Source: Naegleria gruberi | Taxonomy: Eukaryota | Assembly (NCBI GenBank): GCA_000004985.1 | Contig: GG738852.1 | Strand: one strand, 5' to 3' | DNA length: 64,000 bases | In this document: piece after piece, positions 1 to 64,000 of the stretch | Numbering within the stretch: position 1 is the stretch's first letter | Layout of the letters: every line of letters begins with the position of its first letter | The notes under the pieces: generated by a model | What the model saw: the letters and a program-made list of their open reading frames with translations, nothing else | Database searches by the model: none | Told to the model about the DNA's origin: nothing | Position numbers and translations under genes: made by a program

Positions 1-3000
1 TCCTCTTGTGTTCCTTATTGTTTATCTTGGGGAAGTAATATTGTAGTGAGTGGTGCTGATAAGAGAGTTTCTTTTTATAGCATTGATGGTTCAATGTTAC
101 AAAATTTTGATTTTGCAGATCGTGAAGAGAAAGAATTTAGTTCAATTGCTTGTAATCCTTCAGGTCAATGTTGTGTTGTTGGTTCATGGAATAGATTAAG
201 AGTTTTTAATTTTAATATTCATAGAAATATGTGGGAAGAAGGTGATCATATTGAAGTTCCAAATATGTATGCTGTTACTTCTGCTTGTTGGAAACCTGAT
301 GGTTCTCGTCTTGTAATTGGTAATATGACTGGTCAAGTTGATTGGTTTGATGCTTGTATTAAGAGATATCGTTATAAGGGAGAATTCGAGTTTACTTTTG
401 TTAGTTCAAGTCAAGTTATTGTTAAGAGACTTTCAACAAATGTTAGAATTGTTTTAAAATCTTTATTTGAAGAGGAAATTTTAAAAGTTAATGTTGCTAG
501 AGATCAATATATTATTGCTAGAACACCAAGAACTTTACTTTTAGGTGATTTGGAATCTTGTAAACTTTCTGAAATTGCTTGGAATTCAGATGAAACAAAT
601 GAAAAATTCTACTTTGATAATCCTAAAGTTTGTATGGTTTACAAGGCTGGTGAATTTTCAATTATTGAATATGGTATTAATGATATTATTGGAAGTTTTA
701 GAACTGAACATGTTAGTACATTCTTGATTAGTGCAAGAATTGCTGATAAGGAAACACCAAATAATGAAATTGATTTGAGTGGAGGAAATAAGAAAGTAGC
801 TTATTTGATTGATTCTCATACAATTTGTATTCTTGATTTGGTTTCATCATTTACAATTGCAAAAATTAATCATGATTACAAGATTGATTGGCTTGAATTG
901 AATAATAGAGCAACAAAATTACTTTTCAGAGATAAGCAAAGACATCTTCATGTTTTTGATTTAAAGACACAAAAAACAACAACATTATTAACATATTGTA
1001 GTTATGTTCAATGGGTTCCAGATTCTGATGTTGTTGTTGCACAAAATAGAAGTGATTTATGTGTTTGGTATAATATTGATTCACCAGATAGAGTTACAAT
1101 TGTTCAAATTAAGGGTGAAGTTGTTGATATTATTAGATCTGATGGATGTACAGCTGTACTTGTTGATGAAGGACCAGGAACTGTTAATTATGATCTTAAT
1201 GAAGGTTTAATTAATTTTGGTAATGCAATGGAAGATAAAAAGTATGAACATGCAGCAAGTATTTTAGAAAGATTATCACTCACTCCAGAAACAGAAGCCA
1301 TGTGGAAGAAATTGAGTGAAGTTGTTATGGATGATCAAAGATATGATATTGCAGAAAGATGTTATGCTTCATTGGGTGATGTTTCAAAATCAAGATTTTT
1401 AAGAAAATTAAATCAAGAATCTAAAAGATTAAGAGAAAATGAAGAAGATGCAATGGTTGAACCATTAGATCATTGGAGAATTAGAGCTGAAATTGCAATT
1501 CTTGGAAAGGATTTCAAATCAGCTGAACAAATTTATTTGGAACAAGCCAAAGTAGATGAAGCTATCAAAATGTATGAACAATTACACAAATTTGAAGAGA
1601 GTATTTTCCTTGCTATTGATAAGGGTATTAATAATGCTCAAGAAAAGAAACAAAAATACATTGAATGGCTTATTCAATCTAAACAAGAAGATAAGGCAGC
1701 TAAAATTTATGAAAAGGAAGGACAATATATCAAATCTATTAATTTATATCTTCAAGGTGGTTTCCCAGCTAGTGCAGCCAATGTAGTTTCCAAATATAAT
1801 GTTGTATTTGATAATAGTGCAAGTGAAAAGTTATTGGATACTATTGCTGAAGCACTTTCAAAGAATGGTTTATTTGAAAAGGCAGGTGAATTCTTTGAAA
1901 AGAGAGGATTATATGATAAGGCAATTGAAGCTTATAGAAAGGGAAGATCCTATCGTTTTGCAGTTGAATTATCACGTACTTCATTCCCTGAACTTGTTGT
2001 AAAACTTGAAGAAGAATGGGGTGATTATTTAGTACAACAAAAACAAGTTGAATCTGCCATTCATCACTTTATTGAATCTAATAATTATGTTAAAGCAATT
2101 GAAGCTGCAATTAATTCAAGACAATGGACAAAGGCTGTTCAAATTCTAGAAGGAATGGATGTTCAAATTGCTAAACGTTATTATGGTAGAATTGCTAGAC
2201 ATTATGAAGATATTCAAAATTTACAACAAGCTAAAAAGTTATATCTTAAAGCTAATGAATATCGTGAAGCTATGGAAATGTTTGAAAGATATAACAAGTG
2301 GGAAGAAGTTCAATCCATTGCTGAAACTTATATGAATCAAGCAGAAATGAAACAATTTTATACAGAACTTGCAACCAAATTGGAAAAGAAGCAACGTTTC
2401 AAAGAAGCTGAAAAGTTATTTATCAAGGCAGATGAAACTGATTTGGCAATTAACATGTATGCAAAGAATCACATGTTTGATGATATGGTTAGATTAGTTT
2501 CAAAATATAATCCAATTCATTTGAAACAAGCACAATTAAAGATTGCTGAACAATTAGAATCTGAAGGACATTTAAGACAAGCAGAACATTATTATATTGA
2601 AGCATCTGATTGGAAGAATGCAGTTAACATGTATAGAAATAATGATAAATGGAATGATGCAATTAGAGTTGCTAAAGCTCATGGTGGTTTAACTGCATGG
2701 AAAAAGGTTGCACTTGAATGGGCTAAACAATATACAGGTGGTGAAGCAGGTGTCAAGTTATTAAGTAAACTTGGACTTGTAGAAGATGCTATTGATTATG
2801 CAATGGATGGTGAATTTTGGGAACTTGCATTTGAAATGGCAAGATCTTCAAGTAATAACATGACTCAAAAACTTCCACAAATTCACATGAAATATGCAAT
2901 TTCATTAGAAGAAGCTGGTAATTTGAAAGAAGCTGAAACTGAATATATTAATGCTAATAGTCCTAAAGAAGCAATTGATATGTATGTTCATCATACTGAT

Positions 3001-4815
3001 TGGGATAATGCTATGAGAGTTGCTGAAACTCATGATTCAACTTTAATTAATTTCATTATTGAATTCCAAGCTGAATTGGCATTTACTGCTAGAGAATTTG
3101 AAAAGGCTGAAAAATTATATTTGGAAGCTAGAAATCCTGAAAAATTAATTGACAAGTACAAGTCAATTCATAGATTCCAAGATGCAAAGAGAATTGCAGA
3201 TAATCATTTATCAACAGATTATCAAAGACAATTAACATCAGAATGGGCTGAATATTTAGTTGATAATCAAAAAGATCAATCATTATCCAATAATAGTAAT
3301 AATAATACTAATAATGGTGGTGGTTCAAATTCATCAAACAGTATGAGACAATCATCACGTAATTTAGAACAAGATGATTCAATGATTGATAATGAAAATG
3401 ATCCAGCAGCACCTGCTAGAATGTTTGCACAAAGTGGACAATATGGTAAAGCTGTTGATGCTTTTATTGGATTTCCATGGAAGGGTGTTGATACAGATTA
3501 TTTAGAAAATGAATATGTTTCAGCTGTTAAATTAACAATTAATCATTTACAACCAAGAGTTTCAGATGTTGTAAATATTCTTTCAAAGAGATTGATTGAA
3601 ATTAAGAAATATCAAGCAGCAGTTGAAGTTTATTGTATGGCTAAACAATTTAGAGATGCAGTTGATGTTTTTGTTAAACAAAAAATGTTTGGTGAAGCAC
3701 TTGAATTGGCAAAACAACGTTCACCTGATTTGATTGATTATATTAAGGATCAACATAAGAGAAGTTTGAAACCAGTTGAAGGACCAATTGATTTAGCAGA
3801 TCAAATTGAAAGATTAGCAGAATCAGGTGAATGGACTAAATGTTTAGAATTGTGTCAAAAACATGATAATCATGATATATTATCTAGACATACAGCATCA
3901 TTTATTAATATACTTGTTAATGAAAGACATGATTATAATCAAGCATTAACAATATTAGAAAAGTATGGAGTACCATTAGAAAAACAATTATTGAATACAT
4001 ATAAGGAATTAGTAACACGTATAGTTTGGATGTCAGTTCATCAAGAAAATGCTAATTCATCTGATTTGAAGAGATGTAGAGATATGTTAAATTCATTAAT
4101 TGAAGGATTTTCAAATTCAGGAATTGTAGTACCAATAAGTCTTGTTAAAATGAGACAAGTATGTCATATTTATCATGTTAAAGATATTTGTAAAAAAGTA
4201 ACAGAATTACAAGAATTATATACAAAGAATTGTGTTAGTTTATGTAGATATACAGATGAAATACCACCTGATTCTGTTTTTTATGAAGCAGGTAAAGCAT
4301 GTGAAAAGATGAAATGGGAAAATATGATGTTTGTATTTTATAATAGATTTTTAGATATTGGTGATGCTATTGAAGAAATTGAATTGAAAGAAGAATATCA
4401 AAATCAAGATCCACCTATTCTTATTAAGGGTACTGCTGAATTGGAAAATTCAGATTTTCAAGGAACTGATGTACCCTATAAGGTACCAATTCCAGTTTCA
4501 CAACTCATTGATGATGATTTTAAAGATGATATTACAAATGTTGTTTTACAAAAATCTATGAATGCATCATTTAATAATTCATTATCAAAATGTTCATGTC
4601 CATCATGTAAACAACAAATTTACATTGCAAATTCAAATTGTTCAAAATGTAAAACACAATTTGAAATTTGTTCTGTTACTGGTTATCCTGTATTCCCTGA
4701 TCAAAAAGTACAATGTACAAATTGTAGAAGACCTGCAAATAGAAATGATTGGAATTTATTCATTTTAAAACATAAGAGATGTCCTCATTGTGATGATTTA
4801 CAATTAACTTTATAA
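1..4815 (+). CDS. IFT172: Intraflagellar transport protein 172 (IFT-B), 5'-partial (N-terminal ~220 aa upstream of window)
   Basis: Frame 1 is open from base 1 to the TAA at 4813-4815, and the listed ORF 46..4815 is the same frame. From memory, the translation aligns colinearly with IFT172: the beta-propeller part ('SIACNPSGQCCVVGSWNRLRVFNFNIHRNMWEEG', 'TSACWKPDGSRLVIGN', 'LLLGDLESCKLSEIAW') is followed by a long TPR-like alpha-solenoid ('VVKLEEEWGDYLVQQKQVESAIHHFIE', 'YEAGKACEKMKWENMMFVFYNRFLDIGDAIEE'). The Cys-rich C-terminus is also conserved. No introns are needed. Confidence 0.9.
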   Translation, partial: SSCVPYCLSWGSNIVVSGADKRVSFYSIDGSMLQNFDFADREEKEFSSIACNPSGQCCVVGSWNRLRVFNFNIHRNMWEEGDHIEVPNMYAVTSACWKPDGSRLVIGNMTGQVDWFDACIKRYRYKGEFEFTFVSSSQVIVKRLSTNVRIVLKSLFEEEILKVNVARDQYIIARTPRTLLLGDLESCKLSEIAWNSDETNEKFYFDNPKVCMVYKAGEFSIIEYGINDIIGSFRTEHVSTFLISARIADKETPNNEIDLSGGNKKVAYLIDSHTICILDLVSSFTIAKINHDYKIDWLELNNRATKLLFRDKQRHLHVFDLKTQKTTTLLTYCSYVQWVPDSDVVVAQNRSDLCVWYNIDSPDRVTIVQIKGEVVDIIRSDGCTAVLVDEGPGTVNYDLNEGLINFGNAMEDKKYEHAASILERLSLTPETEAMWKKLSEVVMDDQRYDIAERCYASLGDVSKSRFLRKLNQESKRLRENEEDAMVEPLDHWRIRAEIAILGKDFKSAEQIYLEQAKVDEAIKMYEQLHKFEESIFLAIDKGINNAQEKKQKYIEWLIQSKQEDKAAKIYEKEGQYIKSINLYLQGGFPASAANVVSKYNVVFDNSASEKLLDTIAEALSKNGLFEKAGEFFEKRGLYDKAIEAYRKGRSYRFAVELSRTSFPELVVKLEEEWGDYLVQQKQVESAIHHFIESNNYVKAIEAAINSRQWTKAVQILEGMDVQIAKRYYGRIARHYEDIQNLQQAKKLYLKANEYREAMEMFERYNKWEEVQSIAETYMNQAEMKQFYTELATKLEKKQRFKEAEKLFIKADETDLAINMYAKNHMFDDMVRLVSKYNPIHLKQAQLKIAEQLESEGHLRQAEHYYIEASDWKNAVNMYRNNDKWNDAIRVAKAHGGLTAWKKVALEWAKQYTGGEAGVKLLSKLGLVEDAIDYAMDGEFWELAFEMARSSSNNMTQKLPQIHMKYAISLEEAGNLKEAETEYINANSPKEAIDMYVHHTDWDNAMRVAETHDSTLINFIIEFQAELAFTAREFEKAEKLYLEARNPEKLIDKYKSIHRFQDAKRIADNHLSTDYQRQLTSEWAEYLVDNQKDQSLSNNSNNNTNNGGGSNSSNSMRQSSRNLEQDDSMIDNENDPAAPARMFAQSGQYGKAVDAFIGFPWKGVDTDYLENEYVSAVKLTINHLQPRVSDVVNILSKRLIEIKKYQAAVEVYCMAKQFRDAVDVFVKQKMFGEALELAKQRSPDLIDYIKDQHKRSLKPVEGPIDLADQIERLAESGEWTKCLELCQKHDNHDILSRHTASFINILVNERHDYNQALTILEKYGVPLEKQLLNTYKELVTRIVWMSVHQENANSSDLKRCRDMLNSLIEGFSNSGIVVPISLVKMRQVCHIYHVKDICKKVTELQELYTKNCVSLCRYTDEIPPDSVFYEAGKACEKMKWENMMFVFYNRFLDIGDAIEEIELKEEYQNQDPPILIKGTAELENSDFQGTDVPYKVPIPVSQLIDDDFKDDITNVVLQKSMNASFNNSLSKCSCPSCKQQIYIANSNCSKCKTQFEICSVTGYPVFPDQKVQCTNCRRPANRNDWNLFILKHKRCPHCDDLQLTL

Positions 4816-4903
4816 ATTATTATTAAATAAATAAAATTCTTTTTACATTATTCTACTAATCTAATTTATTTTAATATTTTAATAATCTATTTTAATTTTA
4901 AAT

Positions 4904-6089
4904 TTACTTATTGGATGATTGTAATTTACTCAAAGTAACACCCAAACCAATACCACTTGCCATCATACTTGCAATGGTTAATAAACCAGCAAAACTTAAA
5001 TTAGCCATTTGAGATAAACCATGTCCAGAAGTACAACCATTGGCACATCTTGCACCAAAAAGTAATAAGAAACCAGATGCAATAGCCATTAATTTTTCAT
5101 TCAATGTCAATTTCTTTGGTTGTACTCTTGTATTTCCCATAATTGAAGAAATATAAGAACCAGTAATAATACTAATATCAGAAATTAATTGCCAAACATA
5201 TTTTGGACCAGCAGATAAAGCATACTTATCAAAATAAGATTGATTTACAGGTAAATATCTTGTTAAGAATGAAGCAGCAGTAACAAAAGCAGATGAAGTA
5301 CCAAGATATGTCTTGACAAATAAATTAACTGGAATTTGAAGTGAACCCAATGCAATACCACTTAAAATTGGATTCCATTGTTTCATTTTCATTAAATTTC
5401 TATCATTCTTATTATTACTACTTTGATATTTTGGAGTTGGAAATAATTTTTCTAATAATAAAGCAATACCAATTAAACAACTTCCAAATGGTAAAGCAAT
5501 ACTCCACATTGGTTGATTTAATAAACCATTAATAGTATTAAATGATCCTGATACTTCTTTAGATTGTAAAATTCCTTGAATTGATGGAATATTAATAATT
5601 GATCCATAACTAATAGCTCCTAATAATCCACCTAATAATGTATATGGTGATGATGTTACTCCTTCTCCAATTTGTGCCAATACTATTATTATTATTATAT
5701 TAAATTAAATATAAATTAAATATTATTAAATTAAATATTAAATATATTAAATATATTAAATATAAATAAAACATACCAGTACCAGGACAAGCACCACCCA
5801 AAGTTAAACCAGTACCCATAATTAAACCACCAATAATATTACCTCTCCAATTAATATTAAAAGGAGCTAAAGTAGCTAAATTAAATAAATTTAATAAACC
5901 TAATGAAATGGTTGAAGTACCACTGGCTGATAAAAATGTTTTCATCATTGTCCAATCTTTTAAATACATTTGATTTTTAATATTTTCAGGTGCTGACATT
6001 CTACTCTTTTGTAATATAATACCAAATGCTAATCCTTGTGGAATACCAACACTTGTTGCAATACTATTAGTACACGATGATGATGACAT
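4904..6089 (-). CDS. YeeE/YedE-family (Sulf_transp, thiosulfate/sulfur-transporter-like) membrane protein; 2 exons (6089..5777, 5682..4904), intron 5776..5683
   Basis: Two minus-strand ORFs (5700..6110 and 4904..5680) are joined by a 94-nt intron. The donor is GTATGT straight after '...GGACPGT' and the acceptor is ...aataatag. The phase-1 junction gives '...LTLGGACPGTVLAQIGEGV...'. The protein (~363 aa) has the duplicated YeeE/YedE signature of two hydrophobic halves, each with a Gly-Gly-Cys motif ('LTLGGACPGTG' and 'GARCANGCTSGHGL'). The E. coli TsuA/YeeE counterparts are 'GGCATGT' and 'GGCSIGNG'. The true ATG is at 6089 (MSSSSCTNS...). The ORF-track start at 6110 and the 'MAQIGEG' start at 5680 (a TTG) are not real starts. 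Confidence 0.7.
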
Positions 6090-8766
6090 GATGTAAATGG
6101 TGATGATCAAGATAAAGATGATAAAGTATTTTTTTTTTTAATTAAAAATATCTCTAAAATGGAGTTGGGTTTTATCTGATATTTTCAATGATGATGCCTC
6201 CGCTATCAGTAGGATAACAATTACACGCTAATAAAAACAGTATCGCCGAAAATTTTATTGTAATTACACCTTTGTTTACAAGTCCACTAGTTTGATGAGA
6301 AATAAGGGAAATAGTTCCGACAATCATTAATGATTGAAAACTAACACTTTTCAATGAAACAAAATAAGTTGAGTTCATTCTGGTTGTGTGTTAGCATATT
6401 GTTCCTCATGTGTATTAACAGGTATAGCGGACACTCAAGTTCTGTTAAATTAATGAATTGAATGTTGTTCCTTTATTGAGCTTGAATACATTACAATTAG
6501 GTCAATGAGAAATAATGATGATGTATCGAACAATCTAATGATTGATGGTTTAAATATATAACAACAATGTATAATAATGATGAATAATAACATCTTACAA
6601 CAACAATAATAACATATTTGATAATATGATGGTAATGATGATCATTTGGTGCTTTTTGGTATTGTTTGGACAATGATCATCCTATTGATGCAATCTACCG
6701 ATCCGGTATTGATGGTTATCAACTTTCTTGTTGTTTTGCTTAACAACAATAAAAACCATGTATCCATCAATCAACAAATCTACTCTGCCATGATGATGAT
6801 GGTAACATTGATCCTAACAAGAATAATTCCTCTATGACTGCTGATTCCTACAACAACAACAAAAATCTTTTTGTGTTCTAATGTGATTTTAGATTTGTCT
6901 CTGAATAATTCTCTAGAAATTGAAAAGGCCAACATTAGATCTGTAAATAATAGCATTGTGAGTTCTGTTACCAACTCACAAGTTTTGTCATCTCCAATAC
7001 ATCACCCCCAAACAAGATTACCCAACATTCATCAAAAGAAAGATATTGTCTTTGACAAACATAATAATACCCTTTCACTAGCTCTTGACAATCATCAAAG
7101 GACGATTAACGGTGCAATTTTAAACACAACACTTGAACGAGAACATTACCATCACATGCCTCAAGGTAAACCCAATACTACACCCACAATATCATGTACA
7201 GCTCTCAGTGGTTTCATATTTTCAAAAGTGCATGGTGTTCAAAACATTTCTCCTCATTCCTATTCAAAACGATACAATCCAACAACTCATACACCAACAG
7301 CCAAAAAGCCCTTCTTCCATGGAAATACTAAGAAACCATACAATGGTCTTGTGGAGATTTCCAGTTTTGCCACAAACACAGATACACAAGATGAGCAAAC
7401 ATTGGAAAATCCTTTTCAGAAAATCCTTTTCATAAAATCCTGGAGATGATTGTGAATTTTGTAAACCTATAAATAACATTTAAATATTATTATTACAATG
7501 ATATGGTTTTTTTTTGGAATTTTGTTATTGTTGTTGTAAAATCATATGATGAAATACAATTTTGGGCCTGTGAAACAGTGTAATAGGAAAATATGAAATA
7601 AATGTAATTACATTGTTACAAATTAACTCCAATAAAACAAAGTTCCAGAACAGATTTTATTCAGTGTTATCTCAAATTTATGCAACGAGTATTAAAAAGC
7701 TTGAAATATGAACATACACTAACCAATAGGTTCGTATTTATCTTAATGTTTATCGTACATAACAGAACACCGATACAATTTCTTACCACCAAATGTCAAA
7801 GTTACACTATTCCGTCATTAGTACAGGTTTGGGTATAATGCTCAAAGATTGTATGTTATTTCGTGTATTATAAGCCAAGATATCTAAGATTGTTGATACC
7901 GTTTATCTACAAACACAGCTCCAAAGTTAATGATAAACTTTACTAGTTAATAGCATTCATTTGACATATTCATTACGAAACCGTTGTTAAAAGTCAGCAT
8001 CTGATGTATCTGTAGTAAGTTGATCTGTACAACCACATGTATAAATTTAACATAATCGTGTACTAGTATAATGATTATCAATATCCAAGTGGTTGCTTGT
8101 TACGATTCTATGATTATCAGTAATATAATATTTACTTAGGTATTGCTTGGGTTAGCTCTTACTTTTCTCCAACCAACTGAATCAGACGAACAAGAAATTA
8201 AAGTTTTGACTCCCAGATTCGACTTCAGAACCTGGTTAGCCATTGTAAAGGATGATGATTCTAACAATCACATTGATTTCACAACTGTGTCCAGTAACTT
8301 GTGGCTTTTTTCTCAAGATTCCTTTAAATTTTTTACCTTTTAATTACACACCAACTTTTTATTGTTGCTCTTATTTGAGTCACCCAGAAAGAAGGTTCAA
8401 TTTCCATCATTCCTAACACTTTTAATTTATGGCTTTAAATGTTAGAAAAGAATATTTCTTGACTTGAAATTTTTCACTTACCTAGCTACGGAAAACAAGC
8501 TGTTTCTAACTGTTGCAATTAACAAATTCATCAAGAAAAATCATGTCTTAATCAAAAAACAGGCAAAGGATATTATATATTCCATTATCCAAATTGATGC
8601 ATCTCTCTAATATTATTGAATGGAATGAAAGCCAACACAAGGAATTCCACAAAAGAATAGAAAGTCTCTACCATGTTAAAAATATAAATTTATATAAAAA
8701 TTATACAACTTGATTTCTACTAACTCATTCCTCCTGTTTGTTGGTTGTTTGTTGTTTGTTAATCAT

Positions 8767-10682
8767 CTAATATTGAGTAACATTTAATTTCAATTGAGTA
8801 GATTGTGGTACAATAGTAGCCTTTCTAACATTCTTTGTTGCATTCATTAATTTAACATATTCAATGTATAAATCACCCTTATCACCATCTAATAATTGCA
8901 TAGTTTCCTTAATTTGATTCAATTCACTATCATATTTAGCCTTTTTCAATAAAGAAATTGAATCATTTTCAGCCTTTTCTCTTTCAATTTTAGCTTGACC
9001 TTCAATTCTTGATTTTTCAATCTTTTCTTTTTGCATATTTGAATTTTTGATTTGAATTAAATTCTTTTTCAATTTTGCAAATTCAATTTGAGATTGAATT
9101 TCTTCCTTTTCAGCTAAATTCTTTGCATTTTCTTGTAATTTGTTACACATAATATTCATTGATGATTTAATGGATGAATCTAATAATTGTGCAATTTCCT
9201 TATCAACTGGTCTTAATTCTTTAACATCAACTGCATAAACAAAGAAATTAAATTCTCTAAATAATCTACCATGTACTTGAACTGATGTTTCATCATTAAA
9301 TTCTACTTTGTAATCTTTAAATAAATTATTTCTTAATATATCAGCTGCTCCTTTATGGAATGATTCAAAATAATGTCCACTTGCTAATTCTCTAATTCTA
9401 CTACGAAGTGATTGACATGAATATCCAATAAAATCACCTGAAAATACTTTATCATATTCTTCATCAGATACTTTTTTATCACTCATTAAAAATTGCCATT
9501 TATAGGTCAATTCCATTTGTAATACTGCATTATCTTTAGTTCTAACTAGAAATCCATCTGTCATAAAGTCCTATATTTTATATTAAATTAAATATATTTA
9601 TATTAAATTAAAAATTAAATAATAAATAAATAATAATAAAAATATTAAAAAATTAAATAATAAATAAATATTAAAAATAAAATTAAAATAACATACAGGT
9701 CCCTTATTAACAATAGCAATAGTACATGAATTTTCAACTTTTGGATTACCACCTGAAATTGATAAAGTTCTTAAACCTTCATGTGAACCTAAAATCATTG
9801 ATTTTGGACCTTCATGAAAAGTTTCAATTCCCTTTTTATGATCAATAATACAAACAATTTCATTCTTTTGTATTTGAATATGATATGCATTAAATGATGA
9901 TTGATTTGGTAATTCTAATGCATCATATTCTCTATCTGTTAATTTTTTATAATATAATTCTTCATTACATTCTAAAAAGTATGAAGTTGGTCCTTTAACT
10001 GTTTTTAATTCACTTGTTTCTACATTTCTAATATAAATTGCTTCATTTTCACCTACATTAATAGCTGATTGAATATCACCAATTCTTTCTTCATTAGTAT
10101 TAGCATAGTAAATGGTTGGTCCAATGACACGTCTCATTTCACCTGCTTTGAATAATTTCTTATCACCAGTACTATTACCAGTACTAGTATTATTACTAGT
10201 ATTATTAATATAATGATCTTTTAATGCTTGTAAAAAGATATATTCATTCTTATTTAAAATATCAGCATCAAGTACACGTGAATTTAATAATGATTCACCT
10301 GGATAGAGTGAAAATGTTGATGGACCTTGACGAATTTCTTTCATACCAAATTGTGTTTGTTTACTTTCTTGATTATATGGATTTAATATAACCGCATATT
10401 GTCTTTCTTTAACAACTATTATTATTAATATTATTAAAATTATAAAAATATTATTAATAGTAAAAATAAAAAATAATTAATAAATAAATAAAAAATAATA
10501 AACTTACTAATTTTAGTTTGAATACCAAGTGATTTATCAATAGATTTATTAGCTTGAAGATAAAATCTAGTAGGACCTTCAACTAATTCAATACTACCAG
10601 TTTCATTGTTAATAACATGAACATATTGATCAGCATATAATACAACAGGTGAATCTTGACTCATTGTTTTTTTAGATGACAT
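8767..10682 (-). CDS. Major vault protein-like (short form, ~568 aa); 3 exons (10682..10508, 10415..9687, 9570..8767)
   Basis: Exon 1 ends '...GIQTKI' + A, followed by gtaagt. Exon 2 follows the acceptor aataatag (10417/10416) and reads 'IVKERQYAVILNPYNQESKQTQFGMKEIRQGPSTFSLYPGESLL...'. It ends '...IVNKGP' with a GTATGT donor at 9686. Exon 3 follows tatag and begins 'DFMTDGFLVRTKDNAVLQMELTYKWQF...'. The MVP repeat-domain pattern is present ('YADQYVHVINNETGSIELVEGPTRFYLQ', 'ERIGDIQSAINVGENEAIYIRNVETSELKTVKGPTSYFL'). The shoulder/SPFH-like and cap-helix regions ('TKDNAVLQMELTYKWQF', a long EK-rich coiled coil) resemble vertebrate MVP from memory. The protein is far shorter than canonical MVP (~850-900 aa). 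Confidence 0.75.
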
Positions 10683-11470
10683 GTAATTTAAATATTATTA
10701 TTATTATTATATATTAATATATTATTATTGTTATAATATTATAATATTAATGATGATGATAGCAATAGTTGATATATGATAGCAATAACACAAAGCAATA
10801 CTTTGATTTTTTTTGATAATAAGTTCATCTATTCCTAGCCTTTGCTTTTGTATGTTTGATCAACTTAGTTGCATTCTAACTGATTGATCAACAACTCAAT
10901 CACTTGTGTGGATGAACCTTTGTGTGTTAAGAAGAGATATTATAAAACAAGGTTAGTACCTAATTGAGAACTTTTACAAGTTCATTGGTGACTAAAATGA
11001 TCTTCAACTTTTTGTTCAATGTTCTCAATAATAATAATTACATGTACCTACCTTATAATCCAATAATTATTAAAAACATTATTTTGATTGAAAATTGTAA
11101 AATTTGTATTATTACTAGTATTCAAATATTAAAGTATTATTAGATTAATAGTACAGTAGTTTAGATAAACATCACAACGATGTAAAGATCGGAAATAAAC
11201 AACACATCATAGGACATTGTGTTTCCGAATGGCGCCTTATTTTTATTACACCCAATTGTCCACTATTGATACAATGTTGTTGTATTCATAAAGATAATAA
11301 TATTCAGTATACAAAAAAAGCCTTTTTATTATCTCTCTTGTATCACCCAACAATCATTCTCATCCTATTATTATTATTAATATTACTCTAATAGTAATAA
11401 TATATAATATCATCTAATCAAAATATAACAATACTAACATACAACATAACAATAACAACAATAACAAAAT

Positions 11471-13279
11471 ATGGTAACAACATTTGAAGATATAACAGAA
11501 AAACCAATTCAAACAACAATAACAACACCACACATAATATCATCGGATGAAGTGTATGAAAATGTTGAAAGATTAAATTTATTTAAAGTTAAAGAAATTG
11601 TTGAAAAACATTTAGAAAATTTAAATTTATTTTCATTACAATATTCAAAGATGGAGGAATCAATGAGTGAGGAAGATTTATTTGATAATCCAGATTATTT
11701 ATCACATGATTTATTAAATATAATAGATGATGAATATAATACACCACTTCATAAATTAATTTTATTAGAAAATTTAAACAAATCACAAGAAAGTACAAGA
11801 TATCAAATTATTGAAGAATTAGTTATAAAAGCTAAAGTTAGATGTGATGTTGTTAATAATGATGGTTTAACTCCTTTATTAATTGCTGTAAAGAAAAACA
11901 AACCTAAAATTGTTACTTTATTAATTAAATTTGGTAAACATTGTTCAGTGAATGATAAATGTCAATCTGCTCCATATATTGGTTATACTTCACTTCATTC
12001 ATGTTGTACTTGGTCTTTAATTGATTCTAATGATAATAATTCAAATGATAACAATGATAATACAAATGAATCAAATGATAATAATAATGATGAATCAAAT
12101 GAATCAAATAATGATAATAACAAATCAAATGATGATGAATCAACAGTTAAAACATTAAGAACATTAGAATCAATGGCAAGATTATTAATATCATTAGGAG
12201 CTGATGTGAATAGTAAAAATTCAGAAGGTGAAACACCACTTCATACCTGTGCTAGAAATGGAACATTGGGAGTGGCTAGAATATTAATAAGTGAGGGAGC
12301 TAATGTAAATTCACAAAACAAACACAAAGTAACACCATTAATGATTGCCTGTACATTGGGTAATTTAAATATGGTTGATTTATTATTAGATTTTGAATTA
12401 CAAGAAGAGGGAAATGTACAATTGAAAAATAATTTATTATCCATTGATATTCAAGATCAAATGGGTGATACTGCTTTACATTTTGCATTTCAAAGTCAAT
12501 TACAAAGAGTATTTGCTAATGGTATTGAAGTTAGTCAAGATCATGAACGTATTGCTTATAGATTAGTTTATGCAGGTAAAGCTAATTTAGATTTATATTC
12601 TAAAGATGATTATTTACCAACTGATTTTACTTCAGATTCTTTTAAATTAATTTTAAGAATTGTTTCACAACATTCACATTTATTTCCATCTAATTTAGAT
12701 ACTTTATTACAATTACCTGATGATTTATTATCTTCTCCTTATTTAGATCCAAAAGAAAGAAAATTATTTGTACAAGCTATTAAAGAATATAGAAAAGATA
12801 GAAATGATTTAAATGAAGCTGAATCAAAGAAATCTGGTTGTCCAATGGTAACAGGTAATAGATCTTTAATGAAAAAGAGAAATAAGAATGATAGTAATAA
12901 GAATGATAATAATAAGAGTGATAATAAGAGTGATAGTAAGAATGATGAAAAATCTAATAGTACTGCTAATGGTGGTAGTAGTGCATTGGGTGCATTATTT
13001 GGTGGTGGTTCAATTCCAGCACATGGACAAGGTGGTGATATTTCAAAGTGTCCATTTATGAAGGGTAAACAACAACCTCAAGAAACAACAAGTGAATCTA
13101 CTACAAATACTACAAATACAACAAGTAATAATAATGGTGAAGAAAATAATATTGAACAACAACCAAAAGGAAAATGTCCAATTCCATATCATAATGAGTT
13201 AATGATGATATTTTCAAAGCAAAATCTCATTTATTTACTTGTTTTAATCATTTGTGTTGTACTTGCAAGAGTTCTCTAA
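11471..13279 (+). CDS. Ankyrin-repeat protein with Asp/Asn-rich insert, three Cys-Pro motifs and a C-terminal transmembrane tail anchor
   Basis: A single 602-aa ORF. Ankyrin repeats include 'NDGLTPLLIAVKKNKPKIVTLLIKFG', 'GETPLHTCARNGTLGVARILISEGANVNSQNKHKVTPLMIACTLGNLNMVDLLL' and 'GDTALHFA'. There is a D/N/S low-complexity insert. Three Cys-Pro motifs are present ('SGCPMVTG', 'SKCPFMKG', 'GKCPIPYH'). The C-terminus 'LIYLLVLIICVVLARVL' is hydrophobic and looks like a tail anchor. Confidence 0.7.
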   Translation: MVTTFEDITEKPIQTTITTPHIISSDEVYENVERLNLFKVKEIVEKHLENLNLFSLQYSKMEESMSEEDLFDNPDYLSHDLLNIIDDEYNTPLHKLILLENLNKSQESTRYQIIEELVIKAKVRCDVVNNDGLTPLLIAVKKNKPKIVTLLIKFGKHCSVNDKCQSAPYIGYTSLHSCCTWSLIDSNDNNSNDNNDNTNESNDNNNDESNESNNDNNKSNDDESTVKTLRTLESMARLLISLGADVNSKNSEGETPLHTCARNGTLGVARILISEGANVNSQNKHKVTPLMIACTLGNLNMVDLLLDFELQEEGNVQLKNNLLSIDIQDQMGDTALHFAFQSQLQRVFANGIEVSQDHERIAYRLVYAGKANLDLYSKDDYLPTDFTSDSFKLILRIVSQHSHLFPSNLDTLLQLPDDLLSSPYLDPKERKLFVQAIKEYRKDRNDLNEAESKKSGCPMVTGNRSLMKKRNKNDSNKNDNNKSDNKSDSKNDEKSNSTANGGSSALGALFGGGSIPAHGQGGDISKCPFMKGKQQPQETTSESTTNTTNTTSNNNGEENNIEQQPKGKCPIPYHNELMMIFSKQNLIYLLVLIICVVLARVL

Positions 13280-13519
13280 CTTGGCATAAATATTTGAATA
13301 ATAAATTTATTTTTGATACAATGATTTTCCCTTGCCTCAATTCCATTTTCTAGAGTTCAAGTTGAAAATGATTCTTTTTTTACAGTCATCCATAATTTCC
13401 TTACTGATCTGTTAAGATAATAATTTAATAGAGATTTAGATCAATAAAATAATATTCAAATTTTATATAAAATAATTATTTAATAAAATATTTAAAATTG
13501 TTGTTGAATAATAAAATAA

Positions 13520-16500
13520 TTATTCATCATCTTCTTCATCAGAATCAGAATCACCATAACTTGCACCACCTCTAACAGATGAAGTAGAAGCAGAGTTATT
13601 TAATCTTCTCATTAATTGTTGGAATTTTCTTCTCTCAGAATCCAAATCAGATTTCAATTTAGTATTTTCAGATTCCAAATCATCAACTTGATCTCTAGTG
13701 GATTGTAATTGAGATTCAATTCTACTCTTTTCTTGAGCAATTAATAATTGATTTGAAGATTCAGTTTCCAATCTCAAAACAGACATTTTCAATTCACGTT
13801 CCAATCTATCAGCCTTTTGTTCAGCCAAAGTTCTATAACGTTCAGAGTCAGATAATGAACGTTGAGCATCACGTAATTCAGATTCTAATGAATTTGAAGA
13901 TTTGGAGAATTTCTTCTTATCATTCTTCAACTTGTTATATAAATCTTGTAAATCTTGTAATTCTTGTTCATATTGAGCACGAACACGACGTGATTCTTCA
14001 TCCTTCTTTTGATTGGCTAATTCTAATTGAACTTTAAGATTTTGAACATCACGTTTCCATCTATTTGCTTCTTCTTCATTGTAAATTCTTTCAGATCTTT
14101 CCTTCTTTAATTCAGATTGAAGTTCACTTAAAATTTCATTATGTTGTTGTTTAACACTTGATAATTCATCTTGTAAATCTTCAGCCTTTTCTGCCAAATC
14201 TCTCAAATCTTCAATTTCAGTTTCCAATGATAATTTAACAGATTCAATCTTTTTCTTTGATTTAACTTCTTGATTATACTTGTCTCTGAAATCATTCAAT
14301 TCAAATTCAGTTAATTTTCTCTTTTGTTCAGTGTCAGCAAGTTGAATAACTTGATCTTCTAATTGAGCTTTCAATTTAATTAATTCAGAATCATATTCAC
14401 GTCTCAATCTTGAAATTTCAGCAGATGAAACTGTTGATGATGAAGAACCATCACCACCTTCTGAAGCATCCTTCTTTAATTGTTTCAATTGATTCTTTAA
14501 ATCCTTATTATCTGATTGAAGTTTTCTAATTTCTTGATTTAATTTTTCATCTGAATCATCCATTGAACGTTGTAATTGATCTAAACGTTGTTTCATTGTT
14601 GAAACTTCACGTTCCTTATCTTGTTTTGTACGATCTAAATCTTGTTGTGCTTTAGCAGCATCTGATTGTAATTGTTTGTTTTCAGATTCAATTTGTGAAA
14701 TGGATTGATCTTTTTGATCTGCTTTTGATTTCCATTCAAGTACATCACGTTCTAATTTATCAACTTGTGATTCAAATTCATCCTTTTCAGATTCTAAATC
14801 TTTGTATTTTCTATCTCTTTCTCTTAATTCTGATTTTAATTTCAAAGTTTCAGAATCATTACTTGATAAATTTGTTCTAACATTTTCCAAATCAGATCTC
14901 AATTGTGAAATTTCACGTAAAAGTCTTTGATTTTCATCTTTTGATAAATTTAATTGATTCTCACGATCAGCAATAACTTGTTGTGTTTGTTTGTGTTTTT
15001 GATTTTCATCTTTGAAACGTTGTTCAGATTCTTGTAATTGTTCTAATTGTTTCTTTAAATCATCTTTCATCTTTTTAATTTGTTTTTGAGCTTCTTCTGA
15101 AATGTTTGAATTATCTGAAAGTTGTGATCTTAATTGTTCTAATTGATCTCTTAAATTCTTTAATTCTTGTTCACGTTGAGCCAGTGTTGATTCTAAAACT
15201 TCAGATTTTGATTTATATTCAGTTTCAGATCTTCTTAAAAATTCTAAATCTGATCTCAATTTTTGAGTTTGATTCTTTTCCTGATCTAAATCATATTGTT
15301 GATCACGTACTTGTTTTTCTAATTTAGATTTTAATAAATCTAATTGTGTTAAATCTGATTCTAATTGTGTTAAACGATCACGATTTTGATTCAATTCTGA
15401 AGATTGTGTTGATGATTTTGATTTTTCTCTTGATAATTCTTCTTTTGAATTATTCAATTCCAATTCAACATCCCTGATACGATTCATTAATTCACGTTTT
15501 CTATTTTCAGATTCTTGTAATTGTTGTTTGGTATTATCTTGATCTGTATTTGATGATTTAACTTCAGATTCTAATCTTTTAACTTTAAGTTCTAAATCTG
15601 ATTTATCATGTTCTAATTGTGTTTTATCCTTCTTTAAATTTCTAACATCTCTATCAGATGAATTTAATTTAGATTCAGTTTCTTCCATTCTCTTTCTAGT
15701 ATCTTCTAATTTTTGAGAGAGATTGGAAATTTCATCTTGTGTACGTTGTTTTTCACGTTGTAATTCTGATTGTAATTTGTTCAATTCATTTTCAGATTTT
15801 AATCTCAAATCAGATAAATCACGTTCATAAGCTTGATTTTCTCTCTTTAATCTTTCATTTAAATCTTCTAATTCTGATATTCTCAATTTTAATGAGGCAA
15901 TTTCACGTTTCAATTCATCAATTTCATTGGATAAATCTTTAGATTGAGATTCAATACGTTCCTTATCAAAACGTTCAGTATCTAATTGTTGTGCTAATTC
16001 ACGTGATTTCTTTTCTAAATCATTTCTCTTTCTCTTTTCTTCTTCTAATTCACCAAATAATTGTTCAGATTGTTGATCATTGGTTAATTTTTGTTTTCTC
16101 AATTGATCAAATTCACGTGTCTTTTTATCTAATTCTTGTTGGAATGTATCTAATTGTTTCTTCATTGAATTTGATTGTAATTCTAATTCATTCTTATCAA
16201 TTTCATTCTTTCTCAAATCTTGTTCCATATCTTGAACTTTACGTTTATAATCAATAATTTCATTATCACGTTCTCTTAATTTACGTTCCTTATCAATCAT
16301 TTCTTGTCTTGTTTGATCTAGAGAATAATCAGATGAATTCAAAGTATTCTTTGTAATATTCAATTCAGTTTTAACATCTTCTAATTCATTTAATGCTCTT
16401 TCTAATTCTTCTTTCATTTCTTGTACTGATTTACCACGTTGTAATACTTCTACATCTTTATCAGATAATTGTCTTTTAGCTTGATCTAATTGTGTCTTTA

Positions 16501-19500
16501 ATTGATTCATTTCAAAATCCTTATTTTGTAAATCTCTTCTCAAATTATTCATTGCACTTTCACCATCTTTTAATGATCCATTCAAATTTTCCATTTCAGA
16601 TTCTCTATTTTGAATTTTATCTTTCATATCTCTCATCATTTGTTGTAATTGTTCAATTTCTGATTCTCTAATGGCCATTTCAGATCTAATTTGTTCAACA
16701 TTTCTATTCAAATTATCCTTTTCTTGTTCTGTAATTTTGTTATTTTCAATTTGATTGGCAATTTCTTGTTTCAATTTTTCAATTTCATCTTTCATTTGTT
16801 GGAGAATCTTATCAGAACGATCAGCTTCAACTAATGGTCTAACTTTAACAAATAATTGATACCAATCCCAATCTTTCATACTCAAATAGGCACGGAAATT
16901 ACGTTGTAATAATTTGATATAAACAATTCTACCCATCAATTTCTTATATTGTTTACGTGCTGAATGACCTTGACAAGCTGCTTGTGCTAATGCAATAACT
17001 TTTTCAATTTCTGCCTCTCTCAATTCTTCTAATTGAGCTTCAACACCTGATTTGAGGAAAATCTTTGTTTTACCTAATTTATATTTAGAATCATCTAGTG
17101 AGGTAATTTTAGAAATGATGGCATGACACTTTTCACGTTCCAATTTCATTCCATCCAATGATTTTTTATCTTTGGCCAATAATTCATATCTCTTAACAAA
17201 TTCATTGAATTTAATTCTACCTGGATAACCCTTTCTAGAAATTCTAATACCTTCCAATACACCATTACATTTCAATTGTTCTAAAACACTTGGTGCTTGA
17301 ATAATACCTGGTTTTTGTAAATTATTTGGTTTGATACAACGAATGAAATGAGGTTCAGTTGAACTCAATAATTGAATTAAATCACTCAATTGTTTCTTAT
17401 ACTTGTTACCAACAGTTTGGAAACGAACACCTGCACCTGAAACACCACGCTTATTCTTATCAGAATCTGATGAACCACCTGAACCACCAGATGATTGTTG
17501 ATCAACAAAGAGTTTCTTAATGAATGGAAGTTGTGATTTTTGCATAGCCATTTTACAATCATCATTCAATGGATCAACATTCTTACTGTACCAATCACGA
17601 ACATTATATTTAACTTCACCTGCATAGTGAGTTACAATGAATGATTTTTGATCAAATTTATCCTTTCTCAATTTTTCAGATTTTTGATTCTTTGACAACA
17701 AGTCACGTACGAATGATTCTTCATCTTGATTTTGAACAACACATTTTTGATGTAAAATATCTAAAACACCTTGTGGTTTTTCAATTAAATCAATAGTTGG
17801 TTGTAAATCTAAACCAAAATCAATGAAATTCCAAGCAATATCTTCTCTCAAATATTCTTCTTGTTCCTTCTTGAACATGTGATGATTGAAAAATTGTTGT
17901 AATTTTTCATTTGTAAAATTGATACACATTTGTTCAAAACTGTTCAATTCAAAGATTTCAAAACCAGCAATATCTAAAACACCAATAAAATTCTTAATTT
18001 CACATTTGGCATTCATTGATTGATTAATCTTTTGAACAATCCAATCAAACATTCTCAAATAAGTTGACATGACTAGTGCATTTCTATTAAAATTAGCTTT
18101 TCTAGAATCAACTGCCATTTCAATAATTTCACCTGGTAAAATAATACGTGGTTTACAGAAACCTTTTGTTAATTGATCGGATGGAACTGATAAAATATCA
18201 CATGCAAAATCTAATGGTGATCCTGATTTTACATTTGAAACAATTTGTGCATGTTCTTCTTCATTATCTTTAAATTGAACATTACCAATATGTAAAATGA
18301 AGGAAACAATTCTAAAAATCATATCAATTTCAGAATCTGACATTTTCATAACTTTCATTGATTGTAAAGTTAATTTCAAATCATTTGTATCATCAACACC
18401 TGGTACAACATAACAATTTGATTGATTAATATATTCAAAATCAGATGGTTCTGTCAAGTATAATTCCTTCTTCTTATCAGAATCTAATGAAAATATTTGA
18501 TAGAAAATGTGAAAACTTCTCTCATTCAATGCTTGTCTAATAACTCTTGTTGTTTCTAACAAGTAGTGTTGAATTCTACAACCACCAATATATCCCTGTT
18601 TATCAAATTGAATTTCAATAAATTTACCAAAACGTGAAGAATTATCATTTCTCAATGTTTTAGCATTACCAAATGATTCTAATAATGGATTACACATGAT
18701 CAATTGTTGTTCAATTTGACCACCACTACCACCTTTACCAGCAACATGTGTCAAGTATTGAATAACACGTTTAGTATTAACAGTTTTACCTGCACCAGAT
18801 TCACCTGTAATGAGCATACTTTGATTCTCACCATTCTGTAACATTTGTCTATAGGCAACATCTGAAACTGTATAAATGTGTGGTTCAACATCTTCACGTC
18901 TCTTACCATCATGTCTCTTTATAACCTCATCGGTATAAATTGGTAAATTCTTATACGGATTCACTGCTACCAAAAATAGACCACTATAAGTATAGATTTG
19001 ATCTCTCTCATATCTGTACTTTAAATTATAAAATACAGATGGTTCATTTAACAAGGATAATTGTGCCATATCTGGAATACCATCCTGTTTTTTATCATGA
19101 TTGGATATGATTGGTTATGATTGGATGATTGGATGATTGGATATTGTGTAAGTATGATTGATTGGTTATGATTGGATGATTGGATATTGTAAAGTATTAC
19201 AACAATAACAATAATAATAAAAATATATATAAATATAAATATATATATAAATAAAAAACATACCAATTTTTGTGGATTCATAGGATAAACCATATCAGGT
19301 TTACATTTATCAATTCTACCATCATCTAATTTGAATTGAACTTCACTTGCAGTTTCTTCAATAATTTCACCAACAACAAAACCACCTTCACCATCAGGTA
19401 CCCACTTGAATTTGTTTGAAGTTGCTTGATCTGATTTTTGTTGTTCTAATAAACGTTGAAAGAAGGATGATTTATTATCACCTCCTGATTTCTTGGCTCT

Positions 19501-19527
19501 TCTTGGAGTTGTGGTTTCACTTGACAT
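13520..19527 (-). CDS. Myosin II heavy chain (conventional myosin; ~1,935 aa); 2 exons (19527..19264, 19084..13520), intron 19263..19085
   Basis: Exon 1 encodes the N-terminal SH3-like subdomain ('KFKWVPDGEGGFVVGEII...KCKPDMVYPMNPQKL'). It ends with a GTATGT donor. The acceptor ...aaaaacag precedes exon 2, which begins 'DGIPDMAQLSLLNEPSVFYNLKYRYERDQIYTYSGLFLVAVNPYK'. Motor motifs are present: P-loop 'GESGAGKT', switch II 'LDIAGFEIFE', and an IQ motif 'LQRNFRAYL'. A ~1,000-aa heptad coiled-coil tail follows. This architecture is diagnostic of class II myosin. Confidence 0.9.
19097..19190. repeat. Tandem direct repeats of 'GATTGG(A/T)T' units, including a ~30-bp duplication, inside myosin II intron 1
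   Basis: The plus strand reads 'tgattggatatgattggttatgattggatgattggatgattggatattgt...gattgattggttatgattggatgattggatattgt'. The block 'ttggttatgattggatgattggatattgt' occurs twice. Confidence 0.6.
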
Positions 19528-20475
19528 TTTGAAACGACTATTGTATTATAATGTTATTAGAAGTTGAGTATATTATCTCTTCTTTTTAATCTATTATATC
19601 TAATTGACTTGCACACGTGTGTGAAAAATAATAGAGTGTAGTGTTATTGAAGAGAGAAAACTGTTTTTTTTAATGATTTTTAAGAGAGATGATGATGATG
19701 GATGTTGTTAATTATTGATTGATTTGTGAAGTCATCATTTGTATTGACGACTTGTTACCTATTATTTATCAGTGATGACATTTGATAGATTCGAAAAGTC
19801 AAAAATGTGTTACCTTTACAATTCTTATTATCGCCATTGGTGAGCAATAATCAGTGATGATTGAGAGGTTTCATTTGTGAGTTTTATTGTTCACTGAATA
19901 AAATTGTAATATTCACTGAAGAATAGATTACTCTTTGAAAGGAACCACCTGATGGAAATCACAACGGTAGCATAGTTTCAATGTAGTGTATCGAAAAGGA
20001 TAAGTGAGAAGTGGTTCTCTTCTCTTTATTCGAAAGAAATTTTGCTCAAGTCCATTTCACCTGGACTGTGATATTATTAAAGTCATGCAAGATTAAAAAG
20101 AAGGTGATCACATTTTTGTAGAAGAAGGAAATATCATATGATGGATTTCTAACATACAATATCAAACTAAAACAATAAAAGTGTGTTGTATTACGAGTAT
20201 TATTAAAAAAGTTAATATTTTTGATCAACAACTCATTCAGCCTAACACTTGTAAGCGCCAAAATCTAACGGCAAAAAGGCTTGATTAATAAAAATATTTA
20301 AAAAAAATATTTTGATAAATTTTTAACCTGCTCTTTCCCTTCTCCGATCTCTCATCACACATTTTTTCAAAATAAATATTCCTTCCATCGTAGCATTTAA
20401 TTTATACTTTCAACCATCGGAAACAATAGTATAGTTAGTAATAACAACAACAACAACAACTGGTAATCTTCTCCA

Positions 20476-23400
20476 ATGCCAAAACAAACAAAAATCACGG
20501 ATACATTTTTCAAGCCTAAGGCTTCATCATCATCAAATGACAATGTGTCAAATACTTTCGGATTATTATTACCAATAGATGATGTAGTGGATGAAAATAA
20601 TTTACTAGATACATTTATAAATTCAGCTATTAATGGAGGTGTAAAGAGAAATTGGAATATTCAACAATTAAAAAAGACTGTAGGAGATATAAATTCAGAA
20701 TTTAAACCTCAAATAGAAAAAAGAACAGCTTTTTGGGAAAAGGAATTAGAAAAATTAAATAATATTAAAATACCAATAAGGAAATCAAGTCAATCAGATA
20801 TTGAATCAGGTGATAAATCACAAAAAACATTATTGGATTACTTTACAAAAAATGAAAAATCATCTCAAAATGAATCAAATATTACAACAATAGTTTTAGA
20901 ATCACAAGATGTTCCTCAAGATTTAGTAATTCCAATGTTAGATCCACGTACAAGTGATTTAAATATTACAACTACTAATAATGGTAATAATTCTATTAAT
21001 AATACTTCAAATAATAATAATACTACTATTGCATTAATAATAATACTTCAAATAATAATAATACTACTACTACTACTACTACTTCTATTCAAATAACACC
21101 ACCAAATGAAATTGTAACAAGTAATATTATTCAACCTTCTAATAATAATAATACTACTACTAGTATAGTAGATACAAATAATAATAATAATAATAATAAT
21201 ACAATAATCAATAATAATACTAGTAATAATACAACTATTATTGATAATAATACTACTGATGATAATAATGATATATTTTTGGATGAAGAAGAAATTATTA
21301 AACCAATTACACCATCTGAAACTGCTACCAACAATAATAATATTATGGATAGTGAAATTATAACTCTAACTTCCAATGATTTAGATGATTTATTAATGGA
21401 AGATATTATTCAAGTACCTTCCAATACTTTAAATACTACTGAAATAACACAAAATGAAACTGTTAAATTATCCTCTCCTTCACTTTCCTCTATTAATAAT
21501 AATAATACCACTACTAATACTATCACCAATACTCCACCCATTAATCCTACAACAACTTCTGCAACTTCTGCTACTACTACAGCCACTATACCATCATCAT
21601 CATCCAATAATTCAACTACTGCTTCTACCACTGAAATTAAATTAATTAAATCACCAAATTTAGAAGGTAAAAAACCAAAACAAGAAATAACTAAAATAGA
21701 AAGTGAAATAACAACAGGTGTTGAAGAAATATTAACAACACCTAAAAAAACAAGAAAGACAACAAGTTCTAAAAAGTCAACTGCCAGTAAGAAAACATCT
21801 AAAAAAGGGTCAAAGAAGAGAAAAGTTCAAGATGATGATGCCATGTTAGATGACGATGATGATGAATATAAACCATCTTTAACAGATGAAGAAGATTTAA
21901 TACTTGATGAAGAAATTGAAGATGATGAAGATGAAACTATTGGAAAATCTGGAAAGAGAAAAAGACCAGCAGCTAAAAAAGTTACAGATGAACAAGATGA
22001 AGAAATTCTTAATCAAATACTTGATGAAGAGGATGAACCTCTTACTATTAAGACCACAACTACTAATACTACTACCAATAATAATACTTCTATTATGAAT
22101 TCATCAGCTATTGCAAGTGAAACCAAAACAATAACAAAACAACCATCAACTAAAACATCCATTTCAGATACCACTTCTAACAAGTCAACAAGTAAAACAT
22201 CTTCCACTGCTTCAAATTCCAAGTCAACAATTAAAGAAGAAGATGAAGAAGTTGCTGCTACTGCTGCTGTTGAAGATGAAGAAGAAATTATTGAAACACC
22301 AATCAAGACAAGATCAGCAAGAAAAAAGACAAGACAATCAGGTAAATCAAGCCTTGATTCTGAAAATGAAACATCAGCTAACAAATCATCAACTAAATCA
22401 ACAACAGGATCAACAACACCAACAAGTGTTGGTAATAATGATTTATTTGAAGAAATGTCAAATTCTATTGTTCAATCACCATCAATGGAAGATGAACCTC
22501 AAACACCTGCAAATAGTAAAAAGAAGAAGAGAACAACAACAACAGTTAGAAGAAGAAAAAAGAAATCAGAAGATGGAACAGTTTCATCATTTTCTGATGG
22601 TATTGATGGTGGTGATTCATTCCTTAGTCATGAAGATGAACTCTATGTTTCTACAAATAGTAATACTGATACAAGTGCACCTTCATATCAATTTTGGGAT
22701 TATGTAAATAGTTTCTTTCCTGTTATTAAGAAGGATAGATTACAATTATTAGAAATTGAACATTCTGATGATGATGATGCTTTTAACATTTCAAAAAGAG
22801 GAAAACATTACACTGAAAAATGGGAAGATGAAAATTGTAAATTATTTCCACATTTATTTAAGAAGGAAGTTCCTTCTCCAATGGAAAATGAATCCATCAG
22901 CATTTCTGCTACTCATAACACTACTCATAATACTTTTAATAACTTATCAACAACAAACAATATTTCATTTTCCAATTCAATTAATGTTGATAAGAATTCA
23001 AAACACTTTTTTTCACAACACAATTTAACACAAAGACTTTTATCAAGTTTAATTGAGGAGAGAGATTTAGTTTCAGTAGAAACATTTTTCAATGATGAAA
23101 ATTCATCATCCTCCTCCTCAGCAACAACATCAGGTCTAGTCTTTGATAGTGATGAAGAATCTGATTCATCAAGTGCTAGAAAAACTACACGTTCAACTAG
23201 GAAGAGTATTGCTGGAAATTCAAATAATATTGCTCAATATTCAAATGTATTTGCATCACCATCATCTTTGAATAATGGTAATTCTAATAATCAATCAACT
23301 AATGCTGCCAATTCAAATATTAATTCAATGTTAGATAATTTTTCCAATTCATTTTCAATTCTTGAACAACAACAGCAACATGAAATTGGTGAACATTTAA

Positions 23401-23864
23401 AACAAAAACTTCCAACACTTTCAAAAACTCACAATCAAAAATCAAATCAAGTTTTACAAGCATCAAATCAATTTAAAGATTTTGAACAACAATTATTTGA
23501 ACCATCATTTGATTATTCATCTCAATATTTAAATATATTTGAAGAGAAATTAATGAGTGAAATTAAAAGTATTGGATTATTACCACCTCCTCCATCACAA
23601 CAAACAACAAGTAATAATAATAATAACATGTTAACACCATTGTGGTTTGATGAAGAATCGAGAGAGGATGATGAAATTTGTGCTGAAATTAGAACTCTTC
23701 AAAACAAACTACGACAACAAATGGAAAAGACCAACACCTATAGAATGAAAATATTAACAAGTGTTAAAGAGAAATTACATGAAGAAACTGAAATTGGAAA
23801 GAAAATTTTATTATTTTCAGAATTGGAAAAGAAATTATTTCCTCCAACTCAAAAGAAACGTTAA
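20476..23864 (+). CDS. Large low-complexity (Asn/Ser/Thr-rich, acidic and Lys-rich) nuclear-like protein. The reading frame is disrupted near 21021-21097 (ORFs 20476..21096 and 21279..23864 are one gene)
   Basis: The frame-1 ORF (MPKQTKITDTFFKPK...) and the frame-3 ORF overlap between 21021 and 21097. That region is an (AAT)n/(ACT)n tract. Frame 3 is open from 21021 ('YYYCINNTSNNNTTTTTTTSIQITPPNEIVTSN...'), so a +/-1 indel or an unrecognised micro-intron joins the two. The N-terminus has a PIP-box-like motif, 'QTKITDTFF'. The downstream part has a K/S-rich basic patch ('KKTRKTTSSKKSTASKKTSKKGSKKRKVQ'), followed by acidic runs ('DDDDDEYKPSLTDEEDLILDEEIEDDEDE'). The product is unknown. Confidence 0.5.
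21000..21270. repeat. (AAT)n/(ACT)n trinucleotide microsatellite tract inside the coding sequence
   Basis: Long runs of 'aataataataat' and 'actactactact'. This is the site of the frame disruption in the 20476-23864 gene. Confidence 0.7.
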
Positions 23865-23978
23865 TAAATTATTTTACAATTCTGATATTTTTTACAATCT
23901 TTCTATTAAATTAAGTTGAAAGTTTTCTGGATTTAAATATATTTACAAATTAATACAACCATGTTGATGATAATGAAA

Positions 23979-24551
23979 TTACCAATAATTCTTATCATAA
24001 TTAGTTGAATTTGAAGGTCTATAAGTGGTTGATGATCTTGAATTTGATCTCATTTCAGATAAATTTTCATTTGTATACTCTGGTATTAATTCTGAAAAGT
24101 ACATTTGTTTATGAAGTCTATTAGTAAATTCTTGTGCTAAATCTTGAGCTTGTTGGTGAGTTAAATTTCTTTCCATTTCATATTCATTACCATTATCATC
24201 TAATCTTACAACTCTCCATATTGGTTTATCATGAATACTCTTTACTTTATCAGTATTATTAGTGTTAGTATTAATATTGGCATTATTATCAGTATTATTA
24301 GTATTATTATTAGTATTATTGATTTTAATATTATTATTATTGAATGTAGTAGTATTAGACTTTTCAAATAGATTAAATGATTGACTGAAATGATTTGAAT
24401 AGTTTGAATTCAATGTATATGGAATAATATAATTGTTTGTATTGATTCCTATAATACTACTACTACAATTATTACAATTATAAGGTGATAATGTAATATT
24501 ATGACTTGTTGATTGATACGATGATCGGATACGAAGTGTTTGTTTCAACAT
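23979..24551 (-). CDS. Hypothetical protein (Asn/Thr-rich N-terminal half, conserved-looking C-terminal ~80 aa)
   Basis: The 190-aa ORF ends 'KPIWRVVRLDDNGNEYEMERNLTHQQAQDLAQEFTNRLHKQMYFSELIPEYT'. No family recognised. Its codon usage resembles neighbouring genes. Confidence 0.35.
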   Translation of the reverse strand: MLKQTLRIRSSYQSTSHNITLSPYNCNNCSSSIIGINTNNYIIPYTLNSNYSNHFSQSFNLFEKSNTTTFNNNNIKINNTNNNTNNTDNNANINTNTNNTDKVKSIHDKPIWRVVRLDDNGNEYEMERNLTHQQAQDLAQEFTNRLHKQMYFSELIPEYTNENLSEMRSNSRSSTTYRPSNSTNYDKNYW

Positions 24552-24777
24552 TTTTTTAATATAATTATTTCTTCTTTAAATGAGATTGCTATTAATAGTT
24601 CTCAACTATGGATTCTTTCTAGTAGAATAGGTCAACTAATGCTAAAGAATCTAAAATTGATTGAAAGAAATCAATACCATTTGTAATTCTTTACAATTAA
24701 TTTAAATAGTATTTAATATTAACTATTATTAGAATAGATAACCGTTGGAGAGCAGGAAGATAATAAATTAAAAAAAA

Positions 24778-26583
24778 ATGCATCCACTATTATTTATTGC
24801 ACTTGTTTGTAAACAACATGTAATAACCTTCAATCATTCAATTTTATCGGAAATTAATTATCCTCACATACATTTATTAAATTGTCATCATACAACAAGT
24901 ATTGAAGATTTATTTTTATTCTTTGCATCTCCTACTTCTCAACAACAACAATTAAATAATTTAAATAATAATTTAAATAATAATAATACTATTAATACTA
25001 TTAATAGTAATAATAATATAAATTCAATTAAAACACCTGAATCAACATCAAATATTAAATCACCAACATCACCTCAAAGATTATCTTTAAATTATGATCA
25101 AATTAATTTAATTACAAATAATTTACAATTTAATTTATTTAATAATAATAATATAAATGAAAATGATGAAATTGGAAATAGAAATTCACTTGTAAAACAA
25201 CATAAAAGAAGTAGTAGTTTAGCAATTGATAATTTAATATTAAATAATAATATAAATGGAAATAATATAAATGGAAATATTAATTCATTACCTCAATCAT
25301 CTCTAATATTACAATCTAATAATAATTTAAATGAAATTAATCAACAACAATTAACAAATATGGAAAAAAGAAATAGTTTTAAACATAATAAAAATATTTT
25401 TAGTTTTGATGATAGATATCATCAAGTATTTAATGATACAAATAATTTAAATAATAATTTAAATAATACAAATAATAATAATAATAATAATTTAAATAAT
25501 ACTTCCATAAATAATAATAATACAAATATAGCAAATATTACTAATGTAAATCATTCATATCATCATAATGTACATTCATTAAATGATGGTAATTTGACAC
25601 CATCTACACCATTTAATCAATCTCAATTACATGTTCCATTTTCATTACAAAAAAGAACTTCCATTTTAAGTAAGAGACATTTTAAACATGTTTCAAATTC
25701 ACCAAATATAAATAATTCTAATTCTATTAATAATAATAATTCTAATAATATAAATGATAATATTTTTGATTTACAAGTTAAAACTAATGAAAGAAAATTT
25801 AGAATTTTAATTTTAAATAATTTTAGAAGTGTTTCTAAAAGAGTAAAATTTACTTTATTGGAAATATTTAAATATAAAAAAGTTATTTTAGGTGATAAAA
25901 TTATTGATATTCCATATGAATTTATTTGTATATGTGATACTTTAGAATTACCTTCTCCATTAGTATGTTTTTAATTTTAATTTTATTTTAATTTTAATAT
26001 ATTTAATTTAATATTTTAATATATATAATATTTAATATATTTAAAAAATAGTTAAATGAATTTATTGGATTTGTACCAACATTATGTGCTAATACAACAA
26101 TAACAATACAAGATATTCAAAATTATTCAACAAATATTCAACATATTATTCAACAACAATTGAATAGATTAAATGAACAAACAAATTTAATTGATTGTGT
26201 TGATATGACTGTTAAAATACAACAATATATTAGAGAAATTATTATACAATGTAGAAATCATCAATATATTAAAAAATATCCAACAAGTGAAGCTTTACCT
26301 TTTACTGTTATGGCATGCAAGTATGTTTTTTATTTATTTATTTAATATTTATTTAATATTTATTTAATATTATTTATTTAATTCATTGTTACAATAATTT
26401 ATAACAACAACTATTATTGAATGGTTTTAAAGAGCATACGCATTGATATATAACAAGACATTTGTAACACCTACTCATGTACAATCAATAATTTCAAATT
26501 TATTATTTCATAGAATTGAATGCATTTCAGATGATAAATGGAATGTAATTCAACAAGTAGTTTCAAATGTTTTACCACCTTGA
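24778..26583 (+). CDS. Hypothetical Asn-rich protein, 3 exons (24778..25962, 26052..26320, 26433..26583)
   Basis: Exon 1 ends '...ELPSPL' with a GTATGT donor at 25963. The acceptor ...aaaaaatag ends at 26051. Exon 2 reads 'LNEFIGFVPTLCANTTITIQDIQ...PFTVMAC' + AA (phase 2), with a GTATGT donor at 26321. The acceptor ttttaaag ends at 26432. Exon 3 reads 'KAYALIYNKTFVTPTHVQSIISNLLFHRIECISDDKWNVIQQVVSNVLPP', ending at the TGA at 26581-26583. This incorporates listed ORF 26160..26345. Family not recognised. Confidence 0.5.
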
Positions 26584-26728
26584 GGTTGACTGTGCAATAT
26601 ATTACTATGCACCATTTAAACAGTGATATCTTCATAAATGTCAAAATGACCAAATTGGTTACTATTGAAGTATCTTATTATTTAGCATGGAACTCCATGT
26701 AATGCAATATTTTATTGGCTTATCTTGA

Positions 26729-28342
26729 ATGGAAACCATAAAGAGTCTCATCAGCATGCTAATGACGAGGCTTCTCAAGGTTTCAAAGCCAATTTCAAAC
26801 AATAAAAACAAGGCTTGCAAAAAAATGTTCAATTCAACCAGACGTCAATTGATTCGTAGCATTAAATCTTCTTCTATTGCATCATCATCATCATCAACAA
26901 CAACATCATTGAAGAGAGGATATGCTATTACTAAAATTCCATTACCTTCTCTTTCACCAACAATGACTTCGGGTGAAATTGTCCAATGGTTGAAGAAGGA
27001 AGGTGATAAAATCTCTGTTGGTGATTCCTTGTGCGAAATCAGAACAGATAAATCAGTATTGGATTTTGAATCAACTGAAGAAGGTATTTTGGGTAAAATT
27101 ATCATTCCTGGTGGAACAAAGAATATTGAAATGGGTGCAACTATTGGCTATCTTGTTGATAAATTGGATGAAATTAAGAACATTCCTACAACATCTACTC
27201 CTGTTAGTAGTACTCCTGCTAGTACTCCAACAACAACAACAACCTCTACTACACCAGCCAGTACTTCTACTACTTCATCAAGTGCTTGTAGTAATTGGAA
27301 GGATAGAATGAATCACTCTGCTCCATTGTGTCCATCTGTTCTTCGTATTTTGAATGAAAACACTTGGATTCATGTAAAGGATATTAAAGCAACTGGTAGA
27401 GGAGGTAGACTTACCAAGACTGACTTGATTAATTATATGAATAATAGATCATGCTCTTCAAACAATGCTATTGATGCTTCTCCAAGAATTACTATTAACA
27501 CAACATCAACTCCACAACCAACCACAACTACTACTGCCACTCCAACTCCTCAATCCACCAAGCCAACAGAAACCAAGCCACAACCAACCACTGCTGCTAC
27601 TGCTGCTTCTTCACCAATTAAAACAGCTGCATTCAATGATATTGAAACAACACAAATTAGAAAGATTATTGCTTCTAGATTACTTGAATCTAAACAAAAC
27701 ATTCCACACAGTTATTATACCATTCAACCAAGAATTGATAAATTATTGAGTATTAAGAATAAGCTTGCAGAAAAGGGAGTTAAGGCCAGTGTTAATGATA
27801 TTATTATTTATTGTGCTGCTAGAGCTTTACAAAGAGTTCCAGAATGTAATGTAATTTTCAATCTCAATGGACATACTCAAGTTGAAAATATTGATATTTC
27901 ATTTGCTGTTGCTACTCCAACTGGTTTAATTACACCAATTATTCCAAAGACAAATACTAAGAGTATTGAACAAATTGCTGCCTCTGTTAAGGAATTAGGT
28001 AAGAGAGCTAAGGAAAACAAATTGAAACCAGAAGAATTCCAAGGTGGTTCTTTCTGTATTTCAAATCTTGGAATGTTTGGTATTCAACATTTTGCTGCTG
28101 TTATTAATCCACCTCATGGTATCATTCTTGCAATTGGTGGTTCTGAAAAGAAACCTATTTTTGAAACTGAATCTTTAGATTTGGATAACATGTCAACTGA
28201 AGATATTAGTATTAATGATGTTCAAATTGGTACTTTTATGAGTGTTACTGCAGCTTGTGATTCGAGAGCAATTGATGGAGTTACTGCTGGTAAATTTATG
28301 AAGGTTTTGAGAGAAGAATTGGAATTTGATCTTTCTCTTTAA
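26729..28342 (+). CDS. Dihydrolipoamide acyltransferase-like protein of the pyruvate dehydrogenase complex. Most consistent with E3-binding protein (protein X/PDHX-like), as the catalytic His is replaced
   Basis: The N-terminus is basic and Ser-rich, like a mitochondrial presequence. The alternative start 'MFNSTRRQLIRSIKSSS' at ~26825 is also plausible. A lipoyl domain is present ('ITKIPLPSLSPTMTSGEIVQWLKKEGDKISVGDSLCEIRTDKSVLDFES'). Ala/Pro/Thr-rich linkers follow. A peripheral-subunit-binding domain is present ('CPSVLRILNENTWIHVKDIKATGRGGRLTKTDL'). The C-terminus is a 2-oxoacid-dehydrogenase acyltransferase-fold domain ('ISNLGMFGIQHFAAVINPPHGIILAIGG'). Its active-site motif is 'DSRAIDG' where catalytic E2 enzymes have 'DHRxxDG'. 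Confidence 0.8.
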   Translation: METIKSLISMLMTRLLKVSKPISNNKNKACKKMFNSTRRQLIRSIKSSSIASSSSSTTTSLKRGYAITKIPLPSLSPTMTSGEIVQWLKKEGDKISVGDSLCEIRTDKSVLDFESTEEGILGKIIIPGGTKNIEMGATIGYLVDKLDEIKNIPTTSTPVSSTPASTPTTTTTSTTPASTSTTSSSACSNWKDRMNHSAPLCPSVLRILNENTWIHVKDIKATGRGGRLTKTDLINYMNNRSCSSNNAIDASPRITINTTSTPQPTTTTTATPTPQSTKPTETKPQPTTAATAASSPIKTAAFNDIETTQIRKIIASRLLESKQNIPHSYYTIQPRIDKLLSIKNKLAEKGVKASVNDIIIYCAARALQRVPECNVIFNLNGHTQVENIDISFAVATPTGLITPIIPKTNTKSIEQIAASVKELGKRAKENKLKPEEFQGGSFCISNLGMFGIQHFAAVINPPHGIILAIGGSEKKPIFETESLDLDNMSTEDISINDVQIGTFMSVTAACDSRAIDGVTAGKFMKVLREELEFDLSL

Positions 28343-28712
28343 ATCATCTAATAATTCAATTAATTACTTCTCTCTTAAAATATTAAAACAGTATTTGTTT
28401 TGCTTTTATTTCAGTAATGTTACAAACAAGGCAACCTGTTCACAACGTAGTACAATTTGTTAATATGTTAACATACACAACCGAATTTCATGCTTGCTAA
28501 TTTAAACATAGACATATATTTATTGGAACAAGAAGATAATCCAAAATACAACACCTTTGAAATGCCTTGTTCAAAAATTGTACTTAATTTTGGCGCGTTT
28601 TTCAGCAATTCTACAGAAAAAAAAATACAACTTTCTGATTGTTGCTCAACTAGTTAACAACCAGGTAAGTTTATTGAACAAATCAGCAAGAACTACAACA
28701 ATATTAGATAGG

Positions 28713-31700
28713 ATGTCATTGAACGGAAAGAAAACAAATCTAAGACAAACAGTCATTCCGAGACCAAGGGAACAACCGTTTGGTTCAAGTTCTGGTGGTA
28801 CTCTATTTACAAAACCTCAACAAGATAGAGATACTTTACCATCATCATCTAATAACAATGCTTCATTATTGAAAACTGTAAGTTTTTGATTTGGATATTG
28901 GATAGAAAATTTCTGTAGTTATTTAAGGAAGCACCACAAAAATCATTTGAACCAAAAGTTTATGTACCTTATAAACACTCTCCAGGAGCTATTCCAAGAC
29001 AAGTTATTGTGGAAAGGTTAGTATAGTTATTGAAAACAAGTTCAAAATTAATTGAACAATTTTATTAGATTGAGGAGACAATACGAACAACAGGATATTG
29101 AAGAGTTGTTAAGGAATGAAGGTATAGATTATTCAAAACCAATAACACCGGAAAGAAAGTATGAATTATATTTACCTCTTGATGCTTTTGATAATACCGA
29201 TTTTGATATAAGACAACCTCATGAATGGATCAAACAAGGACTTGATGAAGATGGAAAATTTATTTATGTTCCTGCTATGGCCTTACAAGCAAAGGAAGGT
29301 GTAGGAAATTGGCACTATTGTAAAGTTTATGATGTGGATGAGGTCAACAACAAATATTTAGTTGATTTTGTTAATCAAGAAGGAAATAGAATTTGGCTTC
29401 CAAGAATTTATGTAATGTTTTTGGCTGAAAATCCAGTTAATTTTGCTAAGCGTGTTGCTCATGCACACAAATCAAGAAAGGTGGCAGAATCTTTAATTAG
29501 ATACTTTTTGTATATAGAACACATGCCTTCAGATGATTCATCACCACTTACTGAAGATCAATCTCAAAATATTAGAAGACTAGGTTGCGATTCGAAAAGA
29601 CTAAGAGAAAAGTTGTATGACTCCACAACTGATGATATATTGGAGGAAATTATAATAGAATATCAAGCTGTTGCTAACAGAATGATTTTTGATAAGAATA
29701 TGAAAGATCCTCTCCAAAAGGATTTATTTAAAAATTTGGAATTACCAGAAGAATTTCTTGACCCATCACAAAAGAAAGTTCCATATCTTGCAACTATCTC
29801 AATTCCACCATATCCATTTACTGAAAATTCAAAACAATTCTCTTTCAATTCTTACTTTACAGAAAGGAATATTCTTGATGCTTTATTGAATGTAAAGAGG
29901 GAATTGTTAGAAAAGCAAATTTTCAAAATTTTCCACATTCCTCTGAAGAAAACTGTAACATTGGACGAATTTGAACAAATCCAAATTCAAGCAATAGATT
30001 CCATTGTTTCTAAATTAACTGGAGAATGGTTAGGTAATCTTAAACAACATATTCAAGACAGTTTAATTCATATTGAAAAGGGTTGGTTAAGTGTTGCAGG
30101 AAAAACTGTTCAAATTTATGAAATGAGTAAGCTTAAGAGATTTATGAACACCATTAGATTCATGATGCAAGATTCTATCAAATTTTTAATGCAAGACTCA
30201 TTTAAGGAATATGTTAAATATATTGAGGAATATTGTACCTTTGATGTACAAATTAATTCAGTTGAAAATGTTGAGGTCAAATTCCATCATGAAAATGATT
30301 CATCAAAGAGAGCAGTTAACTTATTTTCTATAGAATTGTCATTTAAGGATGACAAATTCTTCTTTATAACACCTACCGAGAGATTCAAGGCTATTGTTGT
30401 TGAAATGTTTGATAAGGCTTTGAAAGACTTCCAAAAGATTTCTGATGTCGAATCCCACGTTTTAAGTGAAGAGTTTTGTGAAAGATTTTCGGATAAAGAA
30501 AATGACGATAAGAGAAACAAGAGAAATACCTCAATGAAGAAATCCCATAAGATGTTCCTTTGGGGAGAGGTCAAAATGCTTGATACACTCAAACCAACAG
30601 ACGAAGAAGTTATTAATTGGAGAAGATCATTGGATAATTTAATGTCTTCAGCATTACAACCTCTGAATGATTTCTTGAAGCAATTTGAACAATATGAAGA
30701 TCTTTTAAGAGTTGATGTTCAAAAATTCATGGAAGAATACGAAAAGAAAGACAGTCTTACCATCGATGATATCAAGGCTGAAATTCTCAAAAATTTCGAA
30801 ATGAAGGACAAGATTAGAGAAAGTATACCACAAAAAGTTAATATGGGTACATTCTTAATTGATTGTCAGAGTATAAGAAACCATTTGAGCAGAAAGTGTT
30901 CAGAAATTGGTAAAAAGATTCTTGATTACTTGGCAAGAACTGCAAGTGAGAAATGTAATTTTGTTTTGGAAAATTTCAACAAGCTTTCAAGGGAAATCAA
31001 CAAACCACCTGAGGATATCGAGTCATTGACAAAGTTGAAACAAAGATTGAAGGAAATTCCTGATATGGTATTAGAATATGAAGAAAAGATTATAGAAATG
31101 AAAAATTACTATACAATTTTGGAAAATGAGTTCAAATATCCATTATCAGACGAAGAATTTAAAAACTTGTGGACAGCAGCTACTTGGCCAAAGAAGGTTC
31201 AAGAGCAAATTGAAAAGGTCGAATCATTCTTGGAAAAGAAGAAGGAAAACTTGAGAGAAAGACTCGTTACAGATCAAAAGTCCTTCATGAAGGAATTGGA
31301 AAGTATTACAAAGGTTGTTTCTGGATTCTCTAAACACAGAGATATTTTATCTGTTGCAGAAGTTGCTAAGGAAGTCAAGACAATTCAAAAGCAACTTCAA
31401 GACTTCCAAGATAGAGCCAGAAAGAATAATCAAAAGGAAATACTTTTTGGCATGGATATTACAGAGCATACTCAATTGAATGCCATTGTCAAACAATTCC
31501 AACCATATGCTGATTTGTGGTTAACTGTAGATAATTACTTTGCCTGGGAAGAGAGTTGGTCTAAGGAACCATTCGAGAATTTGGATGCTCCAAAGATTGA
31601 AGAAGAAGTTAAAGCAGCTGAGAAGGCCATGTTGAAGTGTATGAAACAATTCAAAGAAATTCCAGAAATTAGAAAAATTTCTGAAACCATCAAAAAGAAG

Positions 31701-34700
31701 GTTGAAGAATTTACACCATACATTCCTCTTGTACTTGCATTAAGAAATCCAGGTATGAGACAAAGACATTGGCAATCAATTTCAAATGATATTGGTATTG
31801 AAATCATTCCAGGACAAACCTTAAAGTTTATGGATGACGTTTTCACCATGAAATTACTTAATCATGAAGATGTAATTAAGAAGTACAGTGATATTGCTTC
31901 AAGAGAATATACTATCGAAAAGGCATTGAAAGATATGCAAGAAGCTTGGGAAAGTTGCTTATTCGAAGTTGTGCCATACAGAAAGACTGGTACCTATGTA
32001 ATGAAAGTTAGTGATGAAATTCAACAACAACTTTCTGAACATATTGCCCTCACCCAAACTATCAGCTTCTCTTCATTCAAGAAGCATTTTGAAGCAGATT
32101 TAAAGGCATGGGAAAATCAATTATATCTCGTATCTGAAATCTTTGAAGAATGGGCTAATTGTCAAAGAGAATGGATGGCTTTGGAACCAATCTTCTCTGC
32201 TGAAGAAATGCAAAACCAATTGCCTCAACTTTATAAGCAATTTAAACAAGTCGATGTCAAATGGAGAAGAATCATGGATGGCGTATTCAGAAATCCAAAT
32301 ATCATGTCTTTCTGTACAACTACTGCAAAGTTGTTAAAGACCTTCCAATCAAACAATTCAATCCTTTCTGTTATTCAAAAGGGCTTGAGCAATTATTTAG
32401 AAAAGAAGAGACAACAATTTGCCAGATTGTATTTCCTTGCTGATGAAGAATTACTTGAAATTTTGGCCAAGACAAGAGATCCAACAGCTGTTCAAAAGTA
32501 TCTTAGTAAGATCTTTGAAGGTATTGGTGAATTGGACTTTGTAGATATTCCTGAGGAAAGAAAACAACAAACGTCTTCTAAAGGACCTGCTCTTGAAATG
32601 GTTGCTATGATGTCAAAGGCTGGCGAAAGAGTTGAATTCAAGGAAAGATTGCAACCAACTGGAAGTGTTGAAGTATGGTTAAAGGAAGTTGAAAGAGTTA
32701 TGTGTGGAAGTCTTAAAGAAACTGTTTCCAAATCACTTATTGACTATAATCATACTCCAAGAAATGAATGGGTACTTAAATGGCCTGGTCAAGTTGTTAT
32801 TTTGGGCAGTCAAGTATATTGGACAAAGGATATTACACAAGCACTTAATTCTGGAGGTAATAAGGGTTTAAGAGGTTATTTGGATGTTGTTAAAGAACAA
32901 CTTTTGGGCTTGATTAGAATTGTAAGAACTGATATTTCCAAGCTTGAAAAGACCAATATTGAAGGTTTGATTACTATTGAAGTCCACGCCAGAGATGTAG
33001 TTGAACAAATGTTACAAGAAGGTATTCAAAGTACTCATGACTTTGAATGGGTATCCCAAATGAGATACTATTGGGAACCTAAAGAAACCTATGATGAAAA
33101 TGGACAAATTGTTAAATCTGATGATTTTACATGTTATGTCAGACAAGTTGAAACTCAATTTGAATATGGTTACGAATATTTGGGTAACACATCTCGTTTA
33201 GTCATTACACCTCTTACTGACAGAATTTATTTAACATTAACAGGTGCTTTGCACTTGGGTCTTGGTGGTGCTCCAGCTGGTCCTGCCGGTACTGGTAAAA
33301 CTGAAACTGTTAAGGATCTTGCAAAGGCTTTGGCCAAGAAGTGTGTTGTTTTGAATTGTCAAGAAGGTATGAGAGAAAATTCAATGGCTCAAATTTTCAA
33401 GGGTCTTGTTCAATCTGGTTCTTGGGGCTGTTTCGACGAATTCAATCGTATTGATGTTGAAGTCCTTTCAGTCGTTGCTCAACAACTTTCTACATTGCAA
33501 GAAGCTGCTAGAGCTCGATTGGCAACTTGTCAATTTGATAACACAACCATTAATGTTGATCCTTCATATGCTGTATTTATTACTATGAACCCTGGCTATG
33601 CTGGTCGTACTGAACTTCCAGATAACTTGAAAGCATTGTTTAGACCTGTCGCATGTATGGTTCCTGACTATAGATTAATTGCTGAAATTCGTTTGATTTC
33701 GTTCGGTTTTGAAAATGCTAAACCACTTTCAAACAAGATGGTTCAATCTTTCAAATTGGCCTCTGAACAATTGTCCTCACAAACTCACTACGATTTTGGT
33801 ATGAGAGCTGTCAATACTGTTATTGCTGCTGCTGGTTTACTTAAGAGAAAACATCTCAAGATGAACGAAGAAGTGCTTGTATTGAGAGCATTGAGAGATT
33901 CCAATATTCCAAAGTTCTTGGTGAATGACGTTATTCTTTTCAATGGTATTGTTTCAGATTTGTTCCCTAAGGTTCAAATTGAAGCCACAGACTATGAAAA
34001 GCTCAATGCAGCACTCCTTGAAGCAACTGAACACTTTGGAATCAAACTTACACCTGTTTTCCATGAAAAATGTTTGCAACTTTATGAAACTACTATTTTG
34101 CGTCACGGTGTCATGTTGGTTGGTAATACAGGAGGTGGTAAGACAATGTGCTACAAGACTCTTGCTCACGCCCTCACAACATGTAGTAAGACCAATAAGG
34201 ATGACTTCCATCCTGTTCACTATAGTGTTATCAATCCAAAGTCTGTAACTATGGAACAACTCTATGGTGAGTACGACAAGAATACAAGAGAATGGAGAAA
34301 TGGTGTTTTGGCTGCAGAATTCAGAAAGTTTGGTGAAGACACAACCTTGGACTGTAAATGGTTAATCTTTGATGGACCTGTTGATGCTTTGTGGATTGAA
34401 TCAATGAATACTGTATTGGACGAAAATAAGAAATTGTGTCTTTCAAACGGTTCTATGATTGAAATGTCAGTTCACATGAATATTGTCTTTGAAGTTGAAG
34501 ACTTGGCTGAAGCTTCTCCTGCTACTGTCAGTCGTTGTGGTATGGTCTACTTGGATCCAAAAGCAACTGTTCCACCTATGGTACACGTAGATTGCTGGTT
34601 GAATAAGGTTTCCTCTCTTCTTAAACCATATCATGACCAATTGAGAAAATTATTTGAAATCTTCTTACCTGAGGGTATTGATTTCATTAGATATAACGTG

Positions 34701-37700
34701 TTGGAATATATTCCAACTGTTGATAGCAATTTGGCTCATAGTACTTTCAAGATTTTGGATACTTTATTTGTTGAATATGATCCAAGTCTTGGTAGAAAGA
34801 AAAAGAAGTCATTCAACTTTGAAGAAGAGGATAAGGGTAATGAAGCTAAGATGGCTAAACTCAGTTCTTTAATTGAACCATATTTCCTCTTTGCCATTAC
34901 ATGGGGTATTGGTGCTTCATGTGATTATGATGGTAGAAAGAGCTTTGATAAGTTTATGAGAAAGACAATGAAGGAAAATTCTATTACTTCTGTCTATCCA
35001 GATGAAGGATTAGTCTATGATTACTTCTTTGATTCTGAAGACGTTGTTTGGAAGAATTGGGCTGTTGTTACCCCAGAATTAGAAATTAATAATAATACTC
35101 AATTCAGAGATATGATTGTTCCAACAATTGACACAATGAGAAGTAGTTGGCTTGTTAAGAAGTTGATTCAAAATGATAATCACGTATTGTGTGTTGGTCC
35201 AACTGGTACTGGTAAATCTCAAGTTATTTCCCAAGTATTGTTGAAGGAAATTCCAGAAGAATTTATTCCTCTCGTTATCTTCTTCTCTGCAAGAACTGAA
35301 GCCAATGCTGTTCAAAATATAATTGATGCCAAATTAGATAGAAGAAGACCTGGTGTTTATGGGCCACCACAAGGTAGAAAGTATATTATCTTTATTGACG
35401 ATATTAACATGCCTACCAAGGAACAATATGGTGCTCAACCTCCTATTGAATTGGTAAGACAATGGATGGATCATAGTGGTTGGTATGAATATTCCAACGA
35501 AAGATTACCATTCAGAATGGTTGAAAATCTTACATATATTGCTGCTTGCGGTCCTCCTGGAGGTGGTAGAAACACTGTTACTAACAGATTGATGAGACAC
35601 TTTACCTTTATTTCATTCCCTGAAATGCAACATGACAGCTTGAGTAAGATCTTCTCAACAATCCTTAACAAGTCATATATTGAACCAAACACAAGTATCA
35701 AAGACTTTATGACTCAAGAAATTTCTACCAAATTTGTTGATTCAAGTATTGAGCTCTTTAATATTATTAGAAAGGAAATGCTTCCAACTCCATCTAGATC
35801 TCACTATACATTCAACTTGAGAGATTTATCAAAGGTATTCCAAGGTATCCTTCAAGCCAATCCAAAGAAGATTCTTAATATGACTGATATTCTCAAGTTA
35901 TGGACTCACGAAAGTTCAAGAGTGTTTAAGGATCGTTTGGTAGATAATCCAGACAGAAGAAAGTTTGAAGAAATTCAAGAACAATTATTGACCAAATTCT
36001 TCCCTGAAGCTGATGCTAATACCATTGTTCATCAAAGATTAATTTATTCTGATATTTTGAGTCATGGTAATGAAGTTAGAACATATGACCAAGTATCTGA
36101 CCATATTGAATTGCTTAGAATTGTTAATGAGCAATTGGGTGAATACAACATTAACAATAACGAAAAGAAGATGGACTTGGTTATGTTCTTGGATGCCATT
36201 GAACATGTATGTAAGATTGGAAGAATTATTAGACAACCAGGTGGTAATGCTTTATTACTTGGTGTTGGTGGTAGTGGTAGACAAAGTTTAACAAAACTTG
36301 CCTGCTTTATTGCTTCATACGATATGATGCAACTTGAAATTAGAAAATCCTTCTCACTGAAGGATTGGAAGGAATTCCTTAAGGTTCTTTTGCTGAACGC
36401 TGGTAAAAAGAATGGAAAGGGTGAAAATACTGTTTTCTTATTGGCAGATACTCAAATTATCTACGAATCATTCCTTGAAGATATCAACAACTTATTGAAC
36501 AGTGGTGAAGTTCCAAATCTATTTGAAGCTCAAGATTTTGATGAAATTTACACTGCTATGAAGCCAATTTGTGCCATTGAAAAGCTTCCTGCAACGCCAT
36601 TATCTTGGTATAATAGGTTTATCAAGTGTGTTCAAGATAACTTGCACATTGTTTTGGCTATGAGTCCAATTGGTGAGACCTTCAGAAGCAGACTCAGAAT
36701 GTTCCCTTCATTGGTAAATTGCTGTACAATCGATTGGTTCAGTGAATGGCCAAAGGATGCTTTATTGAGTGTTGCAAACGAAAAGTTATCAAACTTGAGA
36801 ATGATTTCAGTTGAGCATGACTCTCAAATTGAGGAGACTAGAGAAGCAGAGGAAGATTTGAAAGAAAGAGTTAATCAAATGTTTGTCTACATCCATCAAT
36901 CTGTTGAAAAAGCATCCGTCGATTACTTGAGACACGCAGGTAGAACCAACTATGTCACTCCAACTAGTTATCTTGAACTTTTGAACTCATTCAATAGTGT
37001 TCTTGATGTGAACAGAAAGAATTTGGAAAAGGAGAAGAGAACATTACAAATTGGTTTGAAGATTTTGAGAGAAACCGAAGAATATGTTCACAAACTCCAA
37101 GAAGACTTGAAGATCAAGAGACCTCAATTGGATCACACAAGAACTGAAATTGATAAGAACATGATTACTTTGAATAAGGAAAGAGAAGAAGCTCAAAAGA
37201 CTCAAGAAATTGTTCAAATAGAAAATGCTGAGGCTAACAAGATTGAAACTGAAGCTAAGGGTATGAAGCAATCTGCTGAAGAAGAATTGAGTCAGGTCGA
37301 ACCATTGTTGGAAAAGGCCGTAGAAACAGTTAAGAACATCAAAGTCAACCAAATTCGTGAAGTTGCTAACTATAAGGTTCCTCCATCTGGTGCTCTTAAA
37401 GTTTTGGAAGCTGTCTTGATCATGTTTGGTGAAACCAACGGTGTTAAGAGAGTTAAGGATGGTGTTACTGTTTACGATTGGTGGGAAACTGCCAAGACTT
37501 ATCTTAACAATGCGCCAAAACTTAAGGACGATATGATTGGTTATGATAAGGAAAATATTCAAGAAAGTATTATTAGAAGAATTACCAAATATTACAACGA
37601 TCCTGAATTCCAAGTCAACAGAGTTAAGGAAGTTTCATTGGCCTTGGTTGCTATGTGTCAATGGGTCAGAGCCATGTATGATTTTTATTGGGTTAATAAG

Positions 37701-40700
37701 GAAGTTGAACCAAAGAGAGAAAAGGCAAGAGGTGCCGAAGCACAATGGGCTATTGCTAGACAAAAGGCCGATGAATCCCAAAGAAAATTGGCTGAAGTCA
37801 TGAGACAACTTCAAGAATTGGAAGATGCAAACAATAGAGCATTGAAAGAAAAGGAAGAATTAGAAACCATGATTGATATTTGTGAAAAGAAACTTGAAAG
37901 AGCTTCCAAATTGCTTAACGGACTTTCAGATGAAAAAGTCAGATGGCAAGAAATGCTTGAAACTTACGAAAGACAGCAGTCCGATATGCTTGGTAACATG
38001 ATTGTCAATGCTGGTACTGTTGCTTACTTGGGTGCTTTCACCAAACCATTCAGAGAACGTTTGATAGCTGAATGGCGTAATGAACTTTCAAGACATGTCA
38101 TTCCTTACACTGAAAATACTGATGTCTATACATCATTGGGTGATCCTATTACCATTAGAATTTGGAATCAATTTGGTTTACCATCAGACAATCTCTCTAT
38201 TGAAAATGCTATCATTATGAACAATTCTAGAAGATGGCCTCTCATGATTGACCCTCAATTACAAGCATCACAATGGATTAAGAATATGGAGAAAGACAAG
38301 AGCTTAAAGGTACTAAGTGCTACAAAGAAGGACTATATGGGAGAATTGATTAGAGCAGTTCAATTCGGTAATCCAGTATTGATTGAAAATATTGGTGAAG
38401 ATTTAGATCCAGCACTTGAACCAATCTTGCTCAAACAAACCTTTGTTCAAAATGGTTCTAACTATATCAAGATTGGTGAAGAGTCTGTTCCATATAGTAA
38501 TGATTTCAGATTGTATTTGTGCACAAAGTTCAGAAATCCAAGATATACACCAGAAACCTGTGTTAAGGTTACATTGTTGAACTTTTTCATTACGCCACTT
38601 GGTTTGGAAGATCAATTATTGGCAGAAGTTGTTAAAATGGAAAAGCCTGAATTACAAAGACTTAAGAATGACTTGATGCAAAAGAACTCCAAGATGAGAA
38701 AAGATTTGAAAGAACTTCAAGCTAACATTCTTAGAATGCTTTCTGAAAATACTGGTGACATTCTTGAAAATGAAAAACTTATTAATGCTTTGGGCGAATC
38801 AAAGGTTGCCAGTAAGGACATTCAAGAAAAGGTCGAAGAAGCAGAAACAACAGAAAGAGAAATCGACGTTACTCGTAACAAGTATAGACCTGTTGCAGAA
38901 AGAGGTTCATTGCTCTTCTTCTGTGCTTCAGATATGACAAATGTTGATCCTATGTATCAATATTCTTTGCAATGGTTCATTCATCTTTACAAATCTGTTA
39001 TTGAAACAAGTGAGCAAAATGATGACTTGGAAATTCGTATGAAGACTCTTATTTATAATCACACATTATCATTGTATAACAACGTTTGTCAATCCTTGTT
39101 TGAAAAGGACAAATTACTCTTCTCCTTTGTACTTTGTATTAGAATTATGCAAGGAAGAAATGAAATTGACGAACATGAATGGAGACATTTCCTCACTGGC
39201 GGTATTAAGACAGAAGAAGATGAAAAACAAATTGCTAGAAAGCCACAATCTAGTACATGGTTAACTGATAATTGCTGGAGTGAAATTGTATTGCTTAACA
39301 AGTTACCAACATTTAAGGGATTCTTAGATTCATTCATTCAACATGCTGGAGACTTTAAGACATTCTTTGAAGATCCAAAGCCAAATATTTTACCAATTCC
39401 AGGTGGATGGGATCCTAAACTCACCGAATTCCAAAAGATTATGGCACTTAAGGTCATTAGACCTGACAAGGTTATAGAAAGTATTCAAACCTTTGTCGAA
39501 GCCAAGTTAGATAAGAATTTCATTACACCACCTCGTTTCGATTTGAGTCGTTCATTCAAGGATTCAAATTGTGTAACTCCACTCATTTTCATCTTATCTC
39601 AAGGTGCTGATCCTAAATCAGAACTCAACAAGTTTGCTGAGCAAATGAGAGTTAGGCAATTGCTTAGTGTTTCTTTGGGTAGTGGTACTGAAAATGCAGC
39701 TAAACAAGCTGTTAAGGATGCTTTACAAAATGGAAGTTGGGTTATTCTTCAAAATTGTCACTTGGCTCTTGGTTTCATGCCAATGCTTGAACAAATTGTA
39801 GAAGGATTCTCTCTTGAACAAAATCATGCCGACTTTAGATTGTGGTTAACAAGTATGCCAACTCCTAAATTCCCTACATCTGTTCTTCAAAATTCTGTAA
39901 AGATGACATTAGAACCTCCAAAAGGTTTGTCAACCAACTTGAAAGGCTCATTCGATAACTATGATGATACATTTATGGAACATTCATCCAAGCCAGTTGA
40001 ATTTAAGAAACTCTTATTCAGTTTAACATTCTTCCATGCAGTTATTCAAGAACGTAGAAAGTTTGGTCCACTTGGTTGGAACATTTTCTATGAATTCACT
40101 GCAGGTGACTTGGATGTTTGTATTAAGCAATTGAGAATTTTCCTTGAAAAGTATGAAGAAATTCCTTACAAGGTTATCAAATTCTTAACAGGCCAAATTA
40201 ACTATGGTGGTCGTGTAACTGATGACTGGGATAGAAGAAACCTCATGACAATGATTGAAGATTATATCACTCCTAATACTCTTAGGGATGATTATAAATT
40301 CTCTCCAAACTTGGATGAATACGTATCTATCAAGGCAGGTGATTCCAATGAATATAAGGAATATTTGGAATCTTTACCTAATGTTGCTCACCCAGAAATA
40401 TTCGGTTTGCATGAAAATGCTGAAATTACATATAATACCGCTGAATTGTCCAATATTACTGATACAATTGTTGCATTGGAAGGAAGTGGAGGTAAAGCAT
40501 CTGATGATAAGGATATTGTTGTTGGAAATATTGCCAATGATATCCTTGGTAAGCTTCCTCAAGCATATGACCAAGAATTGGTTGGTAAGAAATATCAAAC
40601 TGATTATAATGAAAGCATGAATACTGTCATTACACAAGAAGTAACAAGATATAACAAACTCTTGAAAGAAGTTAGATCCTCATTAGAAAATATTCTCAAA

Positions 40701-41372
40701 GCATTGAAGGGTCAAGTAGTTATGTCTGCACAACTTGAAAGCATTGCCAACTCTTTGTATAATAACTATGTTCCTGATGTTTGGGGCAAAGCTTATCCTT
40801 CTATCATGCCTTTGTCTGAATGGGTTCTTGATTTCCTTAGACGTCTTGAATTTATTAGAGATTGGATTGATAACGGAATTCCAAATGTATTTTGGATCAA
40901 TGGATTCTTCTTCCCTCAAGGTTTCTTGACTGGTCAATTACAAAATTATGCCAGAAAACATCAAGTTGCTATTGATCAAGTTTCCTTCACTTTCAAGATT
41001 TTGAATAAGGCAGAAGAAGAACAAGCCAAGACAAAGAAACCAGAAGATGGTTGCTACCTCAAAGGTCTCTATATGGAAGGTGCCAGATGGGACAGAGAAA
41101 ATGAATGTGTTACTGAATCTAATCCAAAGGAATTATACTCTGAAATGCCAATTATTTGGTTCAAACCAGTGGCAAACAAGCAACCTGCAAAGGGATGTTA
41201 TGAATGTCCTGTTTACAAGACTTTGAGAAGAGCAGGTACTTTGAGTACAACTGGTCACTCTACCAACTATATTCTTGCAATGGATTTACCATCAAAGATG
41301 CCTCCAGAACATTGGATTAAGAGAGGTGTTGCCTTGATTTGTGCCCTCAAATACGTTACATCAGAATTGTAA
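28713..41372 (+). CDS. Axonemal dynein heavy chain, single-headed inner-arm type (~4,190 aa); 3 exons (28713..28877, 28928..29016, 29069..41372)
   Basis: The 12.3-kb ORF 29052..41372 lacks an ATG at its 5' end. Upstream lies 'ATGTCATTGAACGGAAAG...TTGAAAACT' with a gtaagt donor at 28878. The acceptor ...tatttaag ends at 28927. An 89-nt exon follows ('EAPQKSFEPKVYVPYKHSPGAIPRQVIVE' + AG), with a gttagt donor at 29017. The acceptor ttttattag ends at 29068, and phase joins to '...RLRRQYEQQDIEELL'. All motor motifs are present: AAA1 '[30 protein letters not shown]...WGCFDEFNRI', AAA2 'GNTGGGKT', AAA3 'GPTGTGKSQ', AAA4 'GVGGSGRQS'. A coiled-coil stalk and a C-terminal domain follow. The 'TVKDLAKAL' context and the ~4.1-4.2k aa length match single-headed inner-arm axonemal dyneins. 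Cytoplasmic dynein-1 is ~4.6k aa. Confidence 0.88.
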
Positions 41373-41410
41373 ATAAATTGTATTATTTAATTATTTGAAT
41401 GTTATTTATT

Positions 41411-41821
41411 CTATTCGTTTGAATCCAAATATAATTTACAGAGAGCTGCCAAAATCCAATCTGCAGATTCTTTCTTTTGAATTACTCTTTTGCTTACACG
41501 TTTTTCCAAATATTCCTCTTGCTTCTTGAGAGTTTCATCCATTCGGGTACTCAATTCTTTCATTCTCTGCTCTATCTCGTCACAAAAATCAGGATTTAAT
41601 TGAATGGATTGAAGCGAATGAGTAGAATCTTCATTGGTTGCATCTTTAAGTATTATTTTGTTAGGGAAATATCTTGTATCTGTGGTCAATTTTCTCTTTT
41701 TTGATGAAGGACTATTCACATGTTCGGAAAGAAGATAATTATTAAGGAGAACTAGATGATCCAAATCAGAGTTGGATTTACCGTCTTTCATACAATTGTT
41801 GGTTCTTCTCTTTGTATTCAT
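41411..41821 (-). CDS. Hypothetical small protein (136 aa) with an NLS-like 'SSKKRKL' and an acidic/coiled-coil C-terminus
   Basis: A minus-strand ORF. Its stop lies only ~38 bp from the dynein stop (convergent). No family recognised. Confidence 0.3.
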   Translation of the reverse strand: MNTKRRTNNCMKDGKSNSDLDHLVLLNNYLLSEHVNSPSSKKRKLTTDTRYFPNKIILKDATNEDSTHSLQSIQLNPDFCDEIEQRMKELSTRMDETLKKQEEYLEKRVSKRVIQKKESADWILAALCKLYLDSNE

Positions 41822-42142
41822 ATTGATTATTTTGTTAATTGAATGATATTGACAACATCATTCACTGATTGTTTAAATAATTAACAAGCCATGATGGATA
41901 CATCCTGTGGGTTTGATGCAATTGCTGTGGTGAATAACGATACATGATGTGAAGCCAATTTTCTTGTCGCTCTGAAAAGGTACACTACAATATTTTTCTA
42001 GCTACTTTCTTATTAAACGACTTGAGGGAAGTGCTTATTTTCAACAACAAATGAGCCGTACTGTTGTCGTTTAGTGGGATGAAATATTGTGGTGCTTAAT
42101 ATTCCTTACCAAGTAAGTCAAATTGATAGTAGTTATTTATTT

Positions 42143-44404
42143 TCACAGATTATTATTTGCCCAAAATTCCTCTAAATCCTTTAGCCTTTGTAATTCTCCT
42201 TGTGGTAACGATTGATGAGATTCAACAGACCCAATCCTAAATACCTTTTCAATAAAAGTTCTATCAGATGCATATTGATAAAACTCTAACCATTTTTCAT
42301 TTTCTTGTAAAAGAGCTAATTGCTTATCACCAATAATTTGACCAAACACTGTCAGATATCCTGAAATGGCTAGACTAAATCTTTGTTCTCTTTGAAGTTG
42401 TTGATTCAAGTCGTGTGCTTTCAGAATTTTATCTACAATATTGTACTTTGTAAAGAGTGCCTCGAAGAATGGTTCAATATTTTGTTCTAAAATATCTAGT
42501 AAGAGTCTTGTTATCATTTGATGTAATAAACTGCTTTGATATTGGAACAATAATCTTATTAATTCTTCCAAAATGTCACAATTTAAAATAATCTGTGATA
42601 AACTTCTCTCATTCGTAGAATAAATATTATCTAAACTTTCTAAATGTTTAAAAAGAATAACAAAAAGTTCAATAATTTTCAATCTGTAAATACCCAAAGG
42701 AGGGAATGAAATTAATGGATTAAAATTAAGACATTCAATAGCTCTATCTACACTTAGTAATTGACCTCTCTTTTTATCAATTAACATTGATTGAAGAGGA
42801 TGATACTGTTCTACATAGATTATTGTTGGATCTTTCTTTAAAATTTCTCTAGCACTTTCATCATTGAGTAATTTAACAAAAACTTGAATCTTTTCAATAA
42901 CCAATATCAAAACCATCTTCCAATCAATATTTGATATTGAATCTTCCAAAATGAATAAACGTTGTGAATTATTAGAAATGTATAAAATCAAATTCATAAT
43001 AAAATTCATATTATCTACAAAACTTGGTGAATTTGATGTAATTTTTAAAGTATTCTCTATAATTAACTCCATTTGTTTTCTATTTAAAATATATTGTACA
43101 ATTGTTGGTGGTTTTTTAGTTGTTGGTTTTCTATATTGAATTATTGTTGTTAATATAAATGTTACGCTTCTACTATAATTTTGTTCACATTGTAATGAAC
43201 ATAATTGTTGAATTATCATTTGTTTCAATTTTAGAACTTGATTATTCTTGTGAATTTGACTTTCATCAGTTTGATTTAAAATTTGTAAAAATGAATCTTG
43301 AATTATATTTCCAGATGGAATTATTGAGAATGAATTTTCAATTTCTTCATCTTCATATAATAAACACATTAATAACAATTCACTAATCTCATCAGATGAA
43401 TCAATATGTTTTAACATTTGCAATATATGACTCGATGCTACCATTGTTGTTGTTGTTGATCCAACAGCAGTACTGCCACCACTACTACCATTCACAGTAG
43501 CAGTAGCACTACTACTAGTACCACTGCTAGTACCATTGGTGCTGCTATTGTTACTACTACTATTACTACTGCTGTTACTACTAGTACTAGTACCATTAGA
43601 TGATGAAATAGAAGTAGTACTTGTTGTAAAAGTTAATGATGATAATGAATTTTCTTGATAAATATAATCCATAACTAGATGTGTTAGATGAGGTATTTTC
43701 ATCATTGCAATGATAACTCTAACAAAACATTTAACTTGAAATGAATTGAGAGGTTTAGTTTGATAAATGAATGAAAATAATTTTCTCCTAATAACTTCAC
43801 CATTTAAATTACTTTTAAAAGTTGAACGAGGAGAAGTTGAATGGTTGGATGTCAAGTCATTATTAGAATTACTTTTTAATTGATTATTGTTGTTATTATT
43901 ATTATTATTACTAGTTGCACTACTTAAAGGTGAAGTTGAATTATTTAAATTATTATTAGATGATTGTAAATTATTATTTATCATGATTAAAGGTAATATA
44001 TGATATTGTCCAATAGTTGATATTAAAATTTCCGTCGCAATAAAAGGATATTTAAAATTCAATTTTTGTAACAAGTAATCCCTTTGATCTCCAATTAATG
44101 ATTGATTATTTGATATTTGATTTTCCAATCCATTTGTTGTTTGAGATGATTCACTTATCGTATCAACTTGTTCACCTCTCAAATATTCTTCTTTCTGTTT
44201 TTCGTACAGCAATAATTCATCATCAGTAGCAGTTGTAGAAGAAGAAGAAGAAGAAACACCTCCAATTCCCATTGGTATCGAAGATGATGATTCTTGTAAT
44301 TGATTTAATTTATATTCCAAATAGGCTGGTATTTCATCATGAAATGTTATAACATAATCTATTAATTTAGATATAATCTCTTCTTGTGTCAAACTATTCA
44401 TCAT
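42143..44404 (-). CDS. SAPS-domain-like protein (SIT4/PP6 phosphatase regulatory subunit-like) with long Ser/Thr/Asn low-complexity inserts
   Basis: A single 753-aa ORF. The N-terminal region ('EEIISKLIDYVITFHDEIPAYLEYKLNQ...LNFKYPFIATEILISTIGQ', 'ISELLLMCLLYEDEEIENS') recalls the SAPS N-terminal block ('...RYKYPNISCELLTSDV...'). The rest is an alpha-helical repeat. Identification is from memory and tentative. Confidence 0.45.
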   Translation of the reverse strand: MMNSLTQEEIISKLIDYVITFHDEIPAYLEYKLNQLQESSSSIPMGIGGVSSSSSSTTATDDELLLYEKQKEEYLRGEQVDTISESSQTTNGLENQISNNQSLIGDQRDYLLQKLNFKYPFIATEILISTIGQYHILPLIMINNNLQSSNNNLNNSTSPLSSATSNNNNNNNNNQLKSNSNNDLTSNHSTSPRSTFKSNLNGEVIRRKLFSFIYQTKPLNSFQVKCFVRVIIAMMKIPHLTHLVMDYIYQENSLSSLTFTTSTTSISSSNGTSTSSNSSSNSSSNNSSTNGTSSGTSSSATATVNGSSGGSTAVGSTTTTMVASSHILQMLKHIDSSDEISELLLMCLLYEDEEIENSFSIIPSGNIIQDSFLQILNQTDESQIHKNNQVLKLKQMIIQQLCSLQCEQNYSRSVTFILTTIIQYRKPTTKKPPTIVQYILNRKQMELIIENTLKITSNSPSFVDNMNFIMNLILYISNNSQRLFILEDSISNIDWKMVLILVIEKIQVFVKLLNDESAREILKKDPTIIYVEQYHPLQSMLIDKKRGQLLSVDRAIECLNFNPLISFPPLGIYRLKIIELFVILFKHLESLDNIYSTNERSLSQIILNCDILEELIRLLFQYQSSLLHQMITRLLLDILEQNIEPFFEALFTKYNIVDKILKAHDLNQQLQREQRFSLAISGYLTVFGQIIGDKQLALLQENEKWLEFYQYASDRTFIEKVFRIGSVESHQSLPQGELQRLKDLEEFWANNNL

Positions 44405-44503
44405 TTAAATGTTTTTGTAATGTTATTAAATATATTACATTAAATATATTGTTATTGTTGTATAAAAAATTCAAAGTTTAGGCTTGTTTTAAAAAACAAC
44501 AAC

Positions 44504-44818
44504 CTACAATTCAATTAAATTCAAATCTTCAGCCTCCCTACACATCACCTCAATTCCCTCCAAATCAAAAACATCTTCCAAATTTAATTTTGCATAGTCG
44601 ATGGAATTTCCACCATTGGAATTTGAAGAGTCCTGCGATTCATCATCAGCGCCACCGCCATTATCGTAAATTTTTTTAGAAATTATGGAGGGAGAATTTG
44701 TTCGGTTGGGTTTGTTTTTTGATGATGAAGAAGAGGTGGAAATGTTGGATGGTGTGATGGTATCATCTCCTTCTTCATTCCTTCGCACACTTTTGAATAG
44801 TTTGGACCAAAAGCGCAT
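44504..44818 (-). CDS. Hypothetical small acidic Ser-rich protein (104 aa)
   Basis: A minus-strand ORF with an acidic C-terminus ('LNLEDVFDLEGIEVMCREAEDLNLIEL'). It could instead be a 5' exon of the downstream 42143-44404 gene, but I found no convincing splice sites. Confidence 0.3.
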   Translation of the reverse strand: MRFWSKLFKSVRRNEEGDDTITPSNISTSSSSSKNKPNRTNSPSIISKKIYDNGGGADDESQDSSNSNGGNSIDYAKLNLEDVFDLEGIEVMCREAEDLNLIEL

Positions 44819-45192
44819 TTTTTTTTAAATTGTTTGACAAGTGAAAGGGCAAATCAGTGATGGTGAAAATGTTTGGAAATGATGGATTTCAACACGTTTT
44901 TTTTTATGATAATAACTTTGTGTGGCTGTGTGCAGTTAGTGTTGTACTTGACTGGACTTTCCATTGGAAGGTATTGATGACATATTTCAAGTTTCGAATA
45001 ATAATTAAAAACTAAAGTAACTGTAGTATGTGGACCGAATAATGAGCTGTGATTCGTTGACAATAAGATGGCCCCAAAATAGTCAAATTAACTGTTTGAA
45101 AAAACACTTCTTTTTTGGTTTGGTTAAATTAAACTTCAATTCTTTTTTCTTCTCTTATTCGACATGAAACTAGTTTGTTAAAAAAGAAATAT

Positions 45193-46595
45193 CTAAACAA
45201 TAATATTATCAATACAAGTAGTGGTGAGAGGTGAAATTATCAAATTCAAATCATAGACAAACACTTGACCATCCAAACATTGAATAAATATTCTATCCAA
45301 TACCTCATCATAGGTTGTTCCAATGATACATTGATTTTGTGTTTGAGCAGATGGCAGACAAGTAATTGGTATGAGTGAATAGCAATGTTCATTTAGAGGT
45401 GGTGGTGCTATGATTGTTGATGAATTTTCACTTGTTGAGTTCACTTCTGTTTTCACTTCTCCTGAATGAATTGAGTGAACCAATCTGAATAGTATAACCT
45501 TATTATCATTCTGTTTAGCAATGAGTACAAGATTATATTTTGGAATGACTCTACAAACTGAAACTCTATCCAATGATTCATAAATATATTGAGGTATGTG
45601 TGAGAGACCTCTGAATGGTTTGTAAAATATTTTAAATAGAACTGTATCGAGAGTATCATTAAGCAAATAAATATAATTCTGTGTTCCAATAATGAAAATA
45701 TCAGAGCATGTTTCACTTGTTTTTTGAATGTGTTCATTGGAGCTCATTTCAAAGCTAGTTGAATCGGATGTAGAAGTAGTAGTTGAAGTATTAGTAGTAG
45801 AAGTAGATTTGATGGAATTAAATGTTTTGCATTGACATGTTCTCCCATCCAACACCATTCATCAAAATCATGTGAATATAAAATCTTTCTCTCCTCAACA
45901 TCCCAAACTTTACAACTCTGATCAATACTACATGATAACAATCTACTTGTAGAATATAAATTCAAATGAGGTAAATTATGTTTGTGTCCAATTAATGTAA
46001 ATGGTTCTTTTTGATCAAAATTAGGTAAATGAATCTTAATCACATGAGAATTATCACCCAAAACCCAAACACCCCCAAAATAAGAAATTGACCATGTTGA
46101 TTCATTTCTATTTTGATATAAATTAATTAATTTTAATCCCAATTTCTCCAATCTTACCAAACTATTCGAAGAATTAGACTGTTCTGTTATTAAATTTCCT
46201 TCACTCTCTTCAATAATTGAAGTTTTAATTAACATTCTTGTCATTCCCTTCTCTCCAACAATGAAAATCTTATCATGATCCGATTTAGTCATGTAATTAA
46301 TTTCCGATTCCAATTTATGAGTCATTAAATGTTTATATGATACATTCTCCCTAGCTGAATTAATATTTCCAACTTGTATTTGATAGATTATTAAATGTTT
46401 TTTACAACCAACAATCAAGTAGGGATAAAAGGCTTCGACACAATTTAATTTATATAAATTTAATTCATAATCAGAGGTTGTTAAATCAGTCATTAATCTA
46501 ACAGTGGTCGTATCAAATGATGGTAATGCCATCCTCCCATTCAATAATGATGAGGAATTAAGCCCATTATGATGCTGATGAGGTTGTGTGGACAT
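45193..46595 (-). CDS. WD40-repeat protein. ORFs 45744..46595 and 45193..45858 overlap in different frames, so there is a frame disruption or a cryptic intron near 45830-45860
   Basis: The upstream ORF has a clear WD repeat ('IGHKHNLPHLNLYSTSRLLSCSIDQSCKVWDVEERKILYSHDF'). The downstream ORF continues the beta-propeller-like sequence ('IFIIGTQNYIYLLNDT...', 'QCLDGQVFVYDLNLI') after a Ser/Thr-rich tract. The two frames are offset by +1 around 'DEWCWMGEHVNAK / MVLDGRTCQCK'. Confidence 0.5.
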
Positions 46596-46752
46596 TTTTC
46601 AATTTTTTCAATTTTTAAAAAAAAAATAAATAAAAAATATTCGTGATGATGATCGGAATGGAAAATGATGAATTGGTTGTTGTGATTCAAAATAGATAAA
46701 GTTCAATTCTAGTTCAAAAATTTGGATCTAACTTAATAAAAGAACAATCATA

Positions 46753-48597
46753 ATGAACTGTCTTTGCAATTTGAAAAAACATTTTTCCTTTAGACTGCTG
46801 TCAACAATCAACTTGTCAAAAAAAAATATCAAAATGCCTTCTGTTAAATTTCTTCTCGATCACCCAAAGTTTAGAAAAAGTGGATGGTTATACAAACAAG
46901 GAGGATCCTATCGTTCAGTTAAAAAACGTTTTGTTGTCCTCCTAGCCAATGAATTATTTTACTTTACAAAAGAAGATGATGAAGAACATAAAGGAAGTAT
47001 TGTAATCAGAGGACCTGTTAATAGAAGTTCTCTTTCTGTTGAAGTTAAAGGTTTAAATTTAAAGAATTGTATTGAAATTCCATCAGATAAAAGAACTTAC
47101 TTAATTTGGACTGATTCAGAATATTTAGCAGGAGAATGGACAGATGCATTAAATAATGCTTATAAGGAATTTTCATTAGGTCAATCATCTCATTCATCTA
47201 ATCATCATCATCATCAGGTAGCAGATGATTTATCAGATGGAGGTGATGAATTTTCTGAAGATAATGCTCCATCATTTGATGAAAATAATTCCACTACTAA
47301 AATATCAAGTAAGCAAATGATTGAAAGGAGTATTGATAAGAAGGATAAATTTGAGAATACTAATTATACATTTGAGAATAATTGTTGCGTTCATCCAACT
47401 TTAATTTCAAATATTCACATTGTTGAACCGTTACAAACTTTGAATAGTTCAAATGCATCCATTTCAAGCATTTCTAAATATTTGGTTACTAAAAAGAGAC
47501 AATTTGGAAACAAACTAACACTTGAAAATGCACTAGCACTTTCTAAAACTGGTGATTCTATTGTTTTAAGACCAGGTAAACATTACATTCCATCAACCTT
47601 AATTGTCAATCAATCAATTTATTTAATTGGAGAATCAGACAAACAAAACAAGTGTGAAGTGATCATTTTACAAGATTCCTCAACAACAAGTCAATATTTA
47701 CCATGTATTTGTTTCAATGCTCCATTTACCTATTGTAAAAATATTGATTTTGTTCACTTTTCAGATTTGAATGTGAATAATAATCTCATTAATAATTCTA
47801 CAGATATTTCTGCAACAAGTGCTGGAGTTTCACAATCCAATATTGCAAAAGGTAGAATTGAAGCTTCAGATAGTATTCTCTCGCCAAATGTATGTCAATT
47901 TCTAACTGGTCAGACAGTCATGTTAAATTGTACCTTCCAAGTGATGAGTGTCAGAGATAATGATAATGGTAATGTAGATCCAAATTCTCTATTCGATTGT
48001 TGTTGGGTCACTGGTTCAAAGACATGTGTACAATTTAGGAAGTGTAATTTTTTGGGAGGGAAGAATGGACTCGTCGGTTCTATTAATTCCAATATTTTAG
48101 TGGAAAATAATTGTCAATTTAAAGATCAATTGAATCATTCTATTACTCTATCTCAACATTCTAAATTGGAATGTAAAAATAGTAATTCAATTTATGGAAA
48201 TATTTGTTTACTACATCAATCAAGTGCTGAAATATCCTCAAGTCATATTTATTCTCAATCCATAACTATTCTTGATGATTCATCTTTAAATATGCATCAT
48301 AATACTTTATATTTACAAAATTTGAAATTTATTACATTTAATCATCAACAACAAACACAAAAGAACAAATTAATTCATAATACTTTCAAGATTGAATCTT
48401 CTAATATAGATGCACCATGTAAAATATCAATGTTAAATAATTCATGTCCAATTATTGATGATAATCAATTTGAAACAAAATGTAATGATTTATCTCTTAT
48501 TTACATTTTCCAAAATAAGAATAATATGAAAAATATGTTGATGAATACTTCAACTAGTAATACATCTATTCTGGTAGTCTCTGACTATTTGAATTAA
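46753..48597 (+). CDS. PH-domain protein with a C-terminal Cys-rich parallel beta-helix-like (PbH1-repeat-like) region
   Basis: An N-terminal PH domain is present ('FRKSGWLYKQGGSYRSVKKRFVVLLANELFYFTKEDDEEHKGSIVIRG...WTDALNNAY'). The likely true start is 'MPSVKFLLDHPKF' at ~46834. The C-terminal half has repeated motifs of the '...N..F.......G.....N' type ('NCTFQVMSVRDNDNG', 'FRKCNFLGGKNGLVGSINSNILVENNCQF'). These are typical of right-handed beta-helix repeats. Confidence 0.55.
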   Translation: MNCLCNLKKHFSFRLLSTINLSKKNIKMPSVKFLLDHPKFRKSGWLYKQGGSYRSVKKRFVVLLANELFYFTKEDDEEHKGSIVIRGPVNRSSLSVEVKGLNLKNCIEIPSDKRTYLIWTDSEYLAGEWTDALNNAYKEFSLGQSSHSSNHHHHQVADDLSDGGDEFSEDNAPSFDENNSTTKISSKQMIERSIDKKDKFENTNYTFENNCCVHPTLISNIHIVEPLQTLNSSNASISSISKYLVTKKRQFGNKLTLENALALSKTGDSIVLRPGKHYIPSTLIVNQSIYLIGESDKQNKCEVIILQDSSTTSQYLPCICFNAPFTYCKNIDFVHFSDLNVNNNLINNSTDISATSAGVSQSNIAKGRIEASDSILSPNVCQFLTGQTVMLNCTFQVMSVRDNDNGNVDPNSLFDCCWVTGSKTCVQFRKCNFLGGKNGLVGSINSNILVENNCQFKDQLNHSITLSQHSKLECKNSNSIYGNICLLHQSSAEISSSHIYSQSITILDDSSLNMHHNTLYLQNLKFITFNHQQQTQKNKLIHNTFKIESSNIDAPCKISMLNNSCPIIDDNQFETKCNDLSLIYIFQNKNNMKNMLMNTSTSNTSILVVSDYLN

Positions 48598-49057
48598 ACA
48601 TGGCAAATACTGATCCAATTACTGGAATGTTACTTAAATATGAAATAATAGTTGGAATAAAATTAAAGAATAAAACATAATATCCATATAATTCAAATAA
48701 CGTTCCAATAATGGCATGACCATAAATTACAATTAAAAAACCAATAAAGAAACAAATAGTTCCTTTCAATCTGTTTTTAGATAATATAAAAGAATTAATA
48801 CTAGGTCTAATTCCTATCAATAGTACAATTCCAAATACAAAGGAGATATTTCCAATAGCAATAAAGCCTCTATCAAAGAATAACAAAACTCCCAAAAGAT
48901 TTGCCAAAACACCAATTAATACCAATCCGATACCAATTTTCTGAAAATCAGATAAATTAAATGGATTGATCGAAGTTGTAGTATCGCTATTATAGCTTGA
49001 GCGATTGTTATTATTGTTACCGTTACCACTGTATGAACGGAATGATGAAGAGAACAT
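48566..49057 (-). CDS. GOT1: Golgi transport protein 1 (GOT1/GOLT1) homologue with an N-terminal Asn/Ser-rich extension
   Basis: Four TM helices match the GOT1 pattern: 'FQKIGIGLVLIGVLANLLGVLLFFDRGFIAIGNISFVFGIVLLIG...KGTICFFIGFLIVIYGHAIIGTLFELYGYYVLFFNFIPTIISYLSNIPVIGSVF'. From memory, human GOLT1B reads '[39 protein letters not shown]...IGWPLIGMIFEIYGFFLLFRGFFPVVVGFIRRVPVLGS'. Its 3' end overlaps the PH-domain gene by ~30 bp (convergent). Confidence 0.7.
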   Translation of the reverse strand: MFSSSFRSYSGNGNNNNNRSSYNSDTTTSINPFNLSDFQKIGIGLVLIGVLANLLGVLLFFDRGFIAIGNISFVFGIVLLIGIRPSINSFILSKNRLKGTICFFIGFLIVIYGHAIIGTLFELYGYYVLFFNFIPTIISYLSNIPVIGSVFAMFNSNSQRLPE

Positions 49058-49291
49058 TTTTTTAAAATATTTAATAAAAATTTAAAAAAATTAATGAAAA
49101 CACTGTTTGACGCACAATTGCCACGATTTTATCAGCAATTGTATCAGGTTCTGGATGATGTAATATTCACCTTGTAAATAGAACAAGGTGATTTTTTTGT
49201 TGATCGCCCGTGTTCTTTGTTCGTAGGACCGTGGGTATGTTAAAATTTTCATAGTAGATGTCTGTAGATCAGTAAGTTGTTCTCTATGTAA

Positions 49292-49363
49292 GGGACCATG
49301 GTCTAGTGGTATGATTCTCGCTTTGGGTGCGAGAGGCCGTGGGTTCGATTCCCACTGGTCCCC
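49292..49363 (+). tRNA. tRNA-Pro (anticodon UGG)
   Basis: GGGACCATGGTCTAGTGGTATGATTCTCGCTTTGGGTGCGAGAGGCCGTGGGTTCGATTCCCACTGGTCCCC. A 7-bp acceptor stem (GGGACCA/TGGTCCC), a D-arm containing GGTCTAGTGGTA, and the anticodon loop cTTTGGGt (anticodon TGG). The T-arm is GTGGGTTCGATTCCCAC and the discriminator is C. It is near-identical in the anticodon arm to other eukaryotic tRNA-Pro genes. It has no intron. Confidence 0.9.
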
Positions 49364-49914
49364 TTTCCTTTTATATCTTTGCCAACTTAATATTTATTTT
49401 GACCTCGATAAACATAAAATTATGAAGAAGATGAAAGAAACCCTAAGTCAAATTATACTCAGAGAATCAACATTGAAACCTCCTCCATAATGCAATCAGG
49501 AGGAAGCAGTGGTTAATCTCTATCAAGAAACATTATTGTAAGCACGAGATATTTTACACAGAACCTTATTTACAGTTAATTTTTCAACGAGTGGCTTTCA
49601 TTGTTCCAATCTTTCTTTTAAAGTTCCTTAATCATCTTCATCACTGCCTCACACACCTAGCAAGCAATCAACTCATTTTGCTATCAAAGCCTGCTTCAGA
49701 TGAGCAAAGGAACTTGTCCCCCTCAAATAGAAACACGATGTCGTTGTTGAACAAGTGCGTCAAGTAAATTCAGTGTTGCGGGTTTTCAAGATTTCTTTTT
49801 AAAAAAATTGCTCCAACTCTCGCAGAAGCATCATTGTAAATTAAAAGGGTGTTGTTTTTTGTATTGACCGAATAATTATCATCATAGTAATAATACAACA
49901 CACATATAACAAAG

Positions 49915-51981
49915 ATGATTAGATATTTTAAAGTAGTTTTGAGTGATTTTAAATGTACTGGATTACCTCCTGCAGATAGAAATGGTCTGTCAGACCCATA
50001 TATCAAGGGTAACTTTGATAACTTTCGTACTTTTAAATCACCAACAAAGAAAAAGACATTGAATCCGCAGTGGGACGGTTTTACAGTTGAATTTGACTAT
50101 CACACAAAATACGGATCTAAACTTCACTTGAAGAAGCTCTTGTTGGATGTTTATGATCACGATGTGCTCGGAAAGGATAACTTTTTGGGTTGTTGTGCCT
50201 TGGATTTATTCTCTCTTGCTTGTGGACCTACAAAACAAATAATTACCCTTCGTTCTCAACTCAATGCTAAGGATAATAACGGTACAATAGAATTTAATTG
50301 TGTGATGGAGGAAGTAACCAAGTCATTCATGATTTGTTTATCGAATGTAAAGGTTAATTTTAATCCTCCTTTGGAAGAACCTAAAAATTTGAGGTGTATT
50401 GTATTAGCAGAGGATATCAATGCTCCAGAGACTAATACATTAACCTGTAGAGCAGTACAATCAGAAGCTGTTTGGTCACAATTTGCCAATTTGGAACTTA
50501 AAAATGTTTCTCTCAAAACCATCTTGGATGACAGAATCATTATTAAGATTAAACAAGAAAAGACTGGTATTGACCCAACTATTGCTCGTATTAATATTGA
50601 TTTGTCAAAGATTTTAGATAAATTTTTGGATGAAAATAGAACCATGTCAGCTGGAGATGGTCTCACTGAAGATATGCTTCCAGTAAAGATTACTGGTCTC
50701 AAAGTTGAATATAAGAATGCAGACAATATGTCATTCAAGAAATCTCCAAAGAAATCAGGTGGATTTGGTCTTAAGAGTTCAACTCAGGAATATGATGATG
50801 AATTGTTAGGAAATCCTAGTAACAGTATCAAGACTGCTTTTGATAGATCTTTAGGTGTTGCTGAATTGGAAATTGGATTTATTGGTATTCCAATGTATGC
50901 CCAAATGGTTAGTGGTTCTGCTAAGGATAAGATTGTAACTGGTACTCCCCTTCTTGAAAACTTGCCAGTGCCTTCTGGTTTTGTTCCATCTGCCAATAGA
51001 GATGAAAAGAGAAAGCTTTCATCTTCTCCAACTAGTACAACTAGTACAGAGAATGGAAGTGGATCAAGAAGAGCTTCAGTTGCTCTCGAACCTCAAACTT
51101 TACCAACAACTGCAGGTCTACCATACGGTTGGGAAAAGAAGGTTGATAAGAGAACAAATAAGGAATACTATGTTGATCACAATACAAGAACTACTCATTG
51201 GCATTTCCCAACCAGTGATTCAAAGTCTCAATTGGATGAAGAAGAACACTCTGAAATGGAAGAAGTTGAAATGTCTATCAAACCAGTCCAACAAGAAAGA
51301 CGTCAATCTGTACAAAGTGGTAATTCTCAAGTTTATCAAATCCCTGTATCCCCAAGCCAAAAGCAAACATATCAAACTGTACCTCAAAATGTAGTACCAC
51401 AAGTAATGCCACAACAAACTTATCCTCAAAACTATCCACAACAATCTCCACAATCACCACAAAACTATCCTCAAAATCAACCATACATTCCTCAAAATGT
51501 TCCACAACAACAAGCTTATCAAACCATGCCTCAAGTCATGCCACAACAACCTTCCTTACCAACAACACCTGGTTTACCATATGGTTGGGAAGAAAGAGTA
51601 GATCCTGGTTCTGGTCGTGCTTATTATTTAAATCATACTACTAAGAGCACTCAATGGGAAAGACCAGGTCAACCAACAGTTAATAATACTCAACAATCTC
51701 TTATTCAAGGTTTCAATAATCTTCGTGTCTCCCCACAAAACCCACAAACCTACCAAACAAATCCACAAGCTTATCAAACAAGTCCACAACAACAACAACA
51801 AGCCTATCCAACCATGTCTCAATATCCGACAAATCCTCAACCACAAACTTACCAAACCATGCCTCAACAGAAACAACCACTTCCAAATGGTTGGGAAGAG
51901 AGAGTTGATCCAAGCTCTGGTCGTTCTTACTATCTTAACCATTTTACAAAGACAACACAATGGGATAGACCAACTTATTAA
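49915..51981 (+). CDS. C2-domain protein with three WW domains and Pro/Gln-rich linkers (NEDD4-like N-terminal architecture without a HECT domain)
   Basis: An N-terminal C2 domain is present ('GLPPADRNGLSDPYIKGNFDNFRTFKSPTKKKTLNPQWDGFTVEF...LLLDVYDHDVLGKDNFLGCCALDL'). Three WW domains are present: 'LPYGWEKKVDKRTNKEYYVDHNTRTTHWHFP', 'LPYGWEERVDPGSGRAYYLNHTTKSTQWERP', and 'LPNGWEERVDPSSGRSYYLNHFTKTTQWDRP'. The ORF ends at a TAA right after the third WW domain. The next gene, on the opposite strand, starts 44 bp later. Confidence 0.8.
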   Translation: MIRYFKVVLSDFKCTGLPPADRNGLSDPYIKGNFDNFRTFKSPTKKKTLNPQWDGFTVEFDYHTKYGSKLHLKKLLLDVYDHDVLGKDNFLGCCALDLFSLACGPTKQIITLRSQLNAKDNNGTIEFNCVMEEVTKSFMICLSNVKVNFNPPLEEPKNLRCIVLAEDINAPETNTLTCRAVQSEAVWSQFANLELKNVSLKTILDDRIIIKIKQEKTGIDPTIARINIDLSKILDKFLDENRTMSAGDGLTEDMLPVKITGLKVEYKNADNMSFKKSPKKSGGFGLKSSTQEYDDELLGNPSNSIKTAFDRSLGVAELEIGFIGIPMYAQMVSGSAKDKIVTGTPLLENLPVPSGFVPSANRDEKRKLSSSPTSTTSTENGSGSRRASVALEPQTLPTTAGLPYGWEKKVDKRTNKEYYVDHNTRTTHWHFPTSDSKSQLDEEEHSEMEEVEMSIKPVQQERRQSVQSGNSQVYQIPVSPSQKQTYQTVPQNVVPQVMPQQTYPQNYPQQSPQSPQNYPQNQPYIPQNVPQQQAYQTMPQVMPQQPSLPTTPGLPYGWEERVDPGSGRAYYLNHTTKSTQWERPGQPTVNNTQQSLIQGFNNLRVSPQNPQTYQTNPQAYQTSPQQQQQAYPTMSQYPTNPQPQTYQTMPQQKQPLPNGWEERVDPSSGRSYYLNHFTKTTQWDRPTY

Positions 51982-52025
51982 ATACCACCAATAAAATCTA
52001 TTGTTAATAATATTATTTGAAGAGT

Positions 52026-53150
52026 TTATTCTAAAGGTGAAATTGGACTAGTGACATAAACTAAAAAGTCACAATCTTTCAAACTTCCAGAACAGTAAGT
52101 TGCTGCAAAGTAAGCACCTTTTGGAGTTGGAGGAGAAAATGATAAATTGTTCTTTGAAATTTCAAATCCATAAATGAAATGAGATCTGACAGCATCTAAA
52201 AGTTTAGAAGCAACACCACCTCTTCTGTGTTCTTCCTTAACCCAAATTCTATTTACACCACAATAAACATTTACACTCCTCTTATCATCCCATGAAAGAA
52301 TTGATTTCTTGTCATCATATGCTGAATCAATACTTGTAGTTGACAAGATGACATCCAAATTATTTGATGGACAATTTTCATCTTCCACAAATGAATTAGA
52401 AAGAGTACTTTCATTCAAATCCTTCTTTTCCACAAATGAAGGATGAGCTTTACTAACTCTCTCTACAACTACACAACCCATAATTTCATCATTTTCTGTA
52501 TTAATATATAAAAACATGGTATGAGTAGATATTGAAAATGGTAATGTACATTGAAGTGAACTTGTATCAATAAATTCAACAATTTGTTCTGCCTTCTTAT
52601 GAAGAGCCTTAGGTGATTGAGCATTAATTACAATAATCTTATTTGGATAATCATCTTCCTTCACATTATCCTAATATTATAATATAATATCATAATAATG
52701 AATCAATCAATAAAGATCAATACTATTCAAATCATTGTAAAAACATACTTTTGATGTAACTTTGTATTTCATCAACTTTTTAAAAGATTGACAAAATTTG
52801 TTATGAACCTTTTCATCTTGAAAATCACCATTCATATAAACCATACCACATGATTTACAACGATTACTGGTAAAACTCTTCTGTCCACAATCCATTACTA
52901 ATTGTTCATACTTTTTCATCTTTTTAGGTTTACTAATTTTGGAGGAGGAAGGTGCAGAGAGTATTTCATGGAGAGGATCAGTGCACTTTGGTGCAGCACT
53001 CTTGGAGATGGTAAGCTTCTTACCTGTACCAAACGAAAGAGTAGCTTGTTTCATATTGAGAGAAGCAGCAGTTGTTGCTTTTTTTTTAATTTGAAAATGT
53101 AACGGATAGAAATTTGGATCCACCAAAACTGTCATCAAACGCCTTGCCAA
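52026..53150 (-). CDS. ECO1: N-acetyltransferase ESCO/Eco1 (establishment of sister-chromatid cohesion); 2 exons (53150..52748, 52670..52026)
   Basis: Exon 1 has a PIP-like 'QATLSFG' and an Eco1-type C2H2 zinc finger ('RCKSCGMVYMNGDFQDEKVHNKFC'). It ends '...YKVTSK' with a GTATGT donor at 52747. The acceptor ...taatattag is at 52672/52671. Exon 2 begins 'DNVKEDDYPNK...'. The GNAT acetyltransferase core is 'NRIWVKEEHRRGGVASKLLDAVRSHFIYGFEISKNNLSFSPPTPKGAYFAATYCG'. From memory, human ESCO2 reads 'RIWV...FIYG...FSDPTPDG..FA..YCG'. Confidence 0.75.
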
Positions 53151-53310
53151 TATTTATGTGGTATTGATAATAAAACTTATTCATCGGAACCAATCAAATC
53201 AAATTCCATTATTTTCATCCTTCATATATGAATTTAATATAGCTTGTTTTAATTTTACTTGAAATGTTAGCTCCATCAAATCAAGCCTTCATTCAAATTG
53301 TTCAATTTCT

Positions 53311-54795
53311 TTGATGAAATTAAAAACAAAGCTTGGAAGAAAAATTTCCAGCAGTACGATAAAAAAAATGAAGTCACAATCAGCAGCACAAAAATTGAAA
53401 GCCAAAATCAACAAGGCTAAAGAAGAGAAGAGCAACAAGCAACAAGAACAACAAGAAAAACCTGCTATTGTTGCTCCTCCTAAAAAATCAACACCACCTG
53501 TTGTTGAAAAGGCTAAACAACAAGCTAAAAAATCAAAGCAAGAAAGTCCCGAACAAGATGTAAAGGTTGCTAAAACTCTTGTTGAAAATAATACAAATGA
53601 TAGCCCAATTCGTGAAGTAATGTTTGAAGTTTGTACAGGTTCATATGATTCTAGATTTGTCGGATTTTGTTATAGATATTTTACTAGTAATGATCCAAAA
53701 TTCGAAACAGTACTTGAATTACCACAAGCACAATTAATTAAATTCTCTGAACAACAAAAATTGAAGGAACAACCATTAATTACAACAACATTCGCAACAA
53801 AACCACACGCAGGAAGTATCAATCAATTATTATCAACAAAGAAATATGTTATTACAACAGGTTATGATGAATTGGCTTTAGTTTATGATTTAGTTACAAG
53901 AAGAGAATTGAGATCTATACCTTTACAACAAGGAAATATTCTTGATGTTGGATCATTGAAGGATCAATATACAGCTTTTGCTACTGCTAATGGTGTCATT
54001 TCTTTACACGCAGGAGCTAAATATTCATTCACACCAATTTGGGAAAAGGTAGCTCATAAGGGACCAGTTGCTAGTATTGCAATTCATCCTTCTGGTCGTT
54101 TACTTCTTTCAGTTGGTCAAAATGATAACAAATTGAGAGTGTGGGATATGATTAAGGGTAGTTTAGCTTATACAGTCAACTTGGGTAAACACAGTGCTGA
54201 AAGAGTTAGATTTTCATCAGCAGGTAATCATTTCTTTATTCATTACAGAGAAAAGGTTGTTATACATGATACTGAATCATTAGAAGTTATTTATACACTT
54301 GCTCACGAATCAAATGTTACATATTCAATTTATGTCGGTAATGATTATGTTGCCACTGGTACACAAGATGGTAAAATCACTATATGGGATTTGGAAAATG
54401 GTGAATGTTTACAAGTTTTGGATTTGCACGAAACTAGAATCAAATCTTTGGATGTTAAGGAAGTTAACGTTGGTGAATATTGTCTTTGTGCTGTTTCATC
54501 TGATGGTGGTTTATCATTGTGGCGTTTATATTTGTTGGATGAAGAAGTTCCTCCTGCTTTATTATTCTATGAAGTATTTAATGTAAGATTGACAAGTTGT
54601 TGTTTGTGGACTCACTTTGCTTCTGAACATCAACAATTTATGAAAGAACGTAAACTTGCCTTACAAAAGAAACTTGGAGTTGAAGGTGACATGCAAGAAG
54701 ATGAGATGATTGAAGATTCAGATTCAGATGATGATTATGAATATGTTATGGAAGGAGGTGAAGAAGAAGGTGATGAAATGCAAGATGATGAATAA
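53311..54795 (+). CDS. WD-repeat protein PAK1IP1/MAK11-like (60S ribosome-biogenesis factor) with a Lys-rich N-terminus and an acidic C-terminus
   Basis: WD repeats include 'ITTGYDELALVYDLVTRRELRSI', 'HPSGRLLLSVGQNDNKLRVWDMIKGSLAY', 'ATGTQDGKITIWDLENGECLQVL' and 'AVSSDGGLSLWRL'. The segment 'YEVFNVRLTSCCLW' is also present. From memory, these parallel human PAK1IP1 ('GSKDETIHIYDMKKKIEHGAL', 'HPSGKLALSVGTDKTLRTWNLVEGRSAF', 'SSDGFIKMWKL', 'CEINTNARLTCLGVW'). Confidence 0.7.
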   Translation: MMKLKTKLGRKISSSTIKKMKSQSAAQKLKAKINKAKEEKSNKQQEQQEKPAIVAPPKKSTPPVVEKAKQQAKKSKQESPEQDVKVAKTLVENNTNDSPIREVMFEVCTGSYDSRFVGFCYRYFTSNDPKFETVLELPQAQLIKFSEQQKLKEQPLITTTFATKPHAGSINQLLSTKKYVITTGYDELALVYDLVTRRELRSIPLQQGNILDVGSLKDQYTAFATANGVISLHAGAKYSFTPIWEKVAHKGPVASIAIHPSGRLLLSVGQNDNKLRVWDMIKGSLAYTVNLGKHSAERVRFSSAGNHFFIHYREKVVIHDTESLEVIYTLAHESNVTYSIYVGNDYVATGTQDGKITIWDLENGECLQVLDLHETRIKSLDVKEVNVGEYCLCAVSSDGGLSLWRLYLLDEEVPPALLFYEVFNVRLTSCCLWTHFASEHQQFMKERKLALQKKLGVEGDMQEDEMIEDSDSDDDYEYVMEGGEEEGDEMQDDE

Positions 54796-54832
54796 ACCAA
54801 TTCCAATAATCATTTTTACTATTTACAATAAT

Positions 54833-55177
54833 TTAATTTTTAAAAAATTCAGGATGTAAATCCTTATTAGGATAGAAAAATGGCGTTATCTTGAGTTTCT
54901 TTCCTTCAAATTCCTTCTCATGAAAAAAAGCTACTTGTTTTCTCAAATTTTTAGAAAATGTTTTAAATTGAACAACAGCATATCGGGTTTGTGTATTTTG
55001 TACCATTGTAATTCCATTAATTTGTAAATGTAAATTATTACTCGTCATGACAAAAAATTCCTCAAGTTTACTCCTCATCACTTGATCCTCTACAGAGAAA
55101 TTTTCGGGAAGTCCCTTCACCACAAAACTACACGGTGCTCGAAAAGTCTTTACAATTGCTCTAACATTTGGTGGCAT
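54833..55177 (-). CDS. Hypothetical small protein with an RRM-like fold pattern (114 aa)
   Basis: 'FVVKGLPENFSVEDQ' resembles RNP2 and 'RYAVVQFKTF' resembles RNP1. Assignment is weak. Confidence 0.3.
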   Translation of the reverse strand: MPPNVRAIVKTFRAPCSFVVKGLPENFSVEDQVMRSKLEEFFVMTSNNLHLQINGITMVQNTQTRYAVVQFKTFSKNLRKQVAFFHEKEFEGKKLKITPFFYPNKDLHPEFFKN

Positions 55178-55369
55178 TTTTTTTTACTTTTTTTAGGCTT
55201 TTTTAAAACATGGCCAATTTTTTCAATGTTTTAATTTACTCAACCATAGATGAAGAGGAATTAAGGATGCAATTAAGAATTACAGATTTTTGTAACAGAT
55301 AGATTCAATTTCAAAATGGAGTCATAAAATGGATCTTGGAACATTGTTCTTCTTTCACCAATCAAAAAA

Positions 55370-55930
55370 ATGTCATCATCATCAGCCACTTCTTCTTCAT
55401 CAACATCATCGGAAAAACAATATTTGTGTGATGCAACCAAGTATTCTAAATTCTTCTTCTTCTGGAATGAAGAAACCTGTTTCTCTCAATGGGTCAAAGC
55501 ACCAATGAAAGTAAATGATCAAACCTTTTCAAATTGTGAACAATTCATGATGTATCAAAAGGCTTTATTATTCAATGATCAAGAAATTGCCAAGCGAATT
55601 TTACAATCCACAAATCCAAAGAATACAAAAGCCTTGGGAAGAAAAGTTTCAAACTTTAATGAAAAGATTTGGGAAGATAATAAGGTGAGAATTGTTTATG
55701 AGGGAAATTATGCAAAATTCGCTCAAAATGATGATTTGAGAAAGGATTTATTATCGAGACCTGATGTTGAATATGTTGAGGCAAGTCCATATGATAAGAT
55801 TTGGGGAATTGGATTGGAAGAGAAGGATCCTAGAGCAAAACAAAGAAATGAATGGCAAGGTCAGAATCTTTTGGGAAGAATTATTACCCAAGTTAGAGAT
55901 GATTTGATGATGGCTGAAATGAATAATTAA
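55370..55930 (+). CDS. NADAR (DUF1768/YbiA-like) domain protein
   Basis: The single-domain signature is present: 'FFFWNEETCFSQWVKAPMKV', 'EQFMMYQKALLFND', 'KIWEDNKVRIVYEGNYAKFAQNDDLRKDLLSRPDVEYVEASPYDKIWGIGL' and 'GQNLLGRIITQVRDDL'. This matches the conserved NADAR core (F-F-x-W...E-x-x-x-Q-x-K...W...LL.T....LVE.SP.D..WG.G...G.N.LG..LM.VR). An N-terminal poly-Ser tract precedes it. Confidence 0.75.
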   Translation: MSSSSATSSSSTSSEKQYLCDATKYSKFFFFWNEETCFSQWVKAPMKVNDQTFSNCEQFMMYQKALLFNDQEIAKRILQSTNPKNTKALGRKVSNFNEKIWEDNKVRIVYEGNYAKFAQNDDLRKDLLSRPDVEYVEASPYDKIWGIGLEEKDPRAKQRNEWQGQNLLGRIITQVRDDLMMAEMNN

Positions 55931-56491
55931 AATTTTAAAACTTGTTGTTACTCAGTTATTAATATTATTAGAAATTTCATCAATTCATGACATTGGAAAG
56001 GTTTAGTCCAATAATGATAAGCTCACCTGGGTTTAGTCCACATTCAGTATTGGCAATTTAAAGTCTTATGTTGAACAAAGACCAAATTAATAAACTCCTC
56101 CTAATAGCCATCCAATCATCATCATGTACAATTTAATTCTCTCTTTCCATCCCAACCAATGGAAAATTCAATATTCCAACCACACCACACCCCAAACTAA
56201 CAAATCTTCATCATCAAGAACACAAAGAATATCGGAATCATTAAATATGAAGGATCCTTTCTTGTTCTTCACCAATGCACTCTCATTCTAAATAAAAAGG
56301 AAGAACAAGAAATCAACTACTTGGAACAAACTAACTTTAGCCAACCAACATTTTAATTCTTTAGTTCCAATCACACCCAACAACACACAGGTTCATCATC
56401 TATTGAATACCGCTATCACAAGAAGAAAAGCAAAGGCTTGTTTTGTCTTTCAAAAATATTTTAAAAAACTTTACAAAAAAACGTTTTTCCG

Positions 56492-56650
56492 TTAGCTAGC
56501 TAATTGGCGCCAAAGTCAATCACTCAACCACCAAGGTCTTCATCTATCGTCCAATCAATTGTCATAAAAAAAACCGAAACTTTTTGCCTTGTCAAAACCC
56601 TTTGAAAACATCATTTTAACTGTCATTTATTATTATTACCTGACAGTTAA
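56492..56650. promoter_or_regulatory. Upstream region of the TALE homeobox gene containing two perfect palindromes
   Basis: One is the 12-bp palindrome TTAGCTAGCTAA at 56492-56503. The other is a 10-bp inverted repeat, ttaactgtca(N15)tgacagttaa, at 56616-56650. Both lie in the ~980-bp A/C-rich gap before the homeobox ATG at 56909. That they function as transcription-factor sites is inference only. Confidence 0.25.
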
Positions 56651-56908
56651 TTAGAGTTGTGAAGAATCTAGAAGCGATATTCTTTCTTCATATCAACCAT
56701 CAATCTATTGAATATCATCACCCGATATAATATTATTTATTAATTATTCATCATCATTCATCAAATAGATTGTTATTCATCATCATCATCATAATACTAC
56801 AGCATATAGCAATAATAATATTATTCTTCTACTTCTACTTCATTGAATATTGGTCATTAACTTGTTCTCAATAGTATAAATAAAACTAAAGTATAAAAAA
56901 CTAAAAGG

Positions 56909-59128
56909 ATGACACTACCAAATAGATTAGGATACAATTCTAAACAACATGCTTTACAGAAGAGATATCTTCAACAACAACAGCAACAACAAACACTTGT
57001 TGCTGCTCATCAATTTGCTGCTGATCCAAATTATGCAGCACTTTCTCAACAACAATTAAGTTATGGAACTCAAATGCAAGCTAATCAATATGGAGCAGCA
57101 TTTAATAGTCAACCACATTATCAAGCACAACAATTACAAATGTTTAATAATCAAGCAGCTGCTGGTATGATGGCAAATCAAGGAATGATGCAAACTCAAA
57201 TGATGTCTCCACAAATGTCACCTGCCATGTCTCAAACAAATCAAATGATGCCTTCTCCTGCTCCAAAGAAATCTAAAAAGAGAAAGAGTCAAGCAGCTAG
57301 TTCAAACGATGTCAGTCAACAAACTTTTTCAACTCCAGAAATTCAAAAAAAGAAGAAACCTAAAAAGAAAACCGAAACTCCAGAAAATGAAGAAAGTTCA
57401 GCAAATATTTCTTCAACTCCAACACCACCTTCCATTCAATTTGGTAATTCAGGTATAATCAAATCACCTAAAGTAATTAAGGAAGAAATTACTCAAATTA
57501 ATGAAGTTTTTGAAAAGGCAATTGTTTCTCTAATTGACAGATTTAAAAATGTCAAAATTAGAGAAAAGACACATTTATTTGCCATTCAACCATCTTTATT
57601 AACTTATAAGGAAGAAGAAAAGTATAAACCTAAGGAAGAAGAAATTATTACAACATTTCCTTCAAATAATGCAACATCTAGTCAGGATGGAGGTACTGAA
57701 GAAGGATCAGCTTCTACTTCAGTTGCTCCACAACAATCTCTTTTCAATGCAACTCAACAAGTCAAGCTAATTCAAAATTATCCAGTATTTTCTGTAAATA
57801 GACAAAATGATGTATCATTGATTGATAATTCACAATCAACATTGCAAGAAGAAGAAAAGAGTAGAAGAAGATTATTCTACAAGGATGGTCAATCAGAATA
57901 TTTAACCTCAGAAGATGTAATTGATGAAATTGTTCGTGATACTGATTGTTACTTTAAGAGAGAAATGTTAATTCATAATGGATTGAGTGAAACTCAGAAT
58001 AATATCATTTCATTCCTTCACGCTAGAACTATTCAATTCATTGAAAATAATAGATCAAAATTTGAGAAATTCCTTTCAAGTGCTGATAATGTAACTCAAT
58101 TGACCATGTTTTTGAATCAACATGAAGAATTCCAACCACTCATGCATCAATTACGTTCTGTTATTGAACATGCAGGTCATATCTTTGAAGAAAGGACAAG
58201 AGAAGAAGCATCTTCAATTATTTTACAATCAGGTTCAACAGCTGATGTTACAGATGAAGCAATTGATCAATTCCAATCAACACAAGATGATATGAATCAA
58301 GACAAGAATGTAGCTCTCATTGAAATGACACCTAGAGATATTTTACTTGTTTTCCTTGGTAAAGATGCAAATAGTGAAAGACATGAAGACGTTACAACAT
58401 TCTTGGACAGATTCAAAGAACTTCAAAAGCAATACAGAGTAGAGTGTAGTTATATTGATGATGCCTTAAAGAAATGGCAAGAAACTTTTGAGAGAGTGTT
58501 AAATAATCAATCATCTTTCAGAGTTGTTAGTTTTGAGGAAAAACACAGATGTAAGAAATCACTTGAAGCTCGTTTTGGTTTAATGAAACAACTCTTGAAG
58601 GACAAGTATCTCACAAAGATTTTAAGTACACAAGAAAATACATTGATGAGATCAAAGAGAAGAGGCAACCTTCCAAGACATGCAACCAATGTTTTGAAAT
58701 CATGGTTATACTCTCACTTCCTTCATCCATATCCAACTGAAAGCGAAAAGAAAGATTTGTGTATGGAAACTGGTCTCACTCTCACTCAAGTTAACAATTG
58801 GTTCATTAATCAACGTGTGAGAACTTGGAGACCAATGTTAGAATCCATGTTAGATGGTGATCAAAAGGATAAGGCAACACCATCCTCCTCCAAACCTCAA
58901 GAAGGAAAGAAGAGAGGAAAGAGGAATCAACAATCACCAGTTCAGCAACAACCAATTCAACAACAAATTCAACAACAGGTTCAACCCCAAATGATGAATC
59001 CAAATTTAATGGGAATTCCAGATTCGATGGGATCTCCAAATTATGCCTATGCCAATTGGTCTTCAAATCAATATGGTGATCCAAACTTTCCATTTTTCCC
59101 TGGTGATGTAACAGATGAACAGCAATAA
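56909..59128 (+). CDS. TALE-class homeodomain transcription factor (MEIS/KNOX-like homeodomain) with Gln-rich N-terminus
   Basis: The homeodomain carries the 3-residue loop extension: '[61 protein letters not shown]' ('HPYP' TALE signature, WFxN-R). Poly-Q/Met-rich low complexity is present at both ends. A basic 'KKSKKRK' NLS is present. Confidence 0.8.
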
Positions 59129-59143
59129 TTGTAAATAAATTTA

Positions 59144-61148
59144 TTAAACATTTAGGTAAACATTACAAATCATAATCCAAACAGCTTGAATATCTTCAGG
59201 ATATGTGAAAACTTTGACTCGTAACCCAAACCTCACTCGGTCACCAATACATTCTAAAATGGATTTAAAGTTCTTATGTCTTTGACATGTATTGATAATT
59301 CGCTTAGCAGATGTATGGTTGACTTGGATTGGAAATGCTCTAAAAGTATGTTTTGGAGGAATTATATTCTTAATGACCTCATTGAATTCGTTCATTAATG
59401 TGTTACTTGATGAATTGCTAACATGTGAAATTTCGTATGCCTGCAATGAGGTTGAAAGAACATAACTCAAATTATCATCCCATGATGTATTTAATCCAAG
59501 ATCTTTTCTCAAATCTCCTATTGCTTTTTTGAGGGTAACTTCCAAATCTTTTTCAAGTTGTGTTGAGTTCATTCTTGGAGGGATGAACGTCACCGAGTCG
59601 AGCTTCTTTACCAGTGATAATTTCATTTGACTCATACTCTTCCACAATGTTTCATTTTCCAAATCAAAGGCACAATCACTCACGTTATCAGTCTTTTGAA
59701 TATTTGCATAATAGCTGTTGTGGTTGAAAACACAACCAACGGTAAGTAATTTGTGTTTGTCAGAATGATGTTCGAATCTCTGCCCTGTAATACTATTCCA
59801 GAATGTAATTTCATTGTCTTTTGATCTTGTCATGACCCAAATTTTGGCTCCTTTTTCATCTGTACCAACACAAACATATGCATCCAAACTGAACCCTAAA
59901 AATAAGGAACACAATAACAAGGCATGATTTTCCACATCTCCTTTTTTCTTTGCCAAGAAAGCATGAGGACTCCACCAAATTTCCTTACTATGGAAGTTTA
60001 GAATGAATCAGGCATTAAAAACTTACTTTGATGTTGCTCCAACAGCACTGTCACTATGTTCATACGCGAACAGAGAGACAAATCTAGCAGCCTCAGAAGG
60101 AGAATTTATCATTCTGTCCGCTCTTAGTGGCATTAAAAAGCTAACAACAGGAATGCTGCTTCCGTCCTCTGTCTCTGCGTAGAGTTTCACAATTCTTCTC
60201 TTATGAGAATCTCTAATCTGACTGAATTCTTCAAACCATTGTTTGCAATACATATAAAACTCTCTTTCTGCTTGTAGATCTCTATTTCTTTCGATACTCA
60301 ATTGTTGAGATATTTCGTTGGCCGTCACAAAAGAGTTTGGTCTAGGAAGTAATTCCAATCTGATTTCCAAAATACCTTTTGAAACTTTTGATTCTATTCC
60401 AGATCCACCTCCTAATTCTATTGTCATTAAAATTACTCCTTTCTTTAAAACTCTTCTCCATTCTAGTCTGTGACCACCAATGTATTTTGTTCTTCCTTCA
60501 CTGTCCACTGAAAGAATAATGATATCAATAGGAGTGCTAATTTGAAGAAGGGCTCCAACACCATCATCAGCATCCTCTTGTTGATCTGTGAATACATTTC
60601 TAATGTTTTCAATTTCCAAATCTATTATAAAATCTTCCTCAAAAATTGGATTGCAACAACAAGACACAGGTTGTGATACAAATCGTTGATCCTTATAATT
60701 TAAAAAGCAAATCATCTTTTCATCAGTTTTTACATTATCATCATATTCCATGAAAGCATTTCCTCCTAGTAATCTCATATGTAAGATTTTGTTTTTCTTT
60801 AAATCTTTCTTTGCGTTGAGTGCAACTGTTGAATCCTTATTAAATACTGAAGTTTTGTTTGTATGTGAATGCAGAGATTTGATAATTTCCTCAACAACTC
60901 CTCTTTCCTTAAGTGATTGAAGAACCTTTTAATACAAATCGTCACCACAATGAAGAAATAAATAACAGCAATTATTGTATGAAACCTACATGCTCTTCAG
61001 AGTGCACATCATCCGATCGAGTCGGATCCAAATTCAAGTAATCCGAGAGAATTTCTCTTATCTGATTGTATACATCTTTGGTTCTTAATTGTTGGTCAAT
61101 GATTCTTCTCAAGTCTTTGATTTGTTCTGGTGAGACTTGTTTAAACAT
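59144..61148 (-). CDS. CEP76: Centrosomal protein CEP76 homologue (~633 aa); 3 exons (61148..60990, 60925..60027, 59987..59144)
   Basis: Exon 1 reads 'MFKQVSPEQIKDLRRIIDQQLRTKDVYNQIREILSDYL...SEEH' with a gtaggt donor at 60989. The acceptor gtattaaaag is at 60927/60926. Exon 2 reads 'VLQSLKERGVVEEII...HMRLLGGNAFMEY...' (C2-like domain) and ends '...AVGATS' + AA with a gtaagt donor at 60026. The acceptor ttccatag is at 59989/59988. Exon 3 reads '(N)KEIWWSPHAFLAKKKGDVENHALLLCSLFLGFSLDAYVCVGT...VKVFTYPEDIQAVWIMICNVY' (transglutaminase-like domain). From memory, the human CEP76 blocks are 'ASELKQLIHQQLSKMDVHGRIREIL', 'YLYLQVLGGKAFLEH', 'HANLLCSLLLGYGLEAFVCVGT' and 'VRVFTYPESACAVWIM'. The colinear match is strong. 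Confidence 0.85.
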
Positions 61149-61549
61149 TTTTTTGTACTTGTTTTGGCGCCAAACAATTCCACTCAAATACAACATCTAG
61201 CTTTGATTTCATCATCAGTATACAATTAATTATTATTTAATTGCAATTTGAACTTAAGTTTAGATTAGGAAACTTCAAATCATAAAGAAATAATCGCACC
61301 CAGTATTCGGATCATAACCATCCAATTTTTCAAATCATGTTTTTTATTGTTTTGTACCACGCCAAGTTTCTACTATTTTAGTATGATTGTGGATGGTAAA
61401 GCATTAGGAAAGTGGACGTACTTTTATTTAACCCCTCCTTCAGCTATCCAGTGCCCATGTAACTTCTCAAATCTATGATACATTCCATAGAGCTTTTTTA
61501 AATCTCACACTCAACCCTTTTACAAAAAACATTTTGAAAAAAAAACAGT

Positions 61550-62803
61550 ATGAATAGTCGTTTCTTATTAACTATTGTTTTATTGAGTGTCTTTTTATTG
61601 GCATGTGGTATTAACCAAACACATGCAAGAAAGCTCCCAAGAGATTCACTTGTTTACTATGAAAAAGTTGGTAATCAACACAGAGATTCAGTCATTCAAA
61701 GATTGCGTCAATTGTTCAAGGAATTATCTGATCAACAACAACAAATTGAATTGTTAGCTGATAGTCAATCTGATGATGATTTCCCATGTCCATCTCCATA
61801 TGTTAGAAAAGATGAAGATGTTAATGGTTTTGTTGCCAAACTTCAATCTATCAAGTGTTTAGATGACAAGTTGGTTGAATTTGATACTTATATCAAATCA
61901 TCTGCTATTTTGTTTACTGTTAGTCAATCTATGAAGATTATTGAACAATTTAGCAAGATTTTGTTTGTTAAGAAGCATGTCACTACTCAATTGATTAGTC
62001 GCTTGTCAACTCTTACTGGAAGTGAAGCAGTTACTCTCTTGAAGACTGCATCTGATTCTACATTGGAAAGACTCAAGTTATTGGATAATGTTAAGACTAA
62101 CATTATTGATATTCAAACATCCAAGGCAACTATTGTTTCTTCTCTCTTTGACGCTGAAACCAAGACTAAAGCAACCGAAAGTTTGGATCAAGTCAAGTAT
62201 CACGATTGTGTTTTCGGTTCTATCAGCGGTGATAATATCTTGTTCACTATCGATACTAGTCCTTCCATGGATTACAAGATTGCTCCAGATTCCAAATTCT
62301 CTCGTTTGGATTTCGTCAAGAAACATTTCGAATTGGTTTTGAGAAAGTTGACTCCAAACCAAAAGTTCAACATTGACCTTTTCAATAAGGATGCTAAATT
62401 GTTATATTCTGAATTCATTCAAGCAACTCCTGAAAACATTGAAAAAGCAGTTCAATATGTCAAGAATTCCATCCAGACTAGTTCTTATACTAATTTGGAA
62501 GCTGCTATGCGTTCATCCTTCTCTGCATTCCAATCCAAAGATTCTGGATCTAAAGTCGTCTACTTGTTGAGTGATGGTGTCCCAACTGCTGGTGAACAAA
62601 ATCCACAAGCTTTGATTAGAATCATTGATCAATTATCTCACTATTCCAATGTTAAAGTCAACTCAATTTCTTTCAATATGGGTAATGAATATAATAATAA
62701 GCAATATCAAGAAACTGACTTGGATAAGAATAATGCTGCTTTGATTTTGAGTAAGGTTGCTGAAGTCACTGGTGGTGTTTTCAAGCGTATTCAACAACTT
62801 TAA
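61550..62803 (+). CDS. Secreted von Willebrand factor type-A (VWA) domain protein
   Basis: An N-terminal signal peptide is present ('MNSRFLLTIVLLSVFLLACGINQTHA'). The VWA domain has the MIDAS motif 'ILFTIDTSPSM', then '...KVVYLLSDGVPTAG'. The region before the VWA is helical. Confidence 0.7.
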   Translation: MNSRFLLTIVLLSVFLLACGINQTHARKLPRDSLVYYEKVGNQHRDSVIQRLRQLFKELSDQQQQIELLADSQSDDDFPCPSPYVRKDEDVNGFVAKLQSIKCLDDKLVEFDTYIKSSAILFTVSQSMKIIEQFSKILFVKKHVTTQLISRLSTLTGSEAVTLLKTASDSTLERLKLLDNVKTNIIDIQTSKATIVSSLFDAETKTKATESLDQVKYHDCVFGSISGDNILFTIDTSPSMDYKIAPDSKFSRLDFVKKHFELVLRKLTPNQKFNIDLFNKDAKLLYSEFIQATPENIEKAVQYVKNSIQTSSYTNLEAAMRSSFSAFQSKDSGSKVVYLLSDGVPTAGEQNPQALIRIIDQLSHYSNVKVNSISFNMGNEYNNKQYQETDLDKNNAALILSKVAEVTGGVFKRIQQL

Positions 62804-62871
62804 ACATTATGTGGAATAGATTAAGTAGATTGTGAAAATAAAGCAATTTAGTATTTACCACAACTTGAATG

Positions 62872-63990
62872 TTAATGTGTACACATGCGATTGTTCGTAA
62901 TCCTATCTGTTTTAAATTTGTTATAGTTTACCATGCACATGGAATAAACATAGTGTCCTTTCTTCTGGTTTTGGACCACTATATAAAAATAATCCTCAAC
63001 GTTTCCAATAACTTGTGTTTTGTTTCCAATCTTTTCCTTAATATTATCTTTAAGGGTATCTTCTAAAAAATACTTGATTGACCAATCGATATCTGAGTAT
63101 CTCCACGAATCGAAAACATTTGTAAAGCTTAAATATTCCCAGTAATCTGTTGCACTCAAATCATCAATATAATTAATAAGTCCATTTAAATAATTGTAAT
63201 AGTAGAAACTTGTTGAGAGTTTAAACTTCCTTCCTTGATCCATAAAAGTAACCTTATTTTGTAATTCACCAATTGTTACAAAATAGGTTGAACATGGATT
63301 ACTAATTCTTCTCACATCAATTTCCAACATGCCATCATATCCAATTCTTTTAGAAACTTTCCACATGATCGAGTAGGGATTATTATTTGTAATAAATTCC
63401 TCATTCTTCTTTGCTATTAAAACATAGAAAGTATCAATAAATAATTTACACTCAAAACCTGGATCCATATTTTCATAACACAATTTCAATTCATAGATTG
63501 AAAAGTTGCAATACTTTTCAGAATCAATCAGTGCTAGACCTTCTTTCATTAATGGTTTTGTAATATTTGTAATGTTTGCTGCAATCACTCTACTACCAAT
63601 TTTCCAATTATTGAAATGAATTGGAATTATTGGATAATTTCCATTCTTTGGAATGTTGTTATTATTGACATTTCCATCAAAAACAAATGAAATACGATAA
63701 TTATCTTCAAGTAATAATGAAACATAATCTCTAGTATTGAAAAGCAAGACATCCAAAGTGTTGCAATCCCAATCACAAGCTGTTATATAATGAGAGAGCC
63801 ATAGTGGTAAAGGATCTTGTAAATAGGTGCAATCTTCAAAACACTGTATGTCATCTTTCAAGTTATCAATGAATAGAAATTTCTTTACAATTCCATCATT
63901 ATTAGGTAATTTACCAAGTAAATAGAGTGAATAAATATAGCATTCACTGGTAGAATCTATTCTTAATTTGGATTTGTAATATTGTTGCAT
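62872..63990 (-). CDS. Hypothetical protein (372 aa listed; may extend upstream beyond the window end)
   Basis: A long minus-strand ORF. Its codon usage matches neighbouring genes. It has scattered Cys/aromatic-rich blocks ('CFEDCTYLQDPLPLWLSHYITACDWDCNTLDV'). No family recognised. The start at 63990 is only 10 bp from the window edge. Confidence 0.4.
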   Translation of the reverse strand: MQQYYKSKLRIDSTSECYIYSLYLLGKLPNNDGIVKKFLFIDNLKDDIQCFEDCTYLQDPLPLWLSHYITACDWDCNTLDVLLFNTRDYVSLLLEDNYRISFVFDGNVNNNNIPKNGNYPIIPIHFNNWKIGSRVIAANITNITKPLMKEGLALIDSEKYCNFSIYELKLCYENMDPGFECKLFIDTFYVLIAKKNEEFITNNNPYSIMWKVSKRIGYDGMLEIDVRRISNPCSTYFVTIGELQNKVTFMDQGRKFKLSTSFYYYNYLNGLINYIDDLSATDYWEYLSFTNVFDSWRYSDIDWSIKYFLEDTLKDNIKEKIGNKTQVIGNVEDYFYIVVQNQKKGHYVYSMCMVNYNKFKTDRITNNRMCTH

Positions 63991-64000
63991 TTGTGAATGA

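Follow-up and report, generated by a model that had tools for sequence, protein, structure and literature searches.

The gene at positions 4904-6089 of the window (the 64,000-nucleotide stretch of contig GG738852.1 that was analysed) is a resident, already annotated, intron-containing nuclear gene of Naegleria gruberi. Its product, a nine-helix, 363-amino-acid membrane protein of the YeeE/YedE family (Pfam Sulf_transp, COG2391), falls within a broad eukaryotic clade of single-chain proteins. A sequence-only reading had presented the gene as being of bacterial type in a eukaryotic setting, but its best matches form a well-populated eukaryotic clade; the data bear out the alternative offered in that same reading, a eukaryotic lineage of the family that has seldom been noticed. 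What was flagged as a 'bacterial gene in a eukaryote' is a normal resident gene and is not to be counted as a transfer or as part of a mobile block. The overall explanation that we favour, with good confidence, is a resident YeeE/YedE protein of this eukaryotic clade that serves as a putative facilitator for reduced sulfur.

Gene model, fold and conserved cysteines

Sequence and translation place the gene on the minus strand with its start ATG at 6089, and two exons flank a spliceosomal intron (Table 1). Read without splicing, the frame meets a stop inside the intron and is open only after intron removal. The spliced coding sequence of 1092 nt is in frame, and its product is 100% identical over 363 residues to the deposited 'predicted protein [Naegleria gruberi]'. 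The second exon completes the N-half and goes on to encode the central helix, linker and C-half. The intron, whose GTATGT...YAG pattern had been recognized beforehand, has the ends GTATGT...ATAG, and its removal restores both the frame and a conserved motif: the splice junction re-forms GGACPGTVLAQIGEG, and with it the CPGT[VM]LAQ motif. This junction motif is unbroken in the genomic DNA of N. fowleri and Willaertia, and its Q108 is invariant across the clade. Of the two motifs originally named, GCTSGHG stands as read, but GGACPGTG comes from reading through into the intron, and splicing turns it into GGACPGTV. Elsewhere in the window, four sites that come after long open frames have the same GTATGTTTT with an AT-rich structure.

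Table 1. Coordinates of gene parts and key residues (window positions)
Feature	Position	Strand	Details
Exon 1	5777..6089	-	codons 1-104 and first base of codon 105; TM1-TM3, first Cys motif
Spliceosomal intron	5683..5776	-	94 nt, phase 1, GTATGTTTT...AATAG, 3% GC
Exon 2	4904..5682	-	rest of codon 105 to codon 363; TAA stop at 4904-4906
First half-site motif GGACPGT, residues 98-104	5778..5798	-	C101 = StYeeE C91 (6LEO alignment)
Second half-site motif NGCTSGHG, residues 319-326	5018..5041	-	C321 = StYeeE C293
Codon for S32	5994..5996	-	third TsuA Cys position (StYeeE C22, YeeD-facing); ungapped 6LEO alignment

When the spliced protein was searched against Pfam, it matched nearly the full PF04143 Sulf_transp profile (positions 1-307 of 310) with 214.8 bits, where the cutoff is 27 (E 2.8e-63). 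A match far beyond chance, it bears out the earlier family assignment. An AlphaFold (AF2) model of the protein (pLDDT 93.8, pTM 0.92) was compared with the PDB using Foldseek, and the only entries retrieved were those of YeeE/TsuA (6LEO, 6LEP, 8J4C and 8K1R; E 1e-10, TM 0.71-0.80 over the full length). The predicted structure shows the YeeE fold with its nine TM helices and hourglass architecture. In each of two homologous halves, a Gly-rich motif puts one invariant cysteine where a short broken helix begins, as the duplicated cysteine-motif architecture had suggested. Specifically, in the model GGAC101PGT sits between helices 81-98 and 102-111, NGC321TSGHG sits between helices 298-317 and 322-329, and the central helix spans residues 163-184. 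The short N-terminus (14 residues before TM1, without Arg or Lys) contains no hint of a mitochondrial presequence.

C101 and C321 are the only conserved cysteines of the clade, one in each half with no third. The C101 column is Cys in 35 of 36 named eukaryotes, in 24/24 bacterial relatives and in 6/6 outgroup sequences, and the C321 column is Cys in all 36 named eukaryotes. At the S32 position, none of the eukaryotic sequences scored has Cys; the residue is Y, F, S, A, N, H or L instead. Among the positions that contact the partner protein YeeD in the bacterial transporter, R98 corresponds to Q108 and R28 to K38; E101 is kept as E111 in Naegleria but is Ala or Thr in most clade members.

The eukaryotic clade and its split bacterial relatives

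The closest matches to the Naegleria protein are those of N. fowleri (65% identity) and Willaertia (49%). Further matches come from dictyostelids, Balamuthia, Andalucia, euglenids, foraminifera, Plasmodiophora, a labyrinthulid, chytrids and many Ascomycota, such that Heterolobosea, jakobids, euglenids, Amoebozoa, Rhizaria, a stramenopile and Fungi are all represented. All 12 of the organism-named representatives that we looked up are eukaryotes, and the contig of P0144 has neighbouring genes of eukaryote type. This delineates a sizeable eukaryotic branch of YeeE/YedE proteins, with more than 100 clusters (132 at 50% identity with E <= 1e-30). Its signature is a single chain with the N-half followed by the C-half, the motifs CPGT[VM]LAQ and GGCTSGHG, two cysteines, and an invariant Gln that replaces the YeeD-contact Arg, all encoded by a nuclear gene of eukaryotic structure. 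The grouping, a eukaryotic single-chain two-Cys Sulf_transp clade, is one that we define here. Our literature search yielded no experimental study of this branch, no functional or localisation data for any eukaryotic member, and nothing specific on Naegleria sulfide metabolism or on PF04143/DUF395 in eukaryotes; published work gives eukaryotic YeeE-like proteins no more than a brief mention (PMC11073785).

Neighbour-joining trees with 200 bootstraps recovered several subclades that agree with organismal lineages. N. gruberi, N. fowleri and P0003 grouped together in 200/200 replicates, the same group with Willaertia and P0005 in 187/200 (94%), the dictyostelids in 194/200, and the Fungi, comprising Ascomycota and chytrids, in 158/200. 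The gene has thus been inherited at least since the common ancestor of Naegleria and Willaertia. For deeper nodes such trees of a short membrane protein have little power, and the eukaryotic backbone is without resolution: eukaryotes were monophyletic in 78/200 replicates and Discoba in 1/200, and the other Discoba (Percolomonas, Andalucia and Ploeotia) did not group with Naegleria (25/200 and 1/200). Orthologues have different introns or none. In Aspergillus, Neurospora and Cavenderia the gene exceeds its coding sequence in length and is not directly translatable, so it evidently holds introns there too; introns are therefore seen or inferred in these three and in N. gruberi and N. fowleri.

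The closest prokaryotic relatives are pairs of half-size proteobacterial genes, for example in Ferrovibrio, Xanthobacter, Elioraea and Propionivibrio (loci L003-L082). A search for related prokaryotic loci gave 201 matches, and the best 80 of the 201 are mostly from Alphaproteobacteria, a share that should not be over-read since the sample was drawn with DNA patterns from a 12-sequence alignment and is biased to this subclade. The split pairs share with the Naegleria protein the ...EKSRVFEP..., GACPGTVLAQ and GGCTSGHG motifs, the two-Cys pattern and the invariant Gln; they differ in being two genes, and they are without experimental characterisation. Their identity to the Naegleria protein is 35-39% in the trimmed alignment, as near to it as most eukaryotes outside the Heterolobosea, and reaches 46% in the strongest tblastn segments. 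In each pair a gene for the C-half (~171 aa, Pfam positions 172-310) comes first, followed after 10-35 nt by a gene for the N-half with the central helix (~190-208 aa, positions 1-157). This order is opposite to that of the eukaryotic chain in 78/78 loci, and among these loci there is no fused bacterial member of the subclade. Seven bacterial loci that appeared to have the N-then-C order were artefacts in which the ORFs were over-extended in another frame. Because the C-half gene comes first, simple read-through fusion would give a domain order opposite to that of the eukaryotic protein.

The surroundings of the split pairs link them to sulfur metabolism weakly. The commonest immediate neighbour is a Pyr_redox_2 gene of the SQR or CoADR-rhodanese type, at 11 of 140 flanking ORFs, and such Pfam counts are lower bounds because many of the largest ORFs in high-GC genomes are spurious antisense frames. 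Genes for ArsR, CsoR-like and SulP proteins are also present, but so are those for LepA, transaldolase and photolyase, and no strongly conserved neighbour emerged from the 140 flanking ORFs.

These relationships have implications for the origin of the clade. The gene may have been acquired from proteobacteria long ago, at the base of the eukaryotic clade. A single early acquisition would fit both the near-equal distance of the eukaryotic lineages to a tight proteobacterial clade and the rearranged fusion that they share. Alternatively, the patchy eukaryotic distribution could reflect several independent transfers, either from proteobacteria to eukaryotes or between eukaryotes, rather than one ancient gene followed by many losses. 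Mean identity between eukaryotes (33.7%) is no greater than that between bacteria and eukaryotes (34.9%), and the low support for eukaryote and Discoba monophyly and the lack of backbone resolution are in keeping with such a history, although neighbour-joining on a short membrane protein is a weak guide at that depth. However, each transfer from a C-half-first operon would have required an identical rearranging fusion to an N-to-C chain, which none of the 78 bacterial loci displays, and large lineage-congruent groups, such as chytrids with Ascomycota, argue for inheritance. We consider repeated transfer unlikely, if worth weighing.

Characterised transporters and a proposed function

Among the characterised members of the family are the TsuA/YeeE thiosulfate transporters, including those of Spirochaeta thermophila (StYeeE, PDB 6LEO/8K1R) and E. 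coli. StYeeE has three conserved pathway cysteines (C22, C91 and C293), which form part of a Cys-lined relay, and YeeE alone transports in liposomes (PMC11073785). The Naegleria protein shares with these transporters the Pfam family and fold, a single chain of ~330-360 aa with nine TM helices, and two of the three pathway cysteines within the same motifs (C91/C101 and C293/C321). Despite these similarities, it is just 20-22% identical to them, the equivalent of the cytoplasm-facing C22 is Ser and that of R98 is Gln, and the gene is eukaryotic, contains an intron, and adjoins IFT172 and MVP rather than a YeeD/TsuB gene. It scores 81 bits against the TsuA model NF052577 (cutoff 400) and 47.6 bits against NF041049 (cutoff 645), the cutoffs being of the equivalog/exception kind. 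The protein is not a TsuA equivalog, and the original label 'TsuA-like' was an overstatement.

Nonetheless, a genuine TsuA/YeeE thiosulfate importer for sulfur assimilation, working with a TusA-like YeeD/TsuB partner from another genomic locus, has to be considered. In NCBIfam and the PDB the protein matches TsuA models and structures best, and the retained cysteines correspond to C91 and C293, which are reported to be indispensable in StYeeE (PMC11582611). Against this stand the scores far under both cutoffs, the absence of the YeeD-facing cysteine from all eukaryotic sequences scored, the invariant Gln at a YeeD-contact position and the lack of an adjoining TusA-like gene. Moreover, in SoxT1B a C-to-S change at any of the three cysteines abolishes function (PMC11582611). 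Such an importer is decidedly unlikely.

A two-Cys pattern is found in a second type of transporter. PmpA/PmpB and YedE1/YedE2 (from Serratia, and from Cupriavidus pinatubonensis and Sinorhizobium meliloti) are a zero-valent sulfur importer (PMC10812762, PMC11582611), and in the split two-Cys YedE1E2 both cysteines are essential for this import (PMC10812762). PmpB is the N-half and PmpA the C-half, and the genes are linked to ArsR-type regulators, PDO and SQR (PMC10812762, PMC11582611). The Naegleria protein likewise has two cysteines, one per half. Unlike it, these systems consist of two polypeptides of ~130-140 aa with 4+4 TM helices and no central helix (PMC11582611, PMC10812762), whereas the Naegleria protein is one 363-aa chain with a central helix. 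A tblastn search of PLSDB plasmids, which should include pSymA, with the Naegleria protein and a bacterial N-half gave no match. On this plasmid search, YedE1E2 is probably not a close relative of the Naegleria protein or of its split bacterial counterparts. The YedE/FdhT selenium transporters belong to the same superfamily, and the Naegleria N-half (residues 12-128) weakly matches the C-terminal repeat of their model. Membership in that group was rejected, as scores are well under the curated cutoffs (32.7 bits versus 200 for TIGR04112; 20.6 versus 350 for NF033796).

By analogy with these transporters, the resident eukaryotic-clade protein is likely a passive channel for small reduced-sulfur species. 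We predict that the two cysteines are stacked mid-membrane and line a narrow central pathway, as in the solved YeeE structures. In such an energy-independent facilitator, a small reduced-sulfur species would cross the membrane, either plasma or mitochondrial, through transient contacts with both cysteines; candidates are thiosulfate or sulfane sulfur such as hydropolysulfide or persulfide. On the far side, the sulfur would probably be passed to a soluble thiol or a sulfurtransferase, and not to a YeeD-type partner at the position of the missing cysteine. Both the substrate and the direction of transport are what we infer purely from this analogy. Should the clade transport thiosulfate or sulfane sulfur in fungi and amoebae, among them relatives of the pathogenic N. 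fowleri and Balamuthia, it would close a gap in what is understood of eukaryotic sulfide/persulfide metabolism.

A more far-reaching reading, which we regard as quite improbable, is that the clade was inherited anciently, possibly from the alphaproteobacterial ancestor of mitochondria, and may supply a membrane step in the sulfide/persulfide handling of soil and sediment protists and fungi. Such a step might, for example, be the passage of thiosulfate, sulfite or sulfane sulfur through the plasma membrane or the inner membrane of mitochondria.

The locus and its surroundings

The gene is not a recent bacterial import. A transfer from a bacterium to the Naegleria lineage, perhaps including the adjacent block at 6090-8766, with the intron and the codon usage gained later, might be entertained because the family was first described, and has mostly been studied, in prokaryotes. 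The proteobacterial relatives are moreover as similar as non-heterolobosean eukaryotes, and the synteny comparison that had been suggested revealed none with the N. fowleri or Willaertia locus. However, this scenario is hardly credible given the N. fowleri and Willaertia orthologues in a well-supported clade, nearest bacterial relatives that are split and in the opposite order, and an N-to-C architecture common to all other eukaryotic members. Codon usage is host-like, as had been stated: the score per codon is 0.30-0.36 for this gene, comparable to IFT172 (0.32-0.43) and MVP (0.27-0.52). The GC content of the coding sequence (29.6%) is close to that of the window (30.4%), and the intron, in the style of the others in the window, is a further host-like feature.

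The adjacent region also tells against the suggestion that the whole 4.9-8.8 kb block is foreign or mobile. The gap at 6090-8766 had been called the only large ORF-poor gap; it is indeed the window's largest such stretch, but it is not the sole one, as others of 0.8-1.0 kb with similar GC exist. Its dinucleotide signature is ordinary (z ~0.5), and we detected in it no repeats or tandem repeats, no tRNA and no codon-usage coding signal. The Rfam search gave one sub-threshold mir-7 match only (E 0.6), and Pfam and homology searches with a 192-aa ORF within the gap were negative. The gap is without sign of foreign or mobile origin.

The flanking genes are as first described. One is IFT172-like, with TPR_IF140-IFT172 and TPR_IFT80_172 domains, and the other is that for the major vault protein, with MVP_shoulder and Vault_3/4 domains. 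That the gene stems from misassembly or from bacterial DNA contaminating the N. gruberi assembly, for which only the family's prokaryotic reputation speaks, is a practically negligible possibility given the continuous sequence between these two genes (both with eukaryote-only Pfam domains), the spliceosomal-type intron, a GC content of 30% like the rest of the window, and orthologues in two further heterolobosean assemblies. No adjacent sulfur-metabolism gene was found in Naegleria, N. fowleri, Willaertia, Aspergillus or Cavenderia, and no sulfur cluster surrounds the Aspergillus, Neurospora and Cavenderia genes. The only hint of one is a Lactamase_B gene 4.5 kb from the Neurospora gene.

Gene model and host-like character

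A sequence-only reading had placed a YeeE/YedE gene with a spliceosomal intron between IFT172 and a vault-protein gene, and our analysis bears this out: on its two sides lie genes for an IFT172-type protein and for the major vault protein (MVP). In translation, the unspliced frame hits a stop within the intron and is open only when that segment is removed; the resulting 1092-nt coding sequence yields a 363-aa protein that matches a deposited 'predicted protein [Naegleria gruberi]' from end to end at 100% identity. This identity means that the window is N. gruberi nuclear DNA and that the hand-built gene model is the published one; the feature is real and was correctly delimited. The spliced protein matches Pfam PF04143 (Sulf_transp) across 307 of 310 profile positions at 214.8 bits (E 2.8e-63; cutoff 27 bits). 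The first Cys motif, read earlier as GGACPGTG, stands as far as GGACPGT, but its final G is unspliced read-through; the mature motif is GGACPGTV, and its continuation VLAQIGEG aligns gap-free to the N. fowleri and Willaertia proteins.

Features of the Sulf_transp locus and the adjoining gap
Feature	Position	Strand	Details
Sulf_transp gene, two exons	4904-6089	minus	ATG at 6089; TAA stop at 4906-4904
Exon 1	6089-5777	minus	begins at ATG
Intron	5776-5683	minus	94 nt; starts GTATGTTTT; AATAG at end; 3% GC
Exon 2	5682-4904	minus	ends with TAA at 4906-4904
ORF-poor stretch	6090-8766		2.7 kb; between Sulf_transp and MVP genes; reality confirmed
Single long ORF in gap	6871-7449		192 aa

The gene resembles its host, as had been proposed. 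Its coding sequence has 29.6% GC versus 30.4% for the window, and its codon-usage log-odds score, trained on long ORFs of the window, is 0.30-0.36 per codon, in the company of IFT172 (0.32-0.43) and MVP (0.27-0.52). Four further window sites have the GTATGTTTT start followed by sequence of 2-19% GC, each directly after a long open frame. The N. fowleri orthologue (L001 10001-11141; 65% identity) has one 58-nt intron (GTATGT...CAG) at codon ~316, just ahead of the second Cys motif, unlike the N. gruberi intron after codon 104 (104/105), and the Willaertia magna orthologue (L002 10001-11071; 49% identity) has none. This differing content indicates intron gain or loss inside one gene over a short evolutionary span. 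Comparison of both loci found no conserved synteny around the gene in N. fowleri or W. magna. The MVP gene is interrupted too: a short AT-rich segment (9565-9600) splits minus-strand ORFs 8767-9564 and 9598-10344, and the N-terminal read-through of the upstream ORF (FNLIFLLLF...) resembles intron sequence.

Eukaryotic relatives and split prokaryotic counterparts

Beyond Naegleria and Willaertia, the best matches are eukaryotic: four dictyostelids, Plasmodiophora, Percolomonas, a chytrid and dozens of Ascomycota. Searched exhaustively with HMMER, 1.84 billion representatives yielded 1998 matches with E <= 1e-3, of which 132 reached E <= 1e-30. We looked up 30 of the latter; 12 were named to organism, all 12 eukaryotes (Andalucia, Ploeotia, Elphidium, Nonionella/Bolivina, Balamuthia, Phalansterium, Clydonella, Pellita, Dictyostelium purpureum, Phlyctochytrium, Gaertneriomyces and Hondaea), and the contig of one further match carries eukaryote-type neighbours. 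In Aspergillus, Neurospora and Cavenderia the gene exceeds its coding sequence in length and gives no direct translation, so introns are evidently present. Neighbour-joining trees recover lineage-level clades and do not resolve the backbone. With 68 sequences and 200 bootstraps, N. gruberi, N. fowleri and an environmental relative group in 200, the same group with Willaertia and the protein P0005 in 187, dictyostelids in 194, and Ascomycota with chytrids in 158; with 199 sequences, foraminifera group in 100 of 100. These eukaryotic best hits and lineage-level clades are the result that the earlier reading itself had set as counting against horizontal acquisition. This is a normal, vertically inherited Naegleria gene from a little-studied eukaryotic branch of an already known family of transporters; YeeE-like proteins in some eukaryotes are already on record (PMC11073785), and the literature searched yielded no study of any eukaryotic member.

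Three homologues depart from the usual architecture. In Heterostelium P0010 (483 aa), Sulf_transp is preceded by GNAT acetyltransferase domains; Phlyctochytrium P0125 (689 aa) is matched in four stretches and Elphidium P0123 (593 aa) in three. Such proteins may be genuine fusions or tandem copies, or else products of gene models that were merged.

In a scan covering each GTDB species by a single genome, 201 prokaryotic relatives were confirmed, a sample biased by the search patterns. The best 80 of the 201 are mostly Alphaproteobacteria (e.g. Ferrovibrio, Xanthobacter, Elioraea, Roseomonas, Magnetospirillum), the rest being a few beta-/gammaproteobacteria, one Desulfovibrionaceae and one Verrucomicrobiae. 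All 78 complete loci (among L003-L082; e.g. L015 3010-3519 and 3534-4106) have two adjacent genes 10-35 nt apart, first a C-half (~171 aa, Pfam positions 172-310) and then an N-half (~190-208 aa, positions 1-157, central helix included). In contrast, the eukaryotic proteins are single chains in the permuted, N-then-C order, so that plain fusion by read-through of such an operon does not account for them. Concatenated bacterial halves are 34-39.5% identical to the Naegleria protein, at least as high as most non-heterolobosean eukaryotes (median 32%); mean identity is 33.7% among eukaryotes, 34.9% between bacteria and eukaryotes and 61% among bacteria, and eukaryotes were monophyletic in 78 and bacteria in 131 of the 200 bootstraps of the 68-sequence tree. 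Given these identities and monophyly counts, the eukaryotic clade may have an old proteobacterial, perhaps mitochondrial, origin. Repeated transfer possibly underlies the eukaryotic distribution, but the same rearranged fusion would have been needed every time. A recent bacterial insertion is rejected on the host-like GC, codon usage and intron, the heterolobosean orthologues and the eukaryotic best matches.

Fold, cysteines and a putative sulfur route

An AlphaFold2 model from 59 homologues is very confident (pLDDT 93.8, pTM 0.92), and its only significant PDB matches are Spirochaeta thermophila YeeE/TsuA (6LEO, 6LEP, 8J4C, 8K1R; E ~1e-10, TM 0.71-0.80, full length). It has nine long helices and two broken helices, with C101 (GGACPGT) and C321 (NGCTSGHG) at the broken-helix N-termini. 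TsuA is described as having three cysteines in line, C293, C91 and C22, the innermost facing the TusA-like partner YeeD (PMC11073785). C91 and C293 are conserved as C101 and C321, whereas C22 is replaced by Ser32 and the YeeD-contact Arg98 by an invariant Gln. None of the eukaryotic sequences scored has Cys in the C22 column, where Tyr, Phe, Ser and Ala are the most frequent residues; in the bacterial split relatives it is mostly Phe. With the NCBIfam TsuA models the protein reaches 81 and 47.6 bits, where the cutoffs are 400 and 645, and with the YedE selenium models it also stays below the cutoffs; it thus belongs to the superfamily and shares the fold, and is neither a TsuA nor a YedE/FdhT equivalog. 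It has the same two-cysteine pattern as the split PmpAB/YedE1E2, reported zero-valent sulfur importers in which both cysteines are essential (PMC10812762); PmpB corresponds to the N-half and PmpA to the C-half (PMC11582611). These are 4+4-helix proteins, whereas our bacterial split pairs are 5+4, the N-half gene including the central helix; tblastn from Naegleria/bacterial clade queries against a plasmid collection did not reach PmpAB/YedE1E2.

What is established is the fold, a pair of invariant cysteines where helices break, and the lack of YeeD-docking features. By analogy with the solved YeeE, the two cysteines would line a central mid-membrane pathway. The protein may be a passive facilitator for small reduced-sulfur species, thiosulfate or sulfane sulfur, with the substrate handed along both cysteines and then presumably taken over by a thiol or sulfurtransferase in solution. 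The N-terminus comprises 14 residues and lacks presequence character.

Bacterial gene context weakly suggests a sulfur link. The genes most often found right beside the split pairs are of the Pyr_redox_2 type (SQR-like, or CoADR fused to rhodanese), at 11 of 140 flanking ORFs, with ArsR, CsoR-like and SulP genes occasional beside unrelated housekeeping genes. In two betaproteobacteria-type loci (L007 1311-2972, L015 1296-2960) the gene immediately upstream of the pair encodes a CoA-disulfide-reductase-like protein of 555 aa whose C-terminal domain is a rhodanese, and in L003 an ArsR-family regulator adjoins the pair divergently; both hint at persulfide or sulfane-sulfur metabolism. Among the eukaryotic loci examined, only that of Neurospora tetrasperma (L085) has a possibly sulfur-related neighbour, a 308-aa Lactamase_B-fold gene (2405-3515) 4.5 kb from the Sulf_transp gene, whose product may be an enzyme of the persulfide-dioxygenase or glyoxalase-II type.

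The ORF-poor stretch and other regions of the window

The gap beside the gene, suspected earlier of foreign or mobile origin, gives no sign of either. Its GC (0.31) is close to that of coding sequence and of the window's other ORF-poor stretches (0.21-0.36), and its dinucleotide signature is ordinary (delta* 0.097; window mean 0.079, SD 0.036). No part of it recurs elsewhere in the window, no Rfam family, tRNA or notable tandem repeat was found in it, and no frame has a positive codon score; its one long ORF lacks a Pfam domain, and 5.8 billion proteins include no homologue of it. In composition the gap is not foreign, nor is it demonstrably of foreign origin.

The window's strongest dinucleotide-signature outlier is 13651-16900 (z 4.1-4.5, AT skew ~ -0.3), within a 1864-codon minus-strand ORF (13523-19114); it is probably coding sequence with a compositional bias or repeats. 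Long degenerate AAT/ACT-rich coding repeats, of Asn/Thr-rich low complexity, occupy 20957-25791 in plus-strand ORFs 21021-23861 and 24772-25971.

What the first reader, a model, noticed from the sequence alone, without database searches (positions are those of the whole stretch)
49915..51981. C2 + three WW domains with no HECT domain: a 'headless' NEDD4-like protein
The N-terminal two-thirds of the NEDD4/Rsp5 ubiquitin-ligase architecture is encoded as a complete gene (C2, then 3 WW domains with Pro/Gln/Tyr-rich linkers). The ORF terminates at a TAA directly after WW3. The next gene, on the other strand, starts 44 bp downstream, so there is no room for a HECT exon. It could be a natural decoy or adaptor that competes for PY-motif substrates. 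It could also be a gene-fission product whose HECT half lies elsewhere. The linkers themselves are rich in 'PQNYPQ'-type motifs, so self-interaction is conceivable.
Basis: seen in the sequence. Interest (0 to 1): 0.5.

Follow-up and report, generated by a model that had tools for sequence, protein, structure and literature searches.

The report
Tandem-C2 plus WW scaffold protein
This Naegleria gruberi gene really does encode a C2-plus-three-WW protein with no ubiquitin-ligase domain, but it is not a beheaded NEDD4: it belongs to an old, widespread family of double-C2/WW proteins in which no detected member has a HECT domain, so it is a modestly interesting, already annotated gene rather than an anomaly.

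Summary
ORF 49915-51981 (+) encodes a complete 688-aa protein with an N-terminal C2, three WW domains and no HECT. It is identical to an annotated Naegleria gruberi protein. Two full-length relatives (N. lovaniensis and a Naegleria-like metagenome contig) stop at the same point, with another gene 54-60 bp downstream.

The "headless NEDD4 / gene fission" reading is not supported. The region between C2 and WW1 is a second, divergent C2 (hhalign 95.8%), followed by a conserved xPx[YF]AQM..G motif. A confident AlphaFold model (pLDDT 84) matches tandem-C2 proteins such as ferlins, E-Syt, copine and synaptotagmin.

This tandem-C2 module defines a family found in Discoba, Metamonada, Amoebozoa, Alveolata, Breviatea and early fungi, with 0-4 WW domains. 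None of the best 150 representatives has a HECT. Published surveys place C2-WW-HECT ligases only in Opisthokonta and Apusozoa. C2A is closer to synaptotagmin and ferlin C2s than to NEDD4 C2s.

Most likely function (inferred): a non-catalytic scaffold that binds membranes and recruits PPxY proteins through class-I WW domains, like Dictyostelium DwwA or KIBRA. The linkers contain no canonical PY motif.

Interest is moderate to low.

The parts
49915..51981 (+). Complete single-exon CDS (688 aa plus TAA) of the Naegleria gruberi tandem-C2/WW protein
   Evidence: ORF list. 100% identity and coverage to deposited protein P0001. The start (MIR[YF]FK) and end (TTQW[DE]RPxY*) are conserved in the full-length relatives P0002 and P0003.
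49915..50313 (+). C2A (aa 1-133): canonical C2 domain. Asp at 21, 27, 81 and 83 align with synaptotagmin-type Ca2+ ligands. The fifth position is Asn89, which is Asp in most other family members.
50314..50889 (+). C2B (aa 134-325): divergent second C2 beta-sandwich without the acidic Ca2+ cluster
   Evidence: No Pfam hit. hhalign of the C2A profile against the C2B profile gives probability 95.8%, E 6.6e-9. The AF2 model is all-beta with pLDDT about 80-93 outside the insert. Foldseek matches tandem-C2 proteins over about 290-490 alignment columns.
50713..50844 (+). Naegleria-specific disordered insert in C2B (aa ~267-310; basic, Ser-rich 'SFKKSPKKSGGFGLKSS')
   Evidence: Absent from non-heterolobosean family members in alignment A3. 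pLDDT below 50 at 270-309. 34-49% identity within the genus.
50890..50988 (+). Family signature motif xPx[YF]AQMxxG...G...G..LL (aa 326-358; P326 and G334 invariant), predicted to be ordered
   Evidence: Alignment A3. Motif table across 43 detected members. pLDDT about 90 with two short strands.
51118..51210 (+). WW1 (aa 402-432), class-I type
   Evidence: Pfam WW. tblastn. Fits the pattern Y-x-[LIVF]-x-H-x4-[TS]-x-W. 84% identical to N. lovaniensis WW1.
51211..51573 (+). Linker 1 (aa 433-553): a conserved acidic patch SQLDEEEHSEMEEVEM (nt 51226-51273) followed by a Q/P-rich low-complexity stretch
   Evidence: Composition Q29 P19 of 119 residues. The acidic patch is conserved in the three full-length Naegleria-type sequences. 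The rest is 44-51% identical with many indels.
51574..51666 (+). WW2 (aa 554-584), class-I type
51667..51879 (+). Linker 2 (aa 585-655): Q/P/T/Y-rich, with a conserved island LxQxFNN[LM]x[IV]S (nt 51700-51732)
51880..51972 (+). WW3 (aa 656-686), class-I type, two residues before the stop codon
   Evidence: A WW domain at the extreme C-terminus is also seen in family members P0023, P0031, P0051, P0089 and P0113.
52026..53150 (-). Convergent neighbour: an ESCO/Eco1-type acetyltransferase in two exons. It is not part of the feature but sets its 3' boundary.
   Evidence: Pfam zf-C2H2_3 and Acetyltransf_13. The same convergent pairing, 60 bp apart, occurs in N. lovaniensis.

Best explanation
The gene encodes a non-catalytic scaffold. 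Its anatomy is C2A (canonical, probably Ca2+/phospholipid-binding), then C2B (divergent), then an ordered xPx[YF]AQM motif, then disordered Q/P-rich linkers carrying three class-I WW domains.

It belongs to an ancient family that has this tandem-C2 module plus a variable WW tail. No detected member has a HECT domain. The family is spread across eukaryotic supergroups, so the gene is not derived from a NEDD4/Rsp5 ligase.

Proposed mechanism: the tandem C2 docks the protein on a membrane or the cell cortex, possibly in response to Ca2+. The three flexibly tethered WW domains then capture proteins that carry [LP]PxY motifs and concentrate them there. This would parallel Dictyostelium DwwA and animal KIBRA/WWC.

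Shown here: the domain anatomy, the completeness of the gene, its conservation, the family distribution and the absence of HECT. Inferred: membrane binding, Ca2+ dependence, PPxY ligands and the cellular role.
For: Gene and domains.

The HECT-less end is conserved at three loci. Both full-length relatives end ...TTQW(D/E)RPxY*. In N. lovaniensis the convergent ESCO gene lies 60 bp downstream. On contig L002 an unrelated DUF4116 gene lies 54 bp downstream.

Purifying selection acts on the domains: 65-86% identity for C2A, the motif and the WW domains, 49-62% for the C2B core, against 29-52% with indels in the linkers.

The second domain is a C2: hhalign 95.8%, E 6.6e-9. The AF2 model has pLDDT 84.4 and pTM 0.77. 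Foldseek's top hits are myoferlin, dysferlin, E-Syt2 C2A-C2B, the copine BON1 and Syt1/3/7 C2AB, with E 5e-10 to 1e-7.

Family: an exhaustive phmmer search with aa 1-400 finds proteins matching through C2B or the motif. Named members come from Willaertia, Andalucia, Papus and Apiculatamorpha (Discoba); Anaeramoeba (Metamonada); Cavostelium, Physarum, Ceratiomyxa and dictyostelids (Amoebozoa); Vitrella, Digyalum and Platyproteum (Alveolata); Lenisia (Breviatea); and Allomyces, Blastocladiella and Amoeboradix (Fungi). They carry 0-4 WW domains, and none of the best 150 has a HECT.

The WW domains fit the class-I determinant pattern in 3 of 3 cases, as do 28 of 29 Nedd4-type WW domains.

Literature: the Nedd4-like C2-WW-HECT group is confined to Opisthokonta plus Apusozoa (PMC3673628; PMC2770060). 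DwwA is a C2/WW protein that binds calmodulin and is needed for the final scission step of cytokinesis (PMC7072818 and PMC7079120).
Against: No experiment or expression data were available for this gene. Membrane binding, Ca2+ dependence and PPxY binding rest only on domain-level analogy.

The fifth canonical Ca2+ ligand is Asn in Naegleria.

I could not scan the Naegleria proteome for PPxY partners or for HECT proteins. The absence of a Nedd4-type ligase in Naegleria rests on published surveys and on the lack of any Naegleria WW-HECT hit, a word-filtered search that cannot prove absence.

The homology to DwwA itself could not be tested because its sequence was not retrievable. The link rests on a source annotation of the Andalucia member and on shared architecture.

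Inter-domain geometry comes from a prediction built on only 14 sequences.
Confidence: 0.6

Rival explanations
1. Headless NEDD4: a Nedd4/Rsp5-type ligase that lost its HECT domain or was split, with the HECT half encoded elsewhere. The product would act as a decoy competing with a full-length ligase.
For: The order C2 then WW x3 resembles Nedd4. The best non-family hits of the full-length protein are C2-WW-HECT ligases (E 7e-23 and weaker). The WW domains are 53-57% (median) identical to Nedd4-type WW domains.
Against: The N-terminus is a tandem C2 plus a motif shared with a family in which none of the best 150 representatives, from six major lineages, has a HECT. Published surveys find no Nedd4-like group outside Opisthokonta and Apusozoa. 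C2A scores 71 bits to Syt1 C2A but 47 bits to NEDD4L C2 and only 46.6 bits to the C2 of the best C2-WW-HECT hit. WW identity to Nedd4 WW domains is no higher than to the WW domains of other family members. The stop after WW3 is conserved at three loci.
Confidence: 0.05
2. Ancestral donor or sister: this HECT-less C2-WW family predates Nedd4 ligases, and its C2-WW cassette (or that of a close relative) was fused to a HECT domain in the ancestor of Opisthokonta and Apusozoa. The Naegleria protein would then preserve the pre-ligase state.
For: The family is present both outside and inside the group that contains Opisthokonta, Apusozoa and Breviatea (Lenisia and early fungi). It has the same C2-to-WW order. 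Its WW domains are class I and up to 67-70% identical to Nedd4 WW domains. Nedd4-type ligases are the best non-family full-length hits.
Against: Nedd4 ligases have a single C2 and lack C2B and the AQM motif. C2A is not specifically Nedd4-like. WW domains of about 30 aa carry too little signal to decide. No phylogeny was done.
Confidence: 0.12
3. Annotation or assembly artefact: the gene is truncated, and a HECT exon is missing because of a mis-assembly or an unrecognised intron.
For: Only the abstract possibility. One related model (P0004, 442 aa) is clearly mis-predicted at its 3' end.
Against: Three independent assemblies give the same C-terminus with a stop two residues after WW3 and a different gene within 44-60 bp. 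There is no HECT-like coding potential in 64 kb. Distant family members also end right after their last WW.
Confidence: 0.02
4. Self-regulated module: the WW domains bind in cis to the protein's own P/Q/Y-rich linkers or to the xPxYAQM motif (autoinhibition or condensate formation), not mainly to other proteins.
For: The linkers contain PQNY, PQTY and PQAY. The motif reads IPMY in N. gruberi and LPxY in some members.
Against: No [LP]PxY motif occurs in the N. gruberi protein. The linker repeats are not conserved among Naegleria species. The Tyr of the AQM motif is replaced by F, M, L, V, T or S in many members, and WW-less members keep the motif. The motif is predicted to be ordered and packed (pLDDT about 90), which fits a structural role.
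Confidence: 0.08

Closest known systems
[quoted passage not shown]
   Same: A non-catalytic protein that combines a C2 domain, WW domains and a proline-rich region, with no HECT. Reviews describe it as a scaffold needed for the final scission step of cytokinesis. A family member from Andalucia godoyi carries this name in its source annotation, and dictyostelids have clear family members.
   Different: DwwA is described with two WW domains and an IQ-like calmodulin-binding motif (IQRTFRNHKKQSY). That motif is absent from every sequence fetched here, and N. gruberi has only a weak, non-conserved [FILV]Qxxx[RK] match.
Nedd4/Rsp5 family of HECT ubiquitin ligases (C2-WW(2-4)-HECT)
   Same: An N-terminal C2 followed by several class-I WW domains separated by disordered linkers. 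PPxY recognition is the likely shared binding mode.
   Different: There is no HECT domain and hence no ligase activity. The protein has a tandem C2 plus the AQM motif where Nedd4 has one C2. C2A is not specifically related to Nedd4 C2s. The host lineage lies outside the known range of the Nedd4 group.
KIBRA/WWC proteins (UniRef's automatic name for this protein is 'Protein kibra')
   Same: Non-catalytic scaffolds that combine WW domains with a lipid-binding C2.
   Different: From general knowledge, KIBRA has two WW domains at the N-terminus, coiled coils and an internal single C2. Here the order is reversed (tandem C2 first, three WW domains last) and there is no coiled coil. The name is therefore misleading.
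Tandem-C2 membrane proteins (extended synaptotagmins, synaptotagmins, copines/BON1, ferlins)
   Same: The N-terminal 358 aa are best matched, by fold and by sequence profile, to C2A-C2B pairs of these proteins.
   Different: Those proteins couple the C2 pair to transmembrane, SMP or vWA modules, not to WW domains. The AQM motif is specific to this family.
HECT-less isoforms of animal Nedd4-family genes (e.g. WWP2-N; recalled from memory, not checked here)
   Same: C2-plus-WW products without catalytic activity that modulate PY-dependent interactions.
   Different: Those are splice isoforms of ligase genes and act on the full-length ligase. Here the HECT-less state is the only, and the ancestral, state of a separate gene family.

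Membership tests
Nedd4/Rsp5 HECT E3 ligases | C-terminal HECT catalytic domain | tested here: not met
   Pfam finds no HECT. tblastn with a HECT domain finds nothing in the 64-kb window. The stop two residues after WW3 is conserved in both full-length relatives.
Nedd4/Rsp5 HECT E3 ligases | Single N-terminal C2 of the Nedd4 type | tested here: not met
   [not shown]
Nedd4/Rsp5 HECT E3 ligases | Two to four class-I (PPxY-type) WW domains | tested here: met
   There are three WW domains, and all fit Y-x-[LIVF]-x-H-x4-[TS]-x-W, as do 28 of 29 Nedd4-type WW domains. Ligand binding itself was not tested.
KIBRA/WWC | N-terminal WW pair followed by coiled coil and an internal C2 | tested here: not met
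   The domain order is C2A-C2B-WW-WW-WW. No helical or coiled-coil region is predicted in aa 1-358, and the remainder is WW domains plus low-complexity linkers.
DwwA-like C2/WW scaffolds (Dictyostelium) | C2 plus WW domains, Pro-rich region, no catalytic domain | tested here: met
   The DwwA description is taken from PMC7072818 and PMC7915506.
DwwA-like C2/WW scaffolds (Dictyostelium) | IQ / IQ-like calmodulin-binding motif | tested here: inconclusive
   The only match is a weak [FILV]Qxxx[RK] (VQQERR at aa 458). N. lovaniensis has LQPVKR nearby, and P0003 has none.
DwwA-like C2/WW scaffolds (Dictyostelium) | Sequence homology to D. discoideum DwwA over the C2 region and beyond | not testable with these tools
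   The DwwA sequence was not retrievable. The original paper is not held. The search seeded with the Heterostelium member returned four other dictyostelid proteins but not D. discoideum.
Tandem-C2 + AQM-motif + WW family (delineated here; no Pfam model) | C2A followed directly by a divergent C2B | tested here: met
Tandem-C2 + AQM-motif + WW family (delineated here; no Pfam model) | Conserved xPx[YF][AGS]QM..G motif after C2B | tested here: met
   IPMYAQMVSG at aa 325-334. P326 and G334 are invariant in alignment A3.
Tandem-C2 + AQM-motif + WW family (delineated here; no Pfam model) | Disordered P/Q-rich tail carrying 0-4 WW domains, often ending at the last WW, with no HECT | tested here: met

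The most novel reading that the evidence does not exclude
The tandem-C2/WW family could be a scaffold as old as the last common ancestor of eukaryotes. It would then represent the WW-PPxY membrane-sorting system before HECT ligases were attached to it.

On this reading, the family or a close relative donated the C2-WW cassette that became Nedd4/Rsp5 in the ancestor of Opisthokonta and Apusozoa.

The family's tail may also toggle between 'reader' (WW) and 'ligand' (PPxY) states. One named fungal member (Allomyces), from a lineage with Rsp5, and two unnamed metagenome members carry PPxY tails and no WW. Members from lineages without Nedd4-type ligases carry WW domains.
Probability: 0.12. Interest if true: 0.6.

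Novelty: new member of a known kind. Interest (0 to 1): 0.33.

Why it matters
The practical result is a correction. A C2-WW protein in a protist should not be read as a degenerate NEDD4, or as KIBRA, which is how automatic pipelines name it.

The analysis also shows that a WW/PPxY recognition module attached to a membrane-binding tandem C2 exists in many lineages that have no Nedd4-type ligase. This bears on how PY-motif networks worked before Nedd4/Rsp5 arose.

The analysis defines a conserved, unmodelled region (C2B plus the AQM motif) that could be turned into a family profile. If DwwA proves to be a member, a cytokinesis and cortex role becomes a testable prediction for Naegleria, including the pathogen N. 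fowleri.

Tried and rejected
1. AlphaFold on aa 1-395 with only the four Naegleria-type sequences gave an unusable model (pLDDT 44). It was replaced by a run with the 14-member family alignment.
2. The fold search against afdb50 was unavailable.
3. An exact-sequence look-up of the window protein in the contig index found nothing. The loci of the two full-length relatives were used instead.
4. The profile search of the named database with A3 returned only 9 proteins because of the word filter. The taxonomy therefore came from cluster look-ups.
5. The DwwA link was tried several ways. The original paper is not held by PMC id or DOI. A proteomics supplement holds no sequence. The search seeded with Heterostelium P0159 did not return D. 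discoideum. The published IQ motif is absent from all 188 fetched proteins. The link therefore remains indirect.
6. No supplementary files are held for the HECT survey, so N. gruberi HECT architectures could not be listed.
7. I considered and rejected self-binding of the WW domains to the linkers, because there is no [LP]PxY motif.
8. I considered and rejected the AQM motif as a conserved LPxY ligand. Its Tyr is not conserved, WW-less members keep the motif, and it is predicted to be ordered.
9. WW-domain identities do not discriminate between Nedd4 and family affinity, so they were not used as evidence either way.
Full report
**1. What is there**

The window is AT-rich eukaryotic DNA of about 30% G+C. 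ORF 49915-51981 (+) encodes 688 aa.

- Pfam finds one C2 (aa 12-100, E 2.3e-16) and three WW domains (summed E 6.8e-40). It finds no HECT.
- The WW domains map to nt 51118-51210, 51574-51666 and 51880-51972.
- A TAA follows two codons after WW3.
- Forty-four bp further on lies the stop-codon end of a convergent gene, an ESCO/Eco1-type acetyltransferase in two exons.
- A Nedd4-type HECT query finds nothing in the 64 kb (best E 1.2).

The product is 100% identical over its full length to 'C2 domain-containing protein [Naegleria gruberi]', which UniRef auto-names 'Protein kibra'.

**2. The gene model is sound**

Full-length relatives from N. lovaniensis (P0002, 645 aa) and a Naegleria-like metagenome contig (P0003, 705 aa) begin MIR[YF]FK and end ...TTQW[DE]RPxY*, as the window gene does.

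- In N. lovaniensis the same convergent ESCO gene follows after 60 bp.
- On the third contig an unrelated DUF4116 gene follows after 54 bp.
- Folded parts are conserved and linkers are not: C2A 85-86% identity, WW domains 65-84%, linkers 29-52% with many indels.

This is a real, constrained, HECT-less gene. It is not a truncation.

**3.

Residues 134-358 are conserved in the genus but have no Pfam match.

An exhaustive phmmer search with aa 1-400 gave 1545 hits. Most were C2-only, but one set matched through about residue 230, or residue 351 in one case. Aligning 14 of these (A3) shows a shared module. It consists of C2A, a second beta-rich domain, and an invariant-Pro/Gly motif xPx[YF]AQMxxG...G...G.

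- A profile of the second domain aligns to the C2A profile with hhalign probability 95.8%, E 6.6e-9.
- With A3 as input, AlphaFold gives a confident two-domain model (pLDDT 84.4, pTM 0.77). The motif segment is ordered, at about 90, and only a Naegleria-specific insert (aa ~270-309) is disordered.
- Foldseek's best PDB matches are multi- or tandem-C2 proteins: myoferlin, dysferlin, otoferlin, E-Syt2 C2A-C2B, the copine BON1 and synaptotagmin C2AB.
- At the sequence-profile level, Syt1 C2A scores 71 bits and NEDD4L C2 scores 47 bits.
- The C2 of the best C2-WW-HECT hit gives only 46.6 bits.

The N-terminus is therefore a tandem C2 and is not specifically Nedd4-like.

**4. It belongs to a broad family with no HECT in any detected member**

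Local HMMs built here for HECT, WW and the C2B-plus-motif module were run over all fetched proteins.

- None of the best 150 representatives from the exhaustive search has a HECT.
- Fifteen of them have WW domains.
- Forty-three of all fetched sequences (including Naegleria sequences and cluster members) carry the C2B/motif module at E < 1e-10.

Pfam confirms architectures such as C2+4 WW (P0023, P0042), C2+zf-HIT+2 WW (P0089), C2+1 WW (P0031, P0048), and C2 plus a P/Q-rich tail without WW (P0034, P0046, P0065). Several members end right after their last WW, as the Naegleria protein does.

Named members come from the following groups (taxonomy checked):

| Lineage | Organisms |
|---|---|
| Discoba | Willaertia magna, Andalucia godoyi, Papus, Apiculatamorpha |
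| Metamonada | Anaeramoeba flamelloides, Anaeramoeba ignava |
| Amoebozoa | Cavostelium, Physarum, Ceratiomyxa, Heterostelium, Acytostelium, Cavenderia, Tieghemostelium |
| Alveolata | Vitrella, Digyalum, Platyproteum |
| Breviatea | Lenisia |
| Early-branching Fungi | Allomyces, Blastocladiella, Amoeboradix |

This spread argues for great age.

**5. Comparison with NEDD4**

Grau-Bové et al. 2013 place all C2-WW-HECT families in Opisthokonta plus Apusozoa. They infer one ancestral homologue in that common ancestor and describe Excavata, with N. gruberi sampled, as HECT-poor (PMC3673628). Gazave et al. 2009, which also sampled N. gruberi, date NEDD4/Su(dx) to the opisthokont ancestor (PMC2770060).

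This has two consequences:
- There is probably no resident NEDD4 for a 'decoy' to compete with.
- HECT loss or fission would have to be assumed in lineage after lineage, in a family where no HECT was detected in any member.

The WW domains are ordinary class-I WW domains. Their identity to Nedd4-type WW domains (median 53-57%) is about the same as to the WW domains of other family members (47-53%), so they do not decide ancestry.

'Headless NEDD4', 'fission' and 'decoy' do not.

**6. Likely mechanism (inferred)**

C2A keeps Asp21, Asp27, Asp81 and Asp83. From my memory of synaptotagmin-1 C2A, these align with four of its five Ca2+ ligands. The fifth position is Asn89 in Naegleria and Asp in most other members. 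C2B lacks the acidic cluster (alignment).

I therefore expect the tandem C2 to bind membrane or cortex, possibly in a Ca2+-sensitive way. I expect the three flexibly tethered WW domains to capture [LP]PxY proteins.

The protein itself has no [LP]PxY motif. The AQM motif is not a conserved PY ligand, because its Tyr varies and WW-less members keep it. Self-binding is therefore unlikely.

The closest characterised analogue is Dictyostelium DwwA. It is a C2/WW/Pro-rich scaffold that binds calmodulin and is required for the final scission step of cytokinesis. The Andalucia family member is annotated with that name. I could not obtain the DwwA sequence to test homology.

**7. Verdict**

- The gene is a new member of a known kind, the non-catalytic C2+WW scaffolds. 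It belongs to a widespread family whose C2B-plus-motif region no Pfam model covers, and I found no description of the family in the paper searches I ran.
- Interest is moderate to low for this locus. It would be higher only if the family proves to be the pre-ligase source of the Nedd4 C2-WW cassette, which I put at about 0.12.

Noticed in passing
window 52026-53150 (-): The convergent neighbour is an ESCO/Eco1-type cohesin acetyltransferase split into two ORFs: zf-C2H2_3 in 52707-53150 and Acetyltransf_13 in 52026-52664. This implies a short intron near 52665-52706. The C2-WW/ESCO convergent pair is conserved in N. lovaniensis (L001 6001-7991 and 8051-9202).
   Followed up: partly
window 46753-54795 compared with L001 1-13991: Around the conserved C2-WW/ESCO pair the flanks are rearranged between species. 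In N. gruberi the PH-domain gene (46753-48597 +) and a Got1/Sft2 gene (48566-49057 -) lie upstream, and the WD40 gene (53311-54795 +) lies downstream. In N. lovaniensis the WD40 gene is upstream and the PH gene is downstream, both on the minus strand.
   Followed up: no
window 51226-51273 and 51700-51732: Two short islands inside the otherwise fast-evolving linkers are conserved in all three full-length Naegleria-type sequences. One is an acidic patch just after WW1 (SQLDEEEHSEMEEVEM). The other is LxQxFNN[LM]x[IV]S between WW2 and WW3. They are candidate short linear motifs of unknown partner.
   Followed up: no
family members P0065, P0109, P0156 compared with the WW-bearing members: Among the detected family members, those with WW domains have no [LP]PxY motif in their tails. 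Three WW-less members, including Allomyces macrogynus AMAG_00356, carry PPxY motifs in the tail. The numbers are too small for statistics, but this suggests the tail may switch between WW 'reader' and PY 'ligand'.
   Followed up: partly
P0159, P0187, P0188, P0126, P0048 C-termini: Amoebozoan family members end in a His/Cys-rich tag: CHGHHHCH in three dictyostelids, HGHGHHHHH in Ceratiomyxa and GHHC in Cavostelium. P0046, P0065 and P0156 share a different C-terminal motif, GFVPPFP[RK]P(T)K. Neither has a known function.
   Followed up: no
database names of P0001/P0002, P0113 cluster, P0183, P0078: Automatic names for this family are inconsistent and misleading. UniRef uses 'Protein kibra'. JGI uses 'uncharacterized protein YbdZ (MbtH family)' and, for a 237-aa fragment, 'E3 ubiquitin-protein ligase NEDD4'. 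Anaeramoeba members are named 'tricalbin-1-related'.
   Followed up: no
P0004 (442 aa, ENA): This related gene model stops after WW1 with an unrelated tail (VSLYYQFSW). It is probably a mis-predicted 3' end, from a missed intron or a frameshift, not a genuinely shorter protein.
   Followed up: no
window 24001-26000: G+C drops to 19.6% here, against about 26-36% elsewhere in the window.
   Followed up: no
[not shown]
   Followed up: no
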